Shown: one piece after another, positions 1 through 64,000 of the stretch
How the letters are laid out: the number at the start of each line of letters is the position of its first letter
How positions within the stretch are numbered: position 1 is the stretch's first letter
Assembly: GCA_045600705.1 (NCBI GenBank)
Contig: JAZRYL010000042.1
Coordinates: 15,833-79,832 of the forward strand
DNA: 64,000 nucleotides
Source: Clostridia bacterium
GTDB taxonomy: Bacteria; Bacillota; Clostridia; Christensenellales; QALW01
Direction: 5' to 3'
Made by a program: the position numbers and the translations under genes
Notes under the pieces: generated by a model
The model's input: only the letters and a program-made list of their open reading frames with translations
Told to the model about the DNA's origin: nothing
Database searches by the model: none

Positions 1-751
1 AAACTTCAGCGAACACGCTGTCCGCAACGGATTTTTCTATTTTTGTGTCAAGAAAATGTTCCACCGCATAAACCGCCTGCATAACAAGCATATAAAGTCC
101 GCCCTCTGCCTTAATGTTGCGGCTTTGCGCATCAAGTACAAGATTTGTGCGCAGGGGATTATATACCGCATCCACCACTCCCGAAAGGTGCGGGAACGCA
201 TCAAGCTTTATGGGTTGTCCGTCACATTCGGGGTACATTCCCACGGGAGTTGTATTGATGATAACGTCCGCATCCGAATGTACCGTTGCCGCTTCTTCAT
301 AGGTTACAACAGCATCCGTTTTTCTTCGGCTGACCGTAAGCACCTGCGATGCGCCCATATCCTCCGCAACTACACGAACGGTTTTACTTGTTCCACCCGA
401 CCCAAGCACAAGCACTTTTTTATCATTCAAATCAATGCCTGTTTTTTCGATAAGTGCTTTTATTCCGTAATAATCCGTGTTGTATCCGTAAAGCTTGCCG
501 TGTTTATTGACTACGGTGTTTACGCTTCCTATGCGTTTTGCAACGTCGCTTACAAAATCCATATACGGAATGACCGTTTGCTTATACGGTATGGTAACGT
601 TAATTGCTTCAAACGGCTTTTCCGTAAAAAACTGAGCGATTTCGTCCTCGGAAAGTTCTATCAGTTCGTATTCGTAATCCGCAAGCAATGCGTGAATTTC
701 TTTTGAAAAACTGTGCGTCAGTTTTTTTCCGATACATCCGTATTTCTTCAT
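1..751 (-). CDS. aroE: shikimate dehydrogenase, 3' end cut by window edge
   Basis: Absent from the ORF track because there is no stop in the window. Hand translation from the ATG at 751 gives MKKYGCIGKKLTHSFSKEIH..NVTIPYK..GYNTD..VLGSGGTSK. RBS AAAGGAAAG lies upstream. It follows aroC in the same operon. Confidence 0.85.
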   Translation of the reverse strand, partial: MKKYGCIGKKLTHSFSKEIHALLADYEYELIELSEDEIAQFFTEKPFEAINVTIPYKQTVIPYMDFVSDVAKRIGSVNTVVNKHGKLYGYNTDYYGIKALIEKTGIDLNDKKVLVLGSGGTSKTVRVVAEDMGASQVLTVSRRKTDAVVTYEEAATVHSDADVIINTTPVGMYPECDGQPIKLDAFPHLSGVVDAVYNPLRTNLVLDAQSRNIKAEGGLYMLVMQAVYAVEHFLDTKIEKSVADSVFAEV

Positions 752-783
752 AAAAACTTTCCTTTCTTCTGAAAATGCGTGAT

Positions 784-1872
784 TTATTTAAGCCAATCGG
801 TGCCGAAACGAAGTGCAAGAGCATCGCACAAAACGATTGCCGTTGCCGCATCCTGCACCGCACGTGCTCTGTGAACTATTGCCGGGTCGTGTCTGCCCTC
901 GCTTTCAAGCACCGTGTCCGTCATTGTGCGGAAATCAACCGTGTTTTGCGGTCTGAATAACGTGGGTGTCGGCTTTATCGCCGTGCGGAAAATAATGGGC
1001 ATACCGTTAGTAATTCCGCCGTTGATGCCGCCGTTGTTGTTGGTGTCGGTAACAACTTTTCCGTCCGAAACGTGCATTAAATCGTTTGCCGAGCTTCCAC
1101 GCATATCGGCAATATCAAAGCCAATGCCGAATTCTATTCCCTTTACCGCAGGAACGGAAAACATCATATGGGAAATAAGTCCCTCCACAGTATCGAACCA
1201 TGGCTCGCCCACCCCTGCGGGAACACCCGTAACCGCCGTTTCAAGAACACCGCCTACGCTGTCCTTTTCCTCAGCGGCACGGAGAATTTCGCTTTTCATT
1301 TTTTCTCCGCTTGCTTCGTCAAGCACGGCAAAGGTCTTTTCGTTAAGTATTTTTATGTCATTTTTCAAATTATCAAATTCTCTGTCGGAAATTCCTGCGC
1401 ATTTTTTAATGTGAGTGCCGATACAGATGCCTTTTTGCTCCAAAGCGAATTTACAAACAGCACCTGCGGCAACAAGCGCCGCCGTAATTCTGCCGCTGAA
1501 ATGTCCGCCCCCGCGGGAATCCTGAAATCCGTGATATTTACATTCCGCCGTAAAATCTGCGTGGGACGGCCGAGCAACCGTCTGCATTTGCGCATAATCG
1601 GCGCTTTTCACGTTTTCGTTTGGAATAAGCACCGTAAGGGGCGTGCCTGTGGTCAATCCGTTCACTGCGCCGCTGATGATTTTGTATTCGTCCTTTTCCG
1701 CACGGGGCGTGGAAATTTTGCCTACGGGACGGCGGAACGTCAACATACGGGAAATATATTCACGGTCAATTTTTATTCCGGGTGCAAGTCCGTCTACCGT
1801 TGCGCCTATAAATTCGCCGTGGCTTTCGCCGAAAAGCGTTACCGAAATGCTGTTGCCGAACGTATTTTTCAT
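784..1872 (-). CDS. aroC: chorismate synthase
   Basis: 362-aa ORF. N-terminus FGNSISVTLFGESHGEFIGATVDGLAPG, plus ARPSHADF and RHDPAIV blocks typical of AroC. Confidence 0.95.
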   Translation of the reverse strand: MKNTFGNSISVTLFGESHGEFIGATVDGLAPGIKIDREYISRMLTFRRPVGKISTPRAEKDEYKIISGAVNGLTTGTPLTVLIPNENVKSADYAQMQTVARPSHADFTAECKYHGFQDSRGGGHFSGRITAALVAAGAVCKFALEQKGICIGTHIKKCAGISDREFDNLKNDIKILNEKTFAVLDEASGEKMKSEILRAAEEKDSVGGVLETAVTGVPAGVGEPWFDTVEGLISHMMFSVPAVKGIEFGIGFDIADMRGSSANDLMHVSDGKVVTDTNNNGGINGGITNGMPIIFRTAIKPTPTLFRPQNTVDFRTMTDTVLESEGRHDPAIVHRARAVQDAATAIVLCDALALRFGTDWLK

Positions 1873-1876
1873 ACTT

Positions 1877-2890
1877 TTAGCCCTCCAAACAGATTTTTGC
1901 CGTTTTTACGACTTCCGAACACTTCATTTTTTGCAAATTCGCCTTGCCGATTTCGTCTGCCGTAACAACCGTTACCGTATCTCCGTCGGATTTTTTATCG
2001 TGAAACATGGCTTCCTCGATTTTGTTCCAGTCGTAATTTATTTCACGGTACAAGCCGTATTTTTCAAGCACCTTTTTTACCCGTGAACGCACGTTTTCAC
2101 CGCACATGGGAAGCATACCGAGTGCAACACATTCGCCGTGATAAAGCTCGTGCATACCCTGACTGCTTTCAATTCCGTGCCCCACCGTATGCCCGAAATT
2201 AAGTATTTTGCGAAGTCCCGATTCCTTTTCGTCCTGCTCCACCACGTTTTTCTTAATCATAAGCGAACGGACGATCATTTCGTCAATATCCTTTTCGATA
2301 TTTCCGTTTTCGAACAATTCAAACAGTTCTGCGTCCGACGTAACCGACATTTTTATTGCTTCCGCAATGCCGTTTGATATTTGCCGTGCAGGAAGCGTTT
2401 TCAAAAGTTCGGGGTCTATCAGTACCTTTTTCGGCTGATAGAACGCTCCCACAATATTTTTAACTCCGCAGAAATTTACCGCCGTTTTTCCGCCGATAGA
2501 TGAATCTATTTGGGAAAGAAGCGTTGTAGGCACGTTGTAGAAATCTATTCCGCGCATATAGGCAGATGCGGCAAAGCCCGAAAGATCGCCTACCACACCG
2601 CCGCCAACGGCAACAACGCAATCTTTTCTTGAAAAGCCGTGTTCCAGCATTGCCTGAAGCACCTGACCGAACACTTCAATACTTTTCGAATTCTCGCCCT
2701 CGTTTACGGTCAATACGGTTCCGTCCTTGCACTGCGAAAGAAGTGCTTGCGAATATTCCTTCGGCACGCCCTTGTCCGTTACGATAAGAACTTTTCTGTT
2801 AAGCTCAAGATACTTACCTGCGTTTTTCAAAGCGTTACGTTCTATAACGATATCGTAGCCGTTTTTGTCCAAATTCATCCGTAAAATCAT
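1877..2890 (-). CDS. aroB: 3-dehydroquinate synthase
   Basis: 337-aa ORF with GGGVVGDLSGFAASAYMRGIDFYNVPTTLLSQIDSSIGGKTAVN and the HTVGHGIE metal site. Confidence 0.93.
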   Translation of the reverse strand: MILRMNLDKNGYDIVIERNALKNAGKYLELNRKVLIVTDKGVPKEYSQALLSQCKDGTVLTVNEGENSKSIEVFGQVLQAMLEHGFSRKDCVVAVGGGVVGDLSGFAASAYMRGIDFYNVPTTLLSQIDSSIGGKTAVNFCGVKNIVGAFYQPKKVLIDPELLKTLPARQISNGIAEAIKMSVTSDAELFELFENGNIEKDIDEMIVRSLMIKKNVVEQDEKESGLRKILNFGHTVGHGIESSQGMHELYHGECVALGMLPMCGENVRSRVKKVLEKYGLYREINYDWNKIEEAMFHDKKSDGDTVTVVTADEIGKANLQKMKCSEVVKTAKICLEG

Positions 2891-2900
2891 TTTTATCTCC

Positions 2901-3989
2901 TCATATTTCGGTATGGGGAGCGAATGTTCCCGCCACCTTAAGCTGACTGCATACCTGAGTCAGTTCGGCAATCATCTGTTCGCCCTTATCCGTATTGACA
3001 GTGCCGTCGATTTCAACATAAAAATAATACTGCCACGAATGTTTTTTCGACGGTCTGCTGCGAAGTGCGCTCATATTGTATCCGAATTTTCCGATAATGC
3101 TGATCGCCTTGGCAAGTGTGCCTACTTCGTGTTTAACGGTGAACATCAGCACCGAGCTTGTAAGTGACGGCGACTTTGCTTTGACTTTGGAAAGCACCGC
3201 AAACCGAGTGGTGTTTTTACTGCTTTTATTTATGTTTGCCGCTAAAATCTTTAATCCGTAAAGTTCTGCGGTTTCGGCACTTGCAACAGCACCAAGCGAT
3301 TTATCCTTTGCCTCCGCCACGAATTTTGCCGCCACCGCCGTATTGCTTGCTTCCTCTGCTTCAAGTCCGTGTTTTTCAATGTAATCGTGGCATTGGGCAA
3401 GCGCCTGCGGATGACTTAATACTTTCTTTATATCCTCCGCCGAGGAATCGGGAATTCCGAGCAGATTTTGATGAATTTCAAGCTCGTATATGCCGTTTAT
3501 AAAAAGGTTGCCCGAAAAAATCAAGTCAACAGTCTGTCCCACCTCACCTGCATAACTGTTCTCAATGGGAAGCACCGCCACGTCGTTTTCGCCGTTTGAC
3601 ACCGAATCGTACGCCGACTTGAAATCACGGTAAGAAATCGTACTGCTTTCGGGGAAAATCCTGCCTGCGGCAATATGGGCGAACGCCCCCTCAACACCGC
3701 AATATGCCACCTTCAGACCGCTTTGCATACGGTACTGATACGCACGGGAAACGGACATCGTATTTTTAAGAAAGTCGATGTAATATTCTTTCAGCACGTC
3801 GTCCGCTATCATTGCGGAATTCTTTTTGATAACCTCATCCTCTCTTTTTTGGTCGAGAATAGGAAGTCCGAATTCCTTTTTGTATTCAAGAACCGATTCC
3901 GCCGCCCTCATTCGCTTTACGAACAGTTCCGCCATTTGGGAGTCCACTTCATTTATGATTTTTCTTGCTTCCTCAAGCTTGCTTGCCAT
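2901..3989 (-). CDS. pheA: bifunctional chorismate mutase / prephenate dehydratase (P-protein) with C-terminal ACT domain
   Basis: 362 aa. N-terminal AroQ-type mutase helix (IDSQMAELFVKRMRAA..GLPILDQKREDEV), a dehydratase core (VAYCGVEGAFAHIAA..TTRFAVL) and an ACT region ending in the SALRSRPS motif. Confidence 0.9.
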   Translation of the reverse strand: MASKLEEARKIINEVDSQMAELFVKRMRAAESVLEYKKEFGLPILDQKREDEVIKKNSAMIADDVLKEYYIDFLKNTMSVSRAYQYRMQSGLKVAYCGVEGAFAHIAAGRIFPESSTISYRDFKSAYDSVSNGENDVAVLPIENSYAGEVGQTVDLIFSGNLFINGIYELEIHQNLLGIPDSSAEDIKKVLSHPQALAQCHDYIEKHGLEAEEASNTAVAAKFVAEAKDKSLGAVASAETAELYGLKILAANINKSSKNTTRFAVLSKVKAKSPSLTSSVLMFTVKHEVGTLAKAISIIGKFGYNMSALRSRPSKKHSWQYYFYVEIDGTVNTDKGEQMIAELTQVCSQLKVAGTFAPHTEI

Positions 3990-4005
3990 AATAAAAACGT
4001 TCCTT

Positions 4006-5040
4006 TCAAAGTTTTTCCGCTATATCGAAAATAAGACGTTCCGTTTTTTCCCAGCCCAAGCACGGGTCGGTAATAGACTTGCCGAAGGTGTGTTCGCCCA
4101 CCTTTTGTGCGCCGTCCTCAATGTAGCTTTCTATCATAAGTCCCTTTATAAGATGTCTTATATCGGGATTTTGGTTGCAGCTGTAAACGATATCCTTTGC
4201 TATACGAATTTGTTCAAGGTACTGTTTGCCCGAATTGTTATGGTTCGTGTCCACGATAACGGACGGATTTACCAAATTCGATTTTTCGTAAAGGTCACGC
4301 ACTCTCAAAAGGTCCTCATAATGATAGTTGGAAGTGCTTCTTCCCGCATAATCCACATATCCGCGAAGAATTGCGTGTGCATAGGGATTTCCTGCACTTG
4401 TGACCTCCCAGCCACGGTAAATGAACGTATGACTTCCCTGCGCCGCTACTATGGAATTCATCATAACGCTTAAATCGCCGCCGGTAGGATTTTTCATACC
4501 GACAGGTGCTTCTATTCCGCTTGCGGTAAGACGGTGCTGCTGATTTTCCACCGAACGTGCGCCGATGGCAACGTAGGAAAGCAAATCCGAAAGATAACGG
4601 TAATTCTCCGGATAAAGCATTTCGTCCGCACAGGTAAAACCGTAATCCTTAAGTGCCGCAAGGTGAAGCTCACGAATTGCAACTATTCCCTTATACATAT
4701 CCGGCTTTGCTTCCGGGTCCGGCTGATGAAGCATTCCCTTGTAGCCCTGACCGGTCGTTCTCGGTTTGTTGGTGTAAATTCTCGGAATAATGATTATCTT
4801 GTCAGCCACCTGTTCGGAAATTCTCTCTAAGCGTGAAATATATTCAAGTACGGGTTCACGGTGGTCCGCCGAGCAGGGACCGATTATAAGAATGAATTTG
4901 TCCGATTTTCCCTCGAACACCGCTTTAATTTCCGCATCACGTTTCTCCTTGACCTTGACCATTTCATCGGTAAGGGGGAATTCTGCCTTAACTTCTTTGG
5001 GAATAGGAAGCTTTCTGTGGAACGTCATTTGCATTTTCAA
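4006..5040 (-). CDS. 3-deoxy-7-phosphoheptulonate (DAHP) synthase, class I (AroF/G/H family)
   Basis: 344 aa with ILIIGPCSADHREPVLEYISRL, KPRTTGQGYKGM and DTNHNNSGKQ blocks. First gene of the aro operon. Confidence 0.9.
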   Translation of the reverse strand: MKMQMTFHRKLPIPKEVKAEFPLTDEMVKVKEKRDAEIKAVFEGKSDKFILIIGPCSADHREPVLEYISRLERISEQVADKIIIIPRIYTNKPRTTGQGYKGMLHQPDPEAKPDMYKGIVAIRELHLAALKDYGFTCADEMLYPENYRYLSDLLSYVAIGARSVENQQHRLTASGIEAPVGMKNPTGGDLSVMMNSIVAAQGSHTFIYRGWEVTSAGNPYAHAILRGYVDYAGRSTSNYHYEDLLRVRDLYEKSNLVNPSVIVDTNHNNSGKQYLEQIRIAKDIVYSCNQNPDIRHLIKGLMIESYIEDGAQKVGEHTFGKSITDPCLGWEKTERLIFDIAEKL

Positions 5041-5075
5041 TTACCTCGTTTCTTATATTCTATCACATTTTCTGA

Positions 5076-5128
5076 AATAAAAAAAGTCCGACTTTCTGTC
5101 TGCCTTAATGCACGACGAATTCGGACTG
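5076..5128 (-). terminator. attenuator terminator 2 of the aro leader
   Basis: Minus-strand RNA AGTCCGA-ATTC-GTCGTGC-ATTAAG-GCAGAC-AGAAAG-TCGGACT followed by UUUUUUUAUUU. It sits between leader ORF 2 and the DAHP synthase RBS. Confidence 0.7.
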
Positions 5129-5153
5129 TCCGTTTTATATGCTTCAATGAATT

Positions 5154-5222
5154 TTATTTGAATTCACATAAATACGAACGGTCCGTTCTAAAGTAATAAT
5201 AATATGATGCGTAAATTTTCAT
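5154..5222 (-). CDS. aromatic leader peptide 2 (22 codons: MKIYASYYYYFRTDRSYLCEFK)
   Basis: ATG at 5222 is preceded by AAGGAGA. Codons 7-11 run Tyr-Tyr-Tyr-Tyr-Phe. Followed by attenuator terminator 2. Confidence 0.6.
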   Translation of the reverse strand: MKIYASYYYYFRTDRSYLCEFK

Positions 5223-5242
5223 AACTCTATCTCCTTTTTTTG

Positions 5243-5295
5243 AAAAATAAAAAATCCGCATTGCTCAGTATGCTTAAAAGCACGGCAAATGCGGA
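5243..5295 (-). terminator. attenuator terminator 1 of the aro leader
   Basis: Minus-strand stem TCCGCATT..AATGCGGA (8 bp plus inner pairs) followed by UUUUUUAUUUUU. Lies directly upstream of the leader ORF 2 RBS. Confidence 0.7.
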
Positions 5296-5321
5296 CTGTC
5301 CATTCAAATTGACTTAAGAAA

Positions 5322-5390
5322 TTATTCTTCATTAGTCACAAAAGACGGACAGCCCTTTTTATAATAATAAAAGTAAAACTTATTATTCAC
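5322..5390 (-). CDS. aromatic leader peptide 1 (22 codons: VNNKFYFYYYKKGCPSFVTNEE)
   Basis: GTG at 5390 lies 10 nt after AAAGGAGGT. Codons 5-10 run Phe-Tyr-Phe-Tyr-Tyr-Tyr. GGGCTGTCC inside the ORF is complementary (with one G-U pair) to GGACAGTCC, which abuts terminator 1. Confidence 0.6.
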   Translation of the reverse strand: MNNKFYFYYYKKGCPSFVTNEE

Positions 5391-5424
5391 GGTAAAAGCT
5401 ACCTCCTTTGTGATTTATGTTAGT

Positions 5425-5453
5425 AGTATAGCACACAAAAATCTGTTCGTCAA
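5425..5453 (-). promoter_or_regulatory. sigma-A type promoter of the aro operon leader
   Basis: Minus strand TTGACG, 17 nt, TATACT with an upstream TG (TGCTATACT). Confidence 0.55.
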
Positions 5454-5497
5454 ATATTTTTTTGCAGGTCAAAAAAAAGAATTCACGTTGTTTTTTA

Positions 5498-5526
5498 TTG
5501 CAAAATACCCTAATATGTTATATAAT
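5498..5526 (+). promoter_or_regulatory. sigma-A type promoter of the miaB-mutS-mutL-miaA operon
   Basis: TTGCAA, 17 nt, TATAAT, about 35 nt upstream of the miaB start. Confidence 0.55.
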
Positions 5527-5561
5527 TATATATAATATACATATGTTAAGGAGCGAAAATT

Positions 5562-6959
5562 TTGCAGAAGGTTAAAAGTTTTAAGATTACCTGTGAAAGT
5601 GAATATATTGGTAAAGTAAAAGAATTTTTCGGCACGAAAAAGCACACGTATTTTGTGGAAACCTACGGTTGCCAAATGAACGTGCGTGACTCGCAGACTC
5701 TTTCGGGAATGTTTGAGCAGATGGGCTACGAAAAGTCCGAAACAAGAGAGGACGCCGATGCGGTAATATTCAATACCTGCTGTGTGCGTGAAAACGCCGA
5801 AGACCGCCTGCTTGGCAATTTGGGCAAGCTGAAGCAAATAAAACAAAAGCGTCCCGATATGCTTGTTATGATTTGCGGTTGTATGATGCAGGAGCCGGGC
5901 ACGGTAGAAAAAATCAAGAAAAGATTTAAGTTTGTTGACGTAATATTCGGCACGCACAATTCCTTTGAAATGCCGAAGCTTATGTATTCGGCGCTTTCGA
6001 TGAAGCAAAGCACTTATGCGATTTGGGACAAGGAAGGCGAAATCATCGAAGAAATGCCCGTAAAGCGTGAGCGTGATGTTACCGCTTGGGTAAACATTAT
6101 GTACGGCTGCAACAATTTCTGTTCATACTGCATCGTTCCGTACGTTCGGGGCAGAGAACGTTCAAGAAAGAGCGACGACATTATAAAAGAAGTTACCGAG
6201 CTTGCCGAATCGGGCGTAAAGGAAGTTTGTCTTTTAGGTCAGAACGTAAATTCCTACGGAAAAGACTCTGACGAAATATCTTTCCCCCGGCTTCTTCGCA
6301 AGCTTAACGAAATCGAAAAATTAGAGCGCATCCGCTTTATGACAAGTCACCCGAAGGACCTTTCCGACGACCTTATTTCCGCAATGGCGGAATGTAACAA
6401 GGTCTGCAAATATCTGCACCTGCCCGTACAGTCCGGTTCAAACAGAATTCTTTCACTTATGAACCGCCGCTACACCCGTGAAGATTATCTTCTTTTAGTT
6501 AAAAAGCTTCGTGAAAAAATGCCCGAAATCGCTATTTCCACGGACATAATCGTGGGCTTCCCCACGGAAACGGAAGAAGATTTCCTTGACACCTTAGACC
6601 TTTACGAAAAGGTTTGCTATAATTCGGCATTCACGTTCGTGTATTCACCGAGAGTCGGCACTCCTGCGGCAAAAATGGACGGTCAGATTCCCGAAGAAGT
6701 CACCAAGGACCGTATGGCTCGCCTTATTAAAATGAGCGAGGAATGTTCCCTTAAAACCAATGAGCCGTATATAAACAATACCTATTCCGTGCTCGTTGAA
6801 GGCGTTTCCCGCAAAAACGAAACCGAACTTTCCGGCAAGACCGACACCGGCAGATCCGTTTCGTTCAAGGGCTCGTCCGAGCTTATCGGCAAAATCGTAA
6901 AAGTTAAAATAACCGGTTCAAAATTAAATCTTCTCTTTGGAGAATTGGAGGAAAAATAA
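5562..6959 (+). CDS. miaB: tRNA-2-methylthio-N6-dimethylallyladenosine synthase (radical SAM methylthiotransferase)
   Basis: 465 aa. Has the YFVETYGCQMNVRDS UPF0004 domain, the radical-SAM CNNFCSYCIVP motif and a C-terminal TRAM domain. TTG start after AAGGAG. Confidence 0.92.
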   Translation: MQKVKSFKITCESEYIGKVKEFFGTKKHTYFVETYGCQMNVRDSQTLSGMFEQMGYEKSETREDADAVIFNTCCVRENAEDRLLGNLGKLKQIKQKRPDMLVMICGCMMQEPGTVEKIKKRFKFVDVIFGTHNSFEMPKLMYSALSMKQSTYAIWDKEGEIIEEMPVKRERDVTAWVNIMYGCNNFCSYCIVPYVRGRERSRKSDDIIKEVTELAESGVKEVCLLGQNVNSYGKDSDEISFPRLLRKLNEIEKLERIRFMTSHPKDLSDDLISAMAECNKVCKYLHLPVQSGSNRILSLMNRRYTREDYLLLVKKLREKMPEIAISTDIIVGFPTETEEDFLDTLDLYEKVCYNSAFTFVYSPRVGTPAAKMDGQIPEEVTKDRMARLIKMSEECSLKTNEPYINNTYSVLVEGVSRKNETELSGKTDTGRSVSFKGSSELIGKIVKVKITGSKLNLLFGELEEK

Positions 6960-9538
6960 TGCCCCTTTCACCTATGATGCAACGGTACGTTGACTTAAAA
7001 GAACATTATAAGGACTGTCTTGTATTCTACCGATTAGGCGATTTTTACGAAATGTTCTTTGACGATGCAAAAATCGCTTCAAAGGAGCTTCAGCTCGCCC
7101 TCACCGGCAGAGATTGCGGTTTGACGGAAAAAGCACCTATGTGCGGTGTTCCGCACCACAGTGTGAACACTTACATAAACCGCCTGCTTGCAAAAAACTA
7201 CAAGGTCGCAATTTGCGAACAGCTTTCCGACCCCAAGGCATCAAAAGGTCTTGTGGAACGTGGCATCGTCCGTGTTGTTACTCCCGGAACGATTATTGAG
7301 GACGATATGCTTGACAGCAAGTCCAACAACTTTCTTGCCGCAGTATATCTTCTTAAGGACAAGTGCGGAATTTCCTGGGCGGACGTTTCAACCGGCGAAT
7401 TCAACACCTGCTGTGTAGATGCGGATATCACTCTTGATGCCGTTTCTTCACGCTTGCTTGAGATAAATCCCACCGAAATACTCGTAAACAGAGAATTTCT
7501 TGACCGTTCGGACTCGATTCCTCAATACATAAGAAAACAGTTAAAGCCGTTTGCCTGCTCGACGCTTTTCGACGGTGATGCGGATGCGGGATTTTTCGAC
7601 CGCTTTAAGGATTGGAGCAAGAACGGCAAAAAATACGTTCATTCAACCAAGTCCTCGGCGGCACTGTGGGCATATCTTATCGAAACGCAGAAAAACGTAC
7701 TTGCCCACATGAACAGAATTACGTTTATTGAAGATACCGATCATCTTATTCTTGATGCGGCGGCGATAAAAAACCTTGAACTGTTCAATTCTATGGGTGA
7801 TCACGGCACACGAGGAACCCTTTTGTGGCTTTTGGATAAAACCGAAACACCTATGGGCGGCAGAAAAATTAAGACGTTTCTTGAACGTCCTTTGCGTAAC
7901 AAGGACGCCATAAACAAGCGACTTGACGGCGTTGAAGAACTTAAAAATAACTATGCGCTCCGTGAAGACCTTAAGGAAGCGCTTTCGGAAATTTCCGATA
8001 TAGAGCGAATTTGCACCCGTGTTTCCTACGGCACGGTAAATGCCCGTGAAGCGGTATTTATGCGCAAATCACTTAAAAATCTTCCTAAGGTGAAATCACT
8101 TCTTGAAAATTCTTCTTCGGAAGCGGTAAAGGAAATATTCGATAACATCGACACACTTACGGACATTTATGATTTGCTTGAAGCAAGCATTGCGGACGAC
8201 CCCGCCGACAGTATCACCGAGGGCGGAATAATCAAAAAGGGTTATGACGAAAATCTTGATAAGTACCGTGATGCGGTGGAAAACGGTCAAAGCTGGATTT
8301 TGCGCCTTGAAAATCAGTACCGTGAAGAAACGGGAATAAAACAGCTTAAAATCAAGTATAACAAGGTATTCGGTTATTCAATCGAAGTCACCAACAGTTA
8401 CAAGGATAAGGTTCCTTACACGTTCACACGCAGACAAACTCTTGCCGGTGCGGAACGTTACACCACCGATGAACTGAAAAAAACCGAAGAACTTATTTCG
8501 GGAAGCTCGGAAAAAGCAATTCGCCTTGAATACCAAATTTTCACAAAAGTGCGTGAAACACTTTTTGATGCGATTTTCCGCATAAGAAAAACATCGGAAG
8601 CCATTTCCGTGCTTGACGTGCTTCTTTCCCTTGCAAACCTTGCGGATGAAAACAACTACGTTCGTCCGAGCATCAATACCGACGGCAAAATTGAGATATT
8701 TTCGGGCAGACATCCTGTCATCGAGGCGATGCAAAAGGACCTTGCCTTTGTGCCCAACGACACATTCCTTGATAACGGGGACAACAGATTTATGGTTATT
8801 ACCGGCCCCAATATGGCAGGTAAGTCCACATATATGCGTCAAACGGCTCTTATCACGCTTATGGCGCACTTGGGAAGTTTCGTTCCTGCACAAAGTGCAA
8901 ACATTTCCGTTTGCGACAGAATTTTCACCCGTGTGGGCGCTTCCGATGACCTTTCGGCAGGTCAGTCAACTTTTATGCTTGAAATGACCGAAGTGGCTAA
9001 CATCATTAAGTGCGCCACCAAGGATTCGCTTATTATCCTTGACGAAATCGGCAGAGGCACTTCCACCTTTGACGGACTTTCTATTGCGTGGGCGGTCACC
9101 GAATACATTTCCGATAAAAAATATATCGGTGCAAAAACCCTGTTCGCCACTCACTATCACGAGCTTTCCGAGCTTGAAGGCACTCTTGAGGGCGTAAAAA
9201 ATTACTGCATTACCGCCAAGGAATACGGCGACGACGTTATTTTCCTGCGCAAAATCGTTCGTGGAAGCGCAGACAAAAGTTTCGGTATCGCCGTTGCCCA
9301 CCTTGCAGGTATTCCCAAACCCGTGCTTAACCGTGCAAAGGATATTCTTTCCGACCTGGAAAAGGCGGACATCACCCGCGGTGCTGAACCGAGTTCAACG
9401 CAAACGACTATGTTCGTTTCCGACAATACCGCAAAAATCATCGACGAATTAAAGGAAATCGACGTAAACACGCTTACGCCCATTCAGGCGATAAACATTC
9501 TTTGTGAATTAAGAGAAAAGGCAAAGAGAGAATTATGA
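6959..9538 (+). CDS. mutS: DNA mismatch repair protein MutS
   Basis: 859 aa with TPMMQRY-like N-terminus (SPMMQRYVDLKEHYKDCLVFYRLGDFYEMF), Walker A GPNMAGKSTYMRQ and DEIGRGTSTFDG. Start overlaps the miaB stop by 1 nt. Confidence 0.97.
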   Translation: MPLSPMMQRYVDLKEHYKDCLVFYRLGDFYEMFFDDAKIASKELQLALTGRDCGLTEKAPMCGVPHHSVNTYINRLLAKNYKVAICEQLSDPKASKGLVERGIVRVVTPGTIIEDDMLDSKSNNFLAAVYLLKDKCGISWADVSTGEFNTCCVDADITLDAVSSRLLEINPTEILVNREFLDRSDSIPQYIRKQLKPFACSTLFDGDADAGFFDRFKDWSKNGKKYVHSTKSSAALWAYLIETQKNVLAHMNRITFIEDTDHLILDAAAIKNLELFNSMGDHGTRGTLLWLLDKTETPMGGRKIKTFLERPLRNKDAINKRLDGVEELKNNYALREDLKEALSEISDIERICTRVSYGTVNAREAVFMRKSLKNLPKVKSLLENSSSEAVKEIFDNIDTLTDIYDLLEASIADDPADSITEGGIIKKGYDENLDKYRDAVENGQSWILRLENQYREETGIKQLKIKYNKVFGYSIEVTNSYKDKVPYTFTRRQTLAGAERYTTDELKKTEELISGSSEKAIRLEYQIFTKVRETLFDAIFRIRKTSEAISVLDVLLSLANLADENNYVRPSINTDGKIEIFSGRHPVIEAMQKDLAFVPNDTFLDNGDNRFMVITGPNMAGKSTYMRQTALITLMAHLGSFVPAQSANISVCDRIFTRVGASDDLSAGQSTFMLEMTEVANIIKCATKDSLIILDEIGRGTSTFDGLSIAWAVTEYISDKKYIGAKTLFATHYHELSELEGTLEGVKNYCITAKEYGDDVIFLRKIVRGSADKSFGIAVAHLAGIPKPVLNRAKDILSDLEKADITRGAEPSSTQTTMFVSDNTAKIIDELKEIDVNTLTPIQAINILCELREKAKREL

Positions 9539-11715
9539 AAATAAAACTTCTTGACCCAAACGTTTCCAACAAAATCGCCGCAGGCGAGGTAGTCGAACGT
9601 CCCTCCTCAATCGTTAAGGAGCTTTGTGAGAACTCCATTGACGCAGGCGCTTCAAGTATTACCGTGGAAATTAAGGGCGGCGGAATAGATTATATCCGCA
9701 TTACCGACAACGGCTGCGGTATGGAACAGGACGACGTAAAAACCGCCTTTCTGCGCCACGCAACAAGCAAAATTTCCGTTGCAGAGGACTTGAATAACAT
9801 TTTAACGCTCGGTTTCCGTGGTGAAGCACTCGCTTCCATTGCTTCCGTTTCGCAAATCGTGCTTCAGACACGCACAAAGAACTCCATTGAGGGCACGGAA
9901 ATCAATCTTTCGGGCGGTACAATTGAAAAATTTACTTCCTGCGGCTGCCCCGAAGGCACGCTTATCCGTGTGGAAAATCTGTTTTTCAACACTCCCGCAA
10001 GAAGAAAATTCTTAAAGCGCCCCTCTCAGGAAGCGTCCTACATCAATGACGTTATCAACCGCCTTGCGCTTTCCCACCCGGAAGTGGCGGTAAAGTTTAT
10101 TTCCGAGGGTAAAACCGTGCTTCGCACTCCCGGTGACGGCTTGCTTTCCTCCTGTATTCGCGGAATTTACGGTGCAGATGTTGCCGCAAATATTATCCCT
10201 CTTGAATTTTCCGACCGTGGAATCACTCTGTCGGGATTTTTGGGCAACCGTGAAATTCAAAAAAGCAACCGTTCGTGGCAAATTCTGTTCATTAACGGCA
10301 GAAGCGTGAAAAACGACTTGGTTTCAGCCGCCGTTTATCAAGGCTATGCAGGACGGCTTAACGTGGGCAAATTCCCGTTTTTCGTCTTAAGTATCTCTCT
10401 TGAGGGCAACCTTGTGGACGTAAATGTGCATCCCACTAAGCAGGAAGTCCGTTTTGCCGACGGCTTGCCAATATTCGACACGGTGCTTACCGCCGTTTCC
10501 CGCACGCTTACAAAAAATCAGGAAATTCCGTCACTTTTCAAGCAGGAACGTGTTCAGCCGGTCGCTGACGTAAAGGTGATAAGCGGTGTTCCCGGCGCAA
10601 AGGAAACAAATGTTTCGCCCTCTCAAACGGCAGAACAGAAACCAACTGCGCAGAACATCCCCGCAGGGCAGAACACTCCCGCTGAACCGCAAAAAGCAAA
10701 AATCGACCCCTACGAACCAATAAGTCCCCAAGAACTCGTTAAATCACTTAACGAGCAGGATAAATATAGATTTGACAGTAAAAAACCTTTTGCCGTAGAA
10801 ACGGGCTTTAAGGGTTATTCGTCGCAGAAGCCAACACCCGTTTATGCCGAAAAAAACAAGGAAGTTCACGCACTTGCGGATTATCTTAAAGACTCCGTTA
10901 AGGGTATGAATGACTCCTCTGATGCCGTTTCGGTAAAAATCTCTCCCGTTCAGCCTGCCGAAAAGGATGATTTCAAAAATTTAATAGAAAAAACCGATTT
11001 CAGGGAGCAAAAAACGCAACAAAATGTTCGGGAGCAAGGCGTTCAAACGGCAGAAAATGTTCAAGAACAAAGCATTCAAAATGCTTCCGCTGTGTCGGAG
11101 CAGACAACGTTTATTTCGGAAGAAAAACTGCGTGAGTTTGAACCCGATTACAAGATTATCGGAATTTTGTTCGACACCTATATCGTTATTGAATTTGAGG
11201 GCAGTGCGTACATAATCGACCAGCACGCCGCCCATGAACGAATTCTTTTTGAGCGTTTGTATGCTTCCTGCGGTGAAAATTCCGCAAGTCAGATACTGAT
11301 GATTCCGAGAATTATCAAGGTTTCGCCCTCTGAGCAGGCGATTTTGGAGGACCTTATCCCCCACTTGACCGAACTCGGCTACGAAATCGACGACGTGGGA
11401 TTAGGTTCGTTTGCCGTCAAGGCGACTCCCTCTGCGCTTGAGGACACCGACCCCGAAAAATTCATTACATCGCTGCTGACCGAGGGTAATTCAATAAAAA
11501 TTCTGCGCACTAACGAACTGAAACGCAACAAACTAATGCAGCTTGCCTGCAAAAGTGCCGTTAAGGCAGGCGACAAGCTAACCGAAAACGACATAAAAGT
11601 GCTGCTTGACTTAATCGTTAAGGAAAGCGTACCTCTTTCCTGCCCCCACGGCAGACCGATTTTAATTAAACTTTCCAAGCACGAACTTGAGGTTCGGTTC
11701 AAGAGGATACAATGA
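9535..11715 (+). CDS. mutL: DNA mismatch repair endonuclease MutL
   Basis: 726 aa with the GHKL N-terminus (IAAGEVVERPSSIVKELCENSIDAG, DNGCGM), a long low-complexity linker, and a C-terminal DQHAAHERILFE endonuclease motif and CPHGRP. ATGA overlap with mutS. Confidence 0.95.
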   Translation: MKIKLLDPNVSNKIAAGEVVERPSSIVKELCENSIDAGASSITVEIKGGGIDYIRITDNGCGMEQDDVKTAFLRHATSKISVAEDLNNILTLGFRGEALASIASVSQIVLQTRTKNSIEGTEINLSGGTIEKFTSCGCPEGTLIRVENLFFNTPARRKFLKRPSQEASYINDVINRLALSHPEVAVKFISEGKTVLRTPGDGLLSSCIRGIYGADVAANIIPLEFSDRGITLSGFLGNREIQKSNRSWQILFINGRSVKNDLVSAAVYQGYAGRLNVGKFPFFVLSISLEGNLVDVNVHPTKQEVRFADGLPIFDTVLTAVSRTLTKNQEIPSLFKQERVQPVADVKVISGVPGAKETNVSPSQTAEQKPTAQNIPAGQNTPAEPQKAKIDPYEPISPQELVKSLNEQDKYRFDSKKPFAVETGFKGYSSQKPTPVYAEKNKEVHALADYLKDSVKGMNDSSDAVSVKISPVQPAEKDDFKNLIEKTDFREQKTQQNVREQGVQTAENVQEQSIQNASAVSEQTTFISEEKLREFEPDYKIIGILFDTYIVIEFEGSAYIIDQHAAHERILFERLYASCGENSASQILMIPRIIKVSPSEQAILEDLIPHLTELGYEIDDVGLGSFAVKATPSALEDTDPEKFITSLLTEGNSIKILRTNELKRNKLMQLACKSAVKAGDKLTENDIKVLLDLIVKESVPLSCPHGRPILIKLSKHELEVRFKRIQ

Positions 11716-12575
11716 AAATTCCGATTATAGCAGGACCTACCGCTTCGGGAAAAACGGCGTTGGGCGTTGCTCTTGCAAAAAAATACAACGGCGAAATCAT
11801 TTCCTGCGACTCAATGCAGATTTTTAAGGATATTCCCATTTGCTCGGCTCAGCCTACCGAGGAAGAAAAAGAGGGAATTCTCCATCATTTAATGGGTTTT
11901 CTCGATTTTGACGCACGTTTTACCGTGGAAGATTACCGCACCCTTGCGCTTGAAAAAATCCGTGAGGTGCAAAGTCGGGGCAAACTTCCCATAATCGTGG
12001 GCGGCACGGGAATGTATTTGCATTATCTTATTTATCAGCCCGATTTCGGCGCAGACTCCGACGAAAAAATCAAATGTGAACTTGAAAAACTTTCAAACGA
12101 ACAACTTTACGCAAAACTTACCGAACTTGATTCTGCACCGATTATCACGCCCAATGACCGAAAACGGCTTGTTCGGGCATTAGAGGTGTATGCGCTGACG
12201 GGAAAATTACCGCCGAAAACGCCCGAAAAAATAAAAAATACCGAATTTGACTTCGAACTTTATTGCATTTCACCCGACCGTGAAATTCTTTATGAAAAAA
12301 TCAACCGCCGTGTGGATATTATGCTTGAAAACGGTATGGTTGATGAGGTCAAACGTATGCAGGAACTTGGCGCAAATGAGTCGCACCAAAGTTTTAAGGC
12401 AATCGGCTGCCGACAGTTGATAGACCATTTTAACGGAAAGTGTTCCTTTGAGGAAGCCGTGGAAACAATTAAGCAGGAAAGCCGCCGTTATGCCAAACGT
12501 CAACTCACGTGGATGCGCAAGGAAGACGCAACTTGGCTCGAAAACGGCTCGGACATTGATAACTTTTTCGGATAA
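11712..12575 (+). CDS. miaA: tRNA dimethylallyltransferase
   Basis: 287 aa with P-loop GPTASGKTALG, SCDSMQIFKD and RRYAKRQLTWMR. ATGA overlap with mutL. Confidence 0.93.
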   Translation: MKIPIIAGPTASGKTALGVALAKKYNGEIISCDSMQIFKDIPICSAQPTEEEKEGILHHLMGFLDFDARFTVEDYRTLALEKIREVQSRGKLPIIVGGTGMYLHYLIYQPDFGADSDEKIKCELEKLSNEQLYAKLTELDSAPIITPNDRKRLVRALEVYALTGKLPPKTPEKIKNTEFDFELYCISPDREILYEKINRRVDIMLENGMVDEVKRMQELGANESHQSFKAIGCRQLIDHFNGKCSFEEAVETIKQESRRYAKRQLTWMRKEDATWLENGSDIDNFFG

Positions 12576-12578
12576 AAA

Positions 12579-12612
12579 TAAATCCGTATCGCAAGATACG
12601 GATTTATTAGTT
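12579..12612 (+). terminator. intrinsic terminator after miaA
   Basis: AAATCCGTATC-GCAA-GATACGGATTT followed by a T-rich tail. Confidence 0.7.
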
Positions 12613-12621
12613 TCTTTGTAT

Positions 12622-12668
12622 TTGAATTTGTCCTTTTCTTTATAAAAAAAAGGACGCAAAAGAAATTT
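12622..12668. repeat. intergenic palindromic repeat family, divergent member
   Basis: TTGTCCTTTTCTTTATAAAAAAAAGGACGCAAAAGAAATTTT aligns with the copy at 17938-17999. Confidence 0.55.
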
Positions 12669-12732
12669 TAATACTTTTTTATAAAAGCAAAAATAAAAAA
12701 TTTTTTCAACATTAAAAAAAGCGGATATAAAA

Positions 12733-12772
12733 AAACAAGCGGAATAGTGACAAAAATGTCGAACCGCTTGAT
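12733..12772 (-). terminator. intrinsic terminator after the yegP-like gene
   Basis: Minus-strand CAAGCGG..CCGCTTG followed by UUUUUUU. Confidence 0.6.
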
Positions 12773-12793
12773 TTTTTATTTCAATTTTTTTGA

Positions 12794-13159
12794 TTATTCG
12801 GAAACGACCTCTGCATCGGGAGCATTTTTCTTAATGCTTTCGATTCCGTTAAGGCAGCTTGCTTTTGCCTTATATCCTTCGGATGTTGCGATGATTTCGC
12901 CGTTTTTAGCTTTCAAACGAAATCTGAATTCGCCTGCTTTGTCGGTATAAACTTCGAATTTGGGGTGTTTTTCGGTTGCGAATCCCTCTACGGTCTGGTC
13001 TTCGATTGCGCCAACGCAGCAATTCTTTACGCTGTCAACGCCGTTGCGGCATGAAGCTTCGGTAGAATAAACCTGTGAGCTTGCGATTACTTCGCCGTTT
13101 CCTGCTTTAAGATCAAACTTAAAACCTGTTTTTGCTTCTTTGATAACAAATTTACCCAT
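12794..13159 (-). CDS. YegP/UPF0339 (DUF1508) family protein, two tandem repeats
   Basis: 121 aa from the ATG at 13159 (RBS AAGGAG). Internal duplication: F.LKAGNGEVIASSQVYSTEASCRNGVDSV and FRLKAKNGEIIATSEGYKAKASCLNGIESI. The track ORF was trimmed because its first 51 codons read through the tRNA. Confidence 0.8.
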   Translation of the reverse strand: MGKFVIKEAKTGFKFDLKAGNGEVIASSQVYSTEASCRNGVDSVKNCCVGAIEDQTVEGFATEKHPKFEVYTDKAGEFRFRLKAKNGEIIATSEGYKAKASCLNGIESIKKNAPDAEVVSE

Positions 13160-13179
13160 TTTTTTACACTCCTTATTAA

Positions 13180-13217
13180 AAAAATAAAAGGAACTCCGTT
13201 TACGGAGTTCCTTTCTA
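13180..13217 (-). terminator. intrinsic terminator after tRNA(CAU)
   Basis: Minus-strand AAAGGAACTCCGT-AAAC-GGAGTTCCTTT followed by UAUUUUUUU. Confidence 0.75.
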
Positions 13218-13233
13218 TGCCGGAATACTCCGG

Positions 13234-13310
13234 TGGTAGCGGCGAGTGGACTCGAACCACCGATCTGTCGGGTATGAACCGAATGCTCTAGCCAACTGAG
13301 CCACGCCGCC
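13234..13310 (-). tRNA. tRNA with CAU anticodon (Met, or Ile2 if lysidine-modified), CCA encoded
   Basis: 77-nt cloverleaf read by hand: GGCGGCG-TG-GCTC-AGTTGGCTA-GAGC-A-TTCGG-TTCATAC-CCGAC-AGATC-GGTGG-TTCGAGT-CCACT-CGCCGCT-A-CCA. Confidence 0.88.
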
Positions 13311-13324
13311 ATTTGAACGGGTTT

Positions 13325-13353
13325 ATTATAGCAATTTGTTTGTAATTTGTCAA
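13325..13353 (-). promoter_or_regulatory. consensus sigma-A promoter for the tRNA
   Basis: Minus strand TTGACA, 17 nt, TATAAT with an upstream TGC. Ends about 14 nt before tRNA position 1. Confidence 0.7.
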
Positions 13354-13403
13354 CTAAAAAAACACGTTTTTTGAAATAACGCAGAAAAATTTTTCAAAAA
13401 AGG

Positions 13404-14174
13404 TCATTTGAAAAACTCAAAAGAGCGTTTTACGAAATCAGGGTCCTCGTCATAAATGGCGTGAGAGTAGTTTTCGCAGAAGAAATGGGGGCAATTAAGT
13501 GCTTCTACAAGTCGCTGAGCGGCTGAAAACTGAGTAACATTATCGTTCTTGCTTACCCAAACGGACACGGGGCATAAAAATTTTTCGGGCAAGTGATAAT
13601 TCGGCGCCGCATTAGCAATTACGGCAAAGCGGTCAAGTTCATCATCGGAAAAACAAACGTTTTCAGCGGTACGAATGAAATTTTCCGCAACCGCCGGCGA
13701 ATAAACGTATGTCACGAAATCCTTAAACAGAGCCAAGCCTTCGTGCTTTTGCGCCAAATCTGCCCAACGGTGCATAAGACCGTTAAAGTGTTCGGTGGCG
13801 CTGAGCCCGCAGGAAGCGATACCGAGTTTTTCAACTCTTTCGGGGTACTGCGAAGCGATAAACGAACCTATCATTGCGCCTTGCGAAACACCAAGCACAG
13901 AAAAACGTTCGATTTTCAAGAAATCTGCAAGATAAATCACGTCACGGGCAAAATCGGATATGCTTATGCCGTCGAAAACGTTTTCACGGCGGTCAACGAC
14001 GTACACGGTGAAGTCATTTTCGTAAAGTTTGTACTGTTCACGCACCGCTTCGGCGCTTTCCGAAACGTTTTTAACGGAAAGTCCCGGAATAACAAACAAA
14101 TTGCGTTCGCCCTTGCCGAACGAGAAATAATTCATTATTAAATTTTCTGTTTTGATAAGATCTTTGTTTACCAT
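13404..14174 (-). CDS. alpha/beta-fold hydrolase
   Basis: Nucleophile elbow VLGVSQGAMIG (GxSxG). The ATG at 14174 is preferred because GGAGA lies 10 nt upstream; the track start at 14183 is a TTG. Confidence 0.75.
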   Translation of the reverse strand: MVNKDLIKTENLIMNYFSFGKGERNLFVIPGLSVKNVSESAEAVREQYKLYENDFTVYVVDRRENVFDGISISDFARDVIYLADFLKIERFSVLGVSQGAMIGSFIASQYPERVEKLGIASCGLSATEHFNGLMHRWADLAQKHEGLALFKDFVTYVYSPAVAENFIRTAENVCFSDDELDRFAVIANAAPNYHLPEKFLCPVSVWVSKNDNVTQFSAAQRLVEALNCPHFFCENYSHAIYDEDPDFVKRSFEFFK

Positions 14175-14194
14175 AAATCCCAATTCTCCGAATA

Positions 14195-14220
14195 AAATGC
14201 CACCGCAAAAGCGGTGGCGG
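14195..14220 (-). terminator. intrinsic terminator after the STAS gene
   Basis: GCCACCGC-TTTT-GCGGTGGC followed by AUUUUAUU on the minus strand. Confidence 0.7.
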
Positions 14221-14233
14221 TAATAAAACTTAT

Positions 14234-14530
14234 TTACTGAATGTCAAGAACGTCGGAAAATCCGGTGATGTCAAATACTTCGGAAATAGTTTCGTTTACG
14301 TTTTTGATAACCATTTTGCCCTGCTTGTTCATAATCTTTTGTGCAGAAAGCAAAACACGCAATCCGGCAGACGAAATGTATTCGAGATTTGCGAAATCAA
14401 AGGTAAGGTCGGTAATGTCGGTCAAGTCTGACTTAACAACTGCGTCAAGTTCGGGAGCGGTGGTGGTGTCAAGACGGCCTTCGAGAGCGATAGTTAAAAC
14501 TGAGCCTTCATTAGTTTTTGTGATAGTCAT
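14234..14530 (-). CDS. STAS-domain protein (anti-sigma-factor antagonist, SpoIIAA/RsbV-like)
   Basis: 98 aa from the ATG at 14530 (RBS GGAGGT 8 nt upstream). LEGRLDTTTAPEL..LEYISSAGLRVLL carries the conserved Ser-containing SSxGL motif. Confidence 0.85.
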   Translation of the reverse strand: MTITKTNEGSVLTIALEGRLDTTTAPELDAVVKSDLTDITDLTFDFANLEYISSAGLRVLLSAQKIMNKQGKMVIKNVNETISEVFDITGFSDVLDIQ

Positions 14531-14550
14531 AATAAAAACCTCCAAACAAA

Positions 14551-15717
14551 TTAAAATTCAAGAGTATCAACTAACGGTAATAATGCAGCAAGTTTGTTTT
14601 TGCAATGTTCGATGAAGCGTGCATTGTCGGGCTCACGGCGAAGCGTGCGGCGAAGCAAACGGGTGTAACCGATGATCTGCGCCTTATTGGAAATGCTGTC
14701 AAGCACTGCCTTATCGGTAGTTTCAAAGTAATATTCAAGAGTCTTGTTCCAGATTTCAACGGTTTTTTCAACGGGAAGTCCCATGAAATGCATTGTAACC
14801 GACGGGTCGATTTCGCCGAAGCCGACGTTGGCATTGAAAATGGAAGCAAATTCGAATACGGGGTGACCGTAGCAAAGAGTGTCCATATCAATAAGGAGAA
14901 CTTCGCCGTCCTGAATCATAACATTCTTGAAATGGTAGTCGCCGTGAAGCATGGTGTGACGTTCCGGAACGGCTTCCATAAGGGAAACGAGTTTTTCAAA
15001 CTGGTCGTCGGGAATGTGACCTTTAAGATATTTAGCCCAGTTTACCGCAACCTGCTTCATATCGGGCATATCGTTCACGTCAACCTCGGTTGAATGAATT
15101 TGCTTTGCAAGTTTAACGAATTCTTTAACGGTTTCATCAAAGCGTTCGGGCTGTTTTTCAACGATTTTGGCAAACGATGTAGCGTTAAGAAGTTCAAAAA
15201 CGGAACCGTAGGTGTTGCCGACTTTAACAACGTCGTAAGGAATAGCGGTGGGAATTCCGAGAACAAGTGCTTTTCTTGCAAGTTCACGCTCTCTGTGAAT
15301 GTCGGGAAGTGAATCGGGGTTTCTGTAAACCTTAATAATAGTGTCGGCGTCAAGGCGGTAAACGACACCGTTGGAGCCTTGACCGATCATTTCGCAACCG
15401 TCAACGGAAAGTTTTCTGTATGCCTTGGAAATGTCCATCATTTCGGTAAAGCCGGTCATATCGAAAACGTCGTAAACCTCGTTTGAAACGTTCACAATTT
15501 TAAGTTCCTTGTGTGCTTTCTTCAAGCGAAGAATAATTCTGAGTCCCACACTGGAAATGTACTGAAGATTTTCCGCATCAATAACAAGTTGTGCATTGGG
15601 GTTAGCATCAACGAATTCGTTGATTTTCTTTTCTGCCTCGGGCGCATTTGAAGAATCAATGTGACCTTCAAAAAATAAAGTGAGTACATTATTTTCAAGA
15701 TTGCTTTTTATATCCAT
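14551..15717 (-). CDS. fusion protein: N-terminal STAS domain plus C-terminal APH/choline-kinase-type phosphotransferase (eukaryotic-like kinase fold)
   Basis: STAS region: FEGHIDSSNAPEAE..LQYISSVGLRIILRL. Kinase region: IGQGSNGVVYRL..IIKVY (Gly loop and Lys), LHGDYHFKNVMI (catalytic loop) and LLIDMDTL (metal site). The ATG at 15717 lies 1 nt after the stop of the upstream HD gene. Confidence 0.8.
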   Translation of the reverse strand: MDIKSNLENNVLTLFFEGHIDSSNAPEAEKKINEFVDANPNAQLVIDAENLQYISSVGLRIILRLKKAHKELKIVNVSNEVYDVFDMTGFTEMMDISKAYRKLSVDGCEMIGQGSNGVVYRLDADTIIKVYRNPDSLPDIHRERELARKALVLGIPTAIPYDVVKVGNTYGSVFELLNATSFAKIVEKQPERFDETVKEFVKLAKQIHSTEVDVNDMPDMKQVAVNWAKYLKGHIPDDQFEKLVSLMEAVPERHTMLHGDYHFKNVMIQDGEVLLIDMDTLCYGHPVFEFASIFNANVGFGEIDPSVTMHFMGLPVEKTVEIWNKTLEYYFETTDKAVLDSISNKAQIIGYTRLLRRTLRREPDNARFIEHCKNKLAALLPLVDTLEF

Positions 15718-15718
15718 A

Positions 15719-16312
15719 TCATTTTTCCTTTCCGAATGTTTTATCAACTAATTCAATGTATTCCTTATATGCCACGGTGTCCTTAAGGTCGGACAGTAAA
15801 TCGGCAATTTCACGGTAATACCATTCTTGAATCTTGGGATTTTTTTGGTTGAATTTGTTCCACATTTCGTCGCCGTTATGCTCGTGCAGAAGATAGAACG
15901 AACGCATATTCGAAAGTTTATCCGAAAGCCAAAGCATTTTTACTTCAATGTTGTCAAGGTCACGAAGTTCTTTAAGAGATTCTTCTTTTCTGACCTGCCA
16001 CGATTCACGGGCATCAATATTTTCACGCTTATTTTCCGTTTCCGAAGCAACAAGAAACGCAACGTGCGGTCCAAACATCGCTTCAATCTGTTCGGGAACA
16101 ACATCGGTATCTTCAACTGTGTCGTGAAGAAGCGCCGCCGCCATAAGTTCTTCATCGGTGGTAAGAGTTGCGATTATGGTTGCGGCTTCCATTGCGTGCA
16201 ATATGGCAGGAGTTCTGCTGCCCTTGCGATACTGTCCGCTGTGCGCCGAAATCGCAAACATCATTGCCTTCGAAACTATGTCCTCGGCATATTCAAATGT
16301 AGATTCTTTCAT
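15719..16312 (-). CDS. HD-domain (p)ppGpp pyrophosphohydrolase-like protein (small alarmone hydrolase type)
   Basis: 197 aa with AHSGQYRKGSRTPAILHAMEAATI and LLHDTVEDT, the RelA/SpoT hydrolase-domain signatures, and no synthetase domain. Confidence 0.75.
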   Translation of the reverse strand: MKESTFEYAEDIVSKAMMFAISAHSGQYRKGSRTPAILHAMEAATIIATLTTDEELMAAALLHDTVEDTDVVPEQIEAMFGPHVAFLVASETENKRENIDARESWQVRKEESLKELRDLDNIEVKMLWLSDKLSNMRSFYLLHEHNGDEMWNKFNQKNPKIQEWYYREIADLLSDLKDTVAYKEYIELVDKTFGKEK

Positions 16313-16513
16313 AAATGTCTCCTAAAATATATATCTTGAAATATTATACCATATTTGCAAAAAGATTTCAACGTAATTTTTATAAAAATGAAATTATCTT
16401 TATTGCGCTTTGCTTGAAATTATATTCGAAAAGTGATATAATTGGATACGGTCAAACCGAAAATTCGATTTCCCACTTGATTTTATGTGCCTTTAAGGAG
16501 GAAAAAGTTGAAT

Positions 16514-17887
16514 ATGCCCAAAAAAAGTCACGGGTCATCAAGTGACAGCGCACTTATGCTTAAACGAATGACGGAAACACCTATTCCGAAACTTATACTT
16601 TCAATGGCAACCCCAACGGTAATAAGTATGCTGATAACCGTTGTATATAATACGGCTGACACATATTTCGTATCGCAGATAAACAAGTCTGCTTCGGCGG
16701 CGGTTGGCGCAGTTTACCCCATAATGGCGGTAATTCAAGCGGTGGGCTACGGACTTGGAGTAGGTTCAAGCAGTCTTATAAGCATACTTCTCGGTCAAAA
16801 AAATAAGAAAAAAGCAGATATGTATGCATCAAGCGCATTCTATTTCGGAATAGTTTTGGGCTTGCTCGTGTGCGTCGTGGGACTCCTTTTGAATAACTGG
16901 GTGCTGAATGTGCTCGGCTGTTCCGAAACAATGCTCGAATACGCAAAAAGTTATTCTTTTTATATTTTGCTCGCCGCTCCCATAAGTTGTTCCACGTTCG
17001 TAATGAATAATACGGTGCGTGCGCAGGGAAACGCAGGTATTGCCATGGTGGGTATGAGCGCAGGCGCAATAGTAAATATGATTCTCGACCCCGTCTTGAT
17101 TTTCACTTGTAATATGGGCACGGGCGGTGCTTCTCTTGCAACAGCCATAAGTCAGTTGATAAGTTTCCTTATATTCGCTTACGTTTTCATCAGTAAAAAG
17201 TCTATTGTGGATATAAGCATCAAAAATATCAGCAAAAATCCCAAAGATTATCTTCACGTGCTTGCTACCGGTCTGCCGACTATTTTCAGACAAAGTATGG
17301 GCAGTCTTTCGGCGGCTTTGCTTAATATTCAAGCGGTTGTCTACGGCGATGCGGCTGTTTCGGCGGTCACGATTGCCAACAAGGTGTACGTGCTTGTCCG
17401 AAACGTGGTTCTCGGCGTCGGTCAAGGCTTTATGCCCGTGGCAGGATATAACTTCGGAGCAGGTAACCGAAAAAGAACTTGGAATGCGTTTCTGTTCACT
17501 TCCCTTTTGGGAACGGTCATTTGCCTGGTGTGCGCCGCAGGCTCGTTCTTTATGGCGGAAAATATTATGCGGTGGTTCTCACCCGACTCCGACGTGGTGA
17601 AAATTGGTATTACAACACTGCACTTCTGCGCCGCCGTAATGCCGTTTATGGCAATTTCCACTTACGTTAATCAAATGTATCAGTGCCTCGGCTTTAAGAC
17701 GGTGGCAACGCTGCTCGCCTCGTGCAGGCAGGGAATTATGTTTGTTCCCGCAATTCTTATTTTGCCTAAATTCTTCGGCTGCACCGGCGTGGAAGCAAGT
17801 CAGCCACTTGCCGATTTGCTTACATTCGTAATTTCCGTGCCGTTCTTGATTCTGTTCTACGTAAATCATATAAAACAAAAAAAATGA
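16514..17887 (+). CDS. MATE family efflux transporter
   Basis: About 12 TM helices. N-terminus PIPKLILSMATPTVISMLITVVYNTADTYFVSQ is typical of MATE. The start is ambiguous: TTG 16508 or ATG 16514, both after AAGGAGG. Confidence 0.85.
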   Translation: MPKKSHGSSSDSALMLKRMTETPIPKLILSMATPTVISMLITVVYNTADTYFVSQINKSASAAVGAVYPIMAVIQAVGYGLGVGSSSLISILLGQKNKKKADMYASSAFYFGIVLGLLVCVVGLLLNNWVLNVLGCSETMLEYAKSYSFYILLAAPISCSTFVMNNTVRAQGNAGIAMVGMSAGAIVNMILDPVLIFTCNMGTGGASLATAISQLISFLIFAYVFISKKSIVDISIKNISKNPKDYLHVLATGLPTIFRQSMGSLSAALLNIQAVVYGDAAVSAVTIANKVYVLVRNVVLGVGQGFMPVAGYNFGAGNRKRTWNAFLFTSLLGTVICLVCAAGSFFMAENIMRWFSPDSDVVKIGITTLHFCAAVMPFMAISTYVNQMYQCLGFKTVATLLASCRQGIMFVPAILILPKFFGCTGVEASQPLADLLTFVISVPFLILFYVNHIKQKK

Positions 17888-17892
17888 ATAAC

Positions 17893-17922
17893 AAAAGGAC
17901 GGTGGTACACCGTCCTTTTAAT
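17893..17922 (+). terminator. intrinsic terminator after the MATE gene
   Basis: AAAGGACGGTG-GTA-CACCGTCCTTT followed by a T-rich tail. Confidence 0.75.
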
Positions 17923-17937
17923 TTTGTTTTTGTTTAG

Positions 17938-17999
17938 ATTTGTTCTTTTCTTTATAAAGAAAAGAACACAAAAGAAACTTTCATTCCGCCTTGCGGTAT
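17938..17999. repeat. intergenic palindromic repeat family member
   Basis: TGTTCTTTTCTTTATAAAGAAAAGAACA palindrome plus the tail CAAAAGAAACTTTCATTCCGCCTTGCGG. Confidence 0.65.
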
Positions 18000-18045
18000 T
18001 ATACTATTCTTTCACTATAAAACTATGCTTTTATGTGTAGTTTAT

Positions 18046-18112
18046 CCTTTTGCCGCGAAGCGAGATAAAAGTTCTTTTTGTTACTTTTTCTTTCAAGAAA
18101 AAGTAAAAGGAG
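18046..18112. repeat. intergenic palindromic repeat family member
   Basis: GCCGCGAAGCGAGATAAAAGTTCTTTTTGTTACTTTTTCTTTCAAGAAAAAGTAA. It overlaps the last codons of the FAD oxidoreductase gene region. Confidence 0.65.
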
Positions 18113-18137
18113 TTCTTCGTCTGCACCGTTTTTTGAA

Positions 18138-19433
18138 CTATTTTGCGTTCGGCAAGTATGCACCCAAGTTTTTAAGATTTTTCTGCAAAAGCGAAATATC
18201 AACTTTTCTTGTGTCTTCGGTGTCCTTTGCGACTGCGGCGGCAACACCTGCCGCTTGACCTGTGATAAAGCAACCGGGCATTACACGGACAGACGATTGC
18301 ATTTGTCTGTCGCAACCCATACATCTTCCTGCAACAAGCACGTTGGAAAATGAAACGGGAATAAGACTGCGGTAGGGAATACCGTATGATTCACCGGGCT
18401 TGTAGCGGAATGTTTTTTCATATTCCTGCATAAAGCGTTCGTATTCGTCGGGGTCGGTGGAATTAACGTGAATATCCACGGGATAACAGTATCTTCCGAT
18501 TTCGTCGTTGAATACCGCACGGTTTGCAAAGTCTTCCGCCGAAAGCATATAGTCGCAGTCAATTCTTCTTGATTCACGCACACCCAGCATGTCCGAGGTG
18601 GCAACAAGATTAAGATTTTTATAGTCGGAAAGGTATTCTTTGTAATATCTTTCGTATTCAAGCATGGATTTTCTGCCCCAAACCATGGCTTTTGTCATAG
18701 AACGCTCGTTAAGGGGGTCAGTTCCGAAAATGTGACCGATGTTTCCGCCGCCGATTCCTTTTTCGGCATTTGTGTCCGCCATTCCCGGAAGATGCAGGTC
18801 GGGATAGGTGAACACACCGTCTGCAATGGCTTTTTCAAGATATTTTCGGTCTGATTCCGTCTTTGGAAAGTCAATATTCGACCAAATGGAACAAAGCGTA
18901 GGTGGCATGGTGTTCATTGCGCTGTCGCCTAATTGGAATTTTCCACCTGCAAGGGCGCAAAGGTCGCCGTCACCGGTGCAATCAATGTAAATTTTCGCTT
19001 TTGCGGCAAACATTCCCGTTTTTGAGGTAAGCACAAGGTAATCTACCTTGTCGCCGATAACTTTTACGTCGCAAAGCGAGGTGAAAAAGGATAATTCCGC
19101 ACCCGACTCAATAATTGCGTCGTCATAGGCACGTTTAAGTTCCTCTATGCGAATGGGCGTCCACTCGCTTTCGATGGGAACGTGAGTTGAAATCTTTTTG
19201 CGAATTTCAAGACCTATGCCCGAAGCAACGAAGTTTTTTCCGTCGTAAAAAGTGGCAAAGGCAGGAACAAAACCTACTGTGCCCAAACCGCCTAACGAGC
19301 CACGTGCTTCTATTAAAAGAACGCCTGCACCGTTTCTTGCGGCGGCTATTGCGGCGGCAACTCCCGCAGGACCTCCGCCCACAACGATAACGTCCGTTTC
19401 GTATTTAATTTGAAGTTCTTTTGAATATAACAT
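18138..19433 (-). CDS. FAD-dependent oxidoreductase
   Basis: 431 aa with an N-terminal dinucleotide fold DVIVVGGGPAGVAAAIAAARNGAGVLLIE. Substrate unknown. Confidence 0.75.
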   Translation of the reverse strand: MLYSKELQIKYETDVIVVGGGPAGVAAAIAAARNGAGVLLIEARGSLGGLGTVGFVPAFATFYDGKNFVASGIGLEIRKKISTHVPIESEWTPIRIEELKRAYDDAIIESGAELSFFTSLCDVKVIGDKVDYLVLTSKTGMFAAKAKIYIDCTGDGDLCALAGGKFQLGDSAMNTMPPTLCSIWSNIDFPKTESDRKYLEKAIADGVFTYPDLHLPGMADTNAEKGIGGGNIGHIFGTDPLNERSMTKAMVWGRKSMLEYERYYKEYLSDYKNLNLVATSDMLGVRESRRIDCDYMLSAEDFANRAVFNDEIGRYCYPVDIHVNSTDPDEYERFMQEYEKTFRYKPGESYGIPYRSLIPVSFSNVLVAGRCMGCDRQMQSSVRVMPGCFITGQAAGVAAAVAKDTEDTRKVDISLLQKNLKNLGAYLPNAK

Positions 19434-19461
19434 TTTTTAACCTCCGAATTTGCATAAAAAT

Positions 19462-19489
19462 ATTATAACATAACTGCCACGCAGGTCAA
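19462..19489 (-). promoter_or_regulatory. sigma-A type promoter of the FAD oxidoreductase gene
   Basis: Minus strand TTGACC, 16 nt, TATAAT. Confidence 0.55.
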
Positions 19490-19530
19490 TACCGTTTTTG
19501 TAAACAAACACAGACAAAATATGATGAAAA

Positions 19531-19568
19531 AGCGCCCTGAAAGTTGATTTCAAGGCGCTTTTTTTTCT
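19531..19568. terminator. bidirectional hairpin terminator (serves the GNAT gene on the minus strand)
   Basis: AGCGCCCTGAAA..TTTCAAGGCGCT is flanked by an A-run and a T-run. Confidence 0.65.
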
Positions 19569-19633
19569 TTCGTTTGTATGCTTGATGAGCCGAATTTTGC
19601 CCTATATGGGGAATTTCTCGGTAAGAGCGAAAA

Positions 19634-20260
19634 TTATTCCAACTGTCCCGGAAGTTTAAGTTTTACCTTGGGCGGAAATAATTTGTCAAATTCCTCCGCC
19701 GCCGAACGGTCTACAAGATAGCACTGAGGCGTGGAGTATTCGCCCGATATTCCGTCAAGATATCCGGGAATAAGTTCTTTGCACAGAAAAAACGAGGAGT
19801 CTTCACCGTCGGGAAGTCCGTGATACCGAATACCGAATTCGCGGGCATAGGTAAATCCGCTTTTGCCGTAAAAGAGTATGTTTCCCTCAAAGCATAATGC
19901 ACCACAACCCATTTCGGCGGCTTTTTCAAGGGAATAATCAAGCAGAATTTTGCCGTAGCCCTTTCTTTTTAATTCCGGAACGATGCAAATGGGGCCCATG
20001 GTCATTATGGGAAGTTCACTGCCGTCGTCGCATTTTATTGATGTTTTCACAAATACGTTCTGACCGATTATTTTGCCGTCCTTTTCCATAACAATGTCAA
20101 GTTCGGGCACAAAATCTTCGCAAGTGCGCATTTGATTCAGCACGTAATGTTCTAAACACCCCTGACGGTAAACGTTCCAAAACGATTCCCTTACAAGGTT
20201 TTCTACTTCTCTGTATTCTTCTTTTTTCTCTAAACGAAAGATAATGTCATTTGATTTCAT
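19634..20260 (-). CDS. GNAT family N-acetyltransferase
   Basis: 208 aa from the ATG at 20260 (RBS AGGAGG). Acetyl-CoA motif IVPELKRKGYGKILL. The track ORF start at 20365 lacks an RBS. Confidence 0.8.
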   Translation of the reverse strand: MKSNDIIFRLEKKEEYREVENLVRESFWNVYRQGCLEHYVLNQMRTCEDFVPELDIVMEKDGKIIGQNVFVKTSIKCDDGSELPIMTMGPICIVPELKRKGYGKILLDYSLEKAAEMGCGALCFEGNILFYGKSGFTYAREFGIRYHGLPDGEDSSFFLCKELIPGYLDGISGEYSTPQCYLVDRSAAEEFDKLFPPKVKLKLPGQLE

Positions 20261-20482
20261 TATTTTTTTCCTCCTGAAAATTGTTGACTTCAATAATTCC
20301 GCAATAATGCCGAACTGAGGGAGGATTTGTGATTGCGCACAACCTCTCTCAGAGGCGTACTGCAATCTCCAATGTACCGATTTTTGTCAAAAAGCAATCT
20401 CCTAAAAATAAAAATATTCGGCGGTTTTACCCACCGAATATATTGTAGCATATAGTTTGTTTTTTGCAAGAAAATTTTTTTT

Positions 20483-20584
20483 CTACTTACTTTTCTTTCA
20501 AGAAAAGTAAGCAAAAGAACTTCCACTACTTTTCTTTGAAAAGAAAAGTAGCCAAAAGAAACTTTTATTTCGCTTTGCGGTAAT
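20483..20584. repeat. intergenic palindromic repeat family, two hairpin units plus tail
   Basis: CTTACTTTTCTTTCAAGAAAAGTAAG and CTACTTTTCTTTGAAAAGAAAAGTAG are followed by CCAAAAGAAACTTTTATTTCGCTTTGCGGTAAT. Confidence 0.7.
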
Positions 20585-20611
20585 AAAACAATCTTTTTTG
20601 TATAAATAAGG

Positions 20612-20751
20612 CTCCCTTGTGTAAAGGGAGCTGTCACGGAGTGACTGGGGGATTGTCTTGTAGGTAATACTAAAATAACTCATTTTTGTTAATCCTTTAT
20701 ATACAATCCCTCCGTTTCGCTGCGCTCAACACCTCCCTTTACACAAGGGAG
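20612..20751. repeat. 140-bp inverted-repeat element with terminal hairpins
   Basis: CTCCCTTGTGTAAAGGGAG (20612-20630) and CTCCCTTTACACAAGGGAG (20733-20751) are reverse complements, and each is itself a hairpin. Inner pair: GGGGGATTGT and ACAATCCCTCC. Confidence 0.5.
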
Positions 20752-20794
20752 ACTTTTTTTGGTAAAATGAATTATTGATGTAAATAAAAGCAAC

Positions 20795-20824
20795 GAAAAA
20801 AGGACGGTTTTGCCGTCCTTTTTG
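20795..20824. terminator. bidirectional hairpin terminator (likely 3' end of the lactate permease transcript)
   Basis: AAAAAGGACGG-TTTTG-CCGTCCTTTTT. Confidence 0.7.
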
Positions 20825-20840
20825 AATACAGTTTGTTCTG

Positions 20841-21074
20841 TCGCCACGAAGTGAGGTAAAAATTCTTTTGCTTACTTTTCTTATAAGAAAAGTAAGTTGC
20901 CACGAAGTGAGATAAAAGTTCTTTTCGCTTCCTTTTCTTACAAGAAAAGGAAGAAGAGTTCTTTTTGTTACTTTTTCTTACAAGAAAAAGTAAGAAGTAG
21001 TTTTCTTTGCTGCTTTCTTTTTCAAAAGAAAGCAGAGAAAAAAGAAAGCAGAGAAAAAAGAAAGTAGGAGAAAG
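20841..21074. repeat. array of four or five tandem palindromic units of the intergenic repeat family
   Basis: Successive hairpins: CTTACTTTTCTTATAAGAAAAGTAAG, CTTCCTTTTCTTACAAGAAAAGGAAG, TTACTTTTTCTTACAAGAAAAAGTAA and CTGCTTTCTTTTTCAAAAGAAAGCAG. Each is preceded by a (GCCACGAAGTGAGRTAAAAGTTCTTTT)-like head. The array then ends in the direct repeat AGAAAGCAGAGAAAAA. Confidence 0.7.
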
Positions 21075-22715
21075 TTAAACCTTAAACACAAACAGAGCAA
21101 CGAGGGCGACGATAATAACAACCGCCGTGTAAATTGCCGTAGGAATAAGATTTATGCGGATAATTTTTCCTTCTTTGCCGGACGAGCCAACCGTAGCGCA
21201 AGCGGCAACGGTGTTATTAACGCAAATCATATTACCCACAGCACCGCCGATTACCTGAAGTGCAACGATTATAACGGTGTTAAGGTCAAGGTTCATAGCG
21301 GACTGATATTGCAGGTTGGTGAACAAGGTGTCGGAAACGGTGTTAGAACCTGAAACGAATGCGCCCAAAATACCGATAAGCGGCGAGAAGAACACATAAA
21401 TTTTCTGACCGACCTTGGAAAGAGCTTCAGCCATGTAGAAAATCATACTTTTTGTTGCTTCGCTGTTTACGTCGTTGCTTCCCGAATAGCGCATAATTTG
21501 AACAAGCGCAAGACCGAAAACGATAGCGATAGCCGCACCGCTGATTTGCTTGAACGACTCGCCCCATGCTTCCTTTACGTCTTTAGTGCTCATTTTGTGC
21601 AGGAAAATCGTAATAATAGCAACTATAATGAAGAACGTGCCCGGCAAGAACGCCCATTTAAGGGTGTAAGCGGTGTTTTCAACGCCGAAAATCTTGGGAA
21701 ACTTAACAACAAGCGCATCACTTTGAAGCAATGACTTAATTCCCAATGCGGGAATACGGGTGATTACAAGAAGCACCGCAATAATAACATAGGGAATCCA
21801 TGCCATAATAAGCGGCATTTTTGATTCCTTGGCAACGGCAAGTTTCTGAGTTGCCTTCCATGATTCGTCCCATTCTTCTTCGGGGCCGAAATTCCACGTT
21901 CTTTTAGGAATAAGAAATCCCTTTTTGGCGGCAATTACGGTAATGGGCAGAGCAATCAATGCACCGAGAAGTGACGGGAATTCGTGACCGAACAGAGCGG
22001 AAATCACAACGTAGGGAATGTTGAAGCAAAGTCCTGCGAAAAGTGCAAAGGGCAGAACCTCAAGCGCCGGCTTGAAGGAACGTTCTTTGCCGAAGAACTT
22101 GCACATAAACGCAACAGCCATAAAGGGAACGAACACACCCATAACGGCATGGGGAATAGCCGTCCAAAGTGAAAGTTGAGTTCTGTATGCTTCGGTGGCA
22201 ATATCGGGACCTAAGCAGGCAATTGACTGAGCAACGGGTGTTCCGATAGCGCCGAACGAAACGGCGGTACTGTCGCAGATAAGTGCGGTAACTGCGGCGG
22301 CAACGGGCGGAAAGCCAAGGCTTACAAGAAGCGGACCTGCAAGAGCGGCAGGAGTTCCGAAGCCGGCGGCACCCTCGATAAAGGAAACGAACGTAAAGCC
22401 GACGATTATTGCCTGAATACGGGAATCATTGCTTACCTTCTTAAAGCCGTTGTTAATGGCGGACATTGCGCCGGACTTTTTAAGAGTGTTCATAACAAGA
22501 ATAGCGCCGAAAACGATTATCAGCACGTCAAGGGAACTGAGCGCACCTGCAAGGGAATATGCGATTACGGAAAGCAAATTCATTTTCCAGAAAACAAATC
22601 CGAAAACGCAGGCAAGAAGCCACGAAACGGGTAATGCAATTTTTGCCTTAATGTTGAATACCGACATTGCAATTACGCAAAACAAAATCGGTATAAATGC
22701 AAGTATAGCGTACAT
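21075..22715 (-). CDS. L-lactate (LctP/glycolate) permease family transporter
   Basis: 546 aa, polytopic. Overall pattern resembles the LctP family (N-terminal ILAFIPILF..; [21 protein letters not shown]; [11 protein letters not shown]). Confidence 0.78.
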
Positions 22716-22747
22716 AGTTATTTCTCCTTAGTTCAATATCTTTCAGT

Positions 22748-22776
22748 ATTCTACAATAAAATCATATTAAAGTCAA
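22748..22776 (-). promoter_or_regulatory. sigma-A type promoter of the permease gene
   Basis: Minus strand TTGACT, 17 nt, TAGAAT. Confidence 0.55.
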
Positions 22777-22800
22777 TTATTTATATGCATTGTTTCACAC

Positions 22801-22838
22801 AAAAAAAGTCACGAACCGCCTGATTCGTGACTTTTTGT
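22801..22838. terminator. bidirectional terminator after hydA
   Basis: GTCACGAA-CCGCCTGA-TTCGTGAC is flanked by an A-run and a T-run. Confidence 0.75.
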
Positions 22839-22852
22839 TGTTGTGTTTTGAA

Positions 22853-24613
22853 TTACTTCTTGAACTTTTCCTTTACGGAATAGGTGGTGTGAAGCAATTC
22901 GTGAGCTTTATGACCGTTGGGCTCGCCGAGATAATCCTTGTAAAGAGCCATAACTTCAGCATTTTCGTGAGATTTTCTCTTTGCCTTTGAAGCATCCTCG
23001 TCATAAAGAACCTTTGCACGGAGTTCCTTAACGTTTACGCTCATAAGAGTCTTAGCGTTTACGATAGGCTGACCGCCACCGGTGATACAACCGCCGGGGC
23101 AGCACATAACTTCGATAAATGCGTAGTTCTTTTCGCCTGCTTTGATAGCTTTAAGAAGTTTTTCGGCATTAGCGGTTCCGTGAGCAACTGCAACAGCAAC
23201 TTTAGTGCCGTTGATGTCGATTTCAGCTTCCTTGATGCCTTCGAAGCCACGAACGTCGTGAAGTTCAACGTTTTCAAGCTCCTTGCCGGTAAGCTTAGCA
23301 TAAACGGTACGGAGAGCAGCTTCCATAACACCGCCGGTAGCACCGAAAATTACTGCGGCACCGGTGGATTCGCCCAAGATGCTGTCGAAATCTTCGTCGT
23401 CAAGATCGACAAAGTCAATACCTGCTGCCTTAACCATTCTTGCATATTCACGAACGGTAAGAACTGCGTCAACGTCTCTGAGGCCGTCTTTGTTCTTAAG
23501 TTCGGGACGCTGTGCCTCGTACTTCTTAGCGGTACAGGGCATAACCGAAACAACATAAATCTTAGCAGGGTCGATGTTCATCTTTTCTGCATAGTAGGAT
23601 TTGATGATAGCGCCGGTCATTTCGTGAGGCGACTTGCAGGATGAAAGGTTAGGAATAAATTCGGGGAAGAATTTTTCGCAATATGTGATCCATCCGGGTG
23701 AGCAAGAGGTGATCATAGGAAGAACACCGTTGTTCTGGATACGGTTGATAAGTTCTGTACCCTCTTCAAGGATAGTAAGGTCAGCACCGAAATCGGTTTC
23801 AAATACCTTGTCGAAGCCAAGACGGCGCATAGAAGCAACCATTTTGCCGGTTACGCCAGTGCCGATAGGCATACCGAATTCTTCGCCGAGAGCAGCACGA
23901 ACTGCAGGAGCGGGCTGAACAACAACGAACTTATCGGGATCTGCAAGAGCAGCCCAAACGTTGTCGATTTCGCTCTTTTCGTGAAGTGCGCCAACGGGGC
24001 AAGCTTCGATACACTGACCGCAGTTTACGCAGGGAGAATCAGCAAGTGAAACTCCGAAAGCGGGACCTACTGTTGACTTGAAGCCACGGTTGCCCATACC
24101 GATAGCACCGATGTGCTGAACGTTTTGGCAAGTAGCGATACAACGGCGGCAATGAATACATTTGCTGTTGTCACGAACGATTGACGGAGAAACTTCGTCA
24201 ATATCGGTGGGCTTGAAGGTCTTTTCGCCTTCGTATTTTGAATTTGTAATTCCGTATTCGTTAGCAAGAGCCTGAAGCTCGCAGGAGCCGGAACGAACGC
24301 AGGAAGTACATTCACGGTTGTGGTTTGAAAGAAGAAGTTCAAGGTTGTCCTTTCTAACCTGACGAAGCTTAGCGGTATTGGTCTTAACCTTCATACCCTC
24401 GCCTGCAGGCATAACGCAAGCAGCGGCAAGGCCTCTTGCACCTTCGATTTCAACCATACAGATACGGCAAGCGCCGATCTGGTTTACACCCTTAAGGTAG
24501 CAAAGTGTAGGGATGCTGATTTTTGCCGCTTTAGCAGCTTCAAGAACTGTTGTTCCTTCCGGAACGGTAACGGATACACCGTCAACGGTTAAAGTAATCA
24601 TTTTAGTTTCCAT
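22853..24613 (-). CDS. hydA: [FeFe]-hydrogenase catalytic subunit, multimeric NAD(P)-linked/bifurcating type (HydA/HndD-like)
   Basis: 586 aa with an N-terminal 2Fe-2S fold, a His-ligated and two Cys4 4Fe-4S motifs, and H-cluster motifs TSCSPGW (variant), MPCTAKKYEA and EVMCCPGGCITGGGQP. RBS GGAGGT. Confidence 0.92.
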   Translation of the reverse strand: METKMITLTVDGVSVTVPEGTTVLEAAKAAKISIPTLCYLKGVNQIGACRICMVEIEGARGLAAACVMPAGEGMKVKTNTAKLRQVRKDNLELLLSNHNRECTSCVRSGSCELQALANEYGITNSKYEGEKTFKPTDIDEVSPSIVRDNSKCIHCRRCIATCQNVQHIGAIGMGNRGFKSTVGPAFGVSLADSPCVNCGQCIEACPVGALHEKSEIDNVWAALADPDKFVVVQPAPAVRAALGEEFGMPIGTGVTGKMVASMRRLGFDKVFETDFGADLTILEEGTELINRIQNNGVLPMITSCSPGWITYCEKFFPEFIPNLSSCKSPHEMTGAIIKSYYAEKMNIDPAKIYVVSVMPCTAKKYEAQRPELKNKDGLRDVDAVLTVREYARMVKAAGIDFVDLDDEDFDSILGESTGAAVIFGATGGVMEAALRTVYAKLTGKELENVELHDVRGFEGIKEAEIDINGTKVAVAVAHGTANAEKLLKAIKAGEKNYAFIEVMCCPGGCITGGGQPIVNAKTLMSVNVKELRAKVLYDEDASKAKRKSHENAEVMALYKDYLGEPNGHKAHELLHTTYSVKEKFKK

Positions 24614-24633
24614 TATTATAACCTCCTACACTA

Positions 24634-26427
24634 TTATTGAACGCTGATAGCGCCGAACTTACAACCGCTCATACAAGCGCCGCACTTTATGCACTTCTTA
24701 GTGTCGATAACGTGGGGGTTCTTAACGGTGCCGGAAATTGCACCAACGGGGCAGTTACGAGCGCAAAGGGTACAACCCTTACACTTGTCGGCGTCAATAG
24801 TGTATTTTGCGAATGCCTTGCAGTAGTGAGCAGGACATTCCTGTTTGTAGATATGAGCTTCATATTCGTTGCGGAAGAAGTGGAGCGTTGAAAGTACCGG
24901 GTTGGGTGCTGTCTGTCCGAGACCGCAAAGTGAAGATGCCTTAATGGTATTGGCAAGCTGTTCAAGCTTTTCAATATCGCCGTCTTCGCCCTTACCGCTT
25001 GTGATCTTCGTAAGAAGCTCAAGCATACGGCGAGTACCGATACGGCAGGGAGTACATTTACCGCAGGATTCGTCAACGATGAATTCAAGGAAGAATTTAG
25101 CGATATCAACCATACAGTTGTCTTCGTCCATAACGATCATACCGCCGGAACCCATCATTGAGCCGATGGCAATAAGTGAATCGTAATCAACGGGAGTATC
25201 AATAAGGTCAGCAGGAATGCATCCGCCGGAAGGACCGCCGGTCTGAACTGCCTTGAATGCTTTGCCGTTGGGAATACCGCCGCCGATCTTGTAGATGATA
25301 TCCTTAAGGGGAGTACCCATGGGGATTTCAACAAGACCTGTGTGCTTGATCTTTCCGCCGAGAGCGAATATCTTTGTACCGGTTGATTTTTCGGTACCCA
25401 TTGACTTGAACCAGTCAGCGCCGTTAAGAATGATCTGTGCAACGTTAGCAAATGTTTCAACGTTATTTTCAACTGTGGGTGATTCGTAAAGACCCTTTAC
25501 TGCCGGATACGGAGGTCTGGGACGGGGTTCACCGCGCTTGCCTTCGATAGAAGTCATAAGAGCAGTTTCTTCGCCGCATACGAATGCGCCGGCACCAAGA
25601 CGGATTTCAAGGTCGAAATCAAATCCGGAACCGAAAATATTTTTACCTAAAAGACCGTATTCCTTTGCCTGGTCGATAGCGATCTGCAAACGCTTAACGG
25701 CGATAGGATATTCAGCACGAACGTAAACGTAACCCTTTGTTGCACCGATAGCATAGCCGGCAAGAGCCATACCTTCGATAATGCAGTGGGGGTCGCCTTC
25801 AAGAACGGAACGGTCCATAAATGCACCCGGGTCACCTTCGTCGGCGTTACATACAACGTACTTCTGAGGTGCTTTGTTGGGTGCGCAGAGTGACCATTTT
25901 CTGCCGGTGGGGAATCCGCCGCCGCCACGTCCGCGAAGACCTGATGCGCTTACTTCGTTAAGAATGTCCTGAGGAGTCATTGTAGTAAGTGCTTTGCCAA
26001 GAGCGGCATAACCGTCTTTTGCAATATATTCTTCGATGTTTTCGGGGTCGATAACACCGCAGTTTCTCAAAACTACACGCTTCTGGGGCTTGTAGAATGC
26101 GGTATCGTTAAGGGCAACCTTACCCTCAACCTTTTCATCGCCTGTGTCATTATATACAAGACGTTCAACAAGACGTCCCTTTACAAGATGTTCTTCAACG
26201 ATTTCCTTAACGTCTTCGGGTGTTACACGGCTGTAAAACGTTCCGTCGGGATATACGATTACTACCGGACCCAATGCGCAAAGACCGAAACAACCGGTCT
26301 GCACGATTTTAATTTCGTCCTGAATGCCGTTATTAGCTAAATTCTCTAAAAAGGCATCTTGGATTTTTTTGCTTCCTGAAGAGGTACAACCTGTACCGCC
26401 GCAGATAAGTACATGAGCACGAACCAT
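24634..26427 (-). CDS. hydB: NuoF-like flavoprotein subunit of the hydrogenase (HydB/HndC)
   Basis: 597 aa with an N-terminal thioredoxin-like 2Fe-2S domain (ICGGTGC..GCFGLCALGP), the FMN/NADH site GRGGGGFPTG, the SCGKCTPCR cluster, and two C-terminal ferredoxin CxxCxxCxxxCP motifs. Confidence 0.93.
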   Translation of the reverse strand: MVRAHVLICGGTGCTSSGSKKIQDAFLENLANNGIQDEIKIVQTGCFGLCALGPVVIVYPDGTFYSRVTPEDVKEIVEEHLVKGRLVERLVYNDTGDEKVEGKVALNDTAFYKPQKRVVLRNCGVIDPENIEEYIAKDGYAALGKALTTMTPQDILNEVSASGLRGRGGGGFPTGRKWSLCAPNKAPQKYVVCNADEGDPGAFMDRSVLEGDPHCIIEGMALAGYAIGATKGYVYVRAEYPIAVKRLQIAIDQAKEYGLLGKNIFGSGFDFDLEIRLGAGAFVCGEETALMTSIEGKRGEPRPRPPYPAVKGLYESPTVENNVETFANVAQIILNGADWFKSMGTEKSTGTKIFALGGKIKHTGLVEIPMGTPLKDIIYKIGGGIPNGKAFKAVQTGGPSGGCIPADLIDTPVDYDSLIAIGSMMGSGGMIVMDEDNCMVDIAKFFLEFIVDESCGKCTPCRIGTRRMLELLTKITSGKGEDGDIEKLEQLANTIKASSLCGLGQTAPNPVLSTLHFFRNEYEAHIYKQECPAHYCKAFAKYTIDADKCKGCTLCARNCPVGAISGTVKNPHVIDTKKCIKCGACMSGCKFGAISVQ

Positions 26428-26443
26428 TATTATTTACCTCCTA

Positions 26444-26782
26444 TTATGCCTTTATGTATTCAGCAACTGCTTTGCCCTGCATAAGATGTTTTTCAACAAC
26501 TTCCTTTGCTTTGTCAGCAGTCATATTTACATATACTGTTTTATTGCCGTTTTCGATAACCTCAACACCTTCAACAGCAGCGTCCATAGTTACCGAAACC
26601 TTGTCTGCCAAGCCGTTCCCGAAAACCGCTTCAACGAATGCGTTCAAAACGTCACGGGCGCCGGCATTGATTCCAGCTGTACCCATACCTACGACAACTC
26701 TGATATCCTTTAAGCCGTCACGAATGGTCATGGAATCTTTAACCTTGTCCTTTATTGCCTGAAGTTCAGCCAATGTTTTCAT
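26444..26782 (-). CDS. HydD/HndB-like thioredoxin-fold ferredoxin homologue lacking all cysteines
   Basis: 112 aa. IRVVVGMGTAGINAGARDV resembles the GMGTCGIAAGA region of 2Fe-2S ferredoxin-domain proteins, but the whole ORF contains no Cys. Confidence 0.65.
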   Translation of the reverse strand: MKTLAELQAIKDKVKDSMTIRDGLKDIRVVVGMGTAGINAGARDVLNAFVEAVFGNGLADKVSVTMDAAVEGVEVIENGNKTVYVNMTADKAKEVVEKHLMQGKAVAEYIKA

Positions 26783-26806
26783 AGTTAAATTTCCTTCCTA
26801 ATAAAA

Positions 26807-27325
26807 TTATTTTTGTTCGCCGTACTGTAAATTCAGTTCACGGCTCAACAGTGAAAAAATTTCACCGTCGCCCGAAAAAGTATCGCACAAAATCCTTTTA
26901 AGTCGGCGTGAGTCGATTTCTACACGCAAAAGTGCCGAATAATGTCTGAACACGAATTCCGTGTGCTTGTGGCAAAAAATCAAATCCGCCAAGGTTTGCG
27001 CCAACGATTTTTCGGAAAATATTATATCCCTTTTTTTGAAAAATGCCCGAACGCTCGTGCCTGCTCCCTCTTTTGAATTTATCAAAACGGAACGTGCCTC
27101 GCTTTTAAGCTGCTTTATGCCCTGCCCGAACCCCGTTCCCTGCTTTGAGGTGTATTCGCCTTTTTCAGCAAGCAAACGAACTTCTTCGGTCATTCCGCAG
27201 CCGTCGTCGGATATTTTCAATTCAGCCATTGCGCCATGCTCGAAAAGTTCGATATAAACGTTTCTCGCCCCTGCACTTACAGAGTTTTCCGCAATGTCAA
27301 GAATTATAAGGGAAAGTTCTCTCAT
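26807..27325 (-). CDS. GHKL (histidine-kinase-like) ATPase domain protein embedded in the hydrogenase operon
   Basis: 172 aa from the ATG at 27325. N-box ILDIAENSVSAGA, G1 box DDGCGM and G2-like QGTGFGQG. No DHp/His-phosphotransfer domain. Confidence 0.75.
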   Translation of the reverse strand: MRELSLIILDIAENSVSAGARNVYIELFEHGAMAELKISDDGCGMTEEVRLLAEKGEYTSKQGTGFGQGIKQLKSEARSVLINSKEGAGTSVRAFFKKRDIIFSEKSLAQTLADLIFCHKHTEFVFRHYSALLRVEIDSRRLKRILCDTFSGDGEIFSLLSRELNLQYGEQK

Positions 27326-27332
27326 AGAAAAA

Positions 27333-27812
27333 TCAGTTATACTTTGCAAGTATATCTTTAACTTCTTTGGGCGTAAGACGTCCGTAAACATCCTCGTTGA
27401 TAGTCATAACGGGTGCAAGACCGCAGCATCCTAAGCAACGTGTGTCCTGAATTGAGAATTTTCCGTCGGGAGTGGTCTGTCCTGCGTTAATGCCGAGAAT
27501 TTTCTTAACTTCGTCAAGAACTGCTGCGCCGCCTTTAACGTAACATGCAGTACCCTGGCAAACGCTTATAACGTTGTCGCCCTTCGGTTCGAGTGTGAAC
27601 TGTGCATAGAATGTTGCTATGCCGTAGATTTCAGCAACGGATGCGCCTGTGTGTGCAGAAATGAATTCCTGAACTTCAAGTGATACGCAGCCGAAAAGCT
27701 TTTGCGCCTGCTGCATAATGGGCATCATTTTGCCTGCATCATCTTGCTTTGATTCGATGAATTTGGCAAGCTCATCAAAAGCAGCCTGCTTTTGTTCCTT
27801 GGTTAAAGCCAT
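27333..27812 (-). CDS. hydC: NuoE-like 2Fe-2S subunit of the hydrogenase (HydC/HndA)
   Basis: 159 aa from the ATG at 27812 (RBS AGGAGGA). Cys motifs VCQGTACYVKGG and CLGCCGLAPV. Confidence 0.9.
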   Translation of the reverse strand: MALTKEQKQAAFDELAKFIESKQDDAGKMMPIMQQAQKLFGCVSLEVQEFISAHTGASVAEIYGIATFYAQFTLEPKGDNVISVCQGTACYVKGGAAVLDEVKKILGINAGQTTPDGKFSIQDTRCLGCCGLAPVMTINEDVYGRLTPKEVKDILAKYN

Positions 27813-28115
27813 TTTTGATTTCCTCCTAAAATTTATGTAATATACGAAAGAGCTTTCTTTCATTTTTTTTGAAAAAAATTGCGCACTGCCGTACATACTT
27901 GGAATTATTATACCACACAACACATAATATTGCACGCATTTTTTTGAATTTTTTTGCAACTTTTTTTGGAAAATGCTTGGATTTTTCTGACATATCGGAC
28001 CGTTCGGTTTTTTCTGCCGAAAAAAAGAGCACATTCGGGACAGAATGTACTCTTAAATAACGTGTGCTGAATAACTGTAAATGCGTTTGGGACGCAAAAC
28101 AAACGTATTAGGATG

Positions 28116-29333
28116 TTATTTTTCTTCCGGAGCATCGCCGCAGTCGGGAACGTCAAGAAGAACACCGCCCATGCAGGCAGATTTATGCGCCACAAGTCCC
28201 GGAATGGTGAAACGAGCCGCTACCCATGCATTTACGGGAGGAAGTTTTCCCGTGCGCACTGCGGTGCAGAAATCGTCAACGAGAAATCTGTGTGAGTTCA
28301 TGTGACCGCTTGACACGGCTAAGAATTCTTCCGTCAGGTGCGGCCGCTCCGCCAATGTTTTATCCTGCGCAGGCGACGGGTCAGTCCACTGATAGCCGTG
28401 GTTTGCCACCGTGTTCTTGTAGTCGGCATCTTGCTTGTTTTCCGTCATTTTGCGGGGATTTACCTTATCACTCACATCGGTAAGCGTTACGCCTTTTTCG
28501 GCAAGTCTTGTAACAAGGTGCTGTGCATTATTGAACTGATATGCGCCTTTTGTTCCGTAAAATGCGGAAACGTAGGAGCTTGGCGCTTTGTAGCCTACTC
28601 TGCGCATTTCATTTATGCGGATAGTGCCGCCCTTTGAAAGTTGCATCAGTGAAAATTCATTTGAAAATTCGTTGTCCCACGGGTTTTCGCCTTTTCTAAA
28701 CGGAGTATTTTCTTCCACGTCACGGTAACCCACGCCCGAAACCTTAACAACGTGGTCGCCTACCGCATAAAGGAGCATTGCGGTGGAATGGGTAGGATAC
28801 AGAAACGGTGGAATAGCCGAATGGGGTCTGTCCTCGATGAACGATTTCGGGAAGTGGGATATATCGTGATGATATTGCGCTTCGCCGTACACGAAATTGC
28901 CGAACGTACCCTTTTCGTATTCTTCCTTGCAGAACATTGAGCAGGGGTAATATATACAGGTTTCGCCCATCATATAAATAAGGTTGGGGAACTGCTTTGC
29001 CGTTTCCACGATTTCTTGGCATTCCTCCACCGTGGAAGCCATGGGCACGGCGGAATAAACGTGCTTTCCCGCCTTAAGCGCACGGCAAACTAAATCTCCG
29101 TGCAGGTGTCTTTGTACGAAAATCGCCACCGCATCAACGTCTTCACGGCTTATTGCTTCCTCAAACGTGGGAATAATTTCCGCACCGAATTTTTCATTAT
29201 ATTCCTTTGCTTTTTCGGGAATTAAGTCACAAACGTAAACCTTGTTCACATAGGGGTGCGTTTGAAAAAGCGGAACAAAAAATCTTGCAAAATCTCCGCA
29301 TCCGATAAAGCAAACCGAAAACTTTTCTTTCAT
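28116..29333 (-). CDS. Gfo/Idh/MocA family oxidoreductase
   Basis: 405 aa from the ATG at 29333 (RBS AAGGAAG). N-terminal Rossmann fold FSVCFIGCGDFARFF and an EKA-type motif DLIPEKAKEY. Confidence 0.75.
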   Translation of the reverse strand: MKEKFSVCFIGCGDFARFFVPLFQTHPYVNKVYVCDLIPEKAKEYNEKFGAEIIPTFEEAISREDVDAVAIFVQRHLHGDLVCRALKAGKHVYSAVPMASTVEECQEIVETAKQFPNLIYMMGETCIYYPCSMFCKEEYEKGTFGNFVYGEAQYHHDISHFPKSFIEDRPHSAIPPFLYPTHSTAMLLYAVGDHVVKVSGVGYRDVEENTPFRKGENPWDNEFSNEFSLMQLSKGGTIRINEMRRVGYKAPSSYVSAFYGTKGAYQFNNAQHLVTRLAEKGVTLTDVSDKVNPRKMTENKQDADYKNTVANHGYQWTDPSPAQDKTLAERPHLTEEFLAVSSGHMNSHRFLVDDFCTAVRTGKLPPVNAWVAARFTIPGLVAHKSACMGGVLLDVPDCGDAPEEK

Positions 29334-29577
29334 AATAAACACTTCCTTTTTGTTTGATTGTAACACGGTATAATGCCGTATTCGATGGAAAAATGATGTA
29401 CACATGTGTATTTTTGTTGCAACAAATTACTGTTTTCGTGCAACTCTTTCTGCATTTTTATTATACTATACCTTTTTTGCATTTTCAAGTTCAATAATTA
29501 AAGCAAAATGTTTGAAAAATAAAGGTTTTTACACTACCCATAGGCGATATTCCGTGAAAAATCTCTTTTTACGGGTA

Positions 29578-29606
29578 TTGACTTTGCTTTTTATATAATG
29601 TACAAT
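29578..29606 (+). promoter_or_regulatory. sigma-A type promoter of the 29672 gene
   Basis: TTGACT, 17 nt, TACAAT. Confidence 0.55.
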
Positions 29607-29671
29607 TTCCTCAAATGCGGTGCGGCGAATAGTCATATTAAACCGCCGTACTATATAAAGGAGAAAAAATT

Positions 29672-30643
29672 ATGATTTGGGCATATTACGTTCAGTTAAG
29701 CACTCACATGTGGGATGACGAAACCGCCGAAAAGAGATTTATCTATCTTCCGCAGGGGTCAACGGGGGAACTGTTTTCGGACTACAAGAACAATCTTATA
29801 GAGGAGTCCGCTTGGGACAAACTTATGAAAGATTTAGCCGAAAAGCACTTTAATACCGTTGTTATCGACTTGGGCGACGGCGTTAAGTGGGATTCTCATC
29901 CGGAAATCTGTGCCGACAATGCGTGGAGCAAGGAACTGTTAAAGAAAAAGTTGGACGAAATCCGTGCTTTGGGAATGACTCCTATTCCGAAAATAAACTT
30001 TTCCGCTTGCCATGACACGTGGATGAAAGAATACAGAAGAATGGTTGGCTCAAGCGTTTATCTTAAATTCTGCGAGGACCTTATTTGCGAGGCGTGCGAA
30101 CTCTTTGACAAGCCCGAACTTTTCCATTTGGGACTTGACGAGGAATGTTCCGAGGGCTGCCACTCACACAGCGAAGCTATGGTTATCCGCGGAACAGAAC
30201 TTCTTTGGCACGATTATCATTTCTTTATGGACGTTTGCCGCAGAAACGACGCAAGACCTTGGATGTGGGCTGACTATTTCTGGGACCGCAACGAACTTTT
30301 CGTTAAGAATGTTCCTACCGATGTGCTTGTTTCCAACTGGTACTACAATAATTTCAGACCGTACACGCAGGAAACATGGCTCACCCGTTCTATGGACGCT
30401 TACGAAAATCTTAACAAGTACGGCTACGACCAGGTGCCGACTTCAAGCCTTGTTGCAGGCGCTATTTCCAACCCTTACGAAACTATGATAAATGCTAAAC
30501 TGAAAATTGACTCAAACAGACTTAAAGGCTTTATGACCGCTCCTTGGTACTCCACCACCGAGGTCAACCTGCCTATGCTTAAAACCGAAGCACACTATTT
30601 TGAATACGGCAGAAAACTCACTTTCCCCGAAACGCTGAAATAA
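29672..30643 (+). CDS. cytoplasmic TIM-barrel-like protein, possibly GH20-like hexosaminidase relative
   Basis: 323 aa with no signal peptide. ALGMTPIPKINFSACHD and FHLGLDEE resemble the GH20 blocks (IPEID.PGH, HIGGDE). The assignment is tentative. Confidence 0.4.
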   Translation: MIWAYYVQLSTHMWDDETAEKRFIYLPQGSTGELFSDYKNNLIEESAWDKLMKDLAEKHFNTVVIDLGDGVKWDSHPEICADNAWSKELLKKKLDEIRALGMTPIPKINFSACHDTWMKEYRRMVGSSVYLKFCEDLICEACELFDKPELFHLGLDEECSEGCHSHSEAMVIRGTELLWHDYHFFMDVCRRNDARPWMWADYFWDRNELFVKNVPTDVLVSNWYYNNFRPYTQETWLTRSMDAYENLNKYGYDQVPTSSLVAGAISNPYETMINAKLKIDSNRLKGFMTAPWYSTTEVNLPMLKTEAHYFEYGRKLTFPETLK

Positions 30644-30646
30644 TCT

Positions 30647-30714
30647 CTCTTACTTTTCTTGTAAGAAAAGTAAGCAAAATAACTTTTGTTTCGCTTTGCG
30701 GCAATAGTTCAAAC
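30647..30714. repeat. intergenic palindromic repeat family, full-length unit (reverse orientation relative to 34387)
   Basis: CTTACTTTTCTTGTAAGAAAAGTAAGCAAAATAACTTTTGTTTCGCTTTGCGGCAATAGTTCAAAC. It begins 4 nt after the stop codon. Confidence 0.75.
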
Positions 30715-30756
30715 TTTATAAAAAACGCCTCGCTTTACACAAGCGAGGTGTTTTGA

Positions 30757-31425
30757 CTATTTCGTAACAGAGTCCCAAAACTTGTCCTGCAATTTTGAGA
30801 ACGCGCCGATAAGCGGAGCATTGATAAATGTAACCGCTACCGTACCTATTCCGATAACATCGAAGCGGAATTTTCCGAAGAAAACGAACATTAGTATAAT
30901 TCCCATACCAAGTGATGAAAAATCGTATATCCACTTGACTTTTGTAAGATTAAACTTAAAATTATCGGCAATTTCCTTTACAACGAGTTCCCAAACAACC
31001 ACGGGAAGCCATGTCTTGAAGAACAGTGCAACGGCAAAAGCGATAAGAATACATCCGATTATTGCAAGAATTATTCGCACAAGCAATGTGTCGGCGGCAA
31101 TCCACGAAAAAACGATATTCCAACCGTCCAAAATCAGGCCGTCCAAAAAAGCCGCTCCAAAGGAAAGCAAATATCTCCACTTGAATTTTCTGATTGTGAT
31201 GCACATTATAAGCAAAACGACCGTTTGCAAAGTGTATTCGGCGGTACCGTAGGTGAACCAACTGAAATACTGTGAAATTTTAAGATGTAAAGCGAACACC
31301 GGCGCTTCTATCATAGACACTCCGAAACTGCTTTTTACCGCAAAGCAGACACCCAACGGGCATAACAGCATTGCAAGAATCCACGAAACGATGGGCTGAA
31401 TTTTATTTCTTTTTTCTAAAGTCAT
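30757..31425 (-). CDS. integral membrane protein (about 6 TM, YczE/YitT-like)
   Basis: 222 aa, hydrophobic throughout. Family assignment is by general resemblance only. Confidence 0.5.
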   Translation of the reverse strand: MTLEKRNKIQPIVSWILAMLLCPLGVCFAVKSSFGVSMIEAPVFALHLKISQYFSWFTYGTAEYTLQTVVLLIMCITIRKFKWRYLLSFGAAFLDGLILDGWNIVFSWIAADTLLVRIILAIIGCILIAFAVALFFKTWLPVVVWELVVKEIADNFKFNLTKVKWIYDFSSLGMGIILMFVFFGKFRFDVIGIGTVAVTFINAPLIGAFSKLQDKFWDSVTK

Positions 31426-31498
31426 TTTATTTTTCTCCGAATTAGAATAAAAACGGGAACCGTTAATTGAACGGGTTCGAATTTGTGTTATTACGCTA

Positions 31499-31524
31499 AA
31501 CGGCTCACAAAAATGTGAGCCGCT
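31499..31524 (-). terminator. hairpin after fhs
   Basis: CGGCTCACA-TTTT-TGTGAGCCG followed by UUUAGCG (weak U tract). Confidence 0.5.
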
Positions 31525-31531
31525 GAATTTA

Positions 31532-33208
31532 TCAGAACAGACCGATTATTTTGCCGTTTTCGTCCACGTCGATTTTTTCTGCGGCGGGAACTTTCGGCAG
31601 ACCGGGCATAGTCATAATATCGCCGGTAAGAACAACAACGAAGCCTGCACCTGCGGACACCTTAACATTCTTGACCGTAACGGTAAAGTCTTCGGGCGCA
31701 CCTATTTTTGTTGGGTCATCGGAAAAACTGTACTGAGTTTTCGCAATGCAAACGGGGCAATTTGAGAAACCGAGTTTTTCAAGCTGTTCGATTTGCTTTT
31801 TGGCATTGGGTAAAACGTTTATACCGCTTCCGCCGTAAACTTTTTTAACAACTGCTTCGATTTTCTCGGTAATTGACATTTCGTCGGTGTAGGAGAATGT
31901 GAAATCTCCCTTTTCTTCTTCGCAAAGGCGAACGACTTCACGGGCAAGAGCCTCGCCGCCTTTTCCGCCGTCAGCCCAAACTGTCGAAAGAACGGTGTTT
32001 ACACCAAGTTCACGGCACTTCTTGATAATGAAATCAATTTCGGCATCCGTATCGGTGGGGAAGCGGTTTACCGCAACTACGCAGGGAAGCTTATATACGT
32101 TTTTAATGTTCGAAACGTGGCGCAAAAGGTTGGGAATACCCTTTTCAAGGGCAGAAAGGTCTTCTGTTCCCAACTGCTTTTTGTCAAGTCCGCCGTGCAT
32201 TTTAAGCGCACGGACGGTGGCAACCATAACTACCGCATCGGGGACAAGTCCTGCCATACGGCACTTGATATCAAGGAATTTTTCGGCACCTAAATCTGCA
32301 CCGAAGCCTGCTTCGGTAACGGTGTAATCGCCCATTTTAAGCGCCATCTGCGTCGCCATAACCGAGTTACAGCCGTGAGCAATGTTGGCAAAAGGTCCGC
32401 CGTGAACAAATGCAGGAGTTCCCTCTAAGGTCTGAACAAGGTTCGGCTTGAGCGCATCTTTAAGAAGTGCGGTCATAGCACCCTGTGCGTGTAAATCGCC
32501 TGCGGTGACCGGCTTGTCGTCATAAGTGTACGCAACGATGATTCTTGCAAGGCGCTCTTTTAAGTCGGAAATCGACGTGGCAAGGCAGAATACCGCCATT
32601 ATTTCGCTTGCAACGGTAATATCGAAGCCGTCTTCACGGGGCGTTCCGTTTACTTTTCCGCCGAGACCGTCCACAACAAAACGAAGTTGACGGTCGTTCA
32701 TATCAACACAGCGCTTCCAGGTTATTTTTTTAACGTCTATTCCGAGAGCGTTGCCCTGCTGAATATGATTGTCAAGCATTGCGGCAAGCAGGTTGTTAGC
32801 GGCACCGATTGCGTGGAAATCTCCCGTGAAATGAAGATTTATGTCTTCCATGGGAACGACCTGGGCATATCCGCCACCTGCCGCACCGCCCTTTATTCCG
32901 AATACGGGACCAAGCGACGGCTCACGAAGCGCAACGGTAACATCCTTGCCGATTCTTGCAAGGCCGTCCGCAAGACCGATGGTGGTGGTCGTTTTGCCTT
33001 CGCCTGCCGGTGTGGGCGTAATTGCGGTTACAAGAATAAGTTTGCCGTTTGCTTTATCTGTATCCGAAAGCAGAGCAGGGTCAATTTTCGCCTTGTAATT
33101 GCCATACTGCTCAAGATATTTTTCGTCAACGTGCGCTCTCTTTGCAATTTCCGTAATGTGCTTCGGTTTGCATTGCTGAGCTATTTCAATATCTGATAAA
33201 TATGCCAT
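31532..33208 (-). CDS. fhs: formate-tetrahydrofolate ligase
   Basis: 558 aa with SDIEIAQ N-terminus, [17 protein letters not shown]-loop and [10 protein letters not shown]. Confidence 0.96.
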
Positions 33209-33251
33209 TTTGATTTCTCCTTTTAAGTGTAAAATTTGCTACACCGCTATA

Positions 33252-33280
33252 ATTGTACCCGAAAAATTCGATTCGGTCAA
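33252..33280 (-). promoter_or_regulatory. sigma-A type promoter of fhs
   Basis: Minus strand TTGACC, 17 nt, TACAAT. Confidence 0.55.
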
Positions 33281-33447
33281 GGCGCATTTTCTCAGTTGGC
33301 TACCGAATGCTTGAACTTGTTCTTTTTATATAAAAAAAGAAAACTTAAAAAAATATCACTTGTATGTTGTGTTTTGTTGATATGGGTGATATACTATAAG
33401 TGAGTGTAAGATTTTTACACAATATTTTATAATAAGGAGTCTTTATT

Positions 33448-34134
33448 ATGAACAACAATCTTTTCAAAAAGGCGCTTGCCGAATTCGTCGGCACGTTCGT
33501 ACTTGTGTTCTTCGCTTGCGGAGTCGCAGCATTTACCGGCGGAAATCTTGTTCCCACCGCACTCACATTCGGACTTGTTATCGTCGCAATGGCTTATTCT
33601 GTGGGAAAAGTTTCGGGATGCCACATTAACCCTGCGGTTTCCATTGCTTGTCTTTTTGACGGCAGAATGAATGTTACCGAATTCATTGTTTATGTAGTTT
33701 CACAAATCGTGGGCGCAGTAGTAGGCGGAATCGCTATTTTCGGAATTGCCAAAATGGGCGGTCTTACTTTGGCAGGCGACGCTTGTAACGCAGTTCTTGC
33801 ACAAAATGCAGGCGGCTACGTTGGTGCAATTTTGACTGAAATCATTCTTACCTGTGTGTTCACATACGTTATTCTTAACGTTACGGATGACAGCGGAGTT
33901 GCAGGCAAAAAAGCAGGAATCATCATCGGTCTTACGCTTACGCTTGTTCACCTTTTGGGAATCAACCTTACCGGAACAAGTGTAAATCCCGCAAGAAGCA
34001 TCGGAACAGCAGTTGCAGCACTTATTTTTAACGGCAACGGAACACCTCTTGGCCAGGTTTGGGTATTTATTGTTGCTCCTCTTGCAGGCGGAATTTTGTC
34101 CGTAATGCTTTATAAGGCACTTAATAAAAAGTAA
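33448..34134 (+). CDS. aqpZ: MIP-family channel (aquaporin Z-like)
   Basis: 228 aa with two NPA boxes (HINPAVS, SVNPARS) and six TM helices. Confidence 0.88.
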   Translation: MNNNLFKKALAEFVGTFVLVFFACGVAAFTGGNLVPTALTFGLVIVAMAYSVGKVSGCHINPAVSIACLFDGRMNVTEFIVYVVSQIVGAVVGGIAIFGIAKMGGLTLAGDACNAVLAQNAGGYVGAILTEIILTCVFTYVILNVTDDSGVAGKKAGIIIGLTLTLVHLLGINLTGTSVNPARSIGTAVAALIFNGNGTPLGQVWVFIVAPLAGGILSVMLYKALNKK

Positions 34135-34267
34135 TTTACGGTACTTAAAAGTCGTCATTGCAACAGAAAGCGGAACAGATAAACGAAATAATCCAAAAAT
34201 AAACAGTCCGGAAAAAATTTTTCGGACTGTTTTTATACATTTGTTTAGTGAATTTTCAGGGATAACG

Positions 34268-34322
34268 ATTGAACTGTTACCGCAAAGCGAAATAAAAGTT
34301 CTTTTGCTTACTTTTCTTACAA
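34268..34322. repeat. intergenic palindromic repeat family, truncated unit
   Basis: GATTGAACTGTTACCGCAAAGCGAAATAAAAGTTCTTTTGCTTACTTTTCTTACAA. Only the left half of the palindrome is present. Confidence 0.7.
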
Positions 34323-34386
34323 AATGAATTTATTGTCAAAGAGTTGTACCTGTTATTATAATCTGCCGAGGGGTTTTTGAGAAAAG

Positions 34387-34528
34387 ATTGAACTGTTACC
34401 GCAAAGCGAGGTAAAAGTTCTTTTGCTTACTTTTCTTACAAGAAAAGTAAGGAAGCAGTTCTTTTTGTTTCCTTTTCTTTCAAGAAAAGGAAAGAAACCG
34501 TTTTCTTTCCCAAAAGAAAAGTATGGTA
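34387..34528. repeat. intergenic palindromic repeat family, head plus three hairpin units
   Basis: GATTGAACTGTTACCGCAAAGCGAGGTAAAAGTTCTTTTG, then CTTACTTTTCTTACAAGAAAAGTAAG, TTCCTTTTCTTTCAAGAAAAGGAAA and CTTTCCCAAAAGAAAAG. It ends at the purH stop codon. Confidence 0.75.
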
Positions 34529-34529
34529 A

Positions 34530-35714
34530 TCAATGGTGGAACAGACGCATACCGGTAAATGCCATTGCCATACCGTACTTATCGGCACATTCGATAACAA
34601 GGTCGTCACGAATAGAGCCGCCCGGCTCGGCAATATATTTTACACCGCTTCGATTTGCACGTTCGATGTTGTCGCTGAAGGGGAAGAATGCGTCAGAACC
34701 GAGAGCAACACCGTCAAAGGAATCAAGATACAACCTTATTTCCTCACTTGTAAGCGGTTCGGGGCGACGGGTAAAGTATTTCTGCCATATTCCGTTGGCG
34801 CAAACGTCTTCCTCGTTTTTGTTAATGTAGCCGTCAATAACGTTGTCACGGTCGGGACGTCCGAGAGTAGGCAGGAAAGGAAGTTGAAGAACTTTTTCGT
34901 GCATACGCAGGAACCATGTATCAGCCTTGCTTCCCGCAAGACGGGTGCAGTGAATTCGTGACTGCTGACCTGCGCCGACGCCGATAGCCTGACCGTCGTA
35001 AGCGTAGCACACGGAATTCGACTGAGTATATTTAAGAACAATAAGCGAAATTATCAAGTCACGAACGGCACTTTCGGGCAAAGACCTGTTTTCCGTCACA
35101 ATGTTGGAAAGCAGTTCACGACCGATTTTGAAATTGTTTCTGCCCTGCTCAAAGGTGATTCCGAAAACCTGCTTGCGTTCCACAGGTTCGGGAACGTAGT
35201 TTTCGTCAATTTTAACAATATTGTAGTTGCCCTTGCGCTTGGTTTTAAGAATTTCAAGTGCTTCGTCGGTGTATCCGGGTGCAATTATTCCGTCGGAAAC
35301 CTCTCGCTTGAGCATAAGCGCAGTAGTCTTGTCACAAACGTCCGAAAGTGCCACCCAGTCGCCGAACGAACACATACGGTCGGTGCCTCTTGCACGGGCA
35401 TAAGCGCAGGCAATGGGGGAGTCGTCAAGACCTTCCACATCGTCAACAAAGCACGCTTTTTTCAGTTTTTCGGGAAGTTTTATTCCCACCGCCGCAGAAG
35501 TAGGACTAACATGCTTGAATGATGCCGCCGCAGGCAAATTAAGTGCTTCTTTAAGTTCTTTTACAAGCTGCCACGAGTTGAACGCATCTAAAAAATTGAT
35601 ATATCCCGGCTTTCCGCACAGAATTTCAATGGGAAGGTCACTTCCGTCCTGCATAAAGATTCTTGACGGCTTTTGATTGGGATTGCAGCCGTATTTAAGT
35701 TCAAATTCGTTCAT
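34530..35714 (-). CDS. purH: AICAR formyltransferase (PurH transformylase domain only, no MGS-like IMP cyclohydrolase domain)
   Basis: 394 aa with LKYGCNPNQ N-terminus, GVGAGQQSRIHCTRLA and GSDAFFPF. Confidence 0.88.
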   Translation of the reverse strand: MNEFELKYGCNPNQKPSRIFMQDGSDLPIEILCGKPGYINFLDAFNSWQLVKELKEALNLPAAASFKHVSPTSAAVGIKLPEKLKKACFVDDVEGLDDSPIACAYARARGTDRMCSFGDWVALSDVCDKTTALMLKREVSDGIIAPGYTDEALEILKTKRKGNYNIVKIDENYVPEPVERKQVFGITFEQGRNNFKIGRELLSNIVTENRSLPESAVRDLIISLIVLKYTQSNSVCYAYDGQAIGVGAGQQSRIHCTRLAGSKADTWFLRMHEKVLQLPFLPTLGRPDRDNVIDGYINKNEEDVCANGIWQKYFTRRPEPLTSEEIRLYLDSFDGVALGSDAFFPFSDNIERANRSGVKYIAEPGGSIRDDLVIECADKYGMAMAFTGMRLFHH

Positions 35715-35723
35715 ATTTTCACC

Positions 35724-36443
35724 TCATTTATTGGAATTTATCAGTCGGTTTTCTTCTTTTCCGCTTTCAAGGTCGGTGTAACGAACATAAAGCGAAATTC
35801 GGTTGTCGCGGTCAAGTGCATTCCATAACAAATCGGTAAAGTCGTCGATACTGTCGGGAATAGCCACACGTTCCGGCTCGCCCACAAAGGTGGGAAGGGG
35901 ATTTCCGTCGCAAACGTAGGTATGAATAAAATGCCCGAGTCCGTTTATCGGCGCATAGGAAAAAGTAAATCTGTTGCACGCAGAACCGTTTTCGTCGGCA
36001 CTTTTGAGAATACTCATTTCGTATGTGAAGTTATTTTCGGAAAAATCAAGTATTCCGCTTATTCTCGGAGTAAAATTCGGGGCGTCGGGTTCAAATTCCC
36101 GTGAAACAAGTGAAGATGCAAAGGATTTTCCGCTTTTAATTCCCTCAAAAACCGTGTCGGTTTGATCACCGTTTGTCACTATCAGTTTGTTCCCGATTTT
36201 CTTTTGCGCAGGATAGATAATAAGGCTCGGATCTTCAACCTTGGATGCATCAAAAGGCTGAGTGTAAAGCACACCGTCCTTTTCAACAAAAATGCGGTTG
36301 CGGCTGTTGGCACTTCTGCCCATAATAAAATACGCCGAAACGGCACTTTTTCCGTTCTGCGACTTGCCGATAACGATGCCTCGCCCAACGTAACTGTTGT
36401 TGCGTATAAGTTCGCCGATGTTGTGAATTTCGTAAACGTTCAT
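35724..36443 (-). CDS. purO: IMP cyclohydrolase, PurO (archaeal) type
   Basis: 239 aa from the ATG at 36443 (RBS AGGAGA). YVGRGIVIGKSQNGKSAVSAYFIMGRSANSRNRIF matches the PurO-family N-terminus as I recall it. The track ORF start at 36617 would run through the riboswitch. Confidence 0.75.
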   Translation of the reverse strand: MNVYEIHNIGELIRNNSYVGRGIVIGKSQNGKSAVSAYFIMGRSANSRNRIFVEKDGVLYTQPFDASKVEDPSLIIYPAQKKIGNKLIVTNGDQTDTVFEGIKSGKSFASSLVSREFEPDAPNFTPRISGILDFSENNFTYEMSILKSADENGSACNRFTFSYAPINGLGHFIHTYVCDGNPLPTFVGEPERVAIPDSIDDFTDLLWNALDRDNRISLYVRYTDLESGKEENRLINSNK

Positions 36444-36462
36444 ATTCTTTCTCCTTTTTTTT

Positions 36463-36618
36463 GAAAAATAAAAGGGCACAGATTTACATTGGCGTGACTT
36501 TAAGAATGTTACGCTAACGTAAAACTGTGCCCAGACGGTCGGCATATAAGGTTCCCGCTCCCATGCAGTTGCCTGCTTTGCGAATTTTTTTCGCATTTCC
36601 GTCAGTAACGGGGACACA
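36463..36618 (-). promoter_or_regulatory. ZTP (pfl-motif) riboswitch with overlapping intrinsic terminator
   Basis: Minus-strand 5' subdomain CCCCGUUACUGACGG..UGGGAGCGGGAAC and 3' subdomain CCGACCGUCUGGGCA. The pseudoknot pair GACGG/CCGUC covaries relative to the usual GGCG/CGCC. The terminator GGGCACAG..CUGUGCCC-UUUUAUUUUU reuses the GGGCA of the aptamer. Confidence 0.72.
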
Positions 36619-36621
36619 TAA

Positions 36622-36650
36622 AGAATAACACGGTAAATTGATTATGTCAA
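36622..36650 (-). promoter_or_regulatory. sigma-A type promoter of the ZTP-purO-purH unit
   Basis: Minus strand TTGACA, 17 nt, TATTCT, ending a few nt before the aptamer. Confidence 0.6.
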
Positions 36651-36743
36651 TCAAATTAGTTCGTACCGCTTCGAATAATACTCGAAATCGGCAGAACATA
36701 CCTTATATTATATATAAGGCGAATTTGGACGGCTTTTGAAGAA

Positions 36744-39125
36744 TTATTTTTTCAAAAACGCATCAAGTTTTTCAAACTGTAATTCCGCTTTCTGCTTTTC
36801 AAAGGGCAGAACAAAGGGCGTCAAAGATTCAAGCACATCGCAAAATCCCGATGACTTGTAATTTTCCATTTGAGTAAATTCCACGGTGGACAGGTTGTAA
36901 CCGAGGTCATCAAGAATGTGTCTTATTTTTGCGTTGTAAACCATCGGAAGCACTTTTTTGCCCATGTTAAGTCCGAGAATAACGGAATGAAGTCGTGTAC
37001 CGATAATGTATTCCGACTGCGCAAGAACTTCAAGCACTTGGTCTTTCGTTTGGAACGAATAGCCCAACACATCGGTTTTTTCACGTTCGGAGTCGGACAA
37101 TTCGGCTAAAATTCTGTCGATAAACGAGTTGTCACCCTCAAAAGAACAAAAACTGATAATGCTTGTTTTTCTGCCCGCCGCCACGGAAGTTTTAACGGTA
37201 TTAACGAGGGCTTGCAGATATGCGGAAGCGTCGCTCTCGCTGATTTTTCTTGAAGGCAGGAAGGGGTCACACACGGAAATGGCAAGACTGCCCGGAATTT
37301 CCGCTTTTTTCGGAATGTTGTAGGAGAACAAAAGGTCCGGAGCGCAGCGCACCTGCCTTAAATCCTTGAAAAGTTCCGCGGAATAGGTTTCACGGAAGCA
37401 GATGTCCTCGAATTTTTTGAACTGTTTTACCCACATCTGCTTGAATTCATCGGTTTCAAAGGTGCCGAAATTGCAGGAAACGGAGAAAAACGGCTTAAAA
37501 GGACGCTTTCTTCTTTTTCTGAGTTTGTAATCAAGCATATAGTCGCCGACCTGCTGATAAATCGAACCGCCCAAGTGCAGAGTTGCATCGCTTTTTGAGA
37601 GCAGGAAGTATTCAAACAGGTCACGGATACCGAACTTTTCGCCGAACTTGTTGAGTTTGGCAACAAAGCCGTCACCGGCGTAGAAGAACTTTACGTTATC
37701 GAAACGGTTGGCAAAAGCGGAATAATCCCACCCGCAATAGAATATAAATAATGTGTCGGGGTAACGCTTAAGCAATGTTTCAAAAAACAAATCATCACCT
37801 AAGTTCATGGCAAAGTAGCCGTAAAGCATAACGGTGCGCTTATATTTTCTGCCGTCCCTGCCACGGAGAAAAAGGAAGTGCTTTAAGTGCTTTATGGGCG
37901 AAAGAACCTTGCCGAACTTCGATTTAATACGAAAATCAAGAGTGCGGTGAAGCTGTGCGGTAACACTGTTCAGTTCGCCTAAGGTGCGGGACAGTTCGCC
38001 CGAAGTGCGTGAAAGTTCACCTTGAAGACGTGCAATTTCGTTATTTGCCGCATCTCGCTGAGTTTCGGCGATAGTGCGCAAATTTATTTGGTGAGTAAGG
38101 GTTGCGTTAAGTTCGTTTATTTCGGCAGCGTCGTACAGATATTTTGATGCCTCACGGTCGTAGAAGCCACGGATATCAAGACCGAATTTATCCCTTGCTA
38201 TTTCAACATTGCGGTAATCTCTGAAAAGTTCGGAAAATTTCAAAATTCCGAGAATGCTGTTTTCCGGCATAAAAATGAGTCCCTTTTCCAAAAGAAACGC
38301 TTTTTCAATTTCCGTTTCCGCATGGGTGTGTTCGCCCTTTAAGCGAAGTCTGTCGGAGAATGCTTCAAGAAACAGACCGTCGGGACAGTCGTTTATCATC
38401 GAATATATGATTTGCGCATATTCCACGTTGTGAACGTTCGTCTTTTTTTCGTTAAGTCCGCTGTTGTGAGTTTCAAGGGAACTTATACGGTATTTTGCCA
38501 TAGGCTTTTCAAAAAGTTTTATGGGGTGCTTTATTACAAGCCGTGCCCAGTAATCGAAATCGTGAAGATAACAGTATGAGGGATAGTGAGGCCCTAATTC
38601 GTCAACGGCGGATTTGCGCATTACCGTTCCCGCATAGGAAAGATGGTTCGATGCATCGAAGAACAAACGGACAAAATCTGCTTGGGTTTCGGCGGAAACG
38701 TCAAAAACGTCCTCAAGCCACTTGTAACTTTCACCGGCAGGAGTTCCGTCTTCATTGACGATTACGGGCTTGAAAAAGCAGGCGGCACATTCGGGAACAC
38801 CGTTAAGATAATTTACGGCGGTTTCGATAAGTTCCGGGTCCATAAGGTCGTCCGAATCTATGTGAGCGATAAATTCTCCCCGTGCGTGGCTGAACGCCTC
38901 GTTGTTGGCATTTGAAATGTGACCGTTGCGGGGGAGTTCGTAAAGTTCTATGCGCCGGTCGGGGAAAGACTTTACAATTTCGGCCGTGTTGTCGGCAGAA
39001 CAGTCGTCCACCACGATGACCTGAAGATTAGTGTACGTCTGACCGCAAACCGATTTAAGGGTTTCACTGATAGTTTTTGATGCGTTGTACGCATTGATAC
39101 ATACGCTTACTAACTGTTCGTTCAT
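36744..39125 (-). CDS. fusion protein: GT2 glycosyltransferase, coiled-coil linker, polysaccharide pyruvyl transferase (CsaB/PF04230-like)
   Basis: 793 aa. N-terminus VSVCINAYNASKTISETLKSVCGQTYTNLQVIVVDDCSADNT..DSDD. Middle heptad segment with GELSRTSGELSRTLGELNS. C-terminus MLYGYFAMNLGDDLF..GTRLHSVILGLNMGKKVLPMVYNAKI. Confidence 0.78.
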   Translation of the reverse strand: MNEQLVSVCINAYNASKTISETLKSVCGQTYTNLQVIVVDDCSADNTAEIVKSFPDRRIELYELPRNGHISNANNEAFSHARGEFIAHIDSDDLMDPELIETAVNYLNGVPECAACFFKPVIVNEDGTPAGESYKWLEDVFDVSAETQADFVRLFFDASNHLSYAGTVMRKSAVDELGPHYPSYCYLHDFDYWARLVIKHPIKLFEKPMAKYRISSLETHNSGLNEKKTNVHNVEYAQIIYSMINDCPDGLFLEAFSDRLRLKGEHTHAETEIEKAFLLEKGLIFMPENSILGILKFSELFRDYRNVEIARDKFGLDIRGFYDREASKYLYDAAEINELNATLTHQINLRTIAETQRDAANNEIARLQGELSRTSGELSRTLGELNSVTAQLHRTLDFRIKSKFGKVLSPIKHLKHFLFLRGRDGRKYKRTVMLYGYFAMNLGDDLFFETLLKRYPDTLFIFYCGWDYSAFANRFDNVKFFYAGDGFVAKLNKFGEKFGIRDLFEYFLLSKSDATLHLGGSIYQQVGDYMLDYKLRKRRKRPFKPFFSVSCNFGTFETDEFKQMWVKQFKKFEDICFRETYSAELFKDLRQVRCAPDLLFSYNIPKKAEIPGSLAISVCDPFLPSRKISESDASAYLQALVNTVKTSVAAGRKTSIISFCSFEGDNSFIDRILAELSDSEREKTDVLGYSFQTKDQVLEVLAQSEYIIGTRLHSVILGLNMGKKVLPMVYNAKIRHILDDLGYNLSTVEFTQMENYKSSGFCDVLESLTPFVLPFEKQKAELQFEKLDAFLKK

Positions 39126-39344
39126 AAATACCTCTCAATCATATACTGTTATGACAGTAAATATAATACCATACATTATATTATATGTAAACATCGTAGT
39201 GAAAAAAATATTTTTGTAACATTTTTTACTGCTTGGAACATATATATAGTATGGATGAACAGAAAAATGAATATATATTCACTATATACGCATTTTTTTG
39301 AAGACGTGCGGAACGAAAAACGAAAAAATTTTTAAAAAAAGTGT

Positions 39345-39372
39345 TTGACATAAAATGTACTATAGATATAAT
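39345..39372 (+). promoter_or_regulatory. upstream consensus sigma-A promoter in the AT-rich divergent region
   Basis: TTGACA, 16 nt, TATAAT. Confidence 0.5.
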
Positions 39373-39572
39373 ATGTATATGTAGCTTGAATGCATCGTAT
39401 TTGGTACGGAAAAGCATTTTTGTGATATAAGCGTATTCCGAAAAAAACGCTTCCACGATTTGCCAAAAACCCCGATAAATAGGGCATTATGAACAAATTG
39501 TGAACAAAAAATATCTAAATTATTTACAAAAAAATAATTTGAATATTTTTTCAAAAAAATCGAAAAAAATGC

Positions 39573-39601
39573 TTGACAAGTATAAAAAACGATGATACAA
39601 T
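39573..39601 (+). promoter_or_regulatory. sigma-A type promoter directly upstream of c-di-GMP riboswitch 1
   Basis: TTGACA, 17 nt, TACAAT. The aptamer starts about 20 nt downstream. Confidence 0.65.
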
Positions 39602-39623
39602 TCAGGTACAAAATTTAAGAACA

Positions 39624-39700
39624 TTGCCAAACCCGTGGAAACATGGGGACGGAAAGCTCAGGAGTCTAAAGCATAATATGCAATGACAGTCCGGTTGCAA
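39624..39700 (+). promoter_or_regulatory. cyclic-di-GMP-I (GEMM-I) riboswitch aptamer 1
   Basis: UUGCCAAAC-CCCGUG-GAAA-CAUGGG-GACGGAAAGC-UCAGGAGUCUAAAGCAUAAUAUGCAAUGACAGUCCGG-UUGCAA. It has the GNRA-capped first hairpin, a GACGNAAAGC core, a CUAAA receptor-like bulge and closing helix UUGC/GCAA, as in the Vc2-type consensus. Confidence 0.75.
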
Positions 39701-39755
39701 AATAAAGATTTTTTGCACGGGCTGCTTTTTTATTGCCCGTGGAGAGGAGACCATT

Positions 39756-40949
39756 ATGAAAAAATTTGTATCTTTATTTCTTGCCTTAACGATGTTCGTA
39801 GCAGTATTCGCAACATTAGGTTTGACAGTAGGCGCTACTTCGGAAATTCAGTATTCCGATCACATGCAGGGCGCAACCCGTTATGAAATCACAGACAGCT
39901 CCATTGCTTGGGTTAAACAGGCAACCGGCGCTCTTATCTGGGTATACGGCGACGACACTCGCACAAAAGCAGAAATCGTTGCTCAGGCTAAAAACGCAGA
40001 CCCCTCACTTAAGAATGCTTGCAACGCATTTGAAGTTTTGAGAGGCGTTGGTATTAAGTACACACCCAATGCAAACGGTTCAAAAACTAAGGTTACAGTT
40101 GCTGAAGAAGACGGAAAACTTTATATGATTCTCGGCGGAAACTACAGCCACTTCGTAAAAGGTGACGGCGGCAAAGCAGTTGCTCCCACACCTGTTCCTA
40201 CAGCAGTTCCCACAGCAGCTCCTACAGCAGCTCCCACTGCTACACCTGCTCCCGGTACCACAGCAGAACCTACAGCAGTTCCCACTGCTACACCTGCTCC
40301 CACAGCAGCTCCCGTAGTTCCTGAAACTCCCGCTACCGGCGAAACAATCAACATCAGAATCGATACCGCTAAGAAAATGGCAGTTAGATTTGAAGACGGT
40401 AACGTTTATTACAACGGCGACCTTAAGGAAATCGAAATCGGTAAAGAATATCTTTTCCAGATCTGCTCAGTAAACTGGGAAAACGGCATCTACGACGATG
40501 AAGGCAACGGCCTTTGCGGTACAGTTGTTTACAGAATGAAAGTCGTTCATGAAAAAGAATTCAAGACCATCAGAGAAATCGCTCTTCAGAACCCCGAAAG
40601 ATACACCGTTAAGGGTATGGATATCATCGATAACCTTAACAAAGTAATCATCATTAACTGCGACGCTGAAAACTTCCATCTTGAAACAGACGTTAACAAC
40701 TTCTTCATGGCTTATCGCTTCCACTTTGAAAAGGGCGACTACAACAAGCAGACCGGTATCAAGAACGTTGTTAATCCTACCGAAAGCCTTTCGGTAAACC
40801 TTCCTCTTGGAACAACAGTTACTGCTGATGCTTATGCAAAGTTCTCAAAGATTGCTTCTGCTGCTATCCTTGTTGAAAACAACAACGGCACAGGCGTTTA
40901 TGAAAACGTATATCTTACAAGCGTAAACGATTATACTTGGAACTACTAA
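39756..40949 (+). CDS. secreted protein of unknown function with central Pro/Thr/Ala linker
   Basis: 397 aa with signal peptide MKKFVSLFLALTMFVAVFATLGLTVGA and linker APTPVPTAVPTAAPTAAPTATPAPGTTAEPTAVPTATPAPTAAPVVPETPATGE. No LPXTG motif and no recognisable catalytic motif. Confidence 0.7.
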   Translation: MKKFVSLFLALTMFVAVFATLGLTVGATSEIQYSDHMQGATRYEITDSSIAWVKQATGALIWVYGDDTRTKAEIVAQAKNADPSLKNACNAFEVLRGVGIKYTPNANGSKTKVTVAEEDGKLYMILGGNYSHFVKGDGGKAVAPTPVPTAVPTAAPTAAPTATPAPGTTAEPTAVPTATPAPTAAPVVPETPATGETINIRIDTAKKMAVRFEDGNVYYNGDLKEIEIGKEYLFQICSVNWENGIYDDEGNGLCGTVVYRMKVVHEKEFKTIREIALQNPERYTVKGMDIIDNLNKVIIINCDAENFHLETDVNNFFMAYRFHFEKGDYNKQTGIKNVVNPTESLSVNLPLGTTVTADAYAKFSKIASAAILVENNNGTGVYENVYLTSVNDYTWNY

Positions 40950-41021
40950 TATCTGTTTCTTATCGTAAAAAGAACATCTAAACCCATGTGGATATCTTAG
41001 GATTTATCTTGTATGAATAAT

Positions 41022-41068
41022 CGGCCACACAGGTACACAGTTCTTGTGTGCCTGTGGCTGATTTTTTT
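41022..41068 (+). terminator. intrinsic terminator after the secreted-protein gene
   Basis: CGGCCACACAGGTACACAG..TGTGTGCCTGTGGCTG followed by ATTTTTTT. Confidence 0.75.
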
Positions 41069-41156
41069 CACCGAATAAAATCAGAATATTACAGTTGTGT
41101 TACACAACGTGAAAAAACATAAAAATTAACGTATTTTATTGAAATGTGGTGCTTTT

Positions 41157-42698
41157 ATGGACGGATTTAAGAAATCACTTTTTGGCGGATATAAAAAGAA
41201 AGCCGTTGATAACGCTATGAACGAAATCAACGAAAAACTTAAAGATTGCCAGAACGACAACATATATCTTAAAAGAACTTCCGAGGAGTCTATTTCGAGA
41301 GCAACCGAACTTGAAAAGAAACTTCAGGAGTTAAGCGCAGAGAATATCAGACTTCAAAGCGAAACCGACAAGTTCAAAAATGAGCAGGAATGGTACAAAA
41401 TCGAAACCGAAAGAGCCCGTAACGAACAGAATGCCATTAGGTCCGAAAAGGAAAGATTCGTTCAGGAACGTGAGAAATTTGCTCAGGAATTGGAACTTTG
41501 CAGACAGGAATTGCAGAACAACAAGCAAGAACTTGCCAAAGCAAAGCAGGACCTTGCACAGGCAAAGCAGGAACAGTATTCACGTCCTGCTGAGCGTTCC
41601 GAAAACGTGGACGTATATAAGAATATTGAAAAGATTTACAGACGTGCTTACGGTACCGGCCACGAAATCGTTGCAGAGTCAAAAGAAGTTGCTCAGGAAA
41701 TGCTCACAAAGGTTGATGAACGTTTCGATAAGACTATGGGCGACTCCACACAGATTGTAAACGATTACCAGGCAATTTATGAGGACCTTGAAAAGCTTAT
41801 TACCGCACTTTCGGCAGATATTTCCTGCGTGCAGAAAAATGCTGATGTGGTAATGAAAAAGGCACAGACGTTCTTGGGTGTTTATGACGAACTCGGAAGC
41901 GTTGTAAAAGCCGCTAAAACAAAGAACGAGGATATGCTTGCAATTTACGAATCGGATATCTCCGAATTTGTTGACAGTTGTGCCGTTCAGGCAAAACTTC
42001 AGAGCCAGACAGAAACATCCGATTCAACACAGAACGAAGCTGAAAAGCCCGTTGAAACAGTTGAAGCATTTGCCGAGCAGACCTTGAACGTTGCCGAAAA
42101 CAATGCTGAAACGGCTCCCGAATCATTTGAACAGAGCAATTTCAGAGTAATTCCGGCACATATTCCGTACGAAAGCGAACCCGTTCGCCGTGCGGATACC
42201 GAATTTAACAATACTCCCGCTTATGCGACAAACGTAAACAATGCACCCGTATATACCGCACATGCAACACCTGTTTACAGTGCGCCTGCATACACAACGC
42301 CGGTAAATAATGCGCCTGCATACGCAGTACCCGCAGCACCGGCAAATAATACACCTGCATACACTGCACCCGCAACGCCGGTAAATAATGCGCCTGCTTA
42401 TACCGAAAATGCTGATTCCACCGTTAATACGGCAGAAAATGTAGCGGCAAATGCGGCAGTAATCAATGCGGTACGCATGGCAGTTGCCGATAACAACACA
42501 CAGGAATCACCTGCACAGAGCGCGGCAGATACCGCTGCACAGAGCGCAGCACCTGCAAATCAGCCGGCTTCTCAGCCGAGCGCAAACAACAATGCCCGCA
42601 GTACTGACTTTACACAGTTCGGCAGAAAGAGCCGTGTTTCCTCAGAGGAACGCAGTGAACTGCTCAGAAAGGCACTGCTTAAAAACGGCGGCAGGTAA
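41157..42698 (+). CDS. DivIVA-like coiled-coil protein with low-complexity Ala/Pro/Asn/Tyr-repeat tail
   Basis: N-terminus MDGFKKSLFGGYKKKAVDNAMNEI resembles the DivIVA F..(R/G)GY....V motif. A long heptad region follows (QELELCRQELQNNKQELAKAKQDLAQAKQEQ), then about 7 copies of (T/N)P(V)NNAPAYT. The track start at 41139 is a TTG; the ATG at 41157 is preferred. Confidence 0.55.
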   Translation: MDGFKKSLFGGYKKKAVDNAMNEINEKLKDCQNDNIYLKRTSEESISRATELEKKLQELSAENIRLQSETDKFKNEQEWYKIETERARNEQNAIRSEKERFVQEREKFAQELELCRQELQNNKQELAKAKQDLAQAKQEQYSRPAERSENVDVYKNIEKIYRRAYGTGHEIVAESKEVAQEMLTKVDERFDKTMGDSTQIVNDYQAIYEDLEKLITALSADISCVQKNADVVMKKAQTFLGVYDELGSVVKAAKTKNEDMLAIYESDISEFVDSCAVQAKLQSQTETSDSTQNEAEKPVETVEAFAEQTLNVAENNAETAPESFEQSNFRVIPAHIPYESEPVRRADTEFNNTPAYATNVNNAPVYTAHATPVYSAPAYTTPVNNAPAYAVPAAPANNTPAYTAPATPVNNAPAYTENADSTVNTAENVAANAAVINAVRMAVADNNTQESPAQSAADTAAQSAAPANQPASQPSANNNARSTDFTQFGRKSRVSSEERSELLRKALLKNGGR

Positions 42699-42729
42699 TA
42701 AAAAAGCCGTTTTTCAAAAAAAGTAAAAA

Positions 42730-42801
42730 GGCAAAACACGTGAAAGCGTGTGACGCAAAGTTGTGAATCTAAAACCGAAAGGTCATGATAGTCAAACTGC
42801 A
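42730..42801 (+). promoter_or_regulatory. cyclic-di-GMP-I (GEMM-I)-like riboswitch aptamer 2
   Basis: GGCAAAAC-ACGU-GAAA-GCGUGU-GACGCAAAG-UUGUGAAUCUAAAACCGAAAGGUCAUGAUAGUCAAAC-UGCA. The architecture matches aptamer 1, with compensatory changes in both hairpins. The closing helix is weak (GCA/UGC). Confidence 0.6.
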
Positions 42802-42848
42802 CTAATAAAGGGTTACTATACTTTATTTGTGCAGTTTTTTCTATTTTT
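42794..42848 (+). terminator. intrinsic terminator / expression platform of riboswitch 2
   Basis: AAACTGCAC (42794-42802, shared with the aptamer 3' strand) pairs with GTGCAGTTT (42829-42837), followed by TTTCTATTTTT. The RBS AAAAGGAG of the lipoprotein gene follows. Confidence 0.7.
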
Positions 42849-42876
42849 CTGAACTGAAAAGGAGTTTTTTTGCATT

Positions 42877-43548
42877 ATGGAAAAAGCAAAACTGTTTTTT
42901 CAAAAGGCATTCAAAAGAACAAAAGCAATCGGATTGGTATTGGTGCTTGTGATGCTTACGGGAATGCTTTGTTCGTGTAACAATGTAAATCCCAATGTCG
43001 GCACCGATAAAGAAGAAACGAACAAAAACAATTACACTTCGTCCACATCAAAGGTTGATAAATCGGTTCCGGAATATGTCAACGGCGACGACCTTGCCAA
43101 CCGCAGTTACGAATTAAGTTTTTTGCTTGCGCAAAAGAAGTTCAATTCGCCCAATGAAATAGGTGTAAATGCACTTGTACAGTATTCGTTCTGTCACCTT
43201 TACTACGATAATTTGATTGAAATTCCCACCAACGGAACTCAGTTGAGAACGGCTACCGTGGATGAAATGGCGGATGAAATCAAAAAGGAATTCGGTGACG
43301 TTACCACGGATATAAAGACTTCCGATTTGTACAACGGAGCGAAAAACTGCTTCGAAATGTGGGAACCGCCCTACGGCAGAGATATTTACTACGATGTTGA
43401 AGTATCGGGACAGGGAAACGACACATACAAAGCGAACACAACGTTCTATACGGATTCAACAAAAGAAGAAATTCTCGGAAGAACGATTTTAACGGTTAAA
43501 GACGTAAATCAAAAAATGGTAATACAAAGATTAACATCAAGTAATTAA
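42877..43548 (+). CDS. putative lipoprotein, unknown function
   Basis: 223 aa with signal sequence KAIGLVLVLVMLTGMLCSCNN (lipobox-like L-C-S-C). First gene after riboswitch 2. Confidence 0.65.
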   Translation: MEKAKLFFQKAFKRTKAIGLVLVLVMLTGMLCSCNNVNPNVGTDKEETNKNNYTSSTSKVDKSVPEYVNGDDLANRSYELSFLLAQKKFNSPNEIGVNALVQYSFCHLYYDNLIEIPTNGTQLRTATVDEMADEIKKEFGDVTTDIKTSDLYNGAKNCFEMWEPPYGRDIYYDVEVSGQGNDTYKANTTFYTDSTKEEILGRTILTVKDVNQKMVIQRLTSSN

Positions 43549-43563
43549 ACGAGGTGCGAAACA

Positions 43564-43764
43564 ATGGATGAGTATTTATCAATAGAAGAATTAAAGAAAG
43601 AAAACCAGGAATTAAAGAACCTGCTTGCAAAAATTCTTAAAGCATACGACCTTGTAAGTGACGAACTTGAAGAGTATAAAATAAAGATTATGACTCAGCA
43701 GAACGCAACCGTAAGCAGTACGGACGACGTTAAAAAACTTTTGGAAAAGTATTCTCGCTTGTAA
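43564..43764 (+). CDS. small coiled-coil protein (66 aa), unknown function
   Basis: RBS GAGGTG. Heptad-rich sequence IEELKKENQELKNLLAKILKAY. Lies 15 nt after the previous gene and 12 nt before the next. Confidence 0.55.
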   Translation: MDEYLSIEELKKENQELKNLLAKILKAYDLVSDELEEYKIKIMTQQNATVSSTDDVKKLLEKYSRL

Positions 43765-43776
43765 GGTGAAAAACTA

Positions 43777-46008
43777 ATGAATAATGACGGACAGTTTTTG
43801 CAAAAATTAAAAGAATTCGGAAGCAAAATCAAAAAACAGGGCGACACTCTGATTTATTTTGAACTTGCGGTAGTTTTGACGGTAATAATCGTTGCCGTAA
43901 ACTATATGTTCCAATATACCGAGAATAAGATTTCAAACGCCAAATCGATAAAAGCGTGGGAATACGTTTACACCGACAGTGAAGACGAAAAATTCAACGG
44001 CGATTTGAGAAATGCCAATAACCTTGTTCCTATGGAAAAGGAAAAGCTTGGCTCCTATCTTCACGTTAAAGCGAAAATCGATGCGTCAGACAATGACAGA
44101 ACACTTATCGTTAATACGGACTATGCACCGATCAAAATAATTTTGAACGGCAAGGAAAGATACAATAACTACTACGGAAAAGCAGATTACGTGGGAAATT
44201 CGTACAATGCGATAAAAATTCCCGCTTCCTCTTCACCTACGGAAATACGTATTTCGGCACGTCTTCCGTTCTCCACTACGTTCACTATGCAGACGGTGGA
44301 GGGTGTGGCTCACCCCGACTTTTCGGTGGATGTACACATTATTTTTTCGGCGGTTGTAATCCTGCTTAGCATCGGATTTTTCGTATTTTCCGCAGTTATT
44401 AAGTCCGTTAAGCATAAAAAAATTAAATTTATCGCCGTGTTTGCGGCAATACTTGTTTACGGCATCGCTACGGCAGCTAAAGCGCTGACGCAGGATACCT
44501 ATTACGTAAATATGCCGAATTTCTATAACATTTCAGTGGCACTTGAAAACGTAAGTTTGGCTATTATTATGTTCATTTCGGCACGGCTTGTTTCAATGAA
44601 AAATAAGACTGTTTATGTGCTAATATTCGTCGATATTCTTGCAGCCGCGGCAACCTGCATCTTCACAAACCTGTGGATAGCAAGAATTTCGTTCATCGCT
44701 TCGGATATTCTTATACTGGGCACGCTTCTTTTGATGGTAAAAGAAAACTATCCTATGCTTGACAGACGTGTTCAGTACGCCAAAATCACATATCTTATGC
44801 TTCTTGCTTCGGTGATGATCCATGTTCTCTGCGGTATTATGATGAATACCGTGAGACTCAGAGTAACTTATTATTACTGCCAGAATATTATGATGGTCGT
44901 ATTCCTGTGCTATAACGTATTCGCTCAGATTGAAAAGACCATTGAATTCACCAATCCGGAAGAAATACAGCAAAAAATCAATCAGTACAATCTGTTTGTT
45001 GAAAAAGTTGCCGAACTGATTAAGAATATCATGGCGGTTAATACGGAAAACGAAATCTGCCGTGAGGCTTGCGAAGGTATTAGTTCTCTTTGCCATGAGA
45101 TGGGCAAGTTCGATGATGAAAATGAACTGACCGTTACCGCTTTAATTAAGGAAAACGGCGAGTACAGTACCATGTACAGTATCGGTAATCCCGGAACAAT
45201 AAACCCCTTTGTTGTGGAAAACCGCTGTCTTCTTGAAGAAAAGTTCTGCATTTATAACGAAACTTACTTCGATATGGTTTTCGTTACAGAAAATGACTTC
45301 CATATTATTGTTCACGTTGAAAACGTCAAGGACGGACTTGATAATTTCTTCATCAGCATTATGGACACGATTTTCAGTTGCGTTCGTGCAAAATACATTC
45401 GTATGACAGAAGAAGACGTTGACTGCATTGATGCAGATATGCAAATATTCGTAGACCTTGCCGAAAACTGTGAAAGCGGTACGGCGGACAACAACGAACA
45501 CCTCGGATCCGTTTGCTTCTATACCAAAACGATTATGGAACAAATGGGTTATCCCGAAGAAATTTGCGAAATCGTTTCAAAAGCCGCAATGCTTCACGAT
45601 ATCGGAAAAATCGCAATTCCTTTGGAAATCGGCTCAAAGGGCGCTCTGCTTAACGAGGAGGAGCGCACCATTATGAAAAAACACACCGACTTCGGATATT
45701 CACTTTTGTCGGTGTTCGACAGTGACTTCCTTATGGTCGCTTCCATGATTGCAAAGCACCACCACGAAAAGTATGACGGAACCGGCTATGCGGGCATCAA
45801 GGGCGAGGATATCAACGAATTCGCACGTATCGTATCCGTTTCCGACGTTATGGACGCACTTATGGCAAAGCGTTCGTATAAAGACCCGTGGCCCTTTGAA
45901 AAGGTTATGGATTATATTAAAGCAGGTTCGGGCAAAATGTTCGACCCCAAGGTAGTAGAAGCAACTCTTGCCTGCACGGAGATATTCAGAAGTAACACAG
46001 AAAAATAA
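43777..46008 (+). CDS. membrane sensor with extracytoplasmic domain, 7 TM helices and C-terminal HD-GYP-type c-di-GMP phosphodiesterase domain
   Basis: 743 aa: TM1, then about 150 aa outside, a 7-TM block, a linker, and HD-GYP signatures HLGSVCFYTK, AAMLHDIGKIAIP, KKHTDFGY and HHHEKYDGTGYAG (GYA in place of GYP). Confidence 0.8.
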   Translation: MNNDGQFLQKLKEFGSKIKKQGDTLIYFELAVVLTVIIVAVNYMFQYTENKISNAKSIKAWEYVYTDSEDEKFNGDLRNANNLVPMEKEKLGSYLHVKAKIDASDNDRTLIVNTDYAPIKIILNGKERYNNYYGKADYVGNSYNAIKIPASSSPTEIRISARLPFSTTFTMQTVEGVAHPDFSVDVHIIFSAVVILLSIGFFVFSAVIKSVKHKKIKFIAVFAAILVYGIATAAKALTQDTYYVNMPNFYNISVALENVSLAIIMFISARLVSMKNKTVYVLIFVDILAAAATCIFTNLWIARISFIASDILILGTLLLMVKENYPMLDRRVQYAKITYLMLLASVMIHVLCGIMMNTVRLRVTYYYCQNIMMVVFLCYNVFAQIEKTIEFTNPEEIQQKINQYNLFVEKVAELIKNIMAVNTENEICREACEGISSLCHEMGKFDDENELTVTALIKENGEYSTMYSIGNPGTINPFVVENRCLLEEKFCIYNETYFDMVFVTENDFHIIVHVENVKDGLDNFFISIMDTIFSCVRAKYIRMTEEDVDCIDADMQIFVDLAENCESGTADNNEHLGSVCFYTKTIMEQMGYPEEICEIVSKAAMLHDIGKIAIPLEIGSKGALLNEEERTIMKKHTDFGYSLLSVFDSDFLMVASMIAKHHHEKYDGTGYAGIKGEDINEFARIVSVSDVMDALMAKRSYKDPWPFEKVMDYIKAGSGKMFDPKVVEATLACTEIFRSNTEK

Positions 46009-46033
46009 TAAGTAATGCTACGGAGAATTGATA

Positions 46034-49000
46034 ATGGATGAAAATTTGAATGGCAATCAGCCGGAATTCACCGCTTCGACGGACGAAAACGGCGTTGCAC
46101 CGATAAATGAGCAGACCGCTGAAGGTTTTTCTGCTGAGAACGAGCAGACCGCAGAAGGTCTTTCCGCCGATGGCGAGCAGGTAGCCGAAAACGGTGTTCC
46201 TGCCGATGGCGAACAGGCAGCAAACGGCGTCAATCTTGCGGGAATGCAGGAAAACACCTCCGACCAGGTTGCGTTCAATCCGGAAGCGGAGCAGGAAAAG
46301 AAAACCGAAGATAAGGTGGCAAATGCCAAAAAGCATAAAAAGACCAAGTGGTTTTTTATAATTCCCTTGATATTTCTTATTCTTATTTCGTTACTGTTCA
46401 TCATTTGGCAGATAAGTCCCAAAAAGGGTATGAACGTATGCGTTCTTGACAAAACAATACTGACCGTTGAGGAAAACAACGATATCAATATTGATTCTGT
46501 TTACAGAAAGCATCAAGGACTGTTCTGGCTGCTTGAACAGCAGAAGTACGTTTTCCAGAACGGTGACTTCTATGATACAAAGCAGGACTATTTCGGACCT
46601 ATTCTTGACGAAGAAGGTCAGATAAAAGAGGAAAGAGCCCTTAAAGACCTTGATTATGAGCCGGATTTGATGTATGTTTCCGACGTGTACGGCGCAGTAA
46701 ACGACACCTACGGCTATTACGACAAGAACGACGCCAAAAATGCGGGTGTAACTGTCGATGAAATGTCGGTTATTTCCTACGCATACGAGAGCAATGCCAC
46801 AATCGTTGCGGAAATGGAACTTTTCAATTCCAACTTGAACAGTTCAATCCACTCTCAGCTTGCGAGTCTTTGCGGCGTTAAGCCCACCGGCTGGGTAGGA
46901 AGATACATTTACGATTTGCAGGATTTCACCGACGTTCCCGACTGGGCTCCTCCCATGTACGAACAGCAGGAAGGTGTTGAGTGGCAGTTCTCAGGCCCCG
47001 GAATTTTGCTTGTTTCCGATGAAAAAATCATCATTCTTGAGCAGAAAACCGACTTTGAATCACGAAATCTTTTGCAGATTTTCATAACAGACGAATACAA
47101 AAAAGAATTTAAGCACTGTGACCGTGTTAATTTCTATAACTGGTTCGAAATCGTAGAGCCGGTGGGAAATACTGAGGTTATTGCAAACTTTGAATTCGAT
47201 GTAAACGCAACCGGTATGGAAAAACTTAAAGGCGTGCTCAGGTCGCCTGTATTCTGTGCCGCAACACGCAAGGTAAGTACGGGAAAGGCTCCCGTTTACT
47301 ACTTTGCCGCCGACTTTAACGATTACGTTTCGCATCTTAACTACAACAGATTTATGTTTGCAAACACGGTTTACAGATGGATAGCATTTGACCGTCAGGG
47401 CGATATTACCAACTTCTATTGGAACTTCTATGACCCGCTGATGACGAAAATTCTTTCCTATGTGAACACCCGTGAAATTATCAAAAATCCCGACGAAAAC
47501 GCCGCTAATGTTGACAGAACAACGCATTTCAGCGTAAGCGACAACGGATTCAGAATAAAGGGCGAAGACGATTGGGAAAAAATATCGTTTAATGCGGTAA
47601 GCATAAACGCCCACGAACCGGGCAAGAGTACCTATTCACGAAATTACGGTTTTTACGAAAACCTTGTCCGTGAAACGGTTACAATGGGTGCGAACTGTAT
47701 TTACGCAAAGGATATTCTTCCGCCCGAGTTTTACCGTGCAATATACGCAAACAATTCTTCCGAAAAAGCAAAAAAGGTGTACTTGATACAAAACATCACT
47801 CCTCCGGACGAAATTTCTCAGGAGGAATGGCAGAAAAAAGCGGAAGCGGCAGTTAATGTTCTTAACGGAAAAGGCTCTTATTCCATCGGAAACACCGACG
47901 ACGCAATAAGATACTTCATTGACACTTCCAACTTCGTTGCGGCGATAACCTTCGACGGCTTCGACCCGCAGCAGCAACTTTCATATAGCGGTGAGTTCGC
48001 TTCCGGCGAAGGTCAGACCGGCTATCCTGCGTTTATTTACGATACTATTCAAAAGTACGCCAAGGACGAATTCGATATGCAGGTTCCCATCGGAATAAAT
48101 CTTCCGGCAGGGCTTGTTAAGGGAACCGGACTTGAGGGCGAAAACGCAATAAGCATCAGCGATATTATCACTGACAGCGAATGTAAAAACAATTATTCCT
48201 TTACGGTTATTTCATATAAGGACACTAACGGACTTGTTACCGAGCAGGGCGAAAAAATCACTACTGACGGTGACAAAATGGGTGGCGCATTCGCACTTTT
48301 CCGTGAGGCCACAAACGGACGCTATATGGTAAATAACATCGTGTTCTCGGCAAATTGCGGAACGGGTAACGACGATAAAGTAACCGAAAAGCAACAAGGT
48401 CAGCAGACGGTTGCCGCATTAAGAATGGCAAAGGGCTCCGGCGCACTGTGTGCGATTGCTTCCGACCTTAACGACGACTGGTCGGAACTTTCCGATAGTA
48501 TGTATGCGTTCACATCGCCTTTGGAAAACAACAGTATGTGGCAGAACGTGGCAGACCCTGCACAGACAACGGGCTTTATCGCACTCGACCCCGAAGAACC
48601 CGAAAAAGTCGGAATAAATATGACCGATGACGACCGTGTGCAGATGCTTTCACTGTCGTCCAACGAAGGATATTTCTATCTGACCGCACAGTTGCTTACG
48701 GATATTGACTACGAAAAAGAAAAACTGTTTATCGGTATCGACACATATCAGCGAAACGACGGTGAATACTACTATTCAAAGGAATATACACCTACATCGC
48801 TTTCCGGAATGGAATTCGTGCTTGCCTTTGACAGTAAACAGCAGGCAGGGTTGTACGTTACTTCAACATACGACAAAAAAGCGGGAAGATATGCTACAAA
48901 AGAAAGTTATACCGGTGATTACGGTCTTGTTTCGCAACTGACCTACGGCGGTTTCTCCTCGGTTGACAATCAGTTCTATCAGTCAGGTTCTACGATTTAC

Positions 49001-49297
49001 ATTCGTATTCCTTGGGCGTGGCTGAACGTTACCGACCCGTCACAGAAAATCGTTATCAACAACGACGGTGAAATTTCCGGTCAGGCAAAAACGGTCACCA
49101 CAAACGGTGCAGTCGTTTCCGTACTGATTGCAGATAAGCAAACAAAGGACCAGTTGTATCTGTTCCCCGAAACAAAACAGGAACCGTCCTACAAAACATA
49201 CAAGTGGGCAACGTGGGAAAAGGTTTCCTATTCAATGAGAGAAAAAGAAAGTTTTACAATTCTTAAAAACTACTTCAGTAAAGAAAACGGTAATTAG
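46034..49297 (+). CDS. large single-pass membrane protein, extracytoplasmic, degenerate paralogue of the two downstream glycosidase-like proteins
   Basis: About 1087 aa from the ATG at 46034. Acidic repeat N-terminus (ENEQTAEGFSA twice, DGEQ twice), then TM WFFIIPLIFLILISLLFIIW. Mid block SINAHEPGKS..MGANCIYAKDILPPEFYRAIY..KVYLIQNI and C-terminal block STIYIRIPWAWLNVTDPS align with the 51852 and 54074 products. Confidence 0.7.
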   Translation: MDENLNGNQPEFTASTDENGVAPINEQTAEGFSAENEQTAEGLSADGEQVAENGVPADGEQAANGVNLAGMQENTSDQVAFNPEAEQEKKTEDKVANAKKHKKTKWFFIIPLIFLILISLLFIIWQISPKKGMNVCVLDKTILTVEENNDINIDSVYRKHQGLFWLLEQQKYVFQNGDFYDTKQDYFGPILDEEGQIKEERALKDLDYEPDLMYVSDVYGAVNDTYGYYDKNDAKNAGVTVDEMSVISYAYESNATIVAEMELFNSNLNSSIHSQLASLCGVKPTGWVGRYIYDLQDFTDVPDWAPPMYEQQEGVEWQFSGPGILLVSDEKIIILEQKTDFESRNLLQIFITDEYKKEFKHCDRVNFYNWFEIVEPVGNTEVIANFEFDVNATGMEKLKGVLRSPVFCAATRKVSTGKAPVYYFAADFNDYVSHLNYNRFMFANTVYRWIAFDRQGDITNFYWNFYDPLMTKILSYVNTREIIKNPDENAANVDRTTHFSVSDNGFRIKGEDDWEKISFNAVSINAHEPGKSTYSRNYGFYENLVRETVTMGANCIYAKDILPPEFYRAIYANNSSEKAKKVYLIQNITPPDEISQEEWQKKAEAAVNVLNGKGSYSIGNTDDAIRYFIDTSNFVAAITFDGFDPQQQLSYSGEFASGEGQTGYPAFIYDTIQKYAKDEFDMQVPIGINLPAGLVKGTGLEGENAISISDIITDSECKNNYSFTVISYKDTNGLVTEQGEKITTDGDKMGGAFALFREATNGRYMVNNIVFSANCGTGNDDKVTEKQQGQQTVAALRMAKGSGALCAIASDLNDDWSELSDSMYAFTSPLENNSMWQNVADPAQTTGFIALDPEEPEKVGINMTDDDRVQMLSLSSNEGYFYLTAQLLTDIDYEKEKLFIGIDTYQRNDGEYYYSKEYTPTSLSGMEFVLAFDSKQQAGLYVTSTYDKKAGRYATKESYTGDYGLVSQLTYGGFSSVDNQFYQSGSTIYIRIPWAWLNVTDPSQKIVINNDGEISGQAKTVTTNGAVVSVLIADKQTKDQLYLFPETKQEPSYKTYKWATWEKVSYSMREKESFTILKNYFSKENGN

Positions 49298-49314
49298 AAA
49301 ACCGTCACAAAGGG

Positions 49315-50406
49315 GTGAATTTATTGCATTACGAGTTAATCGCAATTTTATGCGTTTTGTTCTGCCTGTTCATACTTGCGCTGGAATATCTGTGGCTCGC
49401 CTCCCTTGCAAAAAGGCAGGAGGACGATGCGAAAAAGTACGATACCATTTCGCAAAAAGTGTACAGCATCGTTGAAGGAATTTTGTACAGTCCTTCCGAG
49501 GCAAGCAGAAAAAACGAAATAAAAGAACTTAAAAAAATAATGAAGGATGACGTTCGCACCTTTGAAATCATCAATGCTCAGCTTTGCTTCTGGGACGAAT
49601 ACGGCGAAGATGATGCATTCGTGAACAAGCAGGAAGTCATTGATGCGGTTTACGAAGAACTTAAACCTATCGAACTTTATGCAAAAATTCTTAAGAAAAA
49701 GGATAAGTATAAAATCGGTTACGCCTGCCGCCGACTTGCTGACTTCGATGCTTACGATTACCTTAACGACATTTACGACCTTTCCAAATCAAAGAACCGT
49801 AACGTTTCGTACAGTGCGGCAATGGCACTTTCAAGACTCGGCTACACTGACGGCGTTGCCGAATACATTCTTGACATTCAGGACGACAAAAAGTATTCCT
49901 GCCGTATCGTAAACGAAATTTTCGATACATTCAGTTCCGACCGTGCAGAACTTGCCGAAATTCTTTTGGAAAAATGCAACAATTATATGAAAGCGGTTAT
50001 TATCAAGGCCATTGCGGCATACAAGTTCGAACAGTTCGAAAAAATGTACATTGACGGAACGGTCAGCAAGGATATGCAGATGCGTATTGCCTGCATTAAA
50101 GCCCTTGGCTATCTGGCAAAACGTGAAAACGAACACATTCTTGCAATTGCGGCAAAGGATAAGGACTGGGTAGTTCGCTGCGCCGCCATTGACGGACTGA
50201 AACGTCTTGATACCGTAACTGCAATCAACTGCGTTAAAGAAGGAGTCAAAGACAAGGAGTGGTGGGTTCGCCAGAATGCGGCACGTGCCCTTGCCGATAT
50301 GAACGTAAACATTTCCGTAATCGAAGACATTTTGAGCGGATACGACAAATATGCTTCCGATGCGGCAAAATATGCACTTTACCGCCATGTAAACCTTAAT
50401 CACTAA
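49315..50406 (+). CDS. membrane-anchored HEAT-repeat protein
   Basis: 363 aa with N-terminal TM LIAILCVLFCLFILALEYLWLA. Repeated HEAT/PBS-lyase-like units: YSAAMALSRLGYTDG, MRIACIKALGYLAKRE, WVVRCAAIDGLKRLDT, WWVRQNAARALADM. Start uncertain (GTG 49315 or TTG 49324). Confidence 0.7.
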   Translation: MNLLHYELIAILCVLFCLFILALEYLWLASLAKRQEDDAKKYDTISQKVYSIVEGILYSPSEASRKNEIKELKKIMKDDVRTFEIINAQLCFWDEYGEDDAFVNKQEVIDAVYEELKPIELYAKILKKKDKYKIGYACRRLADFDAYDYLNDIYDLSKSKNRNVSYSAAMALSRLGYTDGVAEYILDIQDDKKYSCRIVNEIFDTFSSDRAELAEILLEKCNNYMKAVIIKAIAAYKFEQFEKMYIDGTVSKDMQMRIACIKALGYLAKRENEHILAIAAKDKDWVVRCAAIDGLKRLDTVTAINCVKEGVKDKEWWVRQNAARALADMNVNISVIEDILSGYDKYASDAAKYALYRHVNLNH

Positions 50407-50442
50407 AGTATGATTCCACAATCATGGAAAGAATAGGTAACT

Positions 50443-51855
50443 ATGAGTTTTATTACTATTGTACGAGCATTTATATCATTCTTTAACTATTTCTGTATGG
50501 CATTTACATTGCTGCTCAGCGTGATATATATTGTTCAGTTGATAATTTCATTATTTTCCGTAACGAAAAACGACAAATACCGTCAGTCCAACGACTTCGG
50601 ACGGTACGTTGACAGTGAAAATATTCTTCCTATTTCGCTTCTTATACCTGCGTATAACGAACAGGAAAATATCGTGCAGAACATTAAATCGCTTATGACC
50701 ATTGACTATCCCGAATTTGAAATATGCGTTGTAAACGACGGTTCTACGGACAGAACTCACGACCTTATCGTTGAGGCGTTCCACCTTTATAAAATTGAAT
50801 CTTCCTTTAAGACCTCCATACCCACGCAGGAGGTTCGAGGCATTTATTACAATACCGAATATCCCAACCTTATCTACGTTGATAAGGAAAACGGCGGTAA
50901 ATCCGATGCTCTTAATGCAGGAATAAACGTTTCATCGTATCCGCTGTTCGCCTGCCTTGATGCGGACTCCCGTATCGAGCCGGACGCTCTGCTTAAACTT
51001 TCAACGGAATTCTTGAAAAACTCCGATACTATCGTTGCCGGCGGACTTGTTCGTATTGCCAACGGCTTCAAAATCAAGGACGGCGTAGTCAGCGAATTTA
51101 CAATGCCGCCCAAAATGGTTGAACGTTTCCAAATCGTTGAATATTACCGTTCTTTCCTTTCGGGAAGAGTAGGATGGGGCGCCGCTAACGCAATGCTTAT
51201 CGTTTCGGGCGCATTCGGTGTATTCAGAAAATCCTCCGTTATCGAGGTAGGCGGCTACAAGACGAATACCATCGGTGAGGATATGGAAATTGTCGTTCGT
51301 TTGCACAAATATTACAGAAGTCACCATAAAAAATACAAGGTTATTTTCTGTGAAGACTCGGTTTGCTGGACTCAGGGCCCCATGTCAATGAAGGATATCC
51401 GAAGCCAGCGCCGTCGTTGGCAGATAGGTCTGCTTGATACACTTTTAACACACAAAACAATGTTCTTTAACATCCGCTACGGCATTGTAGGTTTGCTTGC
51501 AATTCCGTACAACTGGATATTCGAGCTTCTCGGCGCCGTTATCGAGGTTTTGGGTTATGCGCTCATACCGTTCTCGCTGATAATGGGCGAATTGAATATG
51601 TTCTTCTTCATAATTTACTTCCTGCTTGCGGTGCTTTTGGGTATTATCCTTTCAATGGGAAGTCTTGTTCTTGAACAGTTCACGAGAAAATCCATTATGA
51701 CCGCAAAACAGTGCCTTATGCTTTCAATCTATACGATTCTTGAAAACTTCGGCTACCGTCAAGCGATTACAATTTTCCGTGTTGAGGGAATACTTAAATA
51801 CCGTAAACTTCGCAGAACGTGGGGTAAGATTCAAAGAAAGGGTATTGAACAATGA
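50443..51855 (+). CDS. processive family-2 glycosyltransferase, membrane-embedded synthase (PgaC/IcaA/NodC/BcsA-core-like)
   Basis: 470 aa with an N-terminal TM. GT-A core: LLIPAYNEQENI..VVNDGSTDRT, GGKSDALNAG, LDADSRIE, SGAFGVFRK, IGEDMEIVVRLH, QRRRWQIG. Three or four C-terminal TM helices and no PilZ-sized C-terminal domain. Confidence 0.85.
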   Translation: MSFITIVRAFISFFNYFCMAFTLLLSVIYIVQLIISLFSVTKNDKYRQSNDFGRYVDSENILPISLLIPAYNEQENIVQNIKSLMTIDYPEFEICVVNDGSTDRTHDLIVEAFHLYKIESSFKTSIPTQEVRGIYYNTEYPNLIYVDKENGGKSDALNAGINVSSYPLFACLDADSRIEPDALLKLSTEFLKNSDTIVAGGLVRIANGFKIKDGVVSEFTMPPKMVERFQIVEYYRSFLSGRVGWGAANAMLIVSGAFGVFRKSSVIEVGGYKTNTIGEDMEIVVRLHKYYRSHHKKYKVIFCEDSVCWTQGPMSMKDIRSQRRRWQIGLLDTLLTHKTMFFNIRYGIVGLLAIPYNWIFELLGAVIEVLGYALIPFSLIMGELNMFFFIIYFLLAVLLGIILSMGSLVLEQFTRKSIMTAKQCLMLSIYTILENFGYRQAITIFRVEGILKYRKLRRTWGKIQRKGIEQ

Positions 51856-54077
51856 AAAAAATTGCAATTTCAGTTATCGCAACTCTTTTGGTACTCGTAT
51901 TTCTTGCCCAAATCGGCGTTCTTGAAAGATTCGGAATTCACGGAATTTCCGTTTTCACCAAGAAAAAAGAAGACACTTCTTCTTCGTCGTCGGAAAATAC
52001 CGCAGAAACATATATTGATTCCACTACAAATGTAAGTTACCGCTTCAAAACAAAGGGTGACTACTTCTATCAGTATGTGGACGGCGATTGGGAACAGCTT
52101 TTTATGCGCGGCGTAAACATCGGTGCTACCGAACCCGCTTTGTTCCCCGGTGACCTTACCATTTCCTACGACAGTTATCTTCGCTGGTTCGGCTATATCA
52201 GCGAAATGAACGCAAACTGCGTTCGAATTTACACGCTTATGCCTCCGCAGTTCTATCAGGCATTGGCGGATTTTAACAAAAGTACAAAAAAGAACGTTTA
52301 CCTTTTCCAAGGAATTTGGGTAAACGAAGAAGATATTGAACGTCTTTCCGATGCGTATGCGGAAAACGAAAAAATTCTTAACGATTTCACCGCCGACGCA
52401 ATAAACCTGGTGGACGTTATTCACGGCAACGCAAAAGTGGCGGAAAGCCCCGGTGAAGCATCGGGTACCTACACCGCCGACGTTTCAAAATGGCTCGCAG
52501 GGTGGATTATCGGTATCGAATGGGACCCGAACTTCGTTATGAACACGGACCAGCAGCACCCGGACAAGAAAGATTTTGACGGTGAGTATCTGTACACACA
52601 GACCGCCTCACCTTTCGAAGCGTTCCTTTGTCGAGTGGGCAATTCAATGATAAAGTACGAAACGGATACCTATAATTTCCAAACTCCGCTTGCTTTCACA
52701 AACTGGATTACTACCGACCCGCTTACACACCCCAACGAACCCCACTTCGATGAGGATAAGGCAACGGTAAATACAGAAAACGTTAAGTACAGAGATTTTG
52801 GACCCGGTATGTTTGCTTCGTACCACATTTACCCGTACTATCCCGACAGTCTTAACTATCAGACAGACTATCTTCAGTACATTGACGAGGACGGCAACGT
52901 AAACACCTACCTTGCTTATCTTGAAGACCTTAAGCTTGCACACACTATGCCTATCATCGTTGCCGAATTCGGTATTCCCACCTCACGAGGCTTGGGCCAT
53001 AAGAGTGTTATGGGTTACGACCAGGGCGGCGTTGATGAGATGGACCAAGGCGAAATGATTATAAATATGCTCAGGTATATTGAAGATACTAAATATGCGG
53101 GAGCAATTATTTTCACATGGCAGGATGAATGGTTTAAGAGAACGTGGAACAACGTTATGTACGATATCGCTGACCGCCGTCCTTTCTGGACGAACATTCA
53201 GACAACGGAACAGTGCTTCGGCGTAATGGCATTCGACCCCGGTCAGGAAAAGTGCGTTTGCTACGTTGACGGCGAAACAAACGATTGGAATTCATTTTCA
53301 CCTGTGGTTTCAACGTCGCAGGGCGACCTTTATGTTACAAGCGACGAAAGATACGTGTATTTTATGGTGGATGCCAAGGACTACGACTTCGAAAACGATA
53401 CGCTTGTCATTCCCGTAAACACCATTGCAGACCAGGGAAACAGTGCGGCAACCGCTTACGGTGCACAGTTCGACAAGGATGCCGACTTCCTTATTTACAT
53501 CAACGGCAAGGAAGATTCCCATATCTTCGTTGACAGATATTACGATGCTTTCAACTACTATTTCCTTAACTCCAAAAAGCTCAGCGATATTCCCGAGGAA
53601 GAAAATGCCAACGTTAAAAACAGCGGTAATTTCGACATTATGCGCCTCTGCTACGGCTATAACCTTACCGTAAAGGGAACGGGCGAGGTGGTTACCGATA
53701 AGGCTTACGAAACGGGCAAACTTCTTTTCGGAAACGGCAATCCCGATGCGGAAAATTACAGGTCGTTAAGTGATTTCTGCTACAAAAACGGCAAACTTGA
53801 AATAAGAATTCCGTGGCAGCTTCTTAACATTATGGACCCGTCGGGCAAAAAGCAGATTTCCGATTTCTGGCAGACGCAGGTTATTTCGCCCCAGGATTAC
53901 ACGGAATTCAATATGGGCTTTGGGTACAGAAGCAACACAAGCACCGATACGCTTCAGGTTTCCCTTTCCGGCTCCTACGACTACAAAGCGTGGAATATGC
54001 CCACGTGGCACGAGCGTCTTAAACCTGCATATTATCAGTTGCAGGAATATCTTTCAAAATTCGTGGAGGAACAATGA
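51852..54077 (+). CDS. signal-anchored extracytoplasmic TIM-barrel glycosidase-like protein (paralogue A)
   Basis: 741 aa with TM ISVIATLLVLVFLAQIGVL. Blocks: RGVNIGATEP, EMNANCVRIYTLMPPQFYQAL, HPNEPHF, YHIYPYYPDS, VAEFGIPTSRG, FTWQDEWFKRTWN and C-terminal EIRIPWQLLNIMDPS. ATGA overlap with the GT2 gene. Confidence 0.7.
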   Translation: MKKIAISVIATLLVLVFLAQIGVLERFGIHGISVFTKKKEDTSSSSSENTAETYIDSTTNVSYRFKTKGDYFYQYVDGDWEQLFMRGVNIGATEPALFPGDLTISYDSYLRWFGYISEMNANCVRIYTLMPPQFYQALADFNKSTKKNVYLFQGIWVNEEDIERLSDAYAENEKILNDFTADAINLVDVIHGNAKVAESPGEASGTYTADVSKWLAGWIIGIEWDPNFVMNTDQQHPDKKDFDGEYLYTQTASPFEAFLCRVGNSMIKYETDTYNFQTPLAFTNWITTDPLTHPNEPHFDEDKATVNTENVKYRDFGPGMFASYHIYPYYPDSLNYQTDYLQYIDEDGNVNTYLAYLEDLKLAHTMPIIVAEFGIPTSRGLGHKSVMGYDQGGVDEMDQGEMIINMLRYIEDTKYAGAIIFTWQDEWFKRTWNNVMYDIADRRPFWTNIQTTEQCFGVMAFDPGQEKCVCYVDGETNDWNSFSPVVSTSQGDLYVTSDERYVYFMVDAKDYDFENDTLVIPVNTIADQGNSAATAYGAQFDKDADFLIYINGKEDSHIFVDRYYDAFNYYFLNSKKLSDIPEEENANVKNSGNFDIMRLCYGYNLTVKGTGEVVTDKAYETGKLLFGNGNPDAENYRSLSDFCYKNGKLEIRIPWQLLNIMDPSGKKQISDFWQTQVISPQDYTEFNMGFGYRSNTSTDTLQVSLSGSYDYKAWNMPTWHERLKPAYYQLQEYLSKFVEEQ

Positions 54078-56233
54078 AAAAACTGATTTCGGCTTTGCTT
54101 GCGGCTCTTGTGATTTTATCGGCAACGGGCTGCAACAGTCCGCTTGTTAATCCGGATGAAAAAAAGAATAACAACGGTAATTATCCCTCGCCGGAATCGT
54201 CGGTCGCAGCACCTAACGGCTACGGTGTCGATTTTGATTTTTTCACACATTCCAACGGATATTTCTACAAAAACGGTGAGAATACGGAACTTACCTACAT
54301 TCGAGGCGTGAATATGGGACTTTCCGAAGCCACCACGGATTTGGCAAATCCCGATATCACCTACGATACGTTCAGCGAATGGTTCTCGCAAATCAAGGAA
54401 ATGAACGCCAATACGGTGCGTGTCTTTTCCGTTATGAACCCGGATTTCTATAATGCGCTTTACGATTTCAACAAGGAACATTCCGATTCTCCGCTTTACC
54501 TTATTCAGGGAATATGGTTTTCCGAGGACCTTATGTACGAACTGACCGATGCTCTGGAAAGCGATGAAATTCTTATTTCCGCGTTCAAGCGCTCTGTTAC
54601 TGAAACAATCGACATTGTTCACGGAAACAGCAACTATACCACCTACGGCAAAATTTCGCCGGCTATTTACAAAAAAGACGTTTCAAAGTATTGCATAGGC
54701 TATATTCTCGGCCTTGAATATCCTGCCGAATTCGTTATTGAAACGAATGCTTCGCACCCGGATAAAAAGGAATTTTCGGGAACATATCTTTATACCGACA
54801 CCGGCGCATCGCCGTTTGAATATTTTCTGTGCGACGTTGGCGAAACGCTTATCGCATACGAAACAGACAATTATTCCCACCAGACACCCATTGCGTTTCT
54901 TAACTGGCAGACGCTTGACACCATAAGACATTCCAACGAGCCCTTTGTGGACGAGGAAGATGCGGTCAGCGTAAATACCGAAAATATTATGAAAACGTCA
55001 ATGTACGTTCCAGGACTTTTTGCCGCAGTAGATATTTACCCCTATTACCCGGAATTTATGAATCACCAAGGCGAATATCTTGAATACCGTGACGAAAACG
55101 GCAACAGTGACACTTACAGAGCGTATCTTAATGACCTTAAAAAGCAGTATTCCGTGCCGGTTCTTGTTGCCGAATACGGACTTCCCACATCAAGAGCCGT
55201 TGCACATCTTTCGGTTAACGGCTACAATCAAGGCGGATTGACCGAGCAGGAGCAGGGCGAATACTGCGCACAAATGACAAGAAGCATTGCGCTTGAAGGC
55301 TATTGCGGCGGACTTCTTTTCTCGTGGCAGGACGAATGGTTCAAAAGAACGTGGAATACCACAATGTACTATCCCGAAAATCCCTCGGAAAGAACGCACA
55401 ATCTGTCCTCCGCCGAGCAGAGTTACGGAATTGTAAGTTATGACGTTTCAAAATACTATCCCGACGGTGATTTTTCTGAATGGACTGATTTGGATTTCAT
55501 TCAAAACACCAACGTAAAGGTTCGCTACGATGCGGAATATATGCACGTCTACGTGGAACTTCCGTCGAATTTCAATTTTGAAAAGGATAAATACTACGTT
55601 CCCATCTCGGTTTTGGGCGCAGGAAGCACCGAATGTAAAGATAAAAATCTTTCGTTTGATAAAAATTGCGATTTCCTGCTTGAAATAAACGGCGAACAAA
55701 ATACCCGAATACTGTGCGACGAATACGTGGATTTGTTCAAATTCAAGTATTACGTGCAGAAAAACGTGTTCGGAAACGTGGCAAGCCTTGCGGATAATAC
55801 CGGCAAATACAACAAAATTCAGATGATTGTTGCAAACGAAATGTACTTGCCCGACGATGACAAAACTATTCCTCCTCAGTCCTACGAAACGGGACTTCTC
55901 AGATACGGCATCGCCAATCCCGATTCGGAACAGTTTAATTCTCAGGCAGATTTCTATTATAAGGACGGCGAGGTGGAAATTCGCATTGCGTGGCACTTGC
56001 TTAACGTTGCGAATGCTCGGCTGAGTATGTGCATTGACAAGTTCACCGGCGATGAAGTCACTTTCACGGGCTTTAAGGACATTTATATCGGCAGCGGCAC
56101 AAGCGGCGAAATATCGTTAAATCCCACATACTTCGAAGCGCCTAAGTTCGTTAAGGTGAAAAAACGTCTTAAAGCTTCATATAAATATATGAAAGACGCC
56201 TTTGCCGAACTGAAAGAAAATATCAGCAACTGA
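54074..56233 (+). CDS. lipoprotein, extracytoplasmic TIM-barrel glycosidase-like protein (paralogue B)
   Basis: 719 aa with lipobox LSATGC. Blocks collinear with paralogue A: RGVNMGLSEA, EMNANTVRVFSVMNPDFYNAL, HSNEPFV, VDIYPYYPEF, VAEYGLPTSRA, FSWQDEWFKRTWN, EIRIAWHLLNVAN. ATGA overlap with the previous gene. Confidence 0.7.
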   Translation: MKKLISALLAALVILSATGCNSPLVNPDEKKNNNGNYPSPESSVAAPNGYGVDFDFFTHSNGYFYKNGENTELTYIRGVNMGLSEATTDLANPDITYDTFSEWFSQIKEMNANTVRVFSVMNPDFYNALYDFNKEHSDSPLYLIQGIWFSEDLMYELTDALESDEILISAFKRSVTETIDIVHGNSNYTTYGKISPAIYKKDVSKYCIGYILGLEYPAEFVIETNASHPDKKEFSGTYLYTDTGASPFEYFLCDVGETLIAYETDNYSHQTPIAFLNWQTLDTIRHSNEPFVDEEDAVSVNTENIMKTSMYVPGLFAAVDIYPYYPEFMNHQGEYLEYRDENGNSDTYRAYLNDLKKQYSVPVLVAEYGLPTSRAVAHLSVNGYNQGGLTEQEQGEYCAQMTRSIALEGYCGGLLFSWQDEWFKRTWNTTMYYPENPSERTHNLSSAEQSYGIVSYDVSKYYPDGDFSEWTDLDFIQNTNVKVRYDAEYMHVYVELPSNFNFEKDKYYVPISVLGAGSTECKDKNLSFDKNCDFLLEINGEQNTRILCDEYVDLFKFKYYVQKNVFGNVASLADNTGKYNKIQMIVANEMYLPDDDKTIPPQSYETGLLRYGIANPDSEQFNSQADFYYKDGEVEIRIAWHLLNVANARLSMCIDKFTGDEVTFTGFKDIYIGSGTSGEISLNPTYFEAPKFVKVKKRLKASYKYMKDAFAELKENISN

Positions 56234-56265
56234 AAAATTTCACGATAACAGTAAAATAATAAATC

Positions 56266-56304
56266 AGCCCCCTGCGGATTGAACGCAGGGGGCTTTGCTG
56301 TTTT
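56266..56304. terminator. bidirectional terminator between the convergent operon and the giant gene
   Basis: AGCCCCCTGCG-GATTGAA-CGCAGGGGGCT followed by TTGCTGTTTT. Confidence 0.8.
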
Positions 56305-56322
56305 AGATTACTGTTAATTTGA

Positions 56323-59300
56323 TTAGTCTGCTGTGTATTCAACAGTGGAAGCGGTTTTATATGCACATCCTGCAAGGTTGGCGGTAACTGTTTCGTCGTT
56401 CAAACAAGATACTGACATTGTTCCGCTGAACGTTGTGCCGGCGAACATATATCTTATTCCCATTGTATCATACGATACTTTTTCGCCTAAACTGTCGTAT
56501 GCACCTGCGGTGAGCGATCCTACAAGATTTGAGAAATAGCATTCACGGGGAACTGTAAGTGTTATGACCGTTTCTTCACCGGGGGCAAGGTTTACGTTAC
56601 ATCTTGCAGAAGTGATGGGGGTAAGATTTTCATCGGCATAAGCCACGTGACCCCAGTTGTAATTCAGTGATACCCATGTAACAGTTGCCGTAGTGTTGTT
56701 CTTGATAAGAAGTTGAACTTCTTTTTCAGTTTCGCCGTCTTCAAAAACAAGATCGGAGAAAGGCAGACTTGATGCGTTAGCACCCGACGTGCTGACAATG
56801 TAAAGATTTTGTCCAGCAAGCGTGTAACGGGCACAAGCCGTGTTTTCACAGAAAAGGCACTGTGCATCGTTATAATCAATGATGCTTTGGAGATTTTCGG
56901 GCAACAGAGTAGCACGGGTAACATTTTCGAATGTATCTTGTGCGCTCATTGAACCTGTTGCGGATAAGCCAACTGTTACGGCAGGGTCGTTAAGACAGGT
57001 AACGTACAGACTTCCGTCAGCGGTATTGCTAAATCCGAATTTAATTCCGAAATCTTTATAAGAAATCTGCTCGCCTAAACTGTCGTACGCACCTTGAGTG
57101 AGCTGCCCCGGCTGATTTGAGAAATAACACATTTTGGGAACGGTCAATTCGATAACCGCATATTCACCGGGGAGAATACGTTCTGATGAGTACGTGCCGG
57201 ATATACGGACAAGTTGGTCAGCAGAGGGATATGCCAAATATCCCCAGTTATAGCAAAGGGTGGCTCCCGTAAGAGTTGCATTTGTGTCGTTGTAAACAAG
57301 GAAGCGGTAAAGTTTACTGTCTTCGTTACCCATATCTGAGAATTTGAATGGTGTAACTCTGCTTGAACCGGATTTTGATACAACGTAATTTCTTGTTCCT
57401 GCAAGAGTAATCTTGGCAACATCCACGTTGTGGTGACCCGTGGCGGGAAGTGAAACAATGTTTTCTGTTACTCCTTCGCAATGGACACATTTGTCACCGT
57501 ATCTAAAACCGTCAATGCAATCGGCAATGCTTCTTGTTCCGATATAGCCAATCCGTTCAAGTTCTTGAACAAGGTCTTCGGGTACTGAGAGTTTATTCGA
57601 TATCAGGCTTGCATTAACATGTCTGCCGCCGTTGGCACCGGCCTGCGATAATGCATAATTGAGTGTGGCTTCGTTAAGTCCGGAAACGTAAAGAGTGCCG
57701 TCGTTTACTGCACCGTCAAACATAAACCTTAATCCTACGGAATGATAGTCAATAAGTTGACCTAAACTGTCAGAACTTCCGTCTGTTGCGTTGTTGCGCA
57801 AATTGGAGTAAATTGCTTGGCGGGGCAAGGTAAGAGTGATTTCAATTCCCTGGCCGGGCATAAGCTCAAGTGATTTGGCCGTATTGGGAATACGTGTAAG
57901 ATTGTCAGCATCGGGATAAGCATAGAAGCCCCAATTATAGTTAAGCGTAACGCTTGTAAGTTTTTTGTTTGTGCCGTTGTACAGATACAAGTGAATTTCT
58001 TTTTCGTTTTCATCACCCATATCCACGAACTTAAAGGGTGAATATTCAACTCCGGGACGGGTAACTAAGTATGAACCGTTAATGTCGTTAAAACCAACGG
58101 TTTCAAATGACTTGTGACTGAGTGCCGGAACAATAGTATCACTTGTGATGCGGCCGCATCGTGTGCAGGCGGAAATTTCAAATCCATCAGCGTCGCAGGT
58201 GGGTGCAATGTAGGAAGTAACCTTATCGTTATGACCGAGGGAAGCAATCCTCTCCGTTTTAGTAGCGTTACAACGGGTGCAGGCAAAATATTTTGTTCCT
58301 TCTGCTTCGCAGGTAGCGGGAGCGGTGGAGGTAAGAACAAAATCATGACCTAATGCGCTATGCATCGTCTGACCGCAGATTTCGCATACCTGAGCGGTAA
58401 GGCAAGTTGCTTCAGCACCGGGCGTATGCGCACCGTAGTCTTCAAGGGCAGTTTGAGTCATTTCAGCGGAGCAGTGTACGCAAAGATTGGAAGAATGACC
58501 TTTGTGCATACAGTCGTGTTCAAAAAGTCCGATCTTTGAAAAACCGCAGGCGGTAAGTCCGTCATTGACATAGTTGGGAACTGCCGTGTTCTGCAACAGC
58601 GCAACGGGTTCGTCGTTGAAGCAAGCCGTTTTTGAAAGGCAGGCATTGATGTTTCCTGCTTCCACACCGTCGGAATTTATGCAGGTAATGTAAACGTTTC
58701 CGGTGGCATTGCCGCCGCCGAACATAATACGAAGTCCCAAATCCTCATAGGAAACTATCTCGCCGTTGCTGTCGGTAGAACCGTCGGTAAGGTAGCCCGA
58801 TTTATTGGACATTATGCAATTCTTGGGAACGGTCAGTGTAACTTGGATGCCGTTGTGAGGTGCAAGAGAGCCGTTCCAACAGGTGTTTGGAATACGTGTA
58901 AGTGTTCCGTTGGCAGGATAAGCGTAGTATCCCCAACGGTAGCCGAGTGAGAATGTTGTAATAGTCTTATCCGTATCATTGAAGAGATAAAAACTTACTT
59001 GTTTGGAATCTCCGCTCATACTCATTGTCTTAAAGGGAGTGAGTTTATCTGCACCGGCATTTGTAACGACGTAATAGTAAGCACCGTTTACGGAAATGCG
59101 AACAGTTTCTGTTTCGGCGTGATTCAAAGCACTGATGTTGTCGGTTTCAACGATTCGGCAGCGAGTACAGATGTGATCTACTTTTCCTGCTTCGGTGCAG
59201 GTAGCGGGAACAGAACTGTTTTCAAAATCGTGACCTAAAGCGTCATTGATGATAGCATGACAATTTCTGCAAACTTGCGGTGCCGTGCAGGTTGCGTTAG

Positions 59301-62300
59301 CTCCGCCTTGATGCGGAAGCAGGGGTGAAGCGGTAAGTGAACCGGATATTATACTGTTGCAGTCCGCACAGTAGGTGTATGCGCCGTGACCGCGACGTGC
59401 GCAGGTGGAATTCATTGAACCAAATATAACGGTATTTGAATGTGCGCAGGAAGCATTGGCACGACAAACGTAAAGCGCCATATCGCAGGTTTCTTTTTCA
59501 GTAACATTCCACGTTCCGGAGGACGAGGCGGTGAAACTGCCGGCCGAATCAATTTGACCTGTAACGGGATTAAACCATATATAATTATATGAAGCATTAG
59601 CTGTTAAGTGACCTAAAACACCGGTTTTTACAGCATTTTCGGGTGTTGCGTTAGGTGTTCTTGCAATAGTAGTATCACTGAAATTGTAGAAGTAAACTAC
59701 TGCCTTGCTTGAGTCATTCGCAGAAGCGCAAATGGGGAATACTCCGTTGTTTTCGGGCGTAAAGTATTCCGTATAGTCAAAGCGAGGAACAAGGTCGTAC
59801 CAATTTCCAACCAAGTTGGACATAAATTCGTGCAGATAGCCTAACTGATAAGTGCTTGGATATTCAAGTGAACTTTCCCACGTTGCGGCAACTTTATCTG
59901 CGGCGGTAATAATATCTACACCGTCGGTACTGTCTTCGTCTTCACCGTAGGAACTTAAATAGCACCATGTGTCCTGACCGCCCCATGCGGCACCGTACAT
60001 TCCGCTGAGGTATGCCATCCAGCCCTGAACTCTTGCACCGAAATTTTTTGTCCAAAGGTAACAGTATTTTCCCTCGTAAAGAACTACCGGTTTACCTTGA
60101 CCGTTCTGCCAATAATCCATAGGTGCAGTTTGATTTATTTTTACATTGTAACTTTGTGACCACTGTGAAGCATACCAAGTATGCGCTGAACAGTCACGGA
60201 AAGCAGAATCTGAAGCGGCGGTACTGCCGGAATATTCCTGATGAGCGGTCAACGGATGCGAGTAGGCATCGTGATGAGCGATACGTTCAGCAACATAAAC
60301 GTAGGGGTTGTTTACGTATGACCATTCCATGTGACTGTTATATTCACTTCTATCCCAATAGAAGTCGTTGTCAACCTCTTGACCGAGAGTCCAGAAAACG
60401 GGATAAGCACCGTAACGGGCAACCCAGTATCTTGAAATAAGGTCAAGTGCTTCTTTTGCCGAATCGGATAAATCGTACACGGTAACGTTTGAATGATTTT
60501 CGTTTGCTGTGCCTACGGGGGTATTTGACCATCCGCCGTTATTATTGATAAATGATTTCATATCCGACGGGAAGAAGAATTCCGCATTTGAATGGCACAA
60601 TCCGTAGGAGGCGATTATGTCGAATTTTTCGTCATTAACGTGGAAACCGTCAATATCTTCTTGGGTGATGCCGTTTTTTGCATTGAAGCCTGCACCAATC
60701 GGTTCGGACTGAATAACGGTGAAGTTCTGCTGAACACGTTTTTTTACTACTGTTTTAATGTTTGAAACGGGTTCGGAGCCCATTCCCCAATGGGTATCGC
60801 CGAGATAGAAGAACGGTGTTCCGTCTGCATAGGTGAAATATTTTGTTGATCCGGTTTTTACGAATCCGTGACGGTAAATATCAAGAGTTCCTGCGTAAGG
60901 TGTGCAGATAACTGTTCCGGTCTGATTGTGAAGCCCCCCATCAAGGGTGTTTGAACAATCGGTGTAATAAGTCCATGTTCCGGGTTCGGTGCAAACAAAA
61001 CGGGCACGCCAAATATTGCTTCCGTCCCAGAATGCGGGAACGGTGTAGGTGACTGTTCCGTTTGTAAGGACAAGGTCGAGAGTTACGTCCTTATAGGGGT
61101 TCGAGTAAGTGTTTTTTGCAACAAAGACTGCCTCGTTGAGTGTCCATGTGGAAGCACGGCCTACTTCGTGAGCATAGTCGCTGCCGTCGTCAATAAGAAT
61201 AATGCGGAAATTGTCTATTTTTATATTTGTTACGTCGGCAGCAATCATGTGAAAACCGAATTTCCACCAACCCGAAGCGTTAACGTCGGCATCGGAAACG
61301 GTAAAAGTGTCTTCGTAAGAATACCACTGATTACCTGCCTTTGTGCCTGCACCCTTTAAGCCTCTGTAGTTTGTAAAATTACAGAAAGAATACTGTTTAT
61401 CAGTACGGATAACGCAGGAGAAAGGCTGTTCGGCGGTAGTATTGTTCGCTTTGTAGTCAAATGAAATCTTATATGTACCTGCACGGTCAATTCTTGTTTT
61501 AATATTTATTGCAGCGGTGTGGAATGAATAACTGCTTCCTGAATTTTTTGTAAATTTAAAACAGTTGCCGTCCTTGCCGTCAGCAGAAATGGCCGTTGTG
61601 ACTGAACCGAATGATTCCGTCCACATAGTGTCGTTTACGTTTGAAACATTATCAAAGGAAGAAGAACTTTCGGGAATTATATTTGCCGATTCGGAAGCGA
61701 TAACCTTTACATTGTCAATGTAAATTTCCGAAACGGAGTTGTGAATTTGATGTAAGCAAAGATCCCACTTATTTTTGGATGCAAAATCTGCTTCGGTGAA
61801 AGTGAGAGTAGCGGTGTATGTGTACCATACGCCCGATGAACCGAATTTTGCCTGAGACAGTTCACCGTAATAATTATCACCGTAAAGTCTTGCAAATGAA
61901 TACTGCTTGTCGGTACGAATAAGTACTGTGAACGGCTGACATTCGGATGAAGAGGTTACCGAGTAGTCGAACAGAAGTGTGTATGTACCGGGGTGATCTA
62001 TATAAGGAGCAAGATTTAATGCGGCTGAAGCATACGATCCGCCGGAAGCGGGTTTTACCACTTTGAGGCATTTTCCGGGGTTGCCTAAATCAACTACCGA
62101 CATGTTAGGCGAACCGTAGTGGTTACCCCAACCTGCATCGATAGGAGAAACTGCACTGTCAAAATTACTTGCTTTGTCCGGAATAATATTTCCGGCACGG
62201 CAGATAAGGCTGTTTTCTGTTGCCGATACATTAAGCGCAAGCATTGGAAATACAGACAGAATCATTGTAAGGCTAATCAGAATACTCAAAAATTTAGTAT

Positions 62301-62313
62301 GTGTTTTTTTCAT
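56323..62313 (-). CDS. giant secreted multidomain protein: 2 CBM-like modules, DUF5060/DUF4038 (GH140-like) TIM-barrel region, Cys-rich modules, 4 copies of an uncharacterised ~190-aa repeat
   Basis: 1996 aa with signal peptide MKKTHTKFLSILISLTMILSVFPMLALNVSA. Duplicated module: ..CLKVVKPASGGSYASAALN..FTVLIRTDKQYSF and ..CFKFTKNSGSSYSFHTAAIN..FSCVIRTDKQYSF. Also YSNPYKDVTLDLVL..FWDGSNIWRARFVCTEPGTWTYYT and DGTPFFYLGDTHW. Cys modules such as ATCTEAGKVDHICTRC. Four repeats carry (T/S/L)PFK..LNYNWG(F/Y)YAYP..LTRIPNT. Confidence 0.8.
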   Translation of the reverse strand: MKKTHTKFLSILISLTMILSVFPMLALNVSATENSLICRAGNIIPDKASNFDSAVSPIDAGWGNHYGSPNMSVVDLGNPGKCLKVVKPASGGSYASAALNLAPYIDHPGTYTLLFDYSVTSSSECQPFTVLIRTDKQYSFARLYGDNYYGELSQAKFGSSGVWYTYTATLTFTEADFASKNKWDLCLHQIHNSVSEIYIDNVKVIASESANIIPESSSSFDNVSNVNDTMWTESFGSVTTAISADGKDGNCFKFTKNSGSSYSFHTAAINIKTRIDRAGTYKISFDYKANNTTAEQPFSCVIRTDKQYSFCNFTNYRGLKGAGTKAGNQWYSYEDTFTVSDADVNASGWWKFGFHMIAADVTNIKIDNFRIILIDDGSDYAHEVGRASTWTLNEAVFVAKNTYSNPYKDVTLDLVLTNGTVTYTVPAFWDGSNIWRARFVCTEPGTWTYYTDCSNTLDGGLHNQTGTVICTPYAGTLDIYRHGFVKTGSTKYFTYADGTPFFYLGDTHWGMGSEPVSNIKTVVKKRVQQNFTVIQSEPIGAGFNAKNGITQEDIDGFHVNDEKFDIIASYGLCHSNAEFFFPSDMKSFINNNGGWSNTPVGTANENHSNVTVYDLSDSAKEALDLISRYWVARYGAYPVFWTLGQEVDNDFYWDRSEYNSHMEWSYVNNPYVYVAERIAHHDAYSHPLTAHQEYSGSTAASDSAFRDCSAHTWYASQWSQSYNVKINQTAPMDYWQNGQGKPVVLYEGKYCYLWTKNFGARVQGWMAYLSGMYGAAWGGQDTWCYLSSYGEDEDSTDGVDIITAADKVAATWESSLEYPSTYQLGYLHEFMSNLVGNWYDLVPRFDYTEYFTPENNGVFPICASANDSSKAVVYFYNFSDTTIARTPNATPENAVKTGVLGHLTANASYNYIWFNPVTGQIDSAGSFTASSSGTWNVTEKETCDMALYVCRANASCAHSNTVIFGSMNSTCARRGHGAYTYCADCNSIISGSLTASPLLPHQGGANATCTAPQVCRNCHAIINDALGHDFENSSVPATCTEAGKVDHICTRCRIVETDNISALNHAETETVRISVNGAYYYVVTNAGADKLTPFKTMSMSGDSKQVSFYLFNDTDKTITTFSLGYRWGYYAYPANGTLTRIPNTCWNGSLAPHNGIQVTLTVPKNCIMSNKSGYLTDGSTDSNGEIVSYEDLGLRIMFGGGNATGNVYITCINSDGVEAGNINACLSKTACFNDEPVALLQNTAVPNYVNDGLTACGFSKIGLFEHDCMHKGHSSNLCVHCSAEMTQTALEDYGAHTPGAEATCLTAQVCEICGQTMHSALGHDFVLTSTAPATCEAEGTKYFACTRCNATKTERIASLGHNDKVTSYIAPTCDADGFEISACTRCGRITSDTIVPALSHKSFETVGFNDINGSYLVTRPGVEYSPFKFVDMGDENEKEIHLYLYNGTNKKLTSVTLNYNWGFYAYPDADNLTRIPNTAKSLELMPGQGIEITLTLPRQAIYSNLRNNATDGSSDSLGQLIDYHSVGLRFMFDGAVNDGTLYVSGLNEATLNYALSQAGANGGRHVNASLISNKLSVPEDLVQELERIGYIGTRSIADCIDGFRYGDKCVHCEGVTENIVSLPATGHHNVDVAKITLAGTRNYVVSKSGSSRVTPFKFSDMGNEDSKLYRFLVYNDTNATLTGATLCYNWGYLAYPSADQLVRISGTYSSERILPGEYAVIELTVPKMCYFSNQPGQLTQGAYDSLGEQISYKDFGIKFGFSNTADGSLYVTCLNDPAVTVGLSATGSMSAQDTFENVTRATLLPENLQSIIDYNDAQCLFCENTACARYTLAGQNLYIVSTSGANASSLPFSDLVFEDGETEKEVQLLIKNNTTATVTWVSLNYNWGHVAYADENLTPITSARCNVNLAPGEETVITLTVPRECYFSNLVGSLTAGAYDSLGEKVSYDTMGIRYMFAGTTFSGTMSVSCLNDETVTANLAGCAYKTASTVEYTAD

Positions 62314-62356
62314 AACGATACATCTCTTTCCTTATTTTTCTTTTGGCTTCGAAAAC

Positions 62357-62385
62357 ATTATAGCATACCGCTTTTTCAATTTCAA
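62357..62385 (-). promoter_or_regulatory. sigma-A type promoter of the giant gene
   Basis: Minus strand TTGAAA, 17 nt, TATAAT with an upstream TGC (extended -10). Confidence 0.6.
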
Positions 62386-62704
62386 GAGGAAATTTAATTA
62401 TTTGTTAAATATTTGTACATAATTTCAAAACACCGAAAAGTGCGGTGATTACTGCGTTTTCGTGAATTCGGGACAAAAAATATTCTTATTATAATATAGT
62501 AATGAAGCGATTATTCGGTGAGAAAATGAAAATTTGGTATTGACAAACGGTTCATTTTATGCAATCATAAAAATGCAGGGGAAAGTGGCTCTTATGACAT
62601 TTTCCGTACGCATAACGGTATGAATCAGAAACTAATCAAATTTGCAAAAAAAGTTGTGTCTTTATTACTTTATTCGTATTTTCATCATTTGCGGGGAATA
62701 GACT

Positions 62705-64000
62705 ATGAACGATTACAAAAGAACTGTTCTCATAGTGGACGATAACGAGTTTAACCGTGATTTTTTAACAGAATTACTTTCAGATGAGTATTTTGTTCTT
62801 AAAGCGGAAAACGGTCAAGTCGCTTTTGATTTGCTGAAAAGCGACGACGGAATGATTTCTGCGGTTTTGCTCGATATGCACATGCCGGTTATGGACGGAG
62901 CGACGTTTCTCGACGCCGCCGGCAAGGATGCCAAAATTTCCAAGATACCCGTAATAATAATGACCACATCAGACGATATTAAAACTGAAGTAAGTTGGCT
63001 TAACAAAGGCGCAGTGGACTTTATTCCCAAGCCGTTTCATCCCGATGCGGTAAAAGCACGACTTAAAAATGCCATCAATCTCCGTGAATCGGTGGCAATG
63101 CTTTCCGCCACGGAATTTGACGAACTCACGGGTTTTTACACCCGAGGCGCATTCTTGAAGCACGCAGAAATTCTGCTGCAAAAGCGGCCGGACGTTCGTT
63201 TTGACCTTGTGACCGCAACTATATTCGACTTTGACCAGATCAGTTACAAATACGGCTCGGACATGGCGACTGAGGTGGTTCGCTGCATCGGTCAGAACGT
63301 GCTTGAAGGAGACACTGAGTATTGCATTACGGGAAGATTCGATAACGAACAGTTTGCTGCACTGATTCAGGTGGATGCCGACGGAGCAGACGGCATGGAA
63401 CAAATCAAAAAGACACAAATTGCGATAGAAACTAACTCGCCGGTGAAGGACGTTAAACTTAAATATGCGATATACGAAAACGTTGAGCATAACATTCCCG
63501 TCTACGTTTTGTGCAGCCGTGCGTTCAATGCGCTTCAGCAAATCAGACACAGTTACGGCGTGACCTGTGCCAAGTATTCGCCGGAAGTCCAAAAAGAAAT
63601 AGACATTCTTAACGAATTGGAAGACGGCATGGTCAAAGCACTTGAAGAAAAGCAGTTTGAAGTGTATTATCAGCCGAAATTCTACGTTGCGGACGGAAAA
63701 GACCGCATTGCGGGTGCGGAAGCGCTTGTCAGATGGGTGCATCCTGACAAGGGATTTATCAAGCCGGACGTGTTTATCGGTATGTTCGAAAAAAACGGAT
63801 TTATCAGCAAACTTGACAGATATATGCTTGAAAACGTTTGCCGTGACATTAAGGAATGGCGTGAACAGGGTATTCCCGTGTTTCCCGTTTCGGTTAATTT
63901 GTCCCGTGTTGACTTTTCAATAGCCGACCTTGCTCAGCGTGCCGAGGAAATAGTGGATTCTTATGGAATTCCTCACGAACTTATCCATTTTGAAGTTACC
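62705..64000 (+). CDS. response regulator: REC, degenerate GGDEF, EAL; 3' end cut by window edge
   Basis: Not in the ORF track (no stop in the window). Hand translation: MNDYKRTVLIVDDNEFNRDFL..LLDMHMPVMDG..DFIPKPF (REC). DELTGFYTRGAF..ITGRFDNEQF has the GGDEF motif replaced by FDNEQ. FEVYYQPKF..GAEALVRW..ENVCRDIKEW is the EAL domain. Confidence 0.85.
   Translation, partial: MNDYKRTVLIVDDNEFNRDFLTELLSDEYFVLKAENGQVAFDLLKSDDGMISAVLLDMHMPVMDGATFLDAAGKDAKISKIPVIIMTTSDDIKTEVSWLNKGAVDFIPKPFHPDAVKARLKNAINLRESVAMLSATEFDELTGFYTRGAFLKHAEILLQKRPDVRFDLVTATIFDFDQISYKYGSDMATEVVRCIGQNVLEGDTEYCITGRFDNEQFAALIQVDADGADGMEQIKKTQIAIETNSPVKDVKLKYAIYENVEHNIPVYVLCSRAFNALQQIRHSYGVTCAKYSPEVQKEIDILNELEDGMVKALEEKQFEVYYQPKFYVADGKDRIAGAEALVRWVHPDKGFIKPDVFIGMFEKNGFISKLDRYMLENVCRDIKEWREQGIPVFPVSVNLSRVDFSIADLAQRAEEIVDSYGIPHELIHFEVT

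Follow-up and report, generated by a model that had tools for sequence, protein, structure and literature searches.

Control by leader-peptide attenuation is textbook knowledge for Proteobacteria, and the cases documented in Firmicutes are sporadic and concern His and the branched-chain amino acids. Tandem riboswitches and tandem T-boxes place two complete sensor-terminator units in series, and a steeper or tighter response is expected from this arrangement. The E. coli pheL-pheA attenuator senses tRNA charging via the translating ribosome (PMC11802643). In Corynebacterium glutamicum, the aroR leader upstream of the DAHP-synthase-led aroF operon carries Phe-Tyr-Phe codons and works by ribosome stalling (Neshat et al. 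2014, as summarised in PMC11802643), and according to the same summary it was reported to be responsive to Phe, not Tyr. Within the Firmicutes, His leaders have been described in the Bacillus cereus group, Peptostreptococcaceae and Erysipelotrichales (PMC2965389, PMC9413887), and a Leu-rich ilv attenuator in Staphylococcus aureus (PMC5794164); classical attenuation sporadically replaces T-boxes in this phylum (PMC2965389, PMC9413887, PMC5794164). The literature searched contained no Tyr/Phe leader in Clostridia and no description of tandem leader-peptide attenuators, an absence that is not proof.

Here, we describe a leader region of a Clostridia bacterium in which two units, a (upstream) and b (downstream), precede an operon of the order aroF-pheA-aroB-aroC. 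We consider it very likely that these units are two serial ribosome-mediated transcription attenuators, which would couple expression of the operon to the charging of both tRNA-Phe and tRNA-Tyr. Like E. coli pheL-pheA and the pheM leader of pheST, they have a short leader ORF with a run of regulatory codons, and they share with pheL-pheA the antiterminator/terminator alternatives and an intrinsic termination that, in E. coli, occurs before the chorismate mutase-prephenate dehydratase gene. However, they show no sequence or structure similarity to the E. coli Phe_leader (Rfam, E<=10), and they differ from pheL in that the run mixes Tyr and Phe codons, the first gene encodes a DAHP synthase and two units stand in tandem. 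Moreover, the strand competing with the antiterminator lies here upstream of the start codon and contains the Shine-Dalgarno (SD) sequence; because this strand precedes the start codon, the regulatory codons are located in a helix loop and not inside strand 1. The closest functional analogue is aroR of C. glutamicum, likened by its description, as far as PMC11802643 gives it, rather than by sequence; aroR, however, belongs to Actinobacteria, has a three-codon motif (5-8 codons here) and is a single unit in that description. The His and ilv leaders of Firmicutes are of the same phylum and mechanism class but serve other amino acids and operons. In contrast to tandem riboswitches and T-boxes, which sense a ligand or a tRNA directly, the sensors here would be leader ORFs, whose translation we infer, and constrained folding predicts different default states for the two units.

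The leader region lies on the minus strand of the window (the whole 64-kb stretch of DNA that was analysed) and adjoins the aroF-pheA-aroB-aroC genes on their 5' side (Table 1). According to Pfam, the products of these genes act in chorismate and Phe synthesis, which confirms the placement before a DAHP-synthase-led aromatic operon that an earlier note had proposed from the sequence alone; the same gene order is found downstream of the units in relatives. The promoter named in that note, TTGACG-17-TATACT, is indeed present where it had been placed, on the minus strand, with 10 of 12 matches and a TG extension in the spacer. It is the best-scoring promoter-like site of positions 4000-6000, and an equivalent (TTGAC-17-TATAAT) lies upstream of the type-a units of relatives. 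The rest of the described layout is also borne out: each of the two leader ORFs has exactly 22 codons, is preceded by an SD sequence and is followed by a hairpin and a U-run, the second being followed in turn by the ribosome-binding site of the DAHP synthase gene. Such an arrangement is not random within the window. In a census of small ORFs (8-45 aa, both strands, 64 kb, n = 2882), an SD sequence combined with at least 5 F/Y/W in a 7-codon stretch was found in just two, exactly the two leaders, and the folding of the 391-nt leader was far stronger than that of shuffled sequences (z = -5.6).

Table 1 Features of the tandem leader region and of the operon that follows it (positions in the window)
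Feature	Sequence or content	Position	Strand	Remarks
Sigma-70-type promoter	-35 TTGACG; 17-nt spacer; -10 TATACT	5425..5453	-	-35 at 5453-5448; -10 at 5430-5425
Region 0 of unit a	ATCACAAAGGAGGTAGC	5398..5414	-	holds leader SD; 5' strand of the 0:1 anti-antiterminator helix
SD of leader ORF 1	GGAGG	5406-5402	-	
Leader ORF 1	V/MNNKFYFYYYKKGCPSFVTNEE	5322..5390	-	GTG start, 22 codons + stop; homologous ORFs in 42 units
Regulatory run of unit a	UUU UAC UUU UAU UAU UAU (F Y F Y Y Y)	5361..5378	-	
Region 1 of unit a	GGGCTGTCCGTCTTTTGTGA	5336..5355	-	alternative partners region 0 / region 2
Tip hairpin of antiterminator a		5310..5338	-	UAA stop codon (5324-5322) in loop
Region 2 of unit a	TGGACAGTCC	5293..5302	-	3' strand of antiterminator base
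Intrinsic terminator a	GTCCGCATTTGC...GCAATGCGGA(T) hairpin; U-run TTTTTTATTTTT	5243..5296	-	hairpin 5296-5255; U-run 5254-5243
SD of unit b	AAAGGAGA	5230..5237	-	abuts U-run of terminator a; no 0:1 partner
Core SD of leader ORF 2	GGAG	5234-5231	-	
Leader ORF 2	MKIYASYYYYFRTDRSYLCEFK	5154..5222	-	ATG start, 22 codons + stop
Regulatory codons of unit b	UAC..(GCA UCA)..UAU UAU UAU UAC UUU	5190..5213	-	
Region 1 of unit b	CGGACCGTTCG	5175..5185	-	G5184 is 5 nt past the UUU codon
Middle and tip helices of antiterminator b		5134..5172	-	UAA stop codon (5156-5154) in loop
Region 2 of unit b	CGGACAGTCCG	5122..5132	-	pairs with region 1 of unit b; overlaps 5' arm of terminator b
Intrinsic terminator b	AGTCCGA...TCGGACT hairpin, inner stem; U-run TTTTTTT	5079..5127	-	hairpin 5127-5085; U-run 5085-5079
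DAHP synthase RBS	GAGG	5047-5044	-	ATG at 5034; start picked via alignment with relatives
aroF/aroG-type DAHP synthase		4006..5034	-	first regulated gene; Pfam DAHP_synth_1, 1.2e-46
Operon remainder past aroF	pheA + aroB + aroC	784..3989	-	Pfam
pheA	chorismate mutase + prephenate dehydratase + ACT	2901-3989	-	Pfam
aroB	3-dehydroquinate synthase	1877-2890	-	Pfam
aroC	chorismate synthase	784-1872	-	Pfam

Unit a (5414-5243, minus strand) is composed of four strands, namely region 0, region 1, region 2 and the terminator 3' arm with its U-run. The leader SD lies inside region 0 (CACAAAGGAGGUAGC), and region 1 (GGGCUGUCCGUCUUUUGUG) begins exactly 5 nt past the last Tyr codon of the F/Y run. The region 2 strand of the switch model is UGGACAGUCC, and the final 4 nt of region 2 (GTCC) are at the same time the base of the terminator 5' arm. 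Unit b (5237-5079, minus strand) and unit a are a diverged tandem duplication with 78% column identity.

In total, 42 distinct homologous units were gathered from gut/rumen MAGs of Clostridia and from metagenomes. An nhmmer profile of the unit detected homologs at 15 of the 17 closest genome loci and about 30 further units at metagenome loci; a pattern scan of metagenomes had yielded 95 stretches, about two thirds of them chance matches in soil/sediment contigs that the profile search removed. The earlier note had proposed to look for conservation of the codon run rather than of the peptide, and the outcome at these 15 loci and in the roughly 30 metagenome units was positive. The unit directly precedes aroF at all but two of the loci carrying it, the exceptions being L008, where tyrA-aroF follows the unit, and L097, where genes for an AMP-ligase and an indolepyruvate-type oxidoreductase follow; tandem units also occur at at least five other loci (L010, L081, L092, L116 and L130). 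Another leader with an aromatic run is found at L071. The unit family is taxonomically narrow: the nhmmer profile gave no matches at loci L018-L080, whose DAHP synthase is at most 77% identical, and much of the conservation may therefore reflect shared ancestry. When 20 loci of relatives without the unit were searched with Rfam for what replaces it, tRNAs only were found. In many of the unit-lacking relatives, aroF is placed within a longer operon with tyrA upstream, so that the true leader lies outside the 3-kb flank examined.

The comparison showed that an SD sequence, a start codon and an F/Y run were recognised by an automatic criterion in 41 of the 42 units, the 42nd having a weaker SD. 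All 42 leader ORFs contain 5-8 interleaved F/Y codons, and F and Y together make up 35% of the leader residues and W 0.1%, which extends to the whole family the concentration of Tyr/Phe without Trp that had been noticed in the window. The final five codons of the run are 95-100% F/Y, both residues being seen at each position; the first codon base is T in 203 of 205 cases, the second is always A or T, and the third is either T or C, C being confined to this last base. Changes within the run are limited to F/Y swaps, synonymous changes (UAU/UAC alternation) and in-frame indels. The distances from the start codon to region 1 are 35, 38, 41, 44 or 47 nt, and, given these steps of 3, all indels are in frame. 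Furthermore, the spacer that separates region 1 from the last F/Y codon measures exactly 5 nt in 41/41 units and is variable in sequence. The SD, frame and codon data suggest that the leaders are translated. The residues ahead of the run (N-K) are fairly conserved, and a conservation of GCPSFV past the run is lost in type b.

Could the ORFs simply encode functional small hydrophobic proteins, with the hairpins being ordinary terminators or remnants and no regulatory tie to the aro operon? The peptides are indeed conserved and hydrophobic or aromatic, but the units are located between the promoter and aroF, most loci have no other promoter for the operon, and genes of aromatic biosynthesis adjoin the units at every locus with readable downstream DNA. 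In addition, the constraint on the C-terminal half of the peptide acts on the RNA, types a and b have different sequences there, and the stop codon is held in a hairpin loop. We therefore regard this explanation as extremely improbable.

In our attenuation model, the conserved blocks are accounted for by three predicted, mutually exclusive helices: 0:1, 1:2 and the terminator. In helix 0:1, the anti-antiterminator, the SD region of the leader pairs with the segment past the run. This helix is paired to 77% (37-49% in slid controls) and covaries, with 10 of 17 pairs changed on both sides and a covariation score that 0 of 500 shuffles reached; its duplex energy is -19.5 kcal/mol, compared with -10.3 kcal/mol when region 0 is shuffled. 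When own and foreign partners were exchanged, the own partner was at least as stable as the median foreign one in 24 of 34 units, a modest signal because most of the sequences are too similar for such a test. In the folds of type a, the occlusion of the SD by 0:1 is complete, and the 0:1 duplex of type b reaches merely -2.5 to -9.2 kcal/mol.

Helix 1:2, the antiterminator, is paired to 96% (27-40% in slid controls). The earlier note had pointed out related segments as alternative pairings without being able to resolve the antiterminator; two of these segments, GGGCUGUCC and GGACAGUCC, are mutually complementary and form the antiterminator base, and the antiterminator can thus be assigned as their pairing. 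The covariation of helix 1:2 was not above that of shuffles, the helix being near-invariant with wobble-compatible single changes only and no double compensatory changes; as a prediction, it is based on the conserved complementarity of its strands and on covariation in the tip hairpin. This hairpin is present in 41/41 units with 30 distinct stem sequences, and it encloses the stop codon in 36 of the 41. It was judged sequence by sequence because MAFFT columns cannot align so variable an element (RNAalifold on alignment A2 gave only 14 pairs). The terminator is paired to 82.5% (33-51% in slid controls), and 5 of its pairs have changed on both sides; folds of 16 units put it at -15 to -27 kcal/mol with a U-run following, and U-runs are present across the 42-unit alignment. 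Helix 1:2 and the terminator exclude each other through the GUCC of the terminator base, which is common to both, the overlap being just 4-5 nt.

The conserved RNA might, alternatively, be an attenuator that binds a ligand or a protein (a Phe/Tyr riboswitch, a TRAP/PyrR-like site or a T-box relative), the ORFs being incidental to a U/A-rich spacer. Conservation is highest in the terminator region and in GGACAGUCCG, in the upper terminator hairpin (UUGUGC...GCA) it exceeds what a plain terminator would require, and T-boxes or TRAP are the usual regulators of aromatic genes in Firmicutes. However, no Rfam family was found on the leader when positions 1-12000 were searched at E<=1, the whole window at the gathering threshold and the 431-nt leader at E<=10. 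The leader families in particular (Phe_leader, Leu/Phe and the Trp/His/Thr/Leu leaders) gave no match at E<=1 on the 12 kb or at E<=10 on the 431-nt leader, and known leader, T-box and riboswitch families were rejected for this reason. A T-box was matched neither in the window (gathering threshold) nor on the leader (E<=10) nor at the 20 loci of relatives, and a motif scan found no T-box core either, in agreement with what had been read from the sequence by eye. TRAP, whose sites consist of 9-11 (G/U)AG triplets at spacings of 2-3 nt, was rejected as well, since positions 5031-5460 contain no run of at least 5 triplets of this kind. Moreover, the run has a strict 3-nt periodicity that always stays in frame with the SD-preceded start across in-frame indels, and the three alternative helices account for all conserved blocks, leaving no conserved unpaired aptamer-like core. 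A binding site of this kind is therefore very unlikely.

For the attenuators proposed here, constrained folding gave in silico the outcome that the switch predicts, with small energy differences. The free RNA of type a adopted the terminator state in 34 of 34 units, by a mean of 7.2 kcal/mol. With a stall at the last F/Y codon, modelled by removing the RNA 5' of the ribosome on the assumption that a stalled ribosome sterically blocks 0:1 pairing, the antiterminator became the MFE structure in 31 of 34, by a small mean preference of -2.4 kcal/mol. Given this small preference and the overlap of 4-5 nt, the switch must be largely kinetic. Free type-b units adopted the antiterminator state in 6 of 7, and unit b of the window is near neutral (-0.8 free and +1.3 with a stall at the last codon). 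On steric grounds, a stalled ribosome should prevent 0:1 pairing across itself, and one that halts at the very last codon of the run may already reach over the initial bases of region 1.

The ORFs, codon runs, helices and terminators are evident from the sequence and its comparison across relatives, from which we infer that the leaders respond to amino-acid supply in the following way. In unit a, with no ribosome present or with the ribosome past region 1, region 0 would pair with region 1, leaving region 2 free, so that the terminator is completed and transcription ends near 5249-5254. A ribosome stalled on a hungry Phe or Tyr codon of the run would sit between regions 0 and 1 and leave region 1 accessible. 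The exposed region 1 would then pair with region 2 once the latter is made, nucleated by the tip hairpin with the stop codon, and because the 1:2 pairing sequesters the GUCC of the terminator stem, RNA polymerase would read through. Unit b would repeat this test without a 0:1 helix; its default fold is predicted to be the antiterminator, and termination would require a ribosome that goes on translating through its region 1 without a stop. A sharper response is expected from two checks in series. The inverse logic, in which a stall masks region 1 and causes termination, was rejected: the spacer leaves region 1 outside the ribosome except at the last codon, and starvation should derepress a biosynthetic operon. 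Overall, the comparison of 42 units supports the reading of two serial ribosome-sensing Tyr/Phe attenuators that the earlier note had offered.

A leader-peptide attenuator with a different switch was also considered and appears unlikely. In one version, 0:1 acts by SD occlusion alone, limiting translation to one round, and the decision is made solely by a ribosome covering region 1, as in the three-strand logic of unit b; in the other, the stall is caused by the nascent F/Y-rich peptide or by a free amino acid (a TnaC-like arrest) and not by uncharged tRNA. Consistent with such versions, type-b units would work without the 0:1 helix, 0:1 fully occludes the SD in type a, and the N-K residues before the run are fairly conserved. 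On the other hand, 0:1 necessarily competes with the antiterminator because both use the same region-1 bases; the length of the run and the order of F and Y vary freely, unlike in arrest peptides; and the conservation of GCPSFV is accounted for by RNA pairing and disappears in type b.

Within the preferred reading of serial attenuators responding to tRNA charging, we tentatively suggest, as a possibility rather than an expectation, that the pair is a two-stage gate of two architecturally different attenuators rather than a simple duplicate, and that the element has also been recruited to another pathway. Unit a, with four strands and an occluded SD, would be OFF except when a ribosome stalls; unit b, with three strands, would be ON except when one translates through; and expression of the operon would require that two ribosomes in succession each meet hungry Phe or Tyr codons. 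In this design, with the regulatory codons in the anti-antiterminator loop, the stalled ribosome would work by holding strands 0 and 1 apart rather than by covering one of them. In length, the invariant 5-nt spacer roughly matches the stretch between the A-site codon and the mRNA-entry helicase of the ribosome. As to the recruitment, the genes after the unit at L097 encode an aryl-acetate-CoA ligase and an indolepyruvate-type ferredoxin oxidoreductase. Because the element precedes this ligase and oxidoreductase, it may define a Tyr/Phe-starvation regulon of rumen/gut Clostridia that includes a reductive-carboxylation route to Phe.

Taken together, the two leaders very probably let translating ribosomes turn on the aromatic operon under Tyr/Phe shortage. 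They represent a new sequence family of a known, E. coli-type mechanism that is rare in this bacterial group; the mechanism class itself is understood as before. The finding adds a well-supported family of aromatic (Tyr + Phe) attenuators, absent from Rfam, to uncultured gut/rumen Clostridia, and it improves the annotation of MAGs, in which the region would otherwise pass for 400 nt of 'intergenic' DNA or for a pair of hypothetical small ORFs. It also provides a compact natural case of serial attenuators with an anti-antiterminator made from the leader's own ribosome-binding site, which could serve engineers of amino-acid-responsive switches, and it shows how such Clostridia may sense the supply of aromatic amino acids without T-boxes.

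The minus-strand leader in front of the DAHP synthase gene (aroF) consists of two tandem units, a and b, each comprising a Shine-Dalgarno (SD) sequence, a leader ORF rich in Phe (F) and Tyr (Y) codons, and a terminator. Its TTGACG-17-TATACT promoter is the best promoter-like site within 4000-6000; the rest of the operon encodes chorismate mutase-prephenate dehydratase, 3-dehydroquinate synthase and chorismate synthase, and divergent miaB-like and mutS genes lie upstream of the leader (all by Pfam). Of all small ORFs in the 64-kb window, both strands included (2882), only the two leader ORFs combined an SD with at least five aromatic codons within seven, indicating that the tandem units described in the earlier note were correctly observed and are not due to chance. 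The 391-nt leader also folds far better than shuffled sequence (z = -5.6), and the two units align with 78% column identity, which indicates an old tandem duplication. At 5390-5388, the window has ACC-GTG where relatives (e.g., L158 and L116) have ATG-ATG; leader a therefore starts at GTG here, 11 nt from the SD, in a weaker initiation context than that of the relatives.

Layout of the aromatic leader in the window, and genes following the related unit of metagenome locus L097
Feature	Position	Strand	Basis
Leader region, promoter through DAHP synthase RBS	5453-5035	minus	sequence reading
Promoter TTGACG, 17 nt with TG extension, TATACT	5' end of 5453-5035	minus	
Unit a SD GGAGG	upstream of GTG-started ORF	minus	
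Unit a leader ORF MNNKFYFYYYKKGCPSFVTNEE, GTG start, 22 codons	5390-5322	minus	
Unit a long hairpin, then UUUUUUAUUUUU	5296-5255 (hairpin)	minus	
Unit b SD GGAG	upstream of ATG-started ORF	minus	
Unit b leader ORF MKIYASYYYYFRTDRSYLCEFK, ATG start, 22 codons	5222-5154	minus	
Unit b hairpin, then UUUUUUU	5127-5085 (hairpin)	minus	
DAHP synthase RBS and ATG, about 40 nt past unit b	ATG at 5034	minus	
L097 genes after unit, instead of aroF	3517-5160, 1660-3435, 1088-1660	minus	Pfam

A DAHP synthase scan with one genome per species returned 80 loci, all from Clostridia and most of them gut or rumen MAGs labelled Acutalibacteraceae, Oscillospiraceae, Faecousia or 'Eubacteriales' by taxonomy. Of the 17 closest loci, whose DAHP synthase is at least 79% identical, 14 have an SD-preceded ORF with an F/Y run immediately before aroF. 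A profile built from these units detected a fifteenth locus, L008, and nothing in the 63 more distant ones; about 30 more units came from a metagenome pattern scan followed by profile search. Except in L097 and L008, aroF directly follows the unit in every locus with readable downstream DNA, the usual gene order being aroF-pheA-aroB-aroC. Tandem pairs like that of the window occur in L010, L081, L092, L116 and L130 (truncated in L101, L111 and L112), and their b units are alike (...KGCPQIEFKR); the duplication is thus ancestral to a subclade rather than peculiar to this genome. In the slightly more distant relatives L018-L020, L013 and L016, aroF does not lead its operon: a coding region ending in ...MMR.STERR..FDK..., which by eye looks like the C-terminal end of the L008 tyrA product, reaches aroF from about 450 nt upstream. 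The 3-kb flank of these loci contained neither an F/Y unit nor a T-box or any other Rfam element.

The aligned set of 42 distinct units supports a reading of the run as codons. All 42 contain a leader ORF, and 41 passed an automatic test for SD, start and run, the remaining one (L167) having a weak SD. Counted back from the end of the run, the last five aromatic positions are F/Y in 100, 100, 100, 98 and 95% of units; both residues occur at each position, with UAU and UAC alternating. In the 205 codons of this set, T occupies position 1 in 203, position 2 carries A (121) or T (82), and T (151) or C (54) fills position 3, a period of three that would not be expected of a plain U/A-rich spacer. 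The run comprises 5 to 8 aromatic codons, and the start codon lies 35, 38, 41, 44 or 47 nt, with no other values, from region 1 (the segment after the run), so indels keep the reading frame. Overall, F and Y make up 35% of leader residues and Trp 0.1%. What looks like conserved peptide after the run (K-G-C-P-S-F-V) reflects conservation of the RNA: these codons constitute region 1, and the downstream (type b) units, which can do without part of the pairing, have a different peptide there.

Piecewise folding of each unit gave the same three structures throughout. In helix 0:1, the SD region (region 0, consensus CACAAAGGAGGCAGC) pairs with the segment GCUGCC..UCUUUUGUG that directly follows the run. 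All upstream (type a) units have this helix, which did not form in the type b units folded piecewise (the window's unit b and L010b). On the alignment, this helix is 77% paired, versus 37-49% with the partner slid; both sides have changed in 10 of 17 pairs, and none of 500 shuffles reached its covariation score. Compensation is illustrated by CACAAA:UUUGUG, which becomes CAUGAA:UUUCGUG in L015, UCGUAUA:UAUGCGA in L012 and AAAGAAGG:CUUUCUUU in L006. The type a duplex averages -19.5 kcal/mol versus -10.3 for shuffled region 0, and the type b duplex reaches -2.5 to -9.2 kcal/mol.

The antiterminator, helix 1:2, is a long hairpin (-21 to -28 kcal/mol) whose base joins GGGCUG.CCGU to ACGG.CAGUCC and is 96% paired versus 27-40% slid; its covariation is not significant because this base is nearly invariant, with only wobble-compatible changes. 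The related segments that the earlier note had offered as alternative pairings turned out to be these partners: GGGCUGUCC (region 1) pairs with GGACAGUCC (region 2, the antiterminator 3' strand) in unit a, and ACGGACCGUUCG with ACGGACAGUCCG in unit b. Each of the 41 units tested has a tip hairpin, whose stem occurs in 30 different sequences and which contains the stop codon in 36 units. The terminator, backed by a U-run, is 82.5% paired versus 33-51% slid, and five of its pairs have changes on both sides. GUCC, the last four bases of region 2, also forms the bottom of the terminator stem adjoining the U-run; the antiterminator therefore takes away exactly the pairs that termination needs, through an overlap of just 4-5 nt.

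The balance between these structures was examined by constrained folding of 34 type a and 7 type b units. Free and at full length, all type a units adopted the terminator state, with helix 0:1 plus terminator favoured by a mean of 7.2 kcal/mol, whereas 6 of 7 type b units adopted the antiterminator state. When a ribosome stalled at the last F/Y codon was mimicked by removing the RNA on its 5' side, the antiterminator was the MFE structure in 31 of 34 type a units, by a small gap (mean -2.4 kcal/mol), and in 6 of 7 type b units. With the ribosome past region 1, the terminator formed in type a and in 6 of 7 type b units, in both cases by construction. The energies of the window's own unit b were near neutral. 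The elements, their conservation and complementarity, and the thermodynamic logic of the switch are shown by the sequences, their comparison and the folding.

These outcomes lead to a model for unit a, in which we infer leader translation, a steric block of helix 0:1, kinetic control and the physiological signal. A ribosome would have to load before region 1 is made. Stalled at a hungry Phe/Tyr codon, it would occupy the loop between regions 0 and 1 and block their closure, so that regions 1 and 2 pair and polymerase reads through. A ribosome running on would cover region 1, which region 0 would then recapture behind it, and the terminator would form. Unit b would repeat the measurement without the default-OFF lock. 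With Phe and Tyr codons interleaved, a lack of either amino acid should halt the ribosome at one of the first codons of the run. The last aromatic codon lies exactly 5 nt from region 1 in 41 of 41 units, while the spacer sequence varies freely. Roughly five nucleotides separate the A-site codon from the place at the ribosome entry where mRNA can re-pair, and the spacer may reflect this distance.

Several loci depart from this arrangement. In L008 (Oscillospiraceae MAG), tyrA (2024-2881), encoding prephenate dehydrogenase (Pfam PDH_N/PDH_C), lies between the F/Y unit (1790-1987) and aroF-pheA, and the attenuator is thus predicted to cover the Tyr branch as well. In L097 (metagenome contig JAEIGA010042257.1), a type a unit, MIFNNKFYYYYYYFEKGCPSFVKNEI (5518-5343, minus strand), precedes genes for an AMP-binding acyl-CoA ligase, an IorA-like TPP/ferredoxin oxidoreductase and a POR-gamma-like IorB (Pfam). 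This set fits phenylacetate activation and reductive carboxylation to phenylpyruvate, which has been noted in rumen microbes as an alternative route to Phe (PMC7356843); co-transcription is uncertain because a gap of about 180 nt with a possible extra -10 box precedes the first ORF. A seemingly unrelated leader lies 136 nt before aroF in L071 (2700-2945 of CAMHNT010000026.1, uncultured Clostridia MAG; DAHP synthase 68% identical). It has TTGACA-17-TATACT, an SD and the ORF MSKLMNVTYSYFYFNSWGYFTPVQFVVRQTSIG, with Y, F and a single W, and then a hairpin TACCGATG...CATCGG followed by a U-run; undetected by the unit profile, it may represent an aromatic leader attenuator of independent origin. Elsewhere in the window, the plus strand carries two c-di-GMP-I riboswitch aptamers separated by 3 kb (39616-39702 and 42720-42804; 73 and 70 bits), and a ZMP/ZTP (pfl motif) aptamer lies at 36522-36619 (minus; 47.4 bits against a gathering score of 39).

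The F/Y element matches no Rfam model, every curated RNA family failing. A T-box was rejected on this ground and for lack of a T-box motif, and TRAP control was rejected as a motif scan found no TRAP site in the leader. Most likely, the mechanism is that of a classical leader-peptide attenuator, such as those summarised in PMC11802643 for E. coli (pheL-pheA and pheST) and C. glutamicum (trpL and aroR). Four of the sequence-testable defining features of this class were found, and the earlier note's reading is supported at this level; for the stall geometry, only the in-silico folding agrees with expectation, with small energy differences. With no curated family matching, the units thus appear to form a new family of a known mechanism. 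The closest functional analogue is aroR, a Phe-Tyr-Phe leader before the aroF operon of an actinobacterium, for which the same paper reports a response to Phe only. The F/Y element has some architectural peculiarities: its anti-antiterminator contains the SD, the regulatory codons sit in the loop of that helix, and the two units have different default states.

Leader peptides were long thought absent from Firmicutes (PMC1262725); His leader peptides were later predicted in the B. cereus group, Peptostreptococcaceae and Erysipelotrichales (PMC2965389, PMC9413887), and an ilv leader peptide was shown in S. aureus (PMC5794164). In the literature searched, neither an aromatic leader in Clostridia nor tandem leader-peptide attenuators were described. 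Overall, the F/Y units bring no new principle; they fill an annotation gap and, as a clean, well-conserved case, would bring aromatic amino acids in gut Clostridia within the range of classical attenuation.

What the first reader, a model, noticed from the sequence alone, without database searches (positions are those of the whole stretch)
42726..42848. Second GEMM-I-like c-di-GMP aptamer whose 3' strand is shared with an intrinsic terminator (predicted ON switch)
Seen:
- Bases 42730-42801 fold on paper into the two-hairpin GEMM-I layout. The first hairpin is ACGU-GAAA-GCGU, the core is GACGCAAAG, and the second hairpin has a CUAAAA bulge and an ACC-GAAA-GGU tip.
- Stem changes are compensatory relative to aptamer 1 at 39624-39700.
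- AAACUGCAC at the aptamer 3' edge is also the left arm of the terminator (GUGCAGUUU plus a U-run).

Inference: ligand-stabilised aptamer folding should prevent terminator formation, so high c-di-GMP would switch the operon on. The closing helix is weak, and I found no obvious promoter between the DivIVA-like gene and the aptamer. The element may therefore act intercistronically on read-through from 41157.
Basis: partly seen in the sequence, partly recalled or inferred. Interest (0 to 1): 0.66.

Follow-up and report, generated by a model that had tools for sequence, protein, structure and literature searches.

The report
c-di-GMP riboswitch that switches an operon on
This is a textbook class I c-di-GMP riboswitch whose end doubles as half of a transcription terminator, so high c-di-GMP should let RNA polymerase read into an eight-gene cell-envelope/polysaccharide operon; it is a well-built but ordinary example of a known kind.

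Summary
Rfam's c-di-GMP-I model (RF01051) matches window 42720-42804 (+) at 73.2 bits, against a gathering score of 35 (E 1.8e-12). The two hairpins, GAAA tetraloop, receptor and ligand-contact nucleotides are all present. A hairpin at 42794-42837 with a U-run at 42835-42840 follows (-18 kcal/mol, z -5.4). Its 5' arm reuses the last five paired bases of the aptamer (42794-42798) and the cytosine that should pair with the ligand (42800).

Eleven distinct related loci from gut and other metagenomes carry the same aptamer-plus-overlapping-terminator in front of the same operon. Both helices covary there. Aptamer and terminator exclude each other, so the ON-switch reading is supported. This is the design shown experimentally for Bc2 RNA of Bacillus thuringiensis.

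The controlled operon (42877-56233) encodes:
- two lipoproteins
- a membrane HD-GYP protein
- a HEAT-repeat protein
- a PgaC/IcaA-like GT2 synthase
- a 66-aa protein and two large proteins, none with a family match

No sigma-70-type promoter lies upstream in this window, although eight relatives have one. Read-through from gene 41157-42698 is therefore plausible but unproven. Ligand binding and termination control were not tested. Verdict: new member of a known kind, low interest.

The parts
42720..42804 (+). c-di-GMP-I (GEMM-I) aptamer
   Evidence: RF01051 at 73.2 bits (gathering score 35), E 1.8e-12, full-length match. Its 21 pairs are 96.4% paired in 12 orthologous sequences. Fourteen pairs have changes on both sides, and 0 of 500 shuffles reach this.
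42731..42756 (+). First helix (P2): GC/GC outer pairs, the ACACGU/GCGUGU stem and the GAAA tetraloop at 42742-42745
   Evidence: alignment. All six stem pairs show changes on both sides among the orthologs. GAAA is invariant.
42759..42798 (+). Second helix (P3), with tetraloop-receptor bases CUAAA (42769-42773) and AUG (42785-42787), and the tip ACC-GAAA-GGU (42774-42783)
   Evidence: alignment. Ten pairs are 96.7% paired, five of them with changes on both sides. The receptor columns are invariant in alignment A2.
42730..42730 (+). G equivalent to Vc2 G20, which reads one guanine of the ligand and decides c-di-GMP versus cGAMP
   Evidence: Model position 11 is G. The mapping to Vc2 uses the G20/C44/A47 spacing given in PMC4744006. 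The role of G20 versus A is from PMC6140456. C44, A47 and G83 equivalents are 42754, 42757 and 42791.
42800..42800 (+). C equivalent to Vc2 C92, which pairs with the second guanine of the ligand; it lies inside the terminator's 5' arm
   Evidence: Model position 83 is C, invariant in 12 sequences. The role of C92 is from PMC5888326 and PMC6140456.
42794..42802 (+). Switching segment AAACUGCAC. Bases 42794-42798 close P3 in the aptamer fold. The whole segment is the 5' arm of the terminator.
   Evidence: Alignment columns 82-86 pair with columns 40-45 in the aptamer and with 128-132 in the terminator. Both pairings hold at 4-5 of 5 positions in every sequence.
42794..42840 (+). Intrinsic terminator: lower stem 42794-42802/42829-42837, inner stem 42804-42810/42821-42827, U-run 42835-42840
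   Evidence: -18.0 kcal/mol, z -5.44. The lower stem is 94.4% paired in 12 sequences, and 5 of its 9 pairs have changes on both sides. A U-run of at least 6 follows the hairpin in every ortholog.
42858..42879 (+). Ribosome-binding site AAAGGAG (42858-42864) and ATG (42877) of the first regulated gene
   Evidence: Read from the sequence.
42877..43548 (+). First regulated gene: 223-aa predicted lipoprotein of unknown function
   Evidence: Signal peptide plus an LCSC lipobox-like motif. No Pfam or NCBIfam match. AF2 model with pLDDT 83, but no Foldseek PDB match below E 0.01. 13 proteins matched in the big protein database: the window's own sequence plus 12 homologues.
43564..43764 (+). 66-aa helical/coiled-coil-like protein
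   Evidence: ORF is conserved in all orthologous operons.
43777..46008 (+). 743-aa membrane protein: extracytoplasmic N-domain, about 7 hydrophobic (TM-like) segments, and a C-terminal HD-GYP-type domain with GYA in place of GYP
   Evidence: Pfam HD_5 8.6e-25 and HD 1.7e-13. A hydropathy scan gives about seven hydrophobic segments that could span the membrane.
46028..49297 (+). 1089-aa single-pass membrane protein with no family match
49315..50406 (+). 363-aa HEAT-repeat protein with an N-terminal membrane anchor
   Evidence: Pfam HEAT_2 4.4e-23. Hydropathy.
50443..51855 (+). 470-aa membrane GT2 glycosyltransferase of the processive-synthase type
   Evidence: Pfam Glycos_transf_2 2.4e-24 and Glyco_trans_2_3. 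The best NCBIfam hit is PgaC_IcaA at 125 bits, below its cut-off of 422. Cellulose synthase BcsA chains match in the PDB.
51852..56233 (+). Two further genes with overlapping stop/start: a 741-aa signal-anchored protein and a 719-aa lipoprotein, neither with a family match
   Evidence: The only hint is a weak GH113 match (E 0.02) in the 719-aa protein.
56266..56294 (.). Strong terminator hairpin that closes the operon, facing a convergent 1996-aa gene
   Evidence: 11-bp stem with 9 G-C pairs.
41157..42698 (+). Upstream co-directional gene (513-aa coiled-coil protein) that ends 21 nt before the aptamer; possible source of the transcript
   Evidence: No promoter-like site lies between it and the aptamer. 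Only a weak hairpin, AAAAACGGC-16 nt-GCCGUUUUU at 42681-42714 (-10.2 kcal/mol), lies in between.

Best explanation
Window 42720-42840 encodes a class I c-di-GMP riboswitch (GEMM-I, RF01051) joined to an intrinsic terminator. It works as a transcriptional ON switch.

**How it should work**
- As the RNA is made, the aptamer folds first (42720-42804).
- With c-di-GMP bound, the base of helix P3 (42794-42798) and the ligand-pairing cytosine (42800) are held in place. The terminator's lower stem cannot form, so polymerase reads on into the operon.
- Without ligand, the newly made 3' arm (42829-42837) captures 42794-42802. The full hairpin plus U-run forms and transcription stops near 42840. That leaves a product of about 121 nt, counted from the start of the aptamer match.

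**What it controls**
The controlled unit is the eight-gene operon 42877-56233. Its products are all membrane or secreted proteins, or are unassignable. They include a PgaC/IcaA-like GT2 synthase and an HD-GYP-type protein. The inferred output is a c-di-GMP-induced envelope or exopolysaccharide function. If the HD-GYP domain is an active phosphodiesterase, the operon also carries a built-in brake on c-di-GMP.

**Shown versus inferred**
- Shown here: family membership by covariance model, the conserved nucleotides, the mutually exclusive folds, and their conservation and covariation in relatives.
- Inferred: ligand binding, the direction of control in vivo, the operon's function, and the origin of the transcript. 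For the origin I favour read-through from gene 41157-42698 at about 55%.
For: **Aptamer**
- RF01051 scores 73.2 bits against a gathering score of 35.
- Equivalents of G20, C44, A47, G83 and C92, the GAAA tetraloop and the receptor are all present. All but the G20 equivalent are invariant in the 12 sequences; that one is A in L091 (residue roles from PMC4744006, PMC5888326 and PMC6140456).
- Aptamer pairs are 96.4% paired, with 14 pairs changed on both sides. No shuffle of 500 reaches this, and slid controls give 24-37% paired.

**Terminator**
- -18 kcal/mol, z -5.4.
- The lower stem is 94.4% paired, and 5 of 9 pairs are changed on both sides.

**Mutual exclusion**
- The shared bases 42794-42798 satisfy both pairings in every sequence.
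- The aptamer is the minimum-energy fold up to about 42829. The terminator fold is -32.0 kcal/mol. The enforced aptamer gives -27.5, or -20.8 when 42799-42800 are also blocked.

**Conservation**
- The same architecture sits in front of the same operon in 11 other distinct loci. Their lipoprotein is 30-65% identical to the window's.

**Precedent**
- Bc2 RNA is a class I riboswitch with an adjacent terminator. It gives a terminated product of about 121 nt and shows c-di-GMP-dependent read-through in vitro and in vivo (PMC4933901).

**Operon**
- Gene gaps are 12-36 nt or overlapping. The scan's stronger internal + strand matches (7-bp stem at 54126-54142; 5-bp, 4-G-C stems at 44434-44447 and 53315-53327) are not followed by a U-run, and terminator-like matches occur at the chance rate (17 found, 15.8 expected). 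A strong terminator lies at 56266-56294.
Against: - No experiment was possible. Binding and termination control are predictions.
- No convincing closing helix P1 exists: only AGU/ACU, three pairs, with no covariation.
- With the aptamer held, a shortened hairpin (GCAC/GUGC plus the A-U inner stem) could still form two bases before the U-run. It could cause some termination unless the ligand also holds 42799-42800.
- No promoter was found for this copy.
- In C. difficile, class I c-di-GMP riboswitches are described as OFF switches (PMC11477304). The direction therefore cannot be taken from the class alone.
- A sizeable group of related operons lacks this second aptamer altogether, so it is not essential to the operon.
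Confidence: 0.85

Rival explanations
1. The riboswitch and mechanism are the same, but it sits at the 5' end of its own transcript. That transcript would start from an unrecognised promoter just upstream of 42720, either weak or dependent on an alternative sigma factor, rather than coming from read-through of gene 41157-42698.
For: Eight relatives have a canonical -35/-10 pair upstream of the aptamer. In L081, L086, L088 and L091 the -10 ends 6-7 nt before the aptamer match (13 nt in L120); in L121, L124 and L129 it lies 22-58 nt upstream. One of them is L081, where it lies in the homologous 57-nt spacer after the same upstream gene. A weak hairpin plus U5 spans the stop codon of the upstream gene and could end its transcript.
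Against: No + strand match was found in the 270 nt upstream, even at 4/6 plus 3/6 hexamer matches. The positions that form TTGCAA and TAAAAT in L081 read CAGGTA and CAAAAA here. The hairpin has a 16-nt loop and only four G-C pairs, so it is a poor terminator.
Confidence: 0.4
2. The element is an OFF switch, in which c-di-GMP promotes termination, as described for class I riboswitches of C. difficile.
For: A review states that class I riboswitches in C. difficile act as transcriptional OFF switches (PMC11477304).
Against: An OFF design needs an anti-terminator that the aptamer disrupts. Here the aptamer strand is itself the terminator arm, so stabilising the aptamer can only remove the terminator. 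All 12 sequences keep this overlap.
Confidence: 0.03
3. The aptamer senses another cyclic dinucleotide (3'3'-cGAMP), or it is a decayed copy that no longer binds anything, leaving a constitutive terminator.
For: GEMM-I relatives with A in place of G20 bind cGAMP (PMC6140456). One orthologue (L091/L093) carries that A. The spacers of relatives that lack the aptamer keep a terminator alone.
Against: This copy has G at 42730 and every other conserved pocket and tertiary-contact base. It scores twice the gathering threshold.
Confidence: 0.04

Closest known systems
Bc2 RNA, the c-di-GMP-I riboswitch upstream of cap/cbpA in Bacillus thuringiensis (PMC4933901)
   Same: A class I aptamer followed directly by an intrinsic terminator next to the ORF. 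The terminated product is about 121 nt. c-di-GMP was shown there to give read-through ('on' switch, repression/de-repression). It controls a cell-surface function in a Firmicute.
   Different: Bc2 controls a single collagen-adhesin gene and has been tested experimentally. The element here controls an eight-gene operon with a GT2 synthase and an HD-GYP protein, has no recognisable promoter of its own, and is untested.
Vc2 RNA of Vibrio cholerae, the structural reference for GEMM-I (PDB 3IRW; as described in PMC4744006 and PMC6140456)
   Same: Two helices docked by a GAAA tetraloop and its receptor. Equivalents of G20, A47 and C92 and of the C44-G83 inter-helix pair are present at 42730, 42757, 42800 and 42754/42791.
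   Different: Vc2 has a defined P1 helix. Here P1 is at best 3 bp. The expression platform and host phylum also differ.
Cd1 and the other class I c-di-GMP riboswitches of Clostridioides difficile (PMC11477304, PMC4744006)
   Same: The same aptamer class, transcription-termination control, a Clostridia host, and many copies per genome.
   Different: They are described as OFF switches that repress, for example, the flagellar operon at high c-di-GMP. The architecture here is ON, a role that C. difficile gives to class II riboswitches.
GEMM-Ib cGAMP riboswitches (Gs1761; the bispecific Cbe 1-2 of Clostridium beijerinckii; PMC6140456)
   Same: The same fold and Rfam clan.
   Different: They carry A at the G20 position, whereas this element has G (42730). 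Only the orthologue in L091/L093 has A.

Membership tests
c-di-GMP-I riboswitch (GEMM-I, Rfam RF01051) | Covariance-model score at or above the curated gathering score | tested here: met
   73.2 bits against 35, E 1.8e-12, model positions 1-87 of 87.
c-di-GMP-I riboswitch (GEMM-I, Rfam RF01051) | Two adjacent helices (P2, P3) supported by covariation | tested here: met
   21 pairs are 96.4% paired in 12 distinct sequences. 14 pairs have changes on both sides. 0 of 500 shuffles reach this, and slid controls give 24-37%.
c-di-GMP-I riboswitch (GEMM-I, Rfam RF01051) | GNRA tetraloop on P2 and tetraloop receptor in P3 | tested here: met
   GAAA at 42742-42745 and the CUAA.../...AUG receptor bases are invariant across alignment A2. 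The docking itself is inferred.
c-di-GMP-I riboswitch (GEMM-I, Rfam RF01051) | Ligand-contact nucleotides G20, A47 and C92, and the inter-helix C44-G83 pair (Vc2 numbering) | tested here: met
   G42730, A42757, C42800 and C42754/G42791. The mapping uses the spacing given for Vc1/Vc2 in PMC4744006.
c-di-GMP-I riboswitch (GEMM-I, Rfam RF01051) | P1 helix formed by the 5' and 3' flanks | tested here: inconclusive
   Only AGU (42722-24) with ACU (42801-03) can pair. This is conserved in the closest relatives but shows no covariation. The Rfam model does not include P1.
c-di-GMP-I riboswitch (GEMM-I, Rfam RF01051) | Selective binding of c-di-GMP | not testable with these tools
   Needs in-line probing, ITC or a gel shift.
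Transcriptional ON riboswitch of the Bc2 type | Intrinsic terminator (stable hairpin plus U-run) between the aptamer and the ORF | tested here: met
   42794-42840, -18 kcal/mol, z -5.44. Present with at least 6 U in all 12 sequences. The stem covaries.
Transcriptional ON riboswitch of the Bc2 type | Aptamer and terminator are mutually exclusive because they share a strand | tested here: met
   42794-42798 pair in both folds, and 42800 lies in the ligand pocket and in the stem.
Transcriptional ON riboswitch of the Bc2 type | Ligand-dependent read-through | not testable with these tools
   Needs single-round transcription assays or reporters.
GEMM-Ib cGAMP riboswitch | Adenine at the position of Vc2 G20 | tested here: not met
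   G at 42730. The feature is as stated in PMC6140456.
Tandem riboswitch (several aptamers in one leader) | Aptamers adjacent within a single untranslated leader | tested here: not met
   The two aptamers are 3.1 kb apart. Two genes and a strong terminator (41021-41061 plus U7, -26 kcal/mol) separate them.

The most novel reading that the evidence does not exclude
In this genome the riboswitch has lost its own promoter and works between genes. Its terminator would be the normal 3' end of the mRNA for the upstream coiled-coil protein. c-di-GMP would convert that end into a gate that extends the transcript into a so far undescribed synthase-dependent envelope/polysaccharide operon of gut Clostridia. 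That operon holds a GT2 synthase, a HEAT-repeat protein, two lipoproteins and large proteins with no family match. It also encodes an HD-GYP enzyme that would feed back on the signal.
Probability: 0.3. Interest if true: 0.4.

Novelty: new member of a known kind. Interest (0 to 1): 0.22.

Why it matters
The element adds a cleanly built class I ON-type c-di-GMP riboswitch, well supported by comparison, to a class that in the best-studied Clostridium (C. difficile) is described as OFF-acting.

It also marks a conserved operon as an output of c-di-GMP signalling. That operon occurs in uncultured Clostridia, including human-gut metagenome contigs, and most of its proteins match no known family. This gives a concrete lead to a possible new exopolysaccharide or envelope system and a ready-made sensor part. 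It does not change what is known about how such riboswitches work.

Tried and rejected
1. **Genome scan with the 743-aa HD-GYP protein.** It returned only generic HD-GYP domain matches (32-48% identity over residues ~520-743). No orthologous operon was found, so the scan was wasted.
2. **Exact look-ups of the window's own lipoprotein.** They gave no contig and no name. The source organism stays unidentified beyond 'NCBI record, 109.5-kb contig'. The relatives are annotated as Clostridia/Firmicutes MAGs.
3. **Searches for the unassigned operon proteins.** Pfam, NCBIfam and PDB sequence searches gave nothing usable.
4. **AF2 model of the lipoprotein.** The model has pLDDT 83, but Foldseek against the PDB found no match below E 0.01. 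The best matches were IseA-like and NTF2-like.
5. **Promoter search, strict and loose.** Nothing was found upstream of the aptamer. I also looked by eye for a sigma-D-type pattern around GCCGTTTT, and the spacing does not fit.
6. **Two aptamers as a series circuit on one transcript.** Rejected for this window, because a strong terminator follows the first regulated gene.
7. **A decayed aptamer in relatives that lack the second aptamer.** A permissive Rfam search found no sub-threshold GEMM-I match there.
8. **A possible long-range pairing.** AGUAA (42722-26) can pair with UUACU in the terminator loop (100-nt fold). It is not conserved in the relatives and was dropped.

Full report
**1. The observation**

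A scan of the whole window against Rfam 15 at gathering thresholds gave four matches:
- c-di-GMP-I (RF01051) at 42720-42804 (+): 73.2 bits, gathering score 35, E 1.8e-12, model 1-87 of 87
- a second c-di-GMP-I at 39616-39702 (+): 69.9 bits
- a tRNA
- a ZMP/ZTP riboswitch on the other strand

In the model alignment every base pair of the finding's aptamer is a standard pair. The first helix is GC/GC plus ACACGU-GAAA-GCGUGU (42731-42756). The second runs from 42759 to 42798, with the CUAAA bulge and the ACC-GAAA-GGU tip.

Compared with the copy at 39616, all six pairs of the first hairpin differ yet still pair. So do the outer pair 12-37 and three pairs of the second helix.

**2. Pocket and tertiary contacts**

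PMC4744006 gives the Vc2 contacts as G20, A47 and C92. It also describes an inter-helix C-G pair conserved in all GEMM RNAs, with Vc1 equivalents G12, C36, A39. That spacing fixes the equivalents in the Rfam model at positions 11, 35, 38, 74 and 83. In the window these are G42730, C42754, A42757, G42791 and C42800.

G20 reads one guanine of the ligand, and C92 pairs with the other (PMC5888326 and PMC6140456). cGAMP-sensing relatives carry A at the G20 position, whereas this element has G. The GAAA tetraloop and the receptor bases are invariant in the relatives described below.

**3. The terminator and the overlap**

Bases 42794-42837 fold into a two-part hairpin:
- lower stem AAACUGCAC/GUGCAGUUU
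- inner stem AAUAAAG/CUUUAUU
- a run of six U at 42835-42840

The fold is -18.0 kcal/mol against -6.4 +/- 2.1 for shuffles, z -5.44.

Bases 42794-42798 are also the 3' strand of the last five pairs of the aptamer's second helix. C42800 is the ligand-pairing cytosine. The aptamer strand is thus the terminator arm itself.

Folding growing transcripts shows the Rfam aptamer structure as the minimum-energy fold up to about 42829. Once the 3' arm is present, the terminator takes over at -32.0 kcal/mol. The enforced aptamer gives -27.5 kcal/mol, or -20.8 when 42799-42800 are also kept unpaired as the bound ligand would do.

With the aptamer enforced but 42799-42802 free, a shortened hairpin can still form two bases before the U-run. 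This is a possible source of leakiness. It is also a reason why occupation of C42800 by the ligand matters.

**4. Relatives**

*How the loci were found.* The first regulated protein, a 223-aa lipoprotein, gave 13 hits in the large protein database: its own sequence plus 12 homologues. Their contigs carry the same operon. The gene order is lipoprotein, a 66-72-aa protein, a ~740-aa HD-GYP protein, a ~1000-1025-aa protein, a HEAT-repeat protein, a GT2 enzyme and a ~740-aa protein. A metagenome scan with the lipoprotein alignment added 38 loci, many from human-gut assemblies.

*Where the aptamer sits.* Rfam scans place a c-di-GMP-I aptamer (59.8-71.2 bits) directly upstream of the lipoprotein gene in 11 further distinct sequences: L081, L086, L088, L089, L091, L113, L120, L121, L124, L125 and L129.

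*The terminator overlap.* In every one the aptamer is followed by a hairpin and at least six U. The 5' arm of that hairpin begins inside the aptamer's last helix.

*Covariation, on the 12-sequence alignment A2.*
- Aptamer: 96.4% of cells are paired and 14 of 21 pairs have changes on both sides. No shuffle of 500 reaches this, and partners slid by 1-3 columns give 24-37% paired.
- Terminator lower stem: 94.4% paired and 5 of 9 pairs changed on both sides, against 29-52% for the slid controls.
- Shared columns: they satisfy both partners at 4-5 of 5 positions in every sequence. For example, AAACU pairs with AGUUGU and AGUUU in the window, AGGUU with AGCCGU and AACCU in L089, and AGACC with AGUUAU and GGUCU in L113.

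This three-way agreement is the strongest computational support for a switch between the two folds.

**5. Direction of control**

Stabilising the aptamer removes the terminator's arm, so the ligand should give read-through. An OFF design would need an intervening anti-terminator, and none is present.

The same layout was tested for Bc2 RNA of B. thuringiensis (PMC4933901). That element has a terminator adjacent to the ORF and a terminated product of about 121 nt. c-di-GMP, but not c-di-AMP, GTP or cGMP, increased read-through in vitro. High c-di-GMP de-repressed the gene in vivo.

A review of C. difficile states that class I riboswitches there are OFF and class II ON (PMC11477304). The direction is therefore a property of the expression platform and not of the class.

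**6. Where the transcript starts**

Eight relatives have a canonical promoter. In L081, L086, L088 and L091 its -10 box ends 6-7 nt before the aptamer match (13 nt in L120); in L121, L124 and L129 it lies 22-58 nt further upstream. In L086, L088 and L091 the upstream gene is divergent. One example is TTGCAA-17-TATAAT in L086. L081 has TTGCAA-17-TAAAAT, and there it lies in the spacer after a homologue of the window's upstream gene.

The window's spacer has the same length, but it reads CAGGTA and CAAAAA at those positions. Neither the strict scan nor my looser one over the 270 nt upstream finds a candidate.

The upstream gene (41157-42698, a coiled-coil protein) ends 21 nt before the aptamer. 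Only a weak hairpin spans its stop codon: a 9-bp stem with a 16-nt loop, -10.2 kcal/mol.

I therefore favour read-through from that gene, at about 55%, but it is unproven. Transcription from the first riboswitch at 39616 is unlikely to reach this point. A strong terminator (41021-41061 plus seven U, -26 kcal/mol) follows the first regulated gene.

**7. What is controlled**

From 42877 to 56233, eight genes follow with gaps of 12-36 nt or overlapping ends. The scan's stronger internal + strand matches lack a U-run, and matches occur at the chance rate (17 found, 15.8 expected). A strong hairpin at 56266-56294 closes the unit.

| Gene | Product | Evidence |
|---|---|---|
| 42877-43548 | 223-aa lipoprotein, unknown function | |
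| 43564-43764 | 66-aa helical protein | |
| 43777-46008 | 743-aa membrane protein, about seven hydrophobic (TM-like) segments, C-terminal HD-GYP-type domain | |
| 46028-49297 | 1089-aa single-pass membrane protein, no family match | |
| 49315-50406 | anchored HEAT-repeat protein | |
| 50443-51855 | GT2 enzyme of the processive-synthase type | |
| 51852-54077 | 741-aa signal-anchored protein, no match | |
| 54074-56233 | 719-aa lipoprotein, no match | |

In the HD-GYP-type domain the HD and HHE motifs are intact and GYP is replaced by GYA. Pfam HD_5 scores 8.6e-25. For the GT2 enzyme the best NCBIfam hit is PgaC/IcaA at 125 bits, below its cut-off, and BcsA chains match in the PDB.

A c-di-GMP-induced exopolysaccharide or envelope system with its own phosphodiesterase is the natural reading. 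It remains an inference from domain content only.

**8. Variation among relatives**

A sizeable group of related operons lacks this second aptamer: L084/L092, L094, L095-L102, L105-L108, L116 and L123. Most of this group (all except L092 and L094, where none is seen within the 1.5 kb of upstream flank fetched) has a c-di-GMP-I aptamer about 1.4 kb upstream (about 2 kb in L084). It sits in front of a homologue of the secreted protein that the window's first riboswitch controls.

The spacer before the lipoprotein gene in these loci holds a plain terminator. A permissive Rfam search finds no weak GEMM-I match there. The second riboswitch is thus an optional, lineage-specific addition.

**9. Verdict**

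The finding is real and correctly interpreted. It is a new, well-supported member of a thoroughly known riboswitch class, with a known type of expression platform. The parts still open are the origin of the transcript in this genome and the function of the operon.

Noticed in passing
window 39573-39760: The first c-di-GMP-I aptamer (39616-39702, 69.9 bits) has its own near-consensus promoter (TTGACA-17-TACAAT, 39573-39601). It has the same ON-type design: a terminator CAGUCCG...CGGGCUG plus six U that overlaps the aptamer's 3' strand. It sits before a secreted 397-aa protein gene with no family match (39756-40949).
   Followed up: partly
window 36522-36619 (- strand): A ZMP/ZTP riboswitch (RF01750) scores 47.4 bits against a gathering score of 39. 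It lies upstream of a minus-strand ORF that ends at 35724.
   Followed up: no
L091 3927-4015 (identical in L093 1230-1318): This orthologous aptamer has A instead of G at the position equivalent to Vc2 G20. That is the signature of cGAMP-sensing or bispecific GEMM-Ib riboswitches. It stands in front of the same operon (PMC6140456).
   Followed up: partly
L084 2291-2416; L092, L094, L095/L098/L102, L101/L116, L105 (about 150 nt before the lipoprotein gene): These related operons lack the second aptamer but keep a terminator. In L084/L092 its 5' arm (GACUGCAC) resembles the aptamer's 3' end. In several loci (L094, L101/L116, L105; only its first half shows in the stretches printed for L095/L098/L102) a conserved ACUGUCAGC...GGCUGAC hairpin precedes the terminator, right after the stop codon of the upstream gene. 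No Rfam match appears even at E up to 1.
   Followed up: partly
L086 4240-4327 (-), L091 2477-2565 (-), L084 1-70 (-), L089 8553-8637 (+): Further c-di-GMP-I aptamers crowd the neighbourhood of the orthologous operons. Some stand before ~670-aa proteins with faint beta-helix matches. These organisms seem to use the class heavily for surface proteins.
   Followed up: no
window 41021-41068 and 41084-41098: A strong terminator (-26 kcal/mol, seven U) follows the 397-aa gene. Just downstream is a perfect inverted repeat, GTTGTGT-T-ACACAAC, in the otherwise promoter-poor leader of the coiled-coil gene. It could be an operator.
   Followed up: no
window 43777-46008: The HD-GYP-type protein has GYA in place of GYP. 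It carries a large N-terminal region (an extracytoplasmic domain and about seven hydrophobic, TM-like segments) with no family match. It cannot be told from sequence whether it is an active phosphodiesterase or a receptor.
   Followed up: partly
window 56323-62313 (- strand): A 1996-aa ORF converges on the operon's end and was not examined.
   Followed up: no
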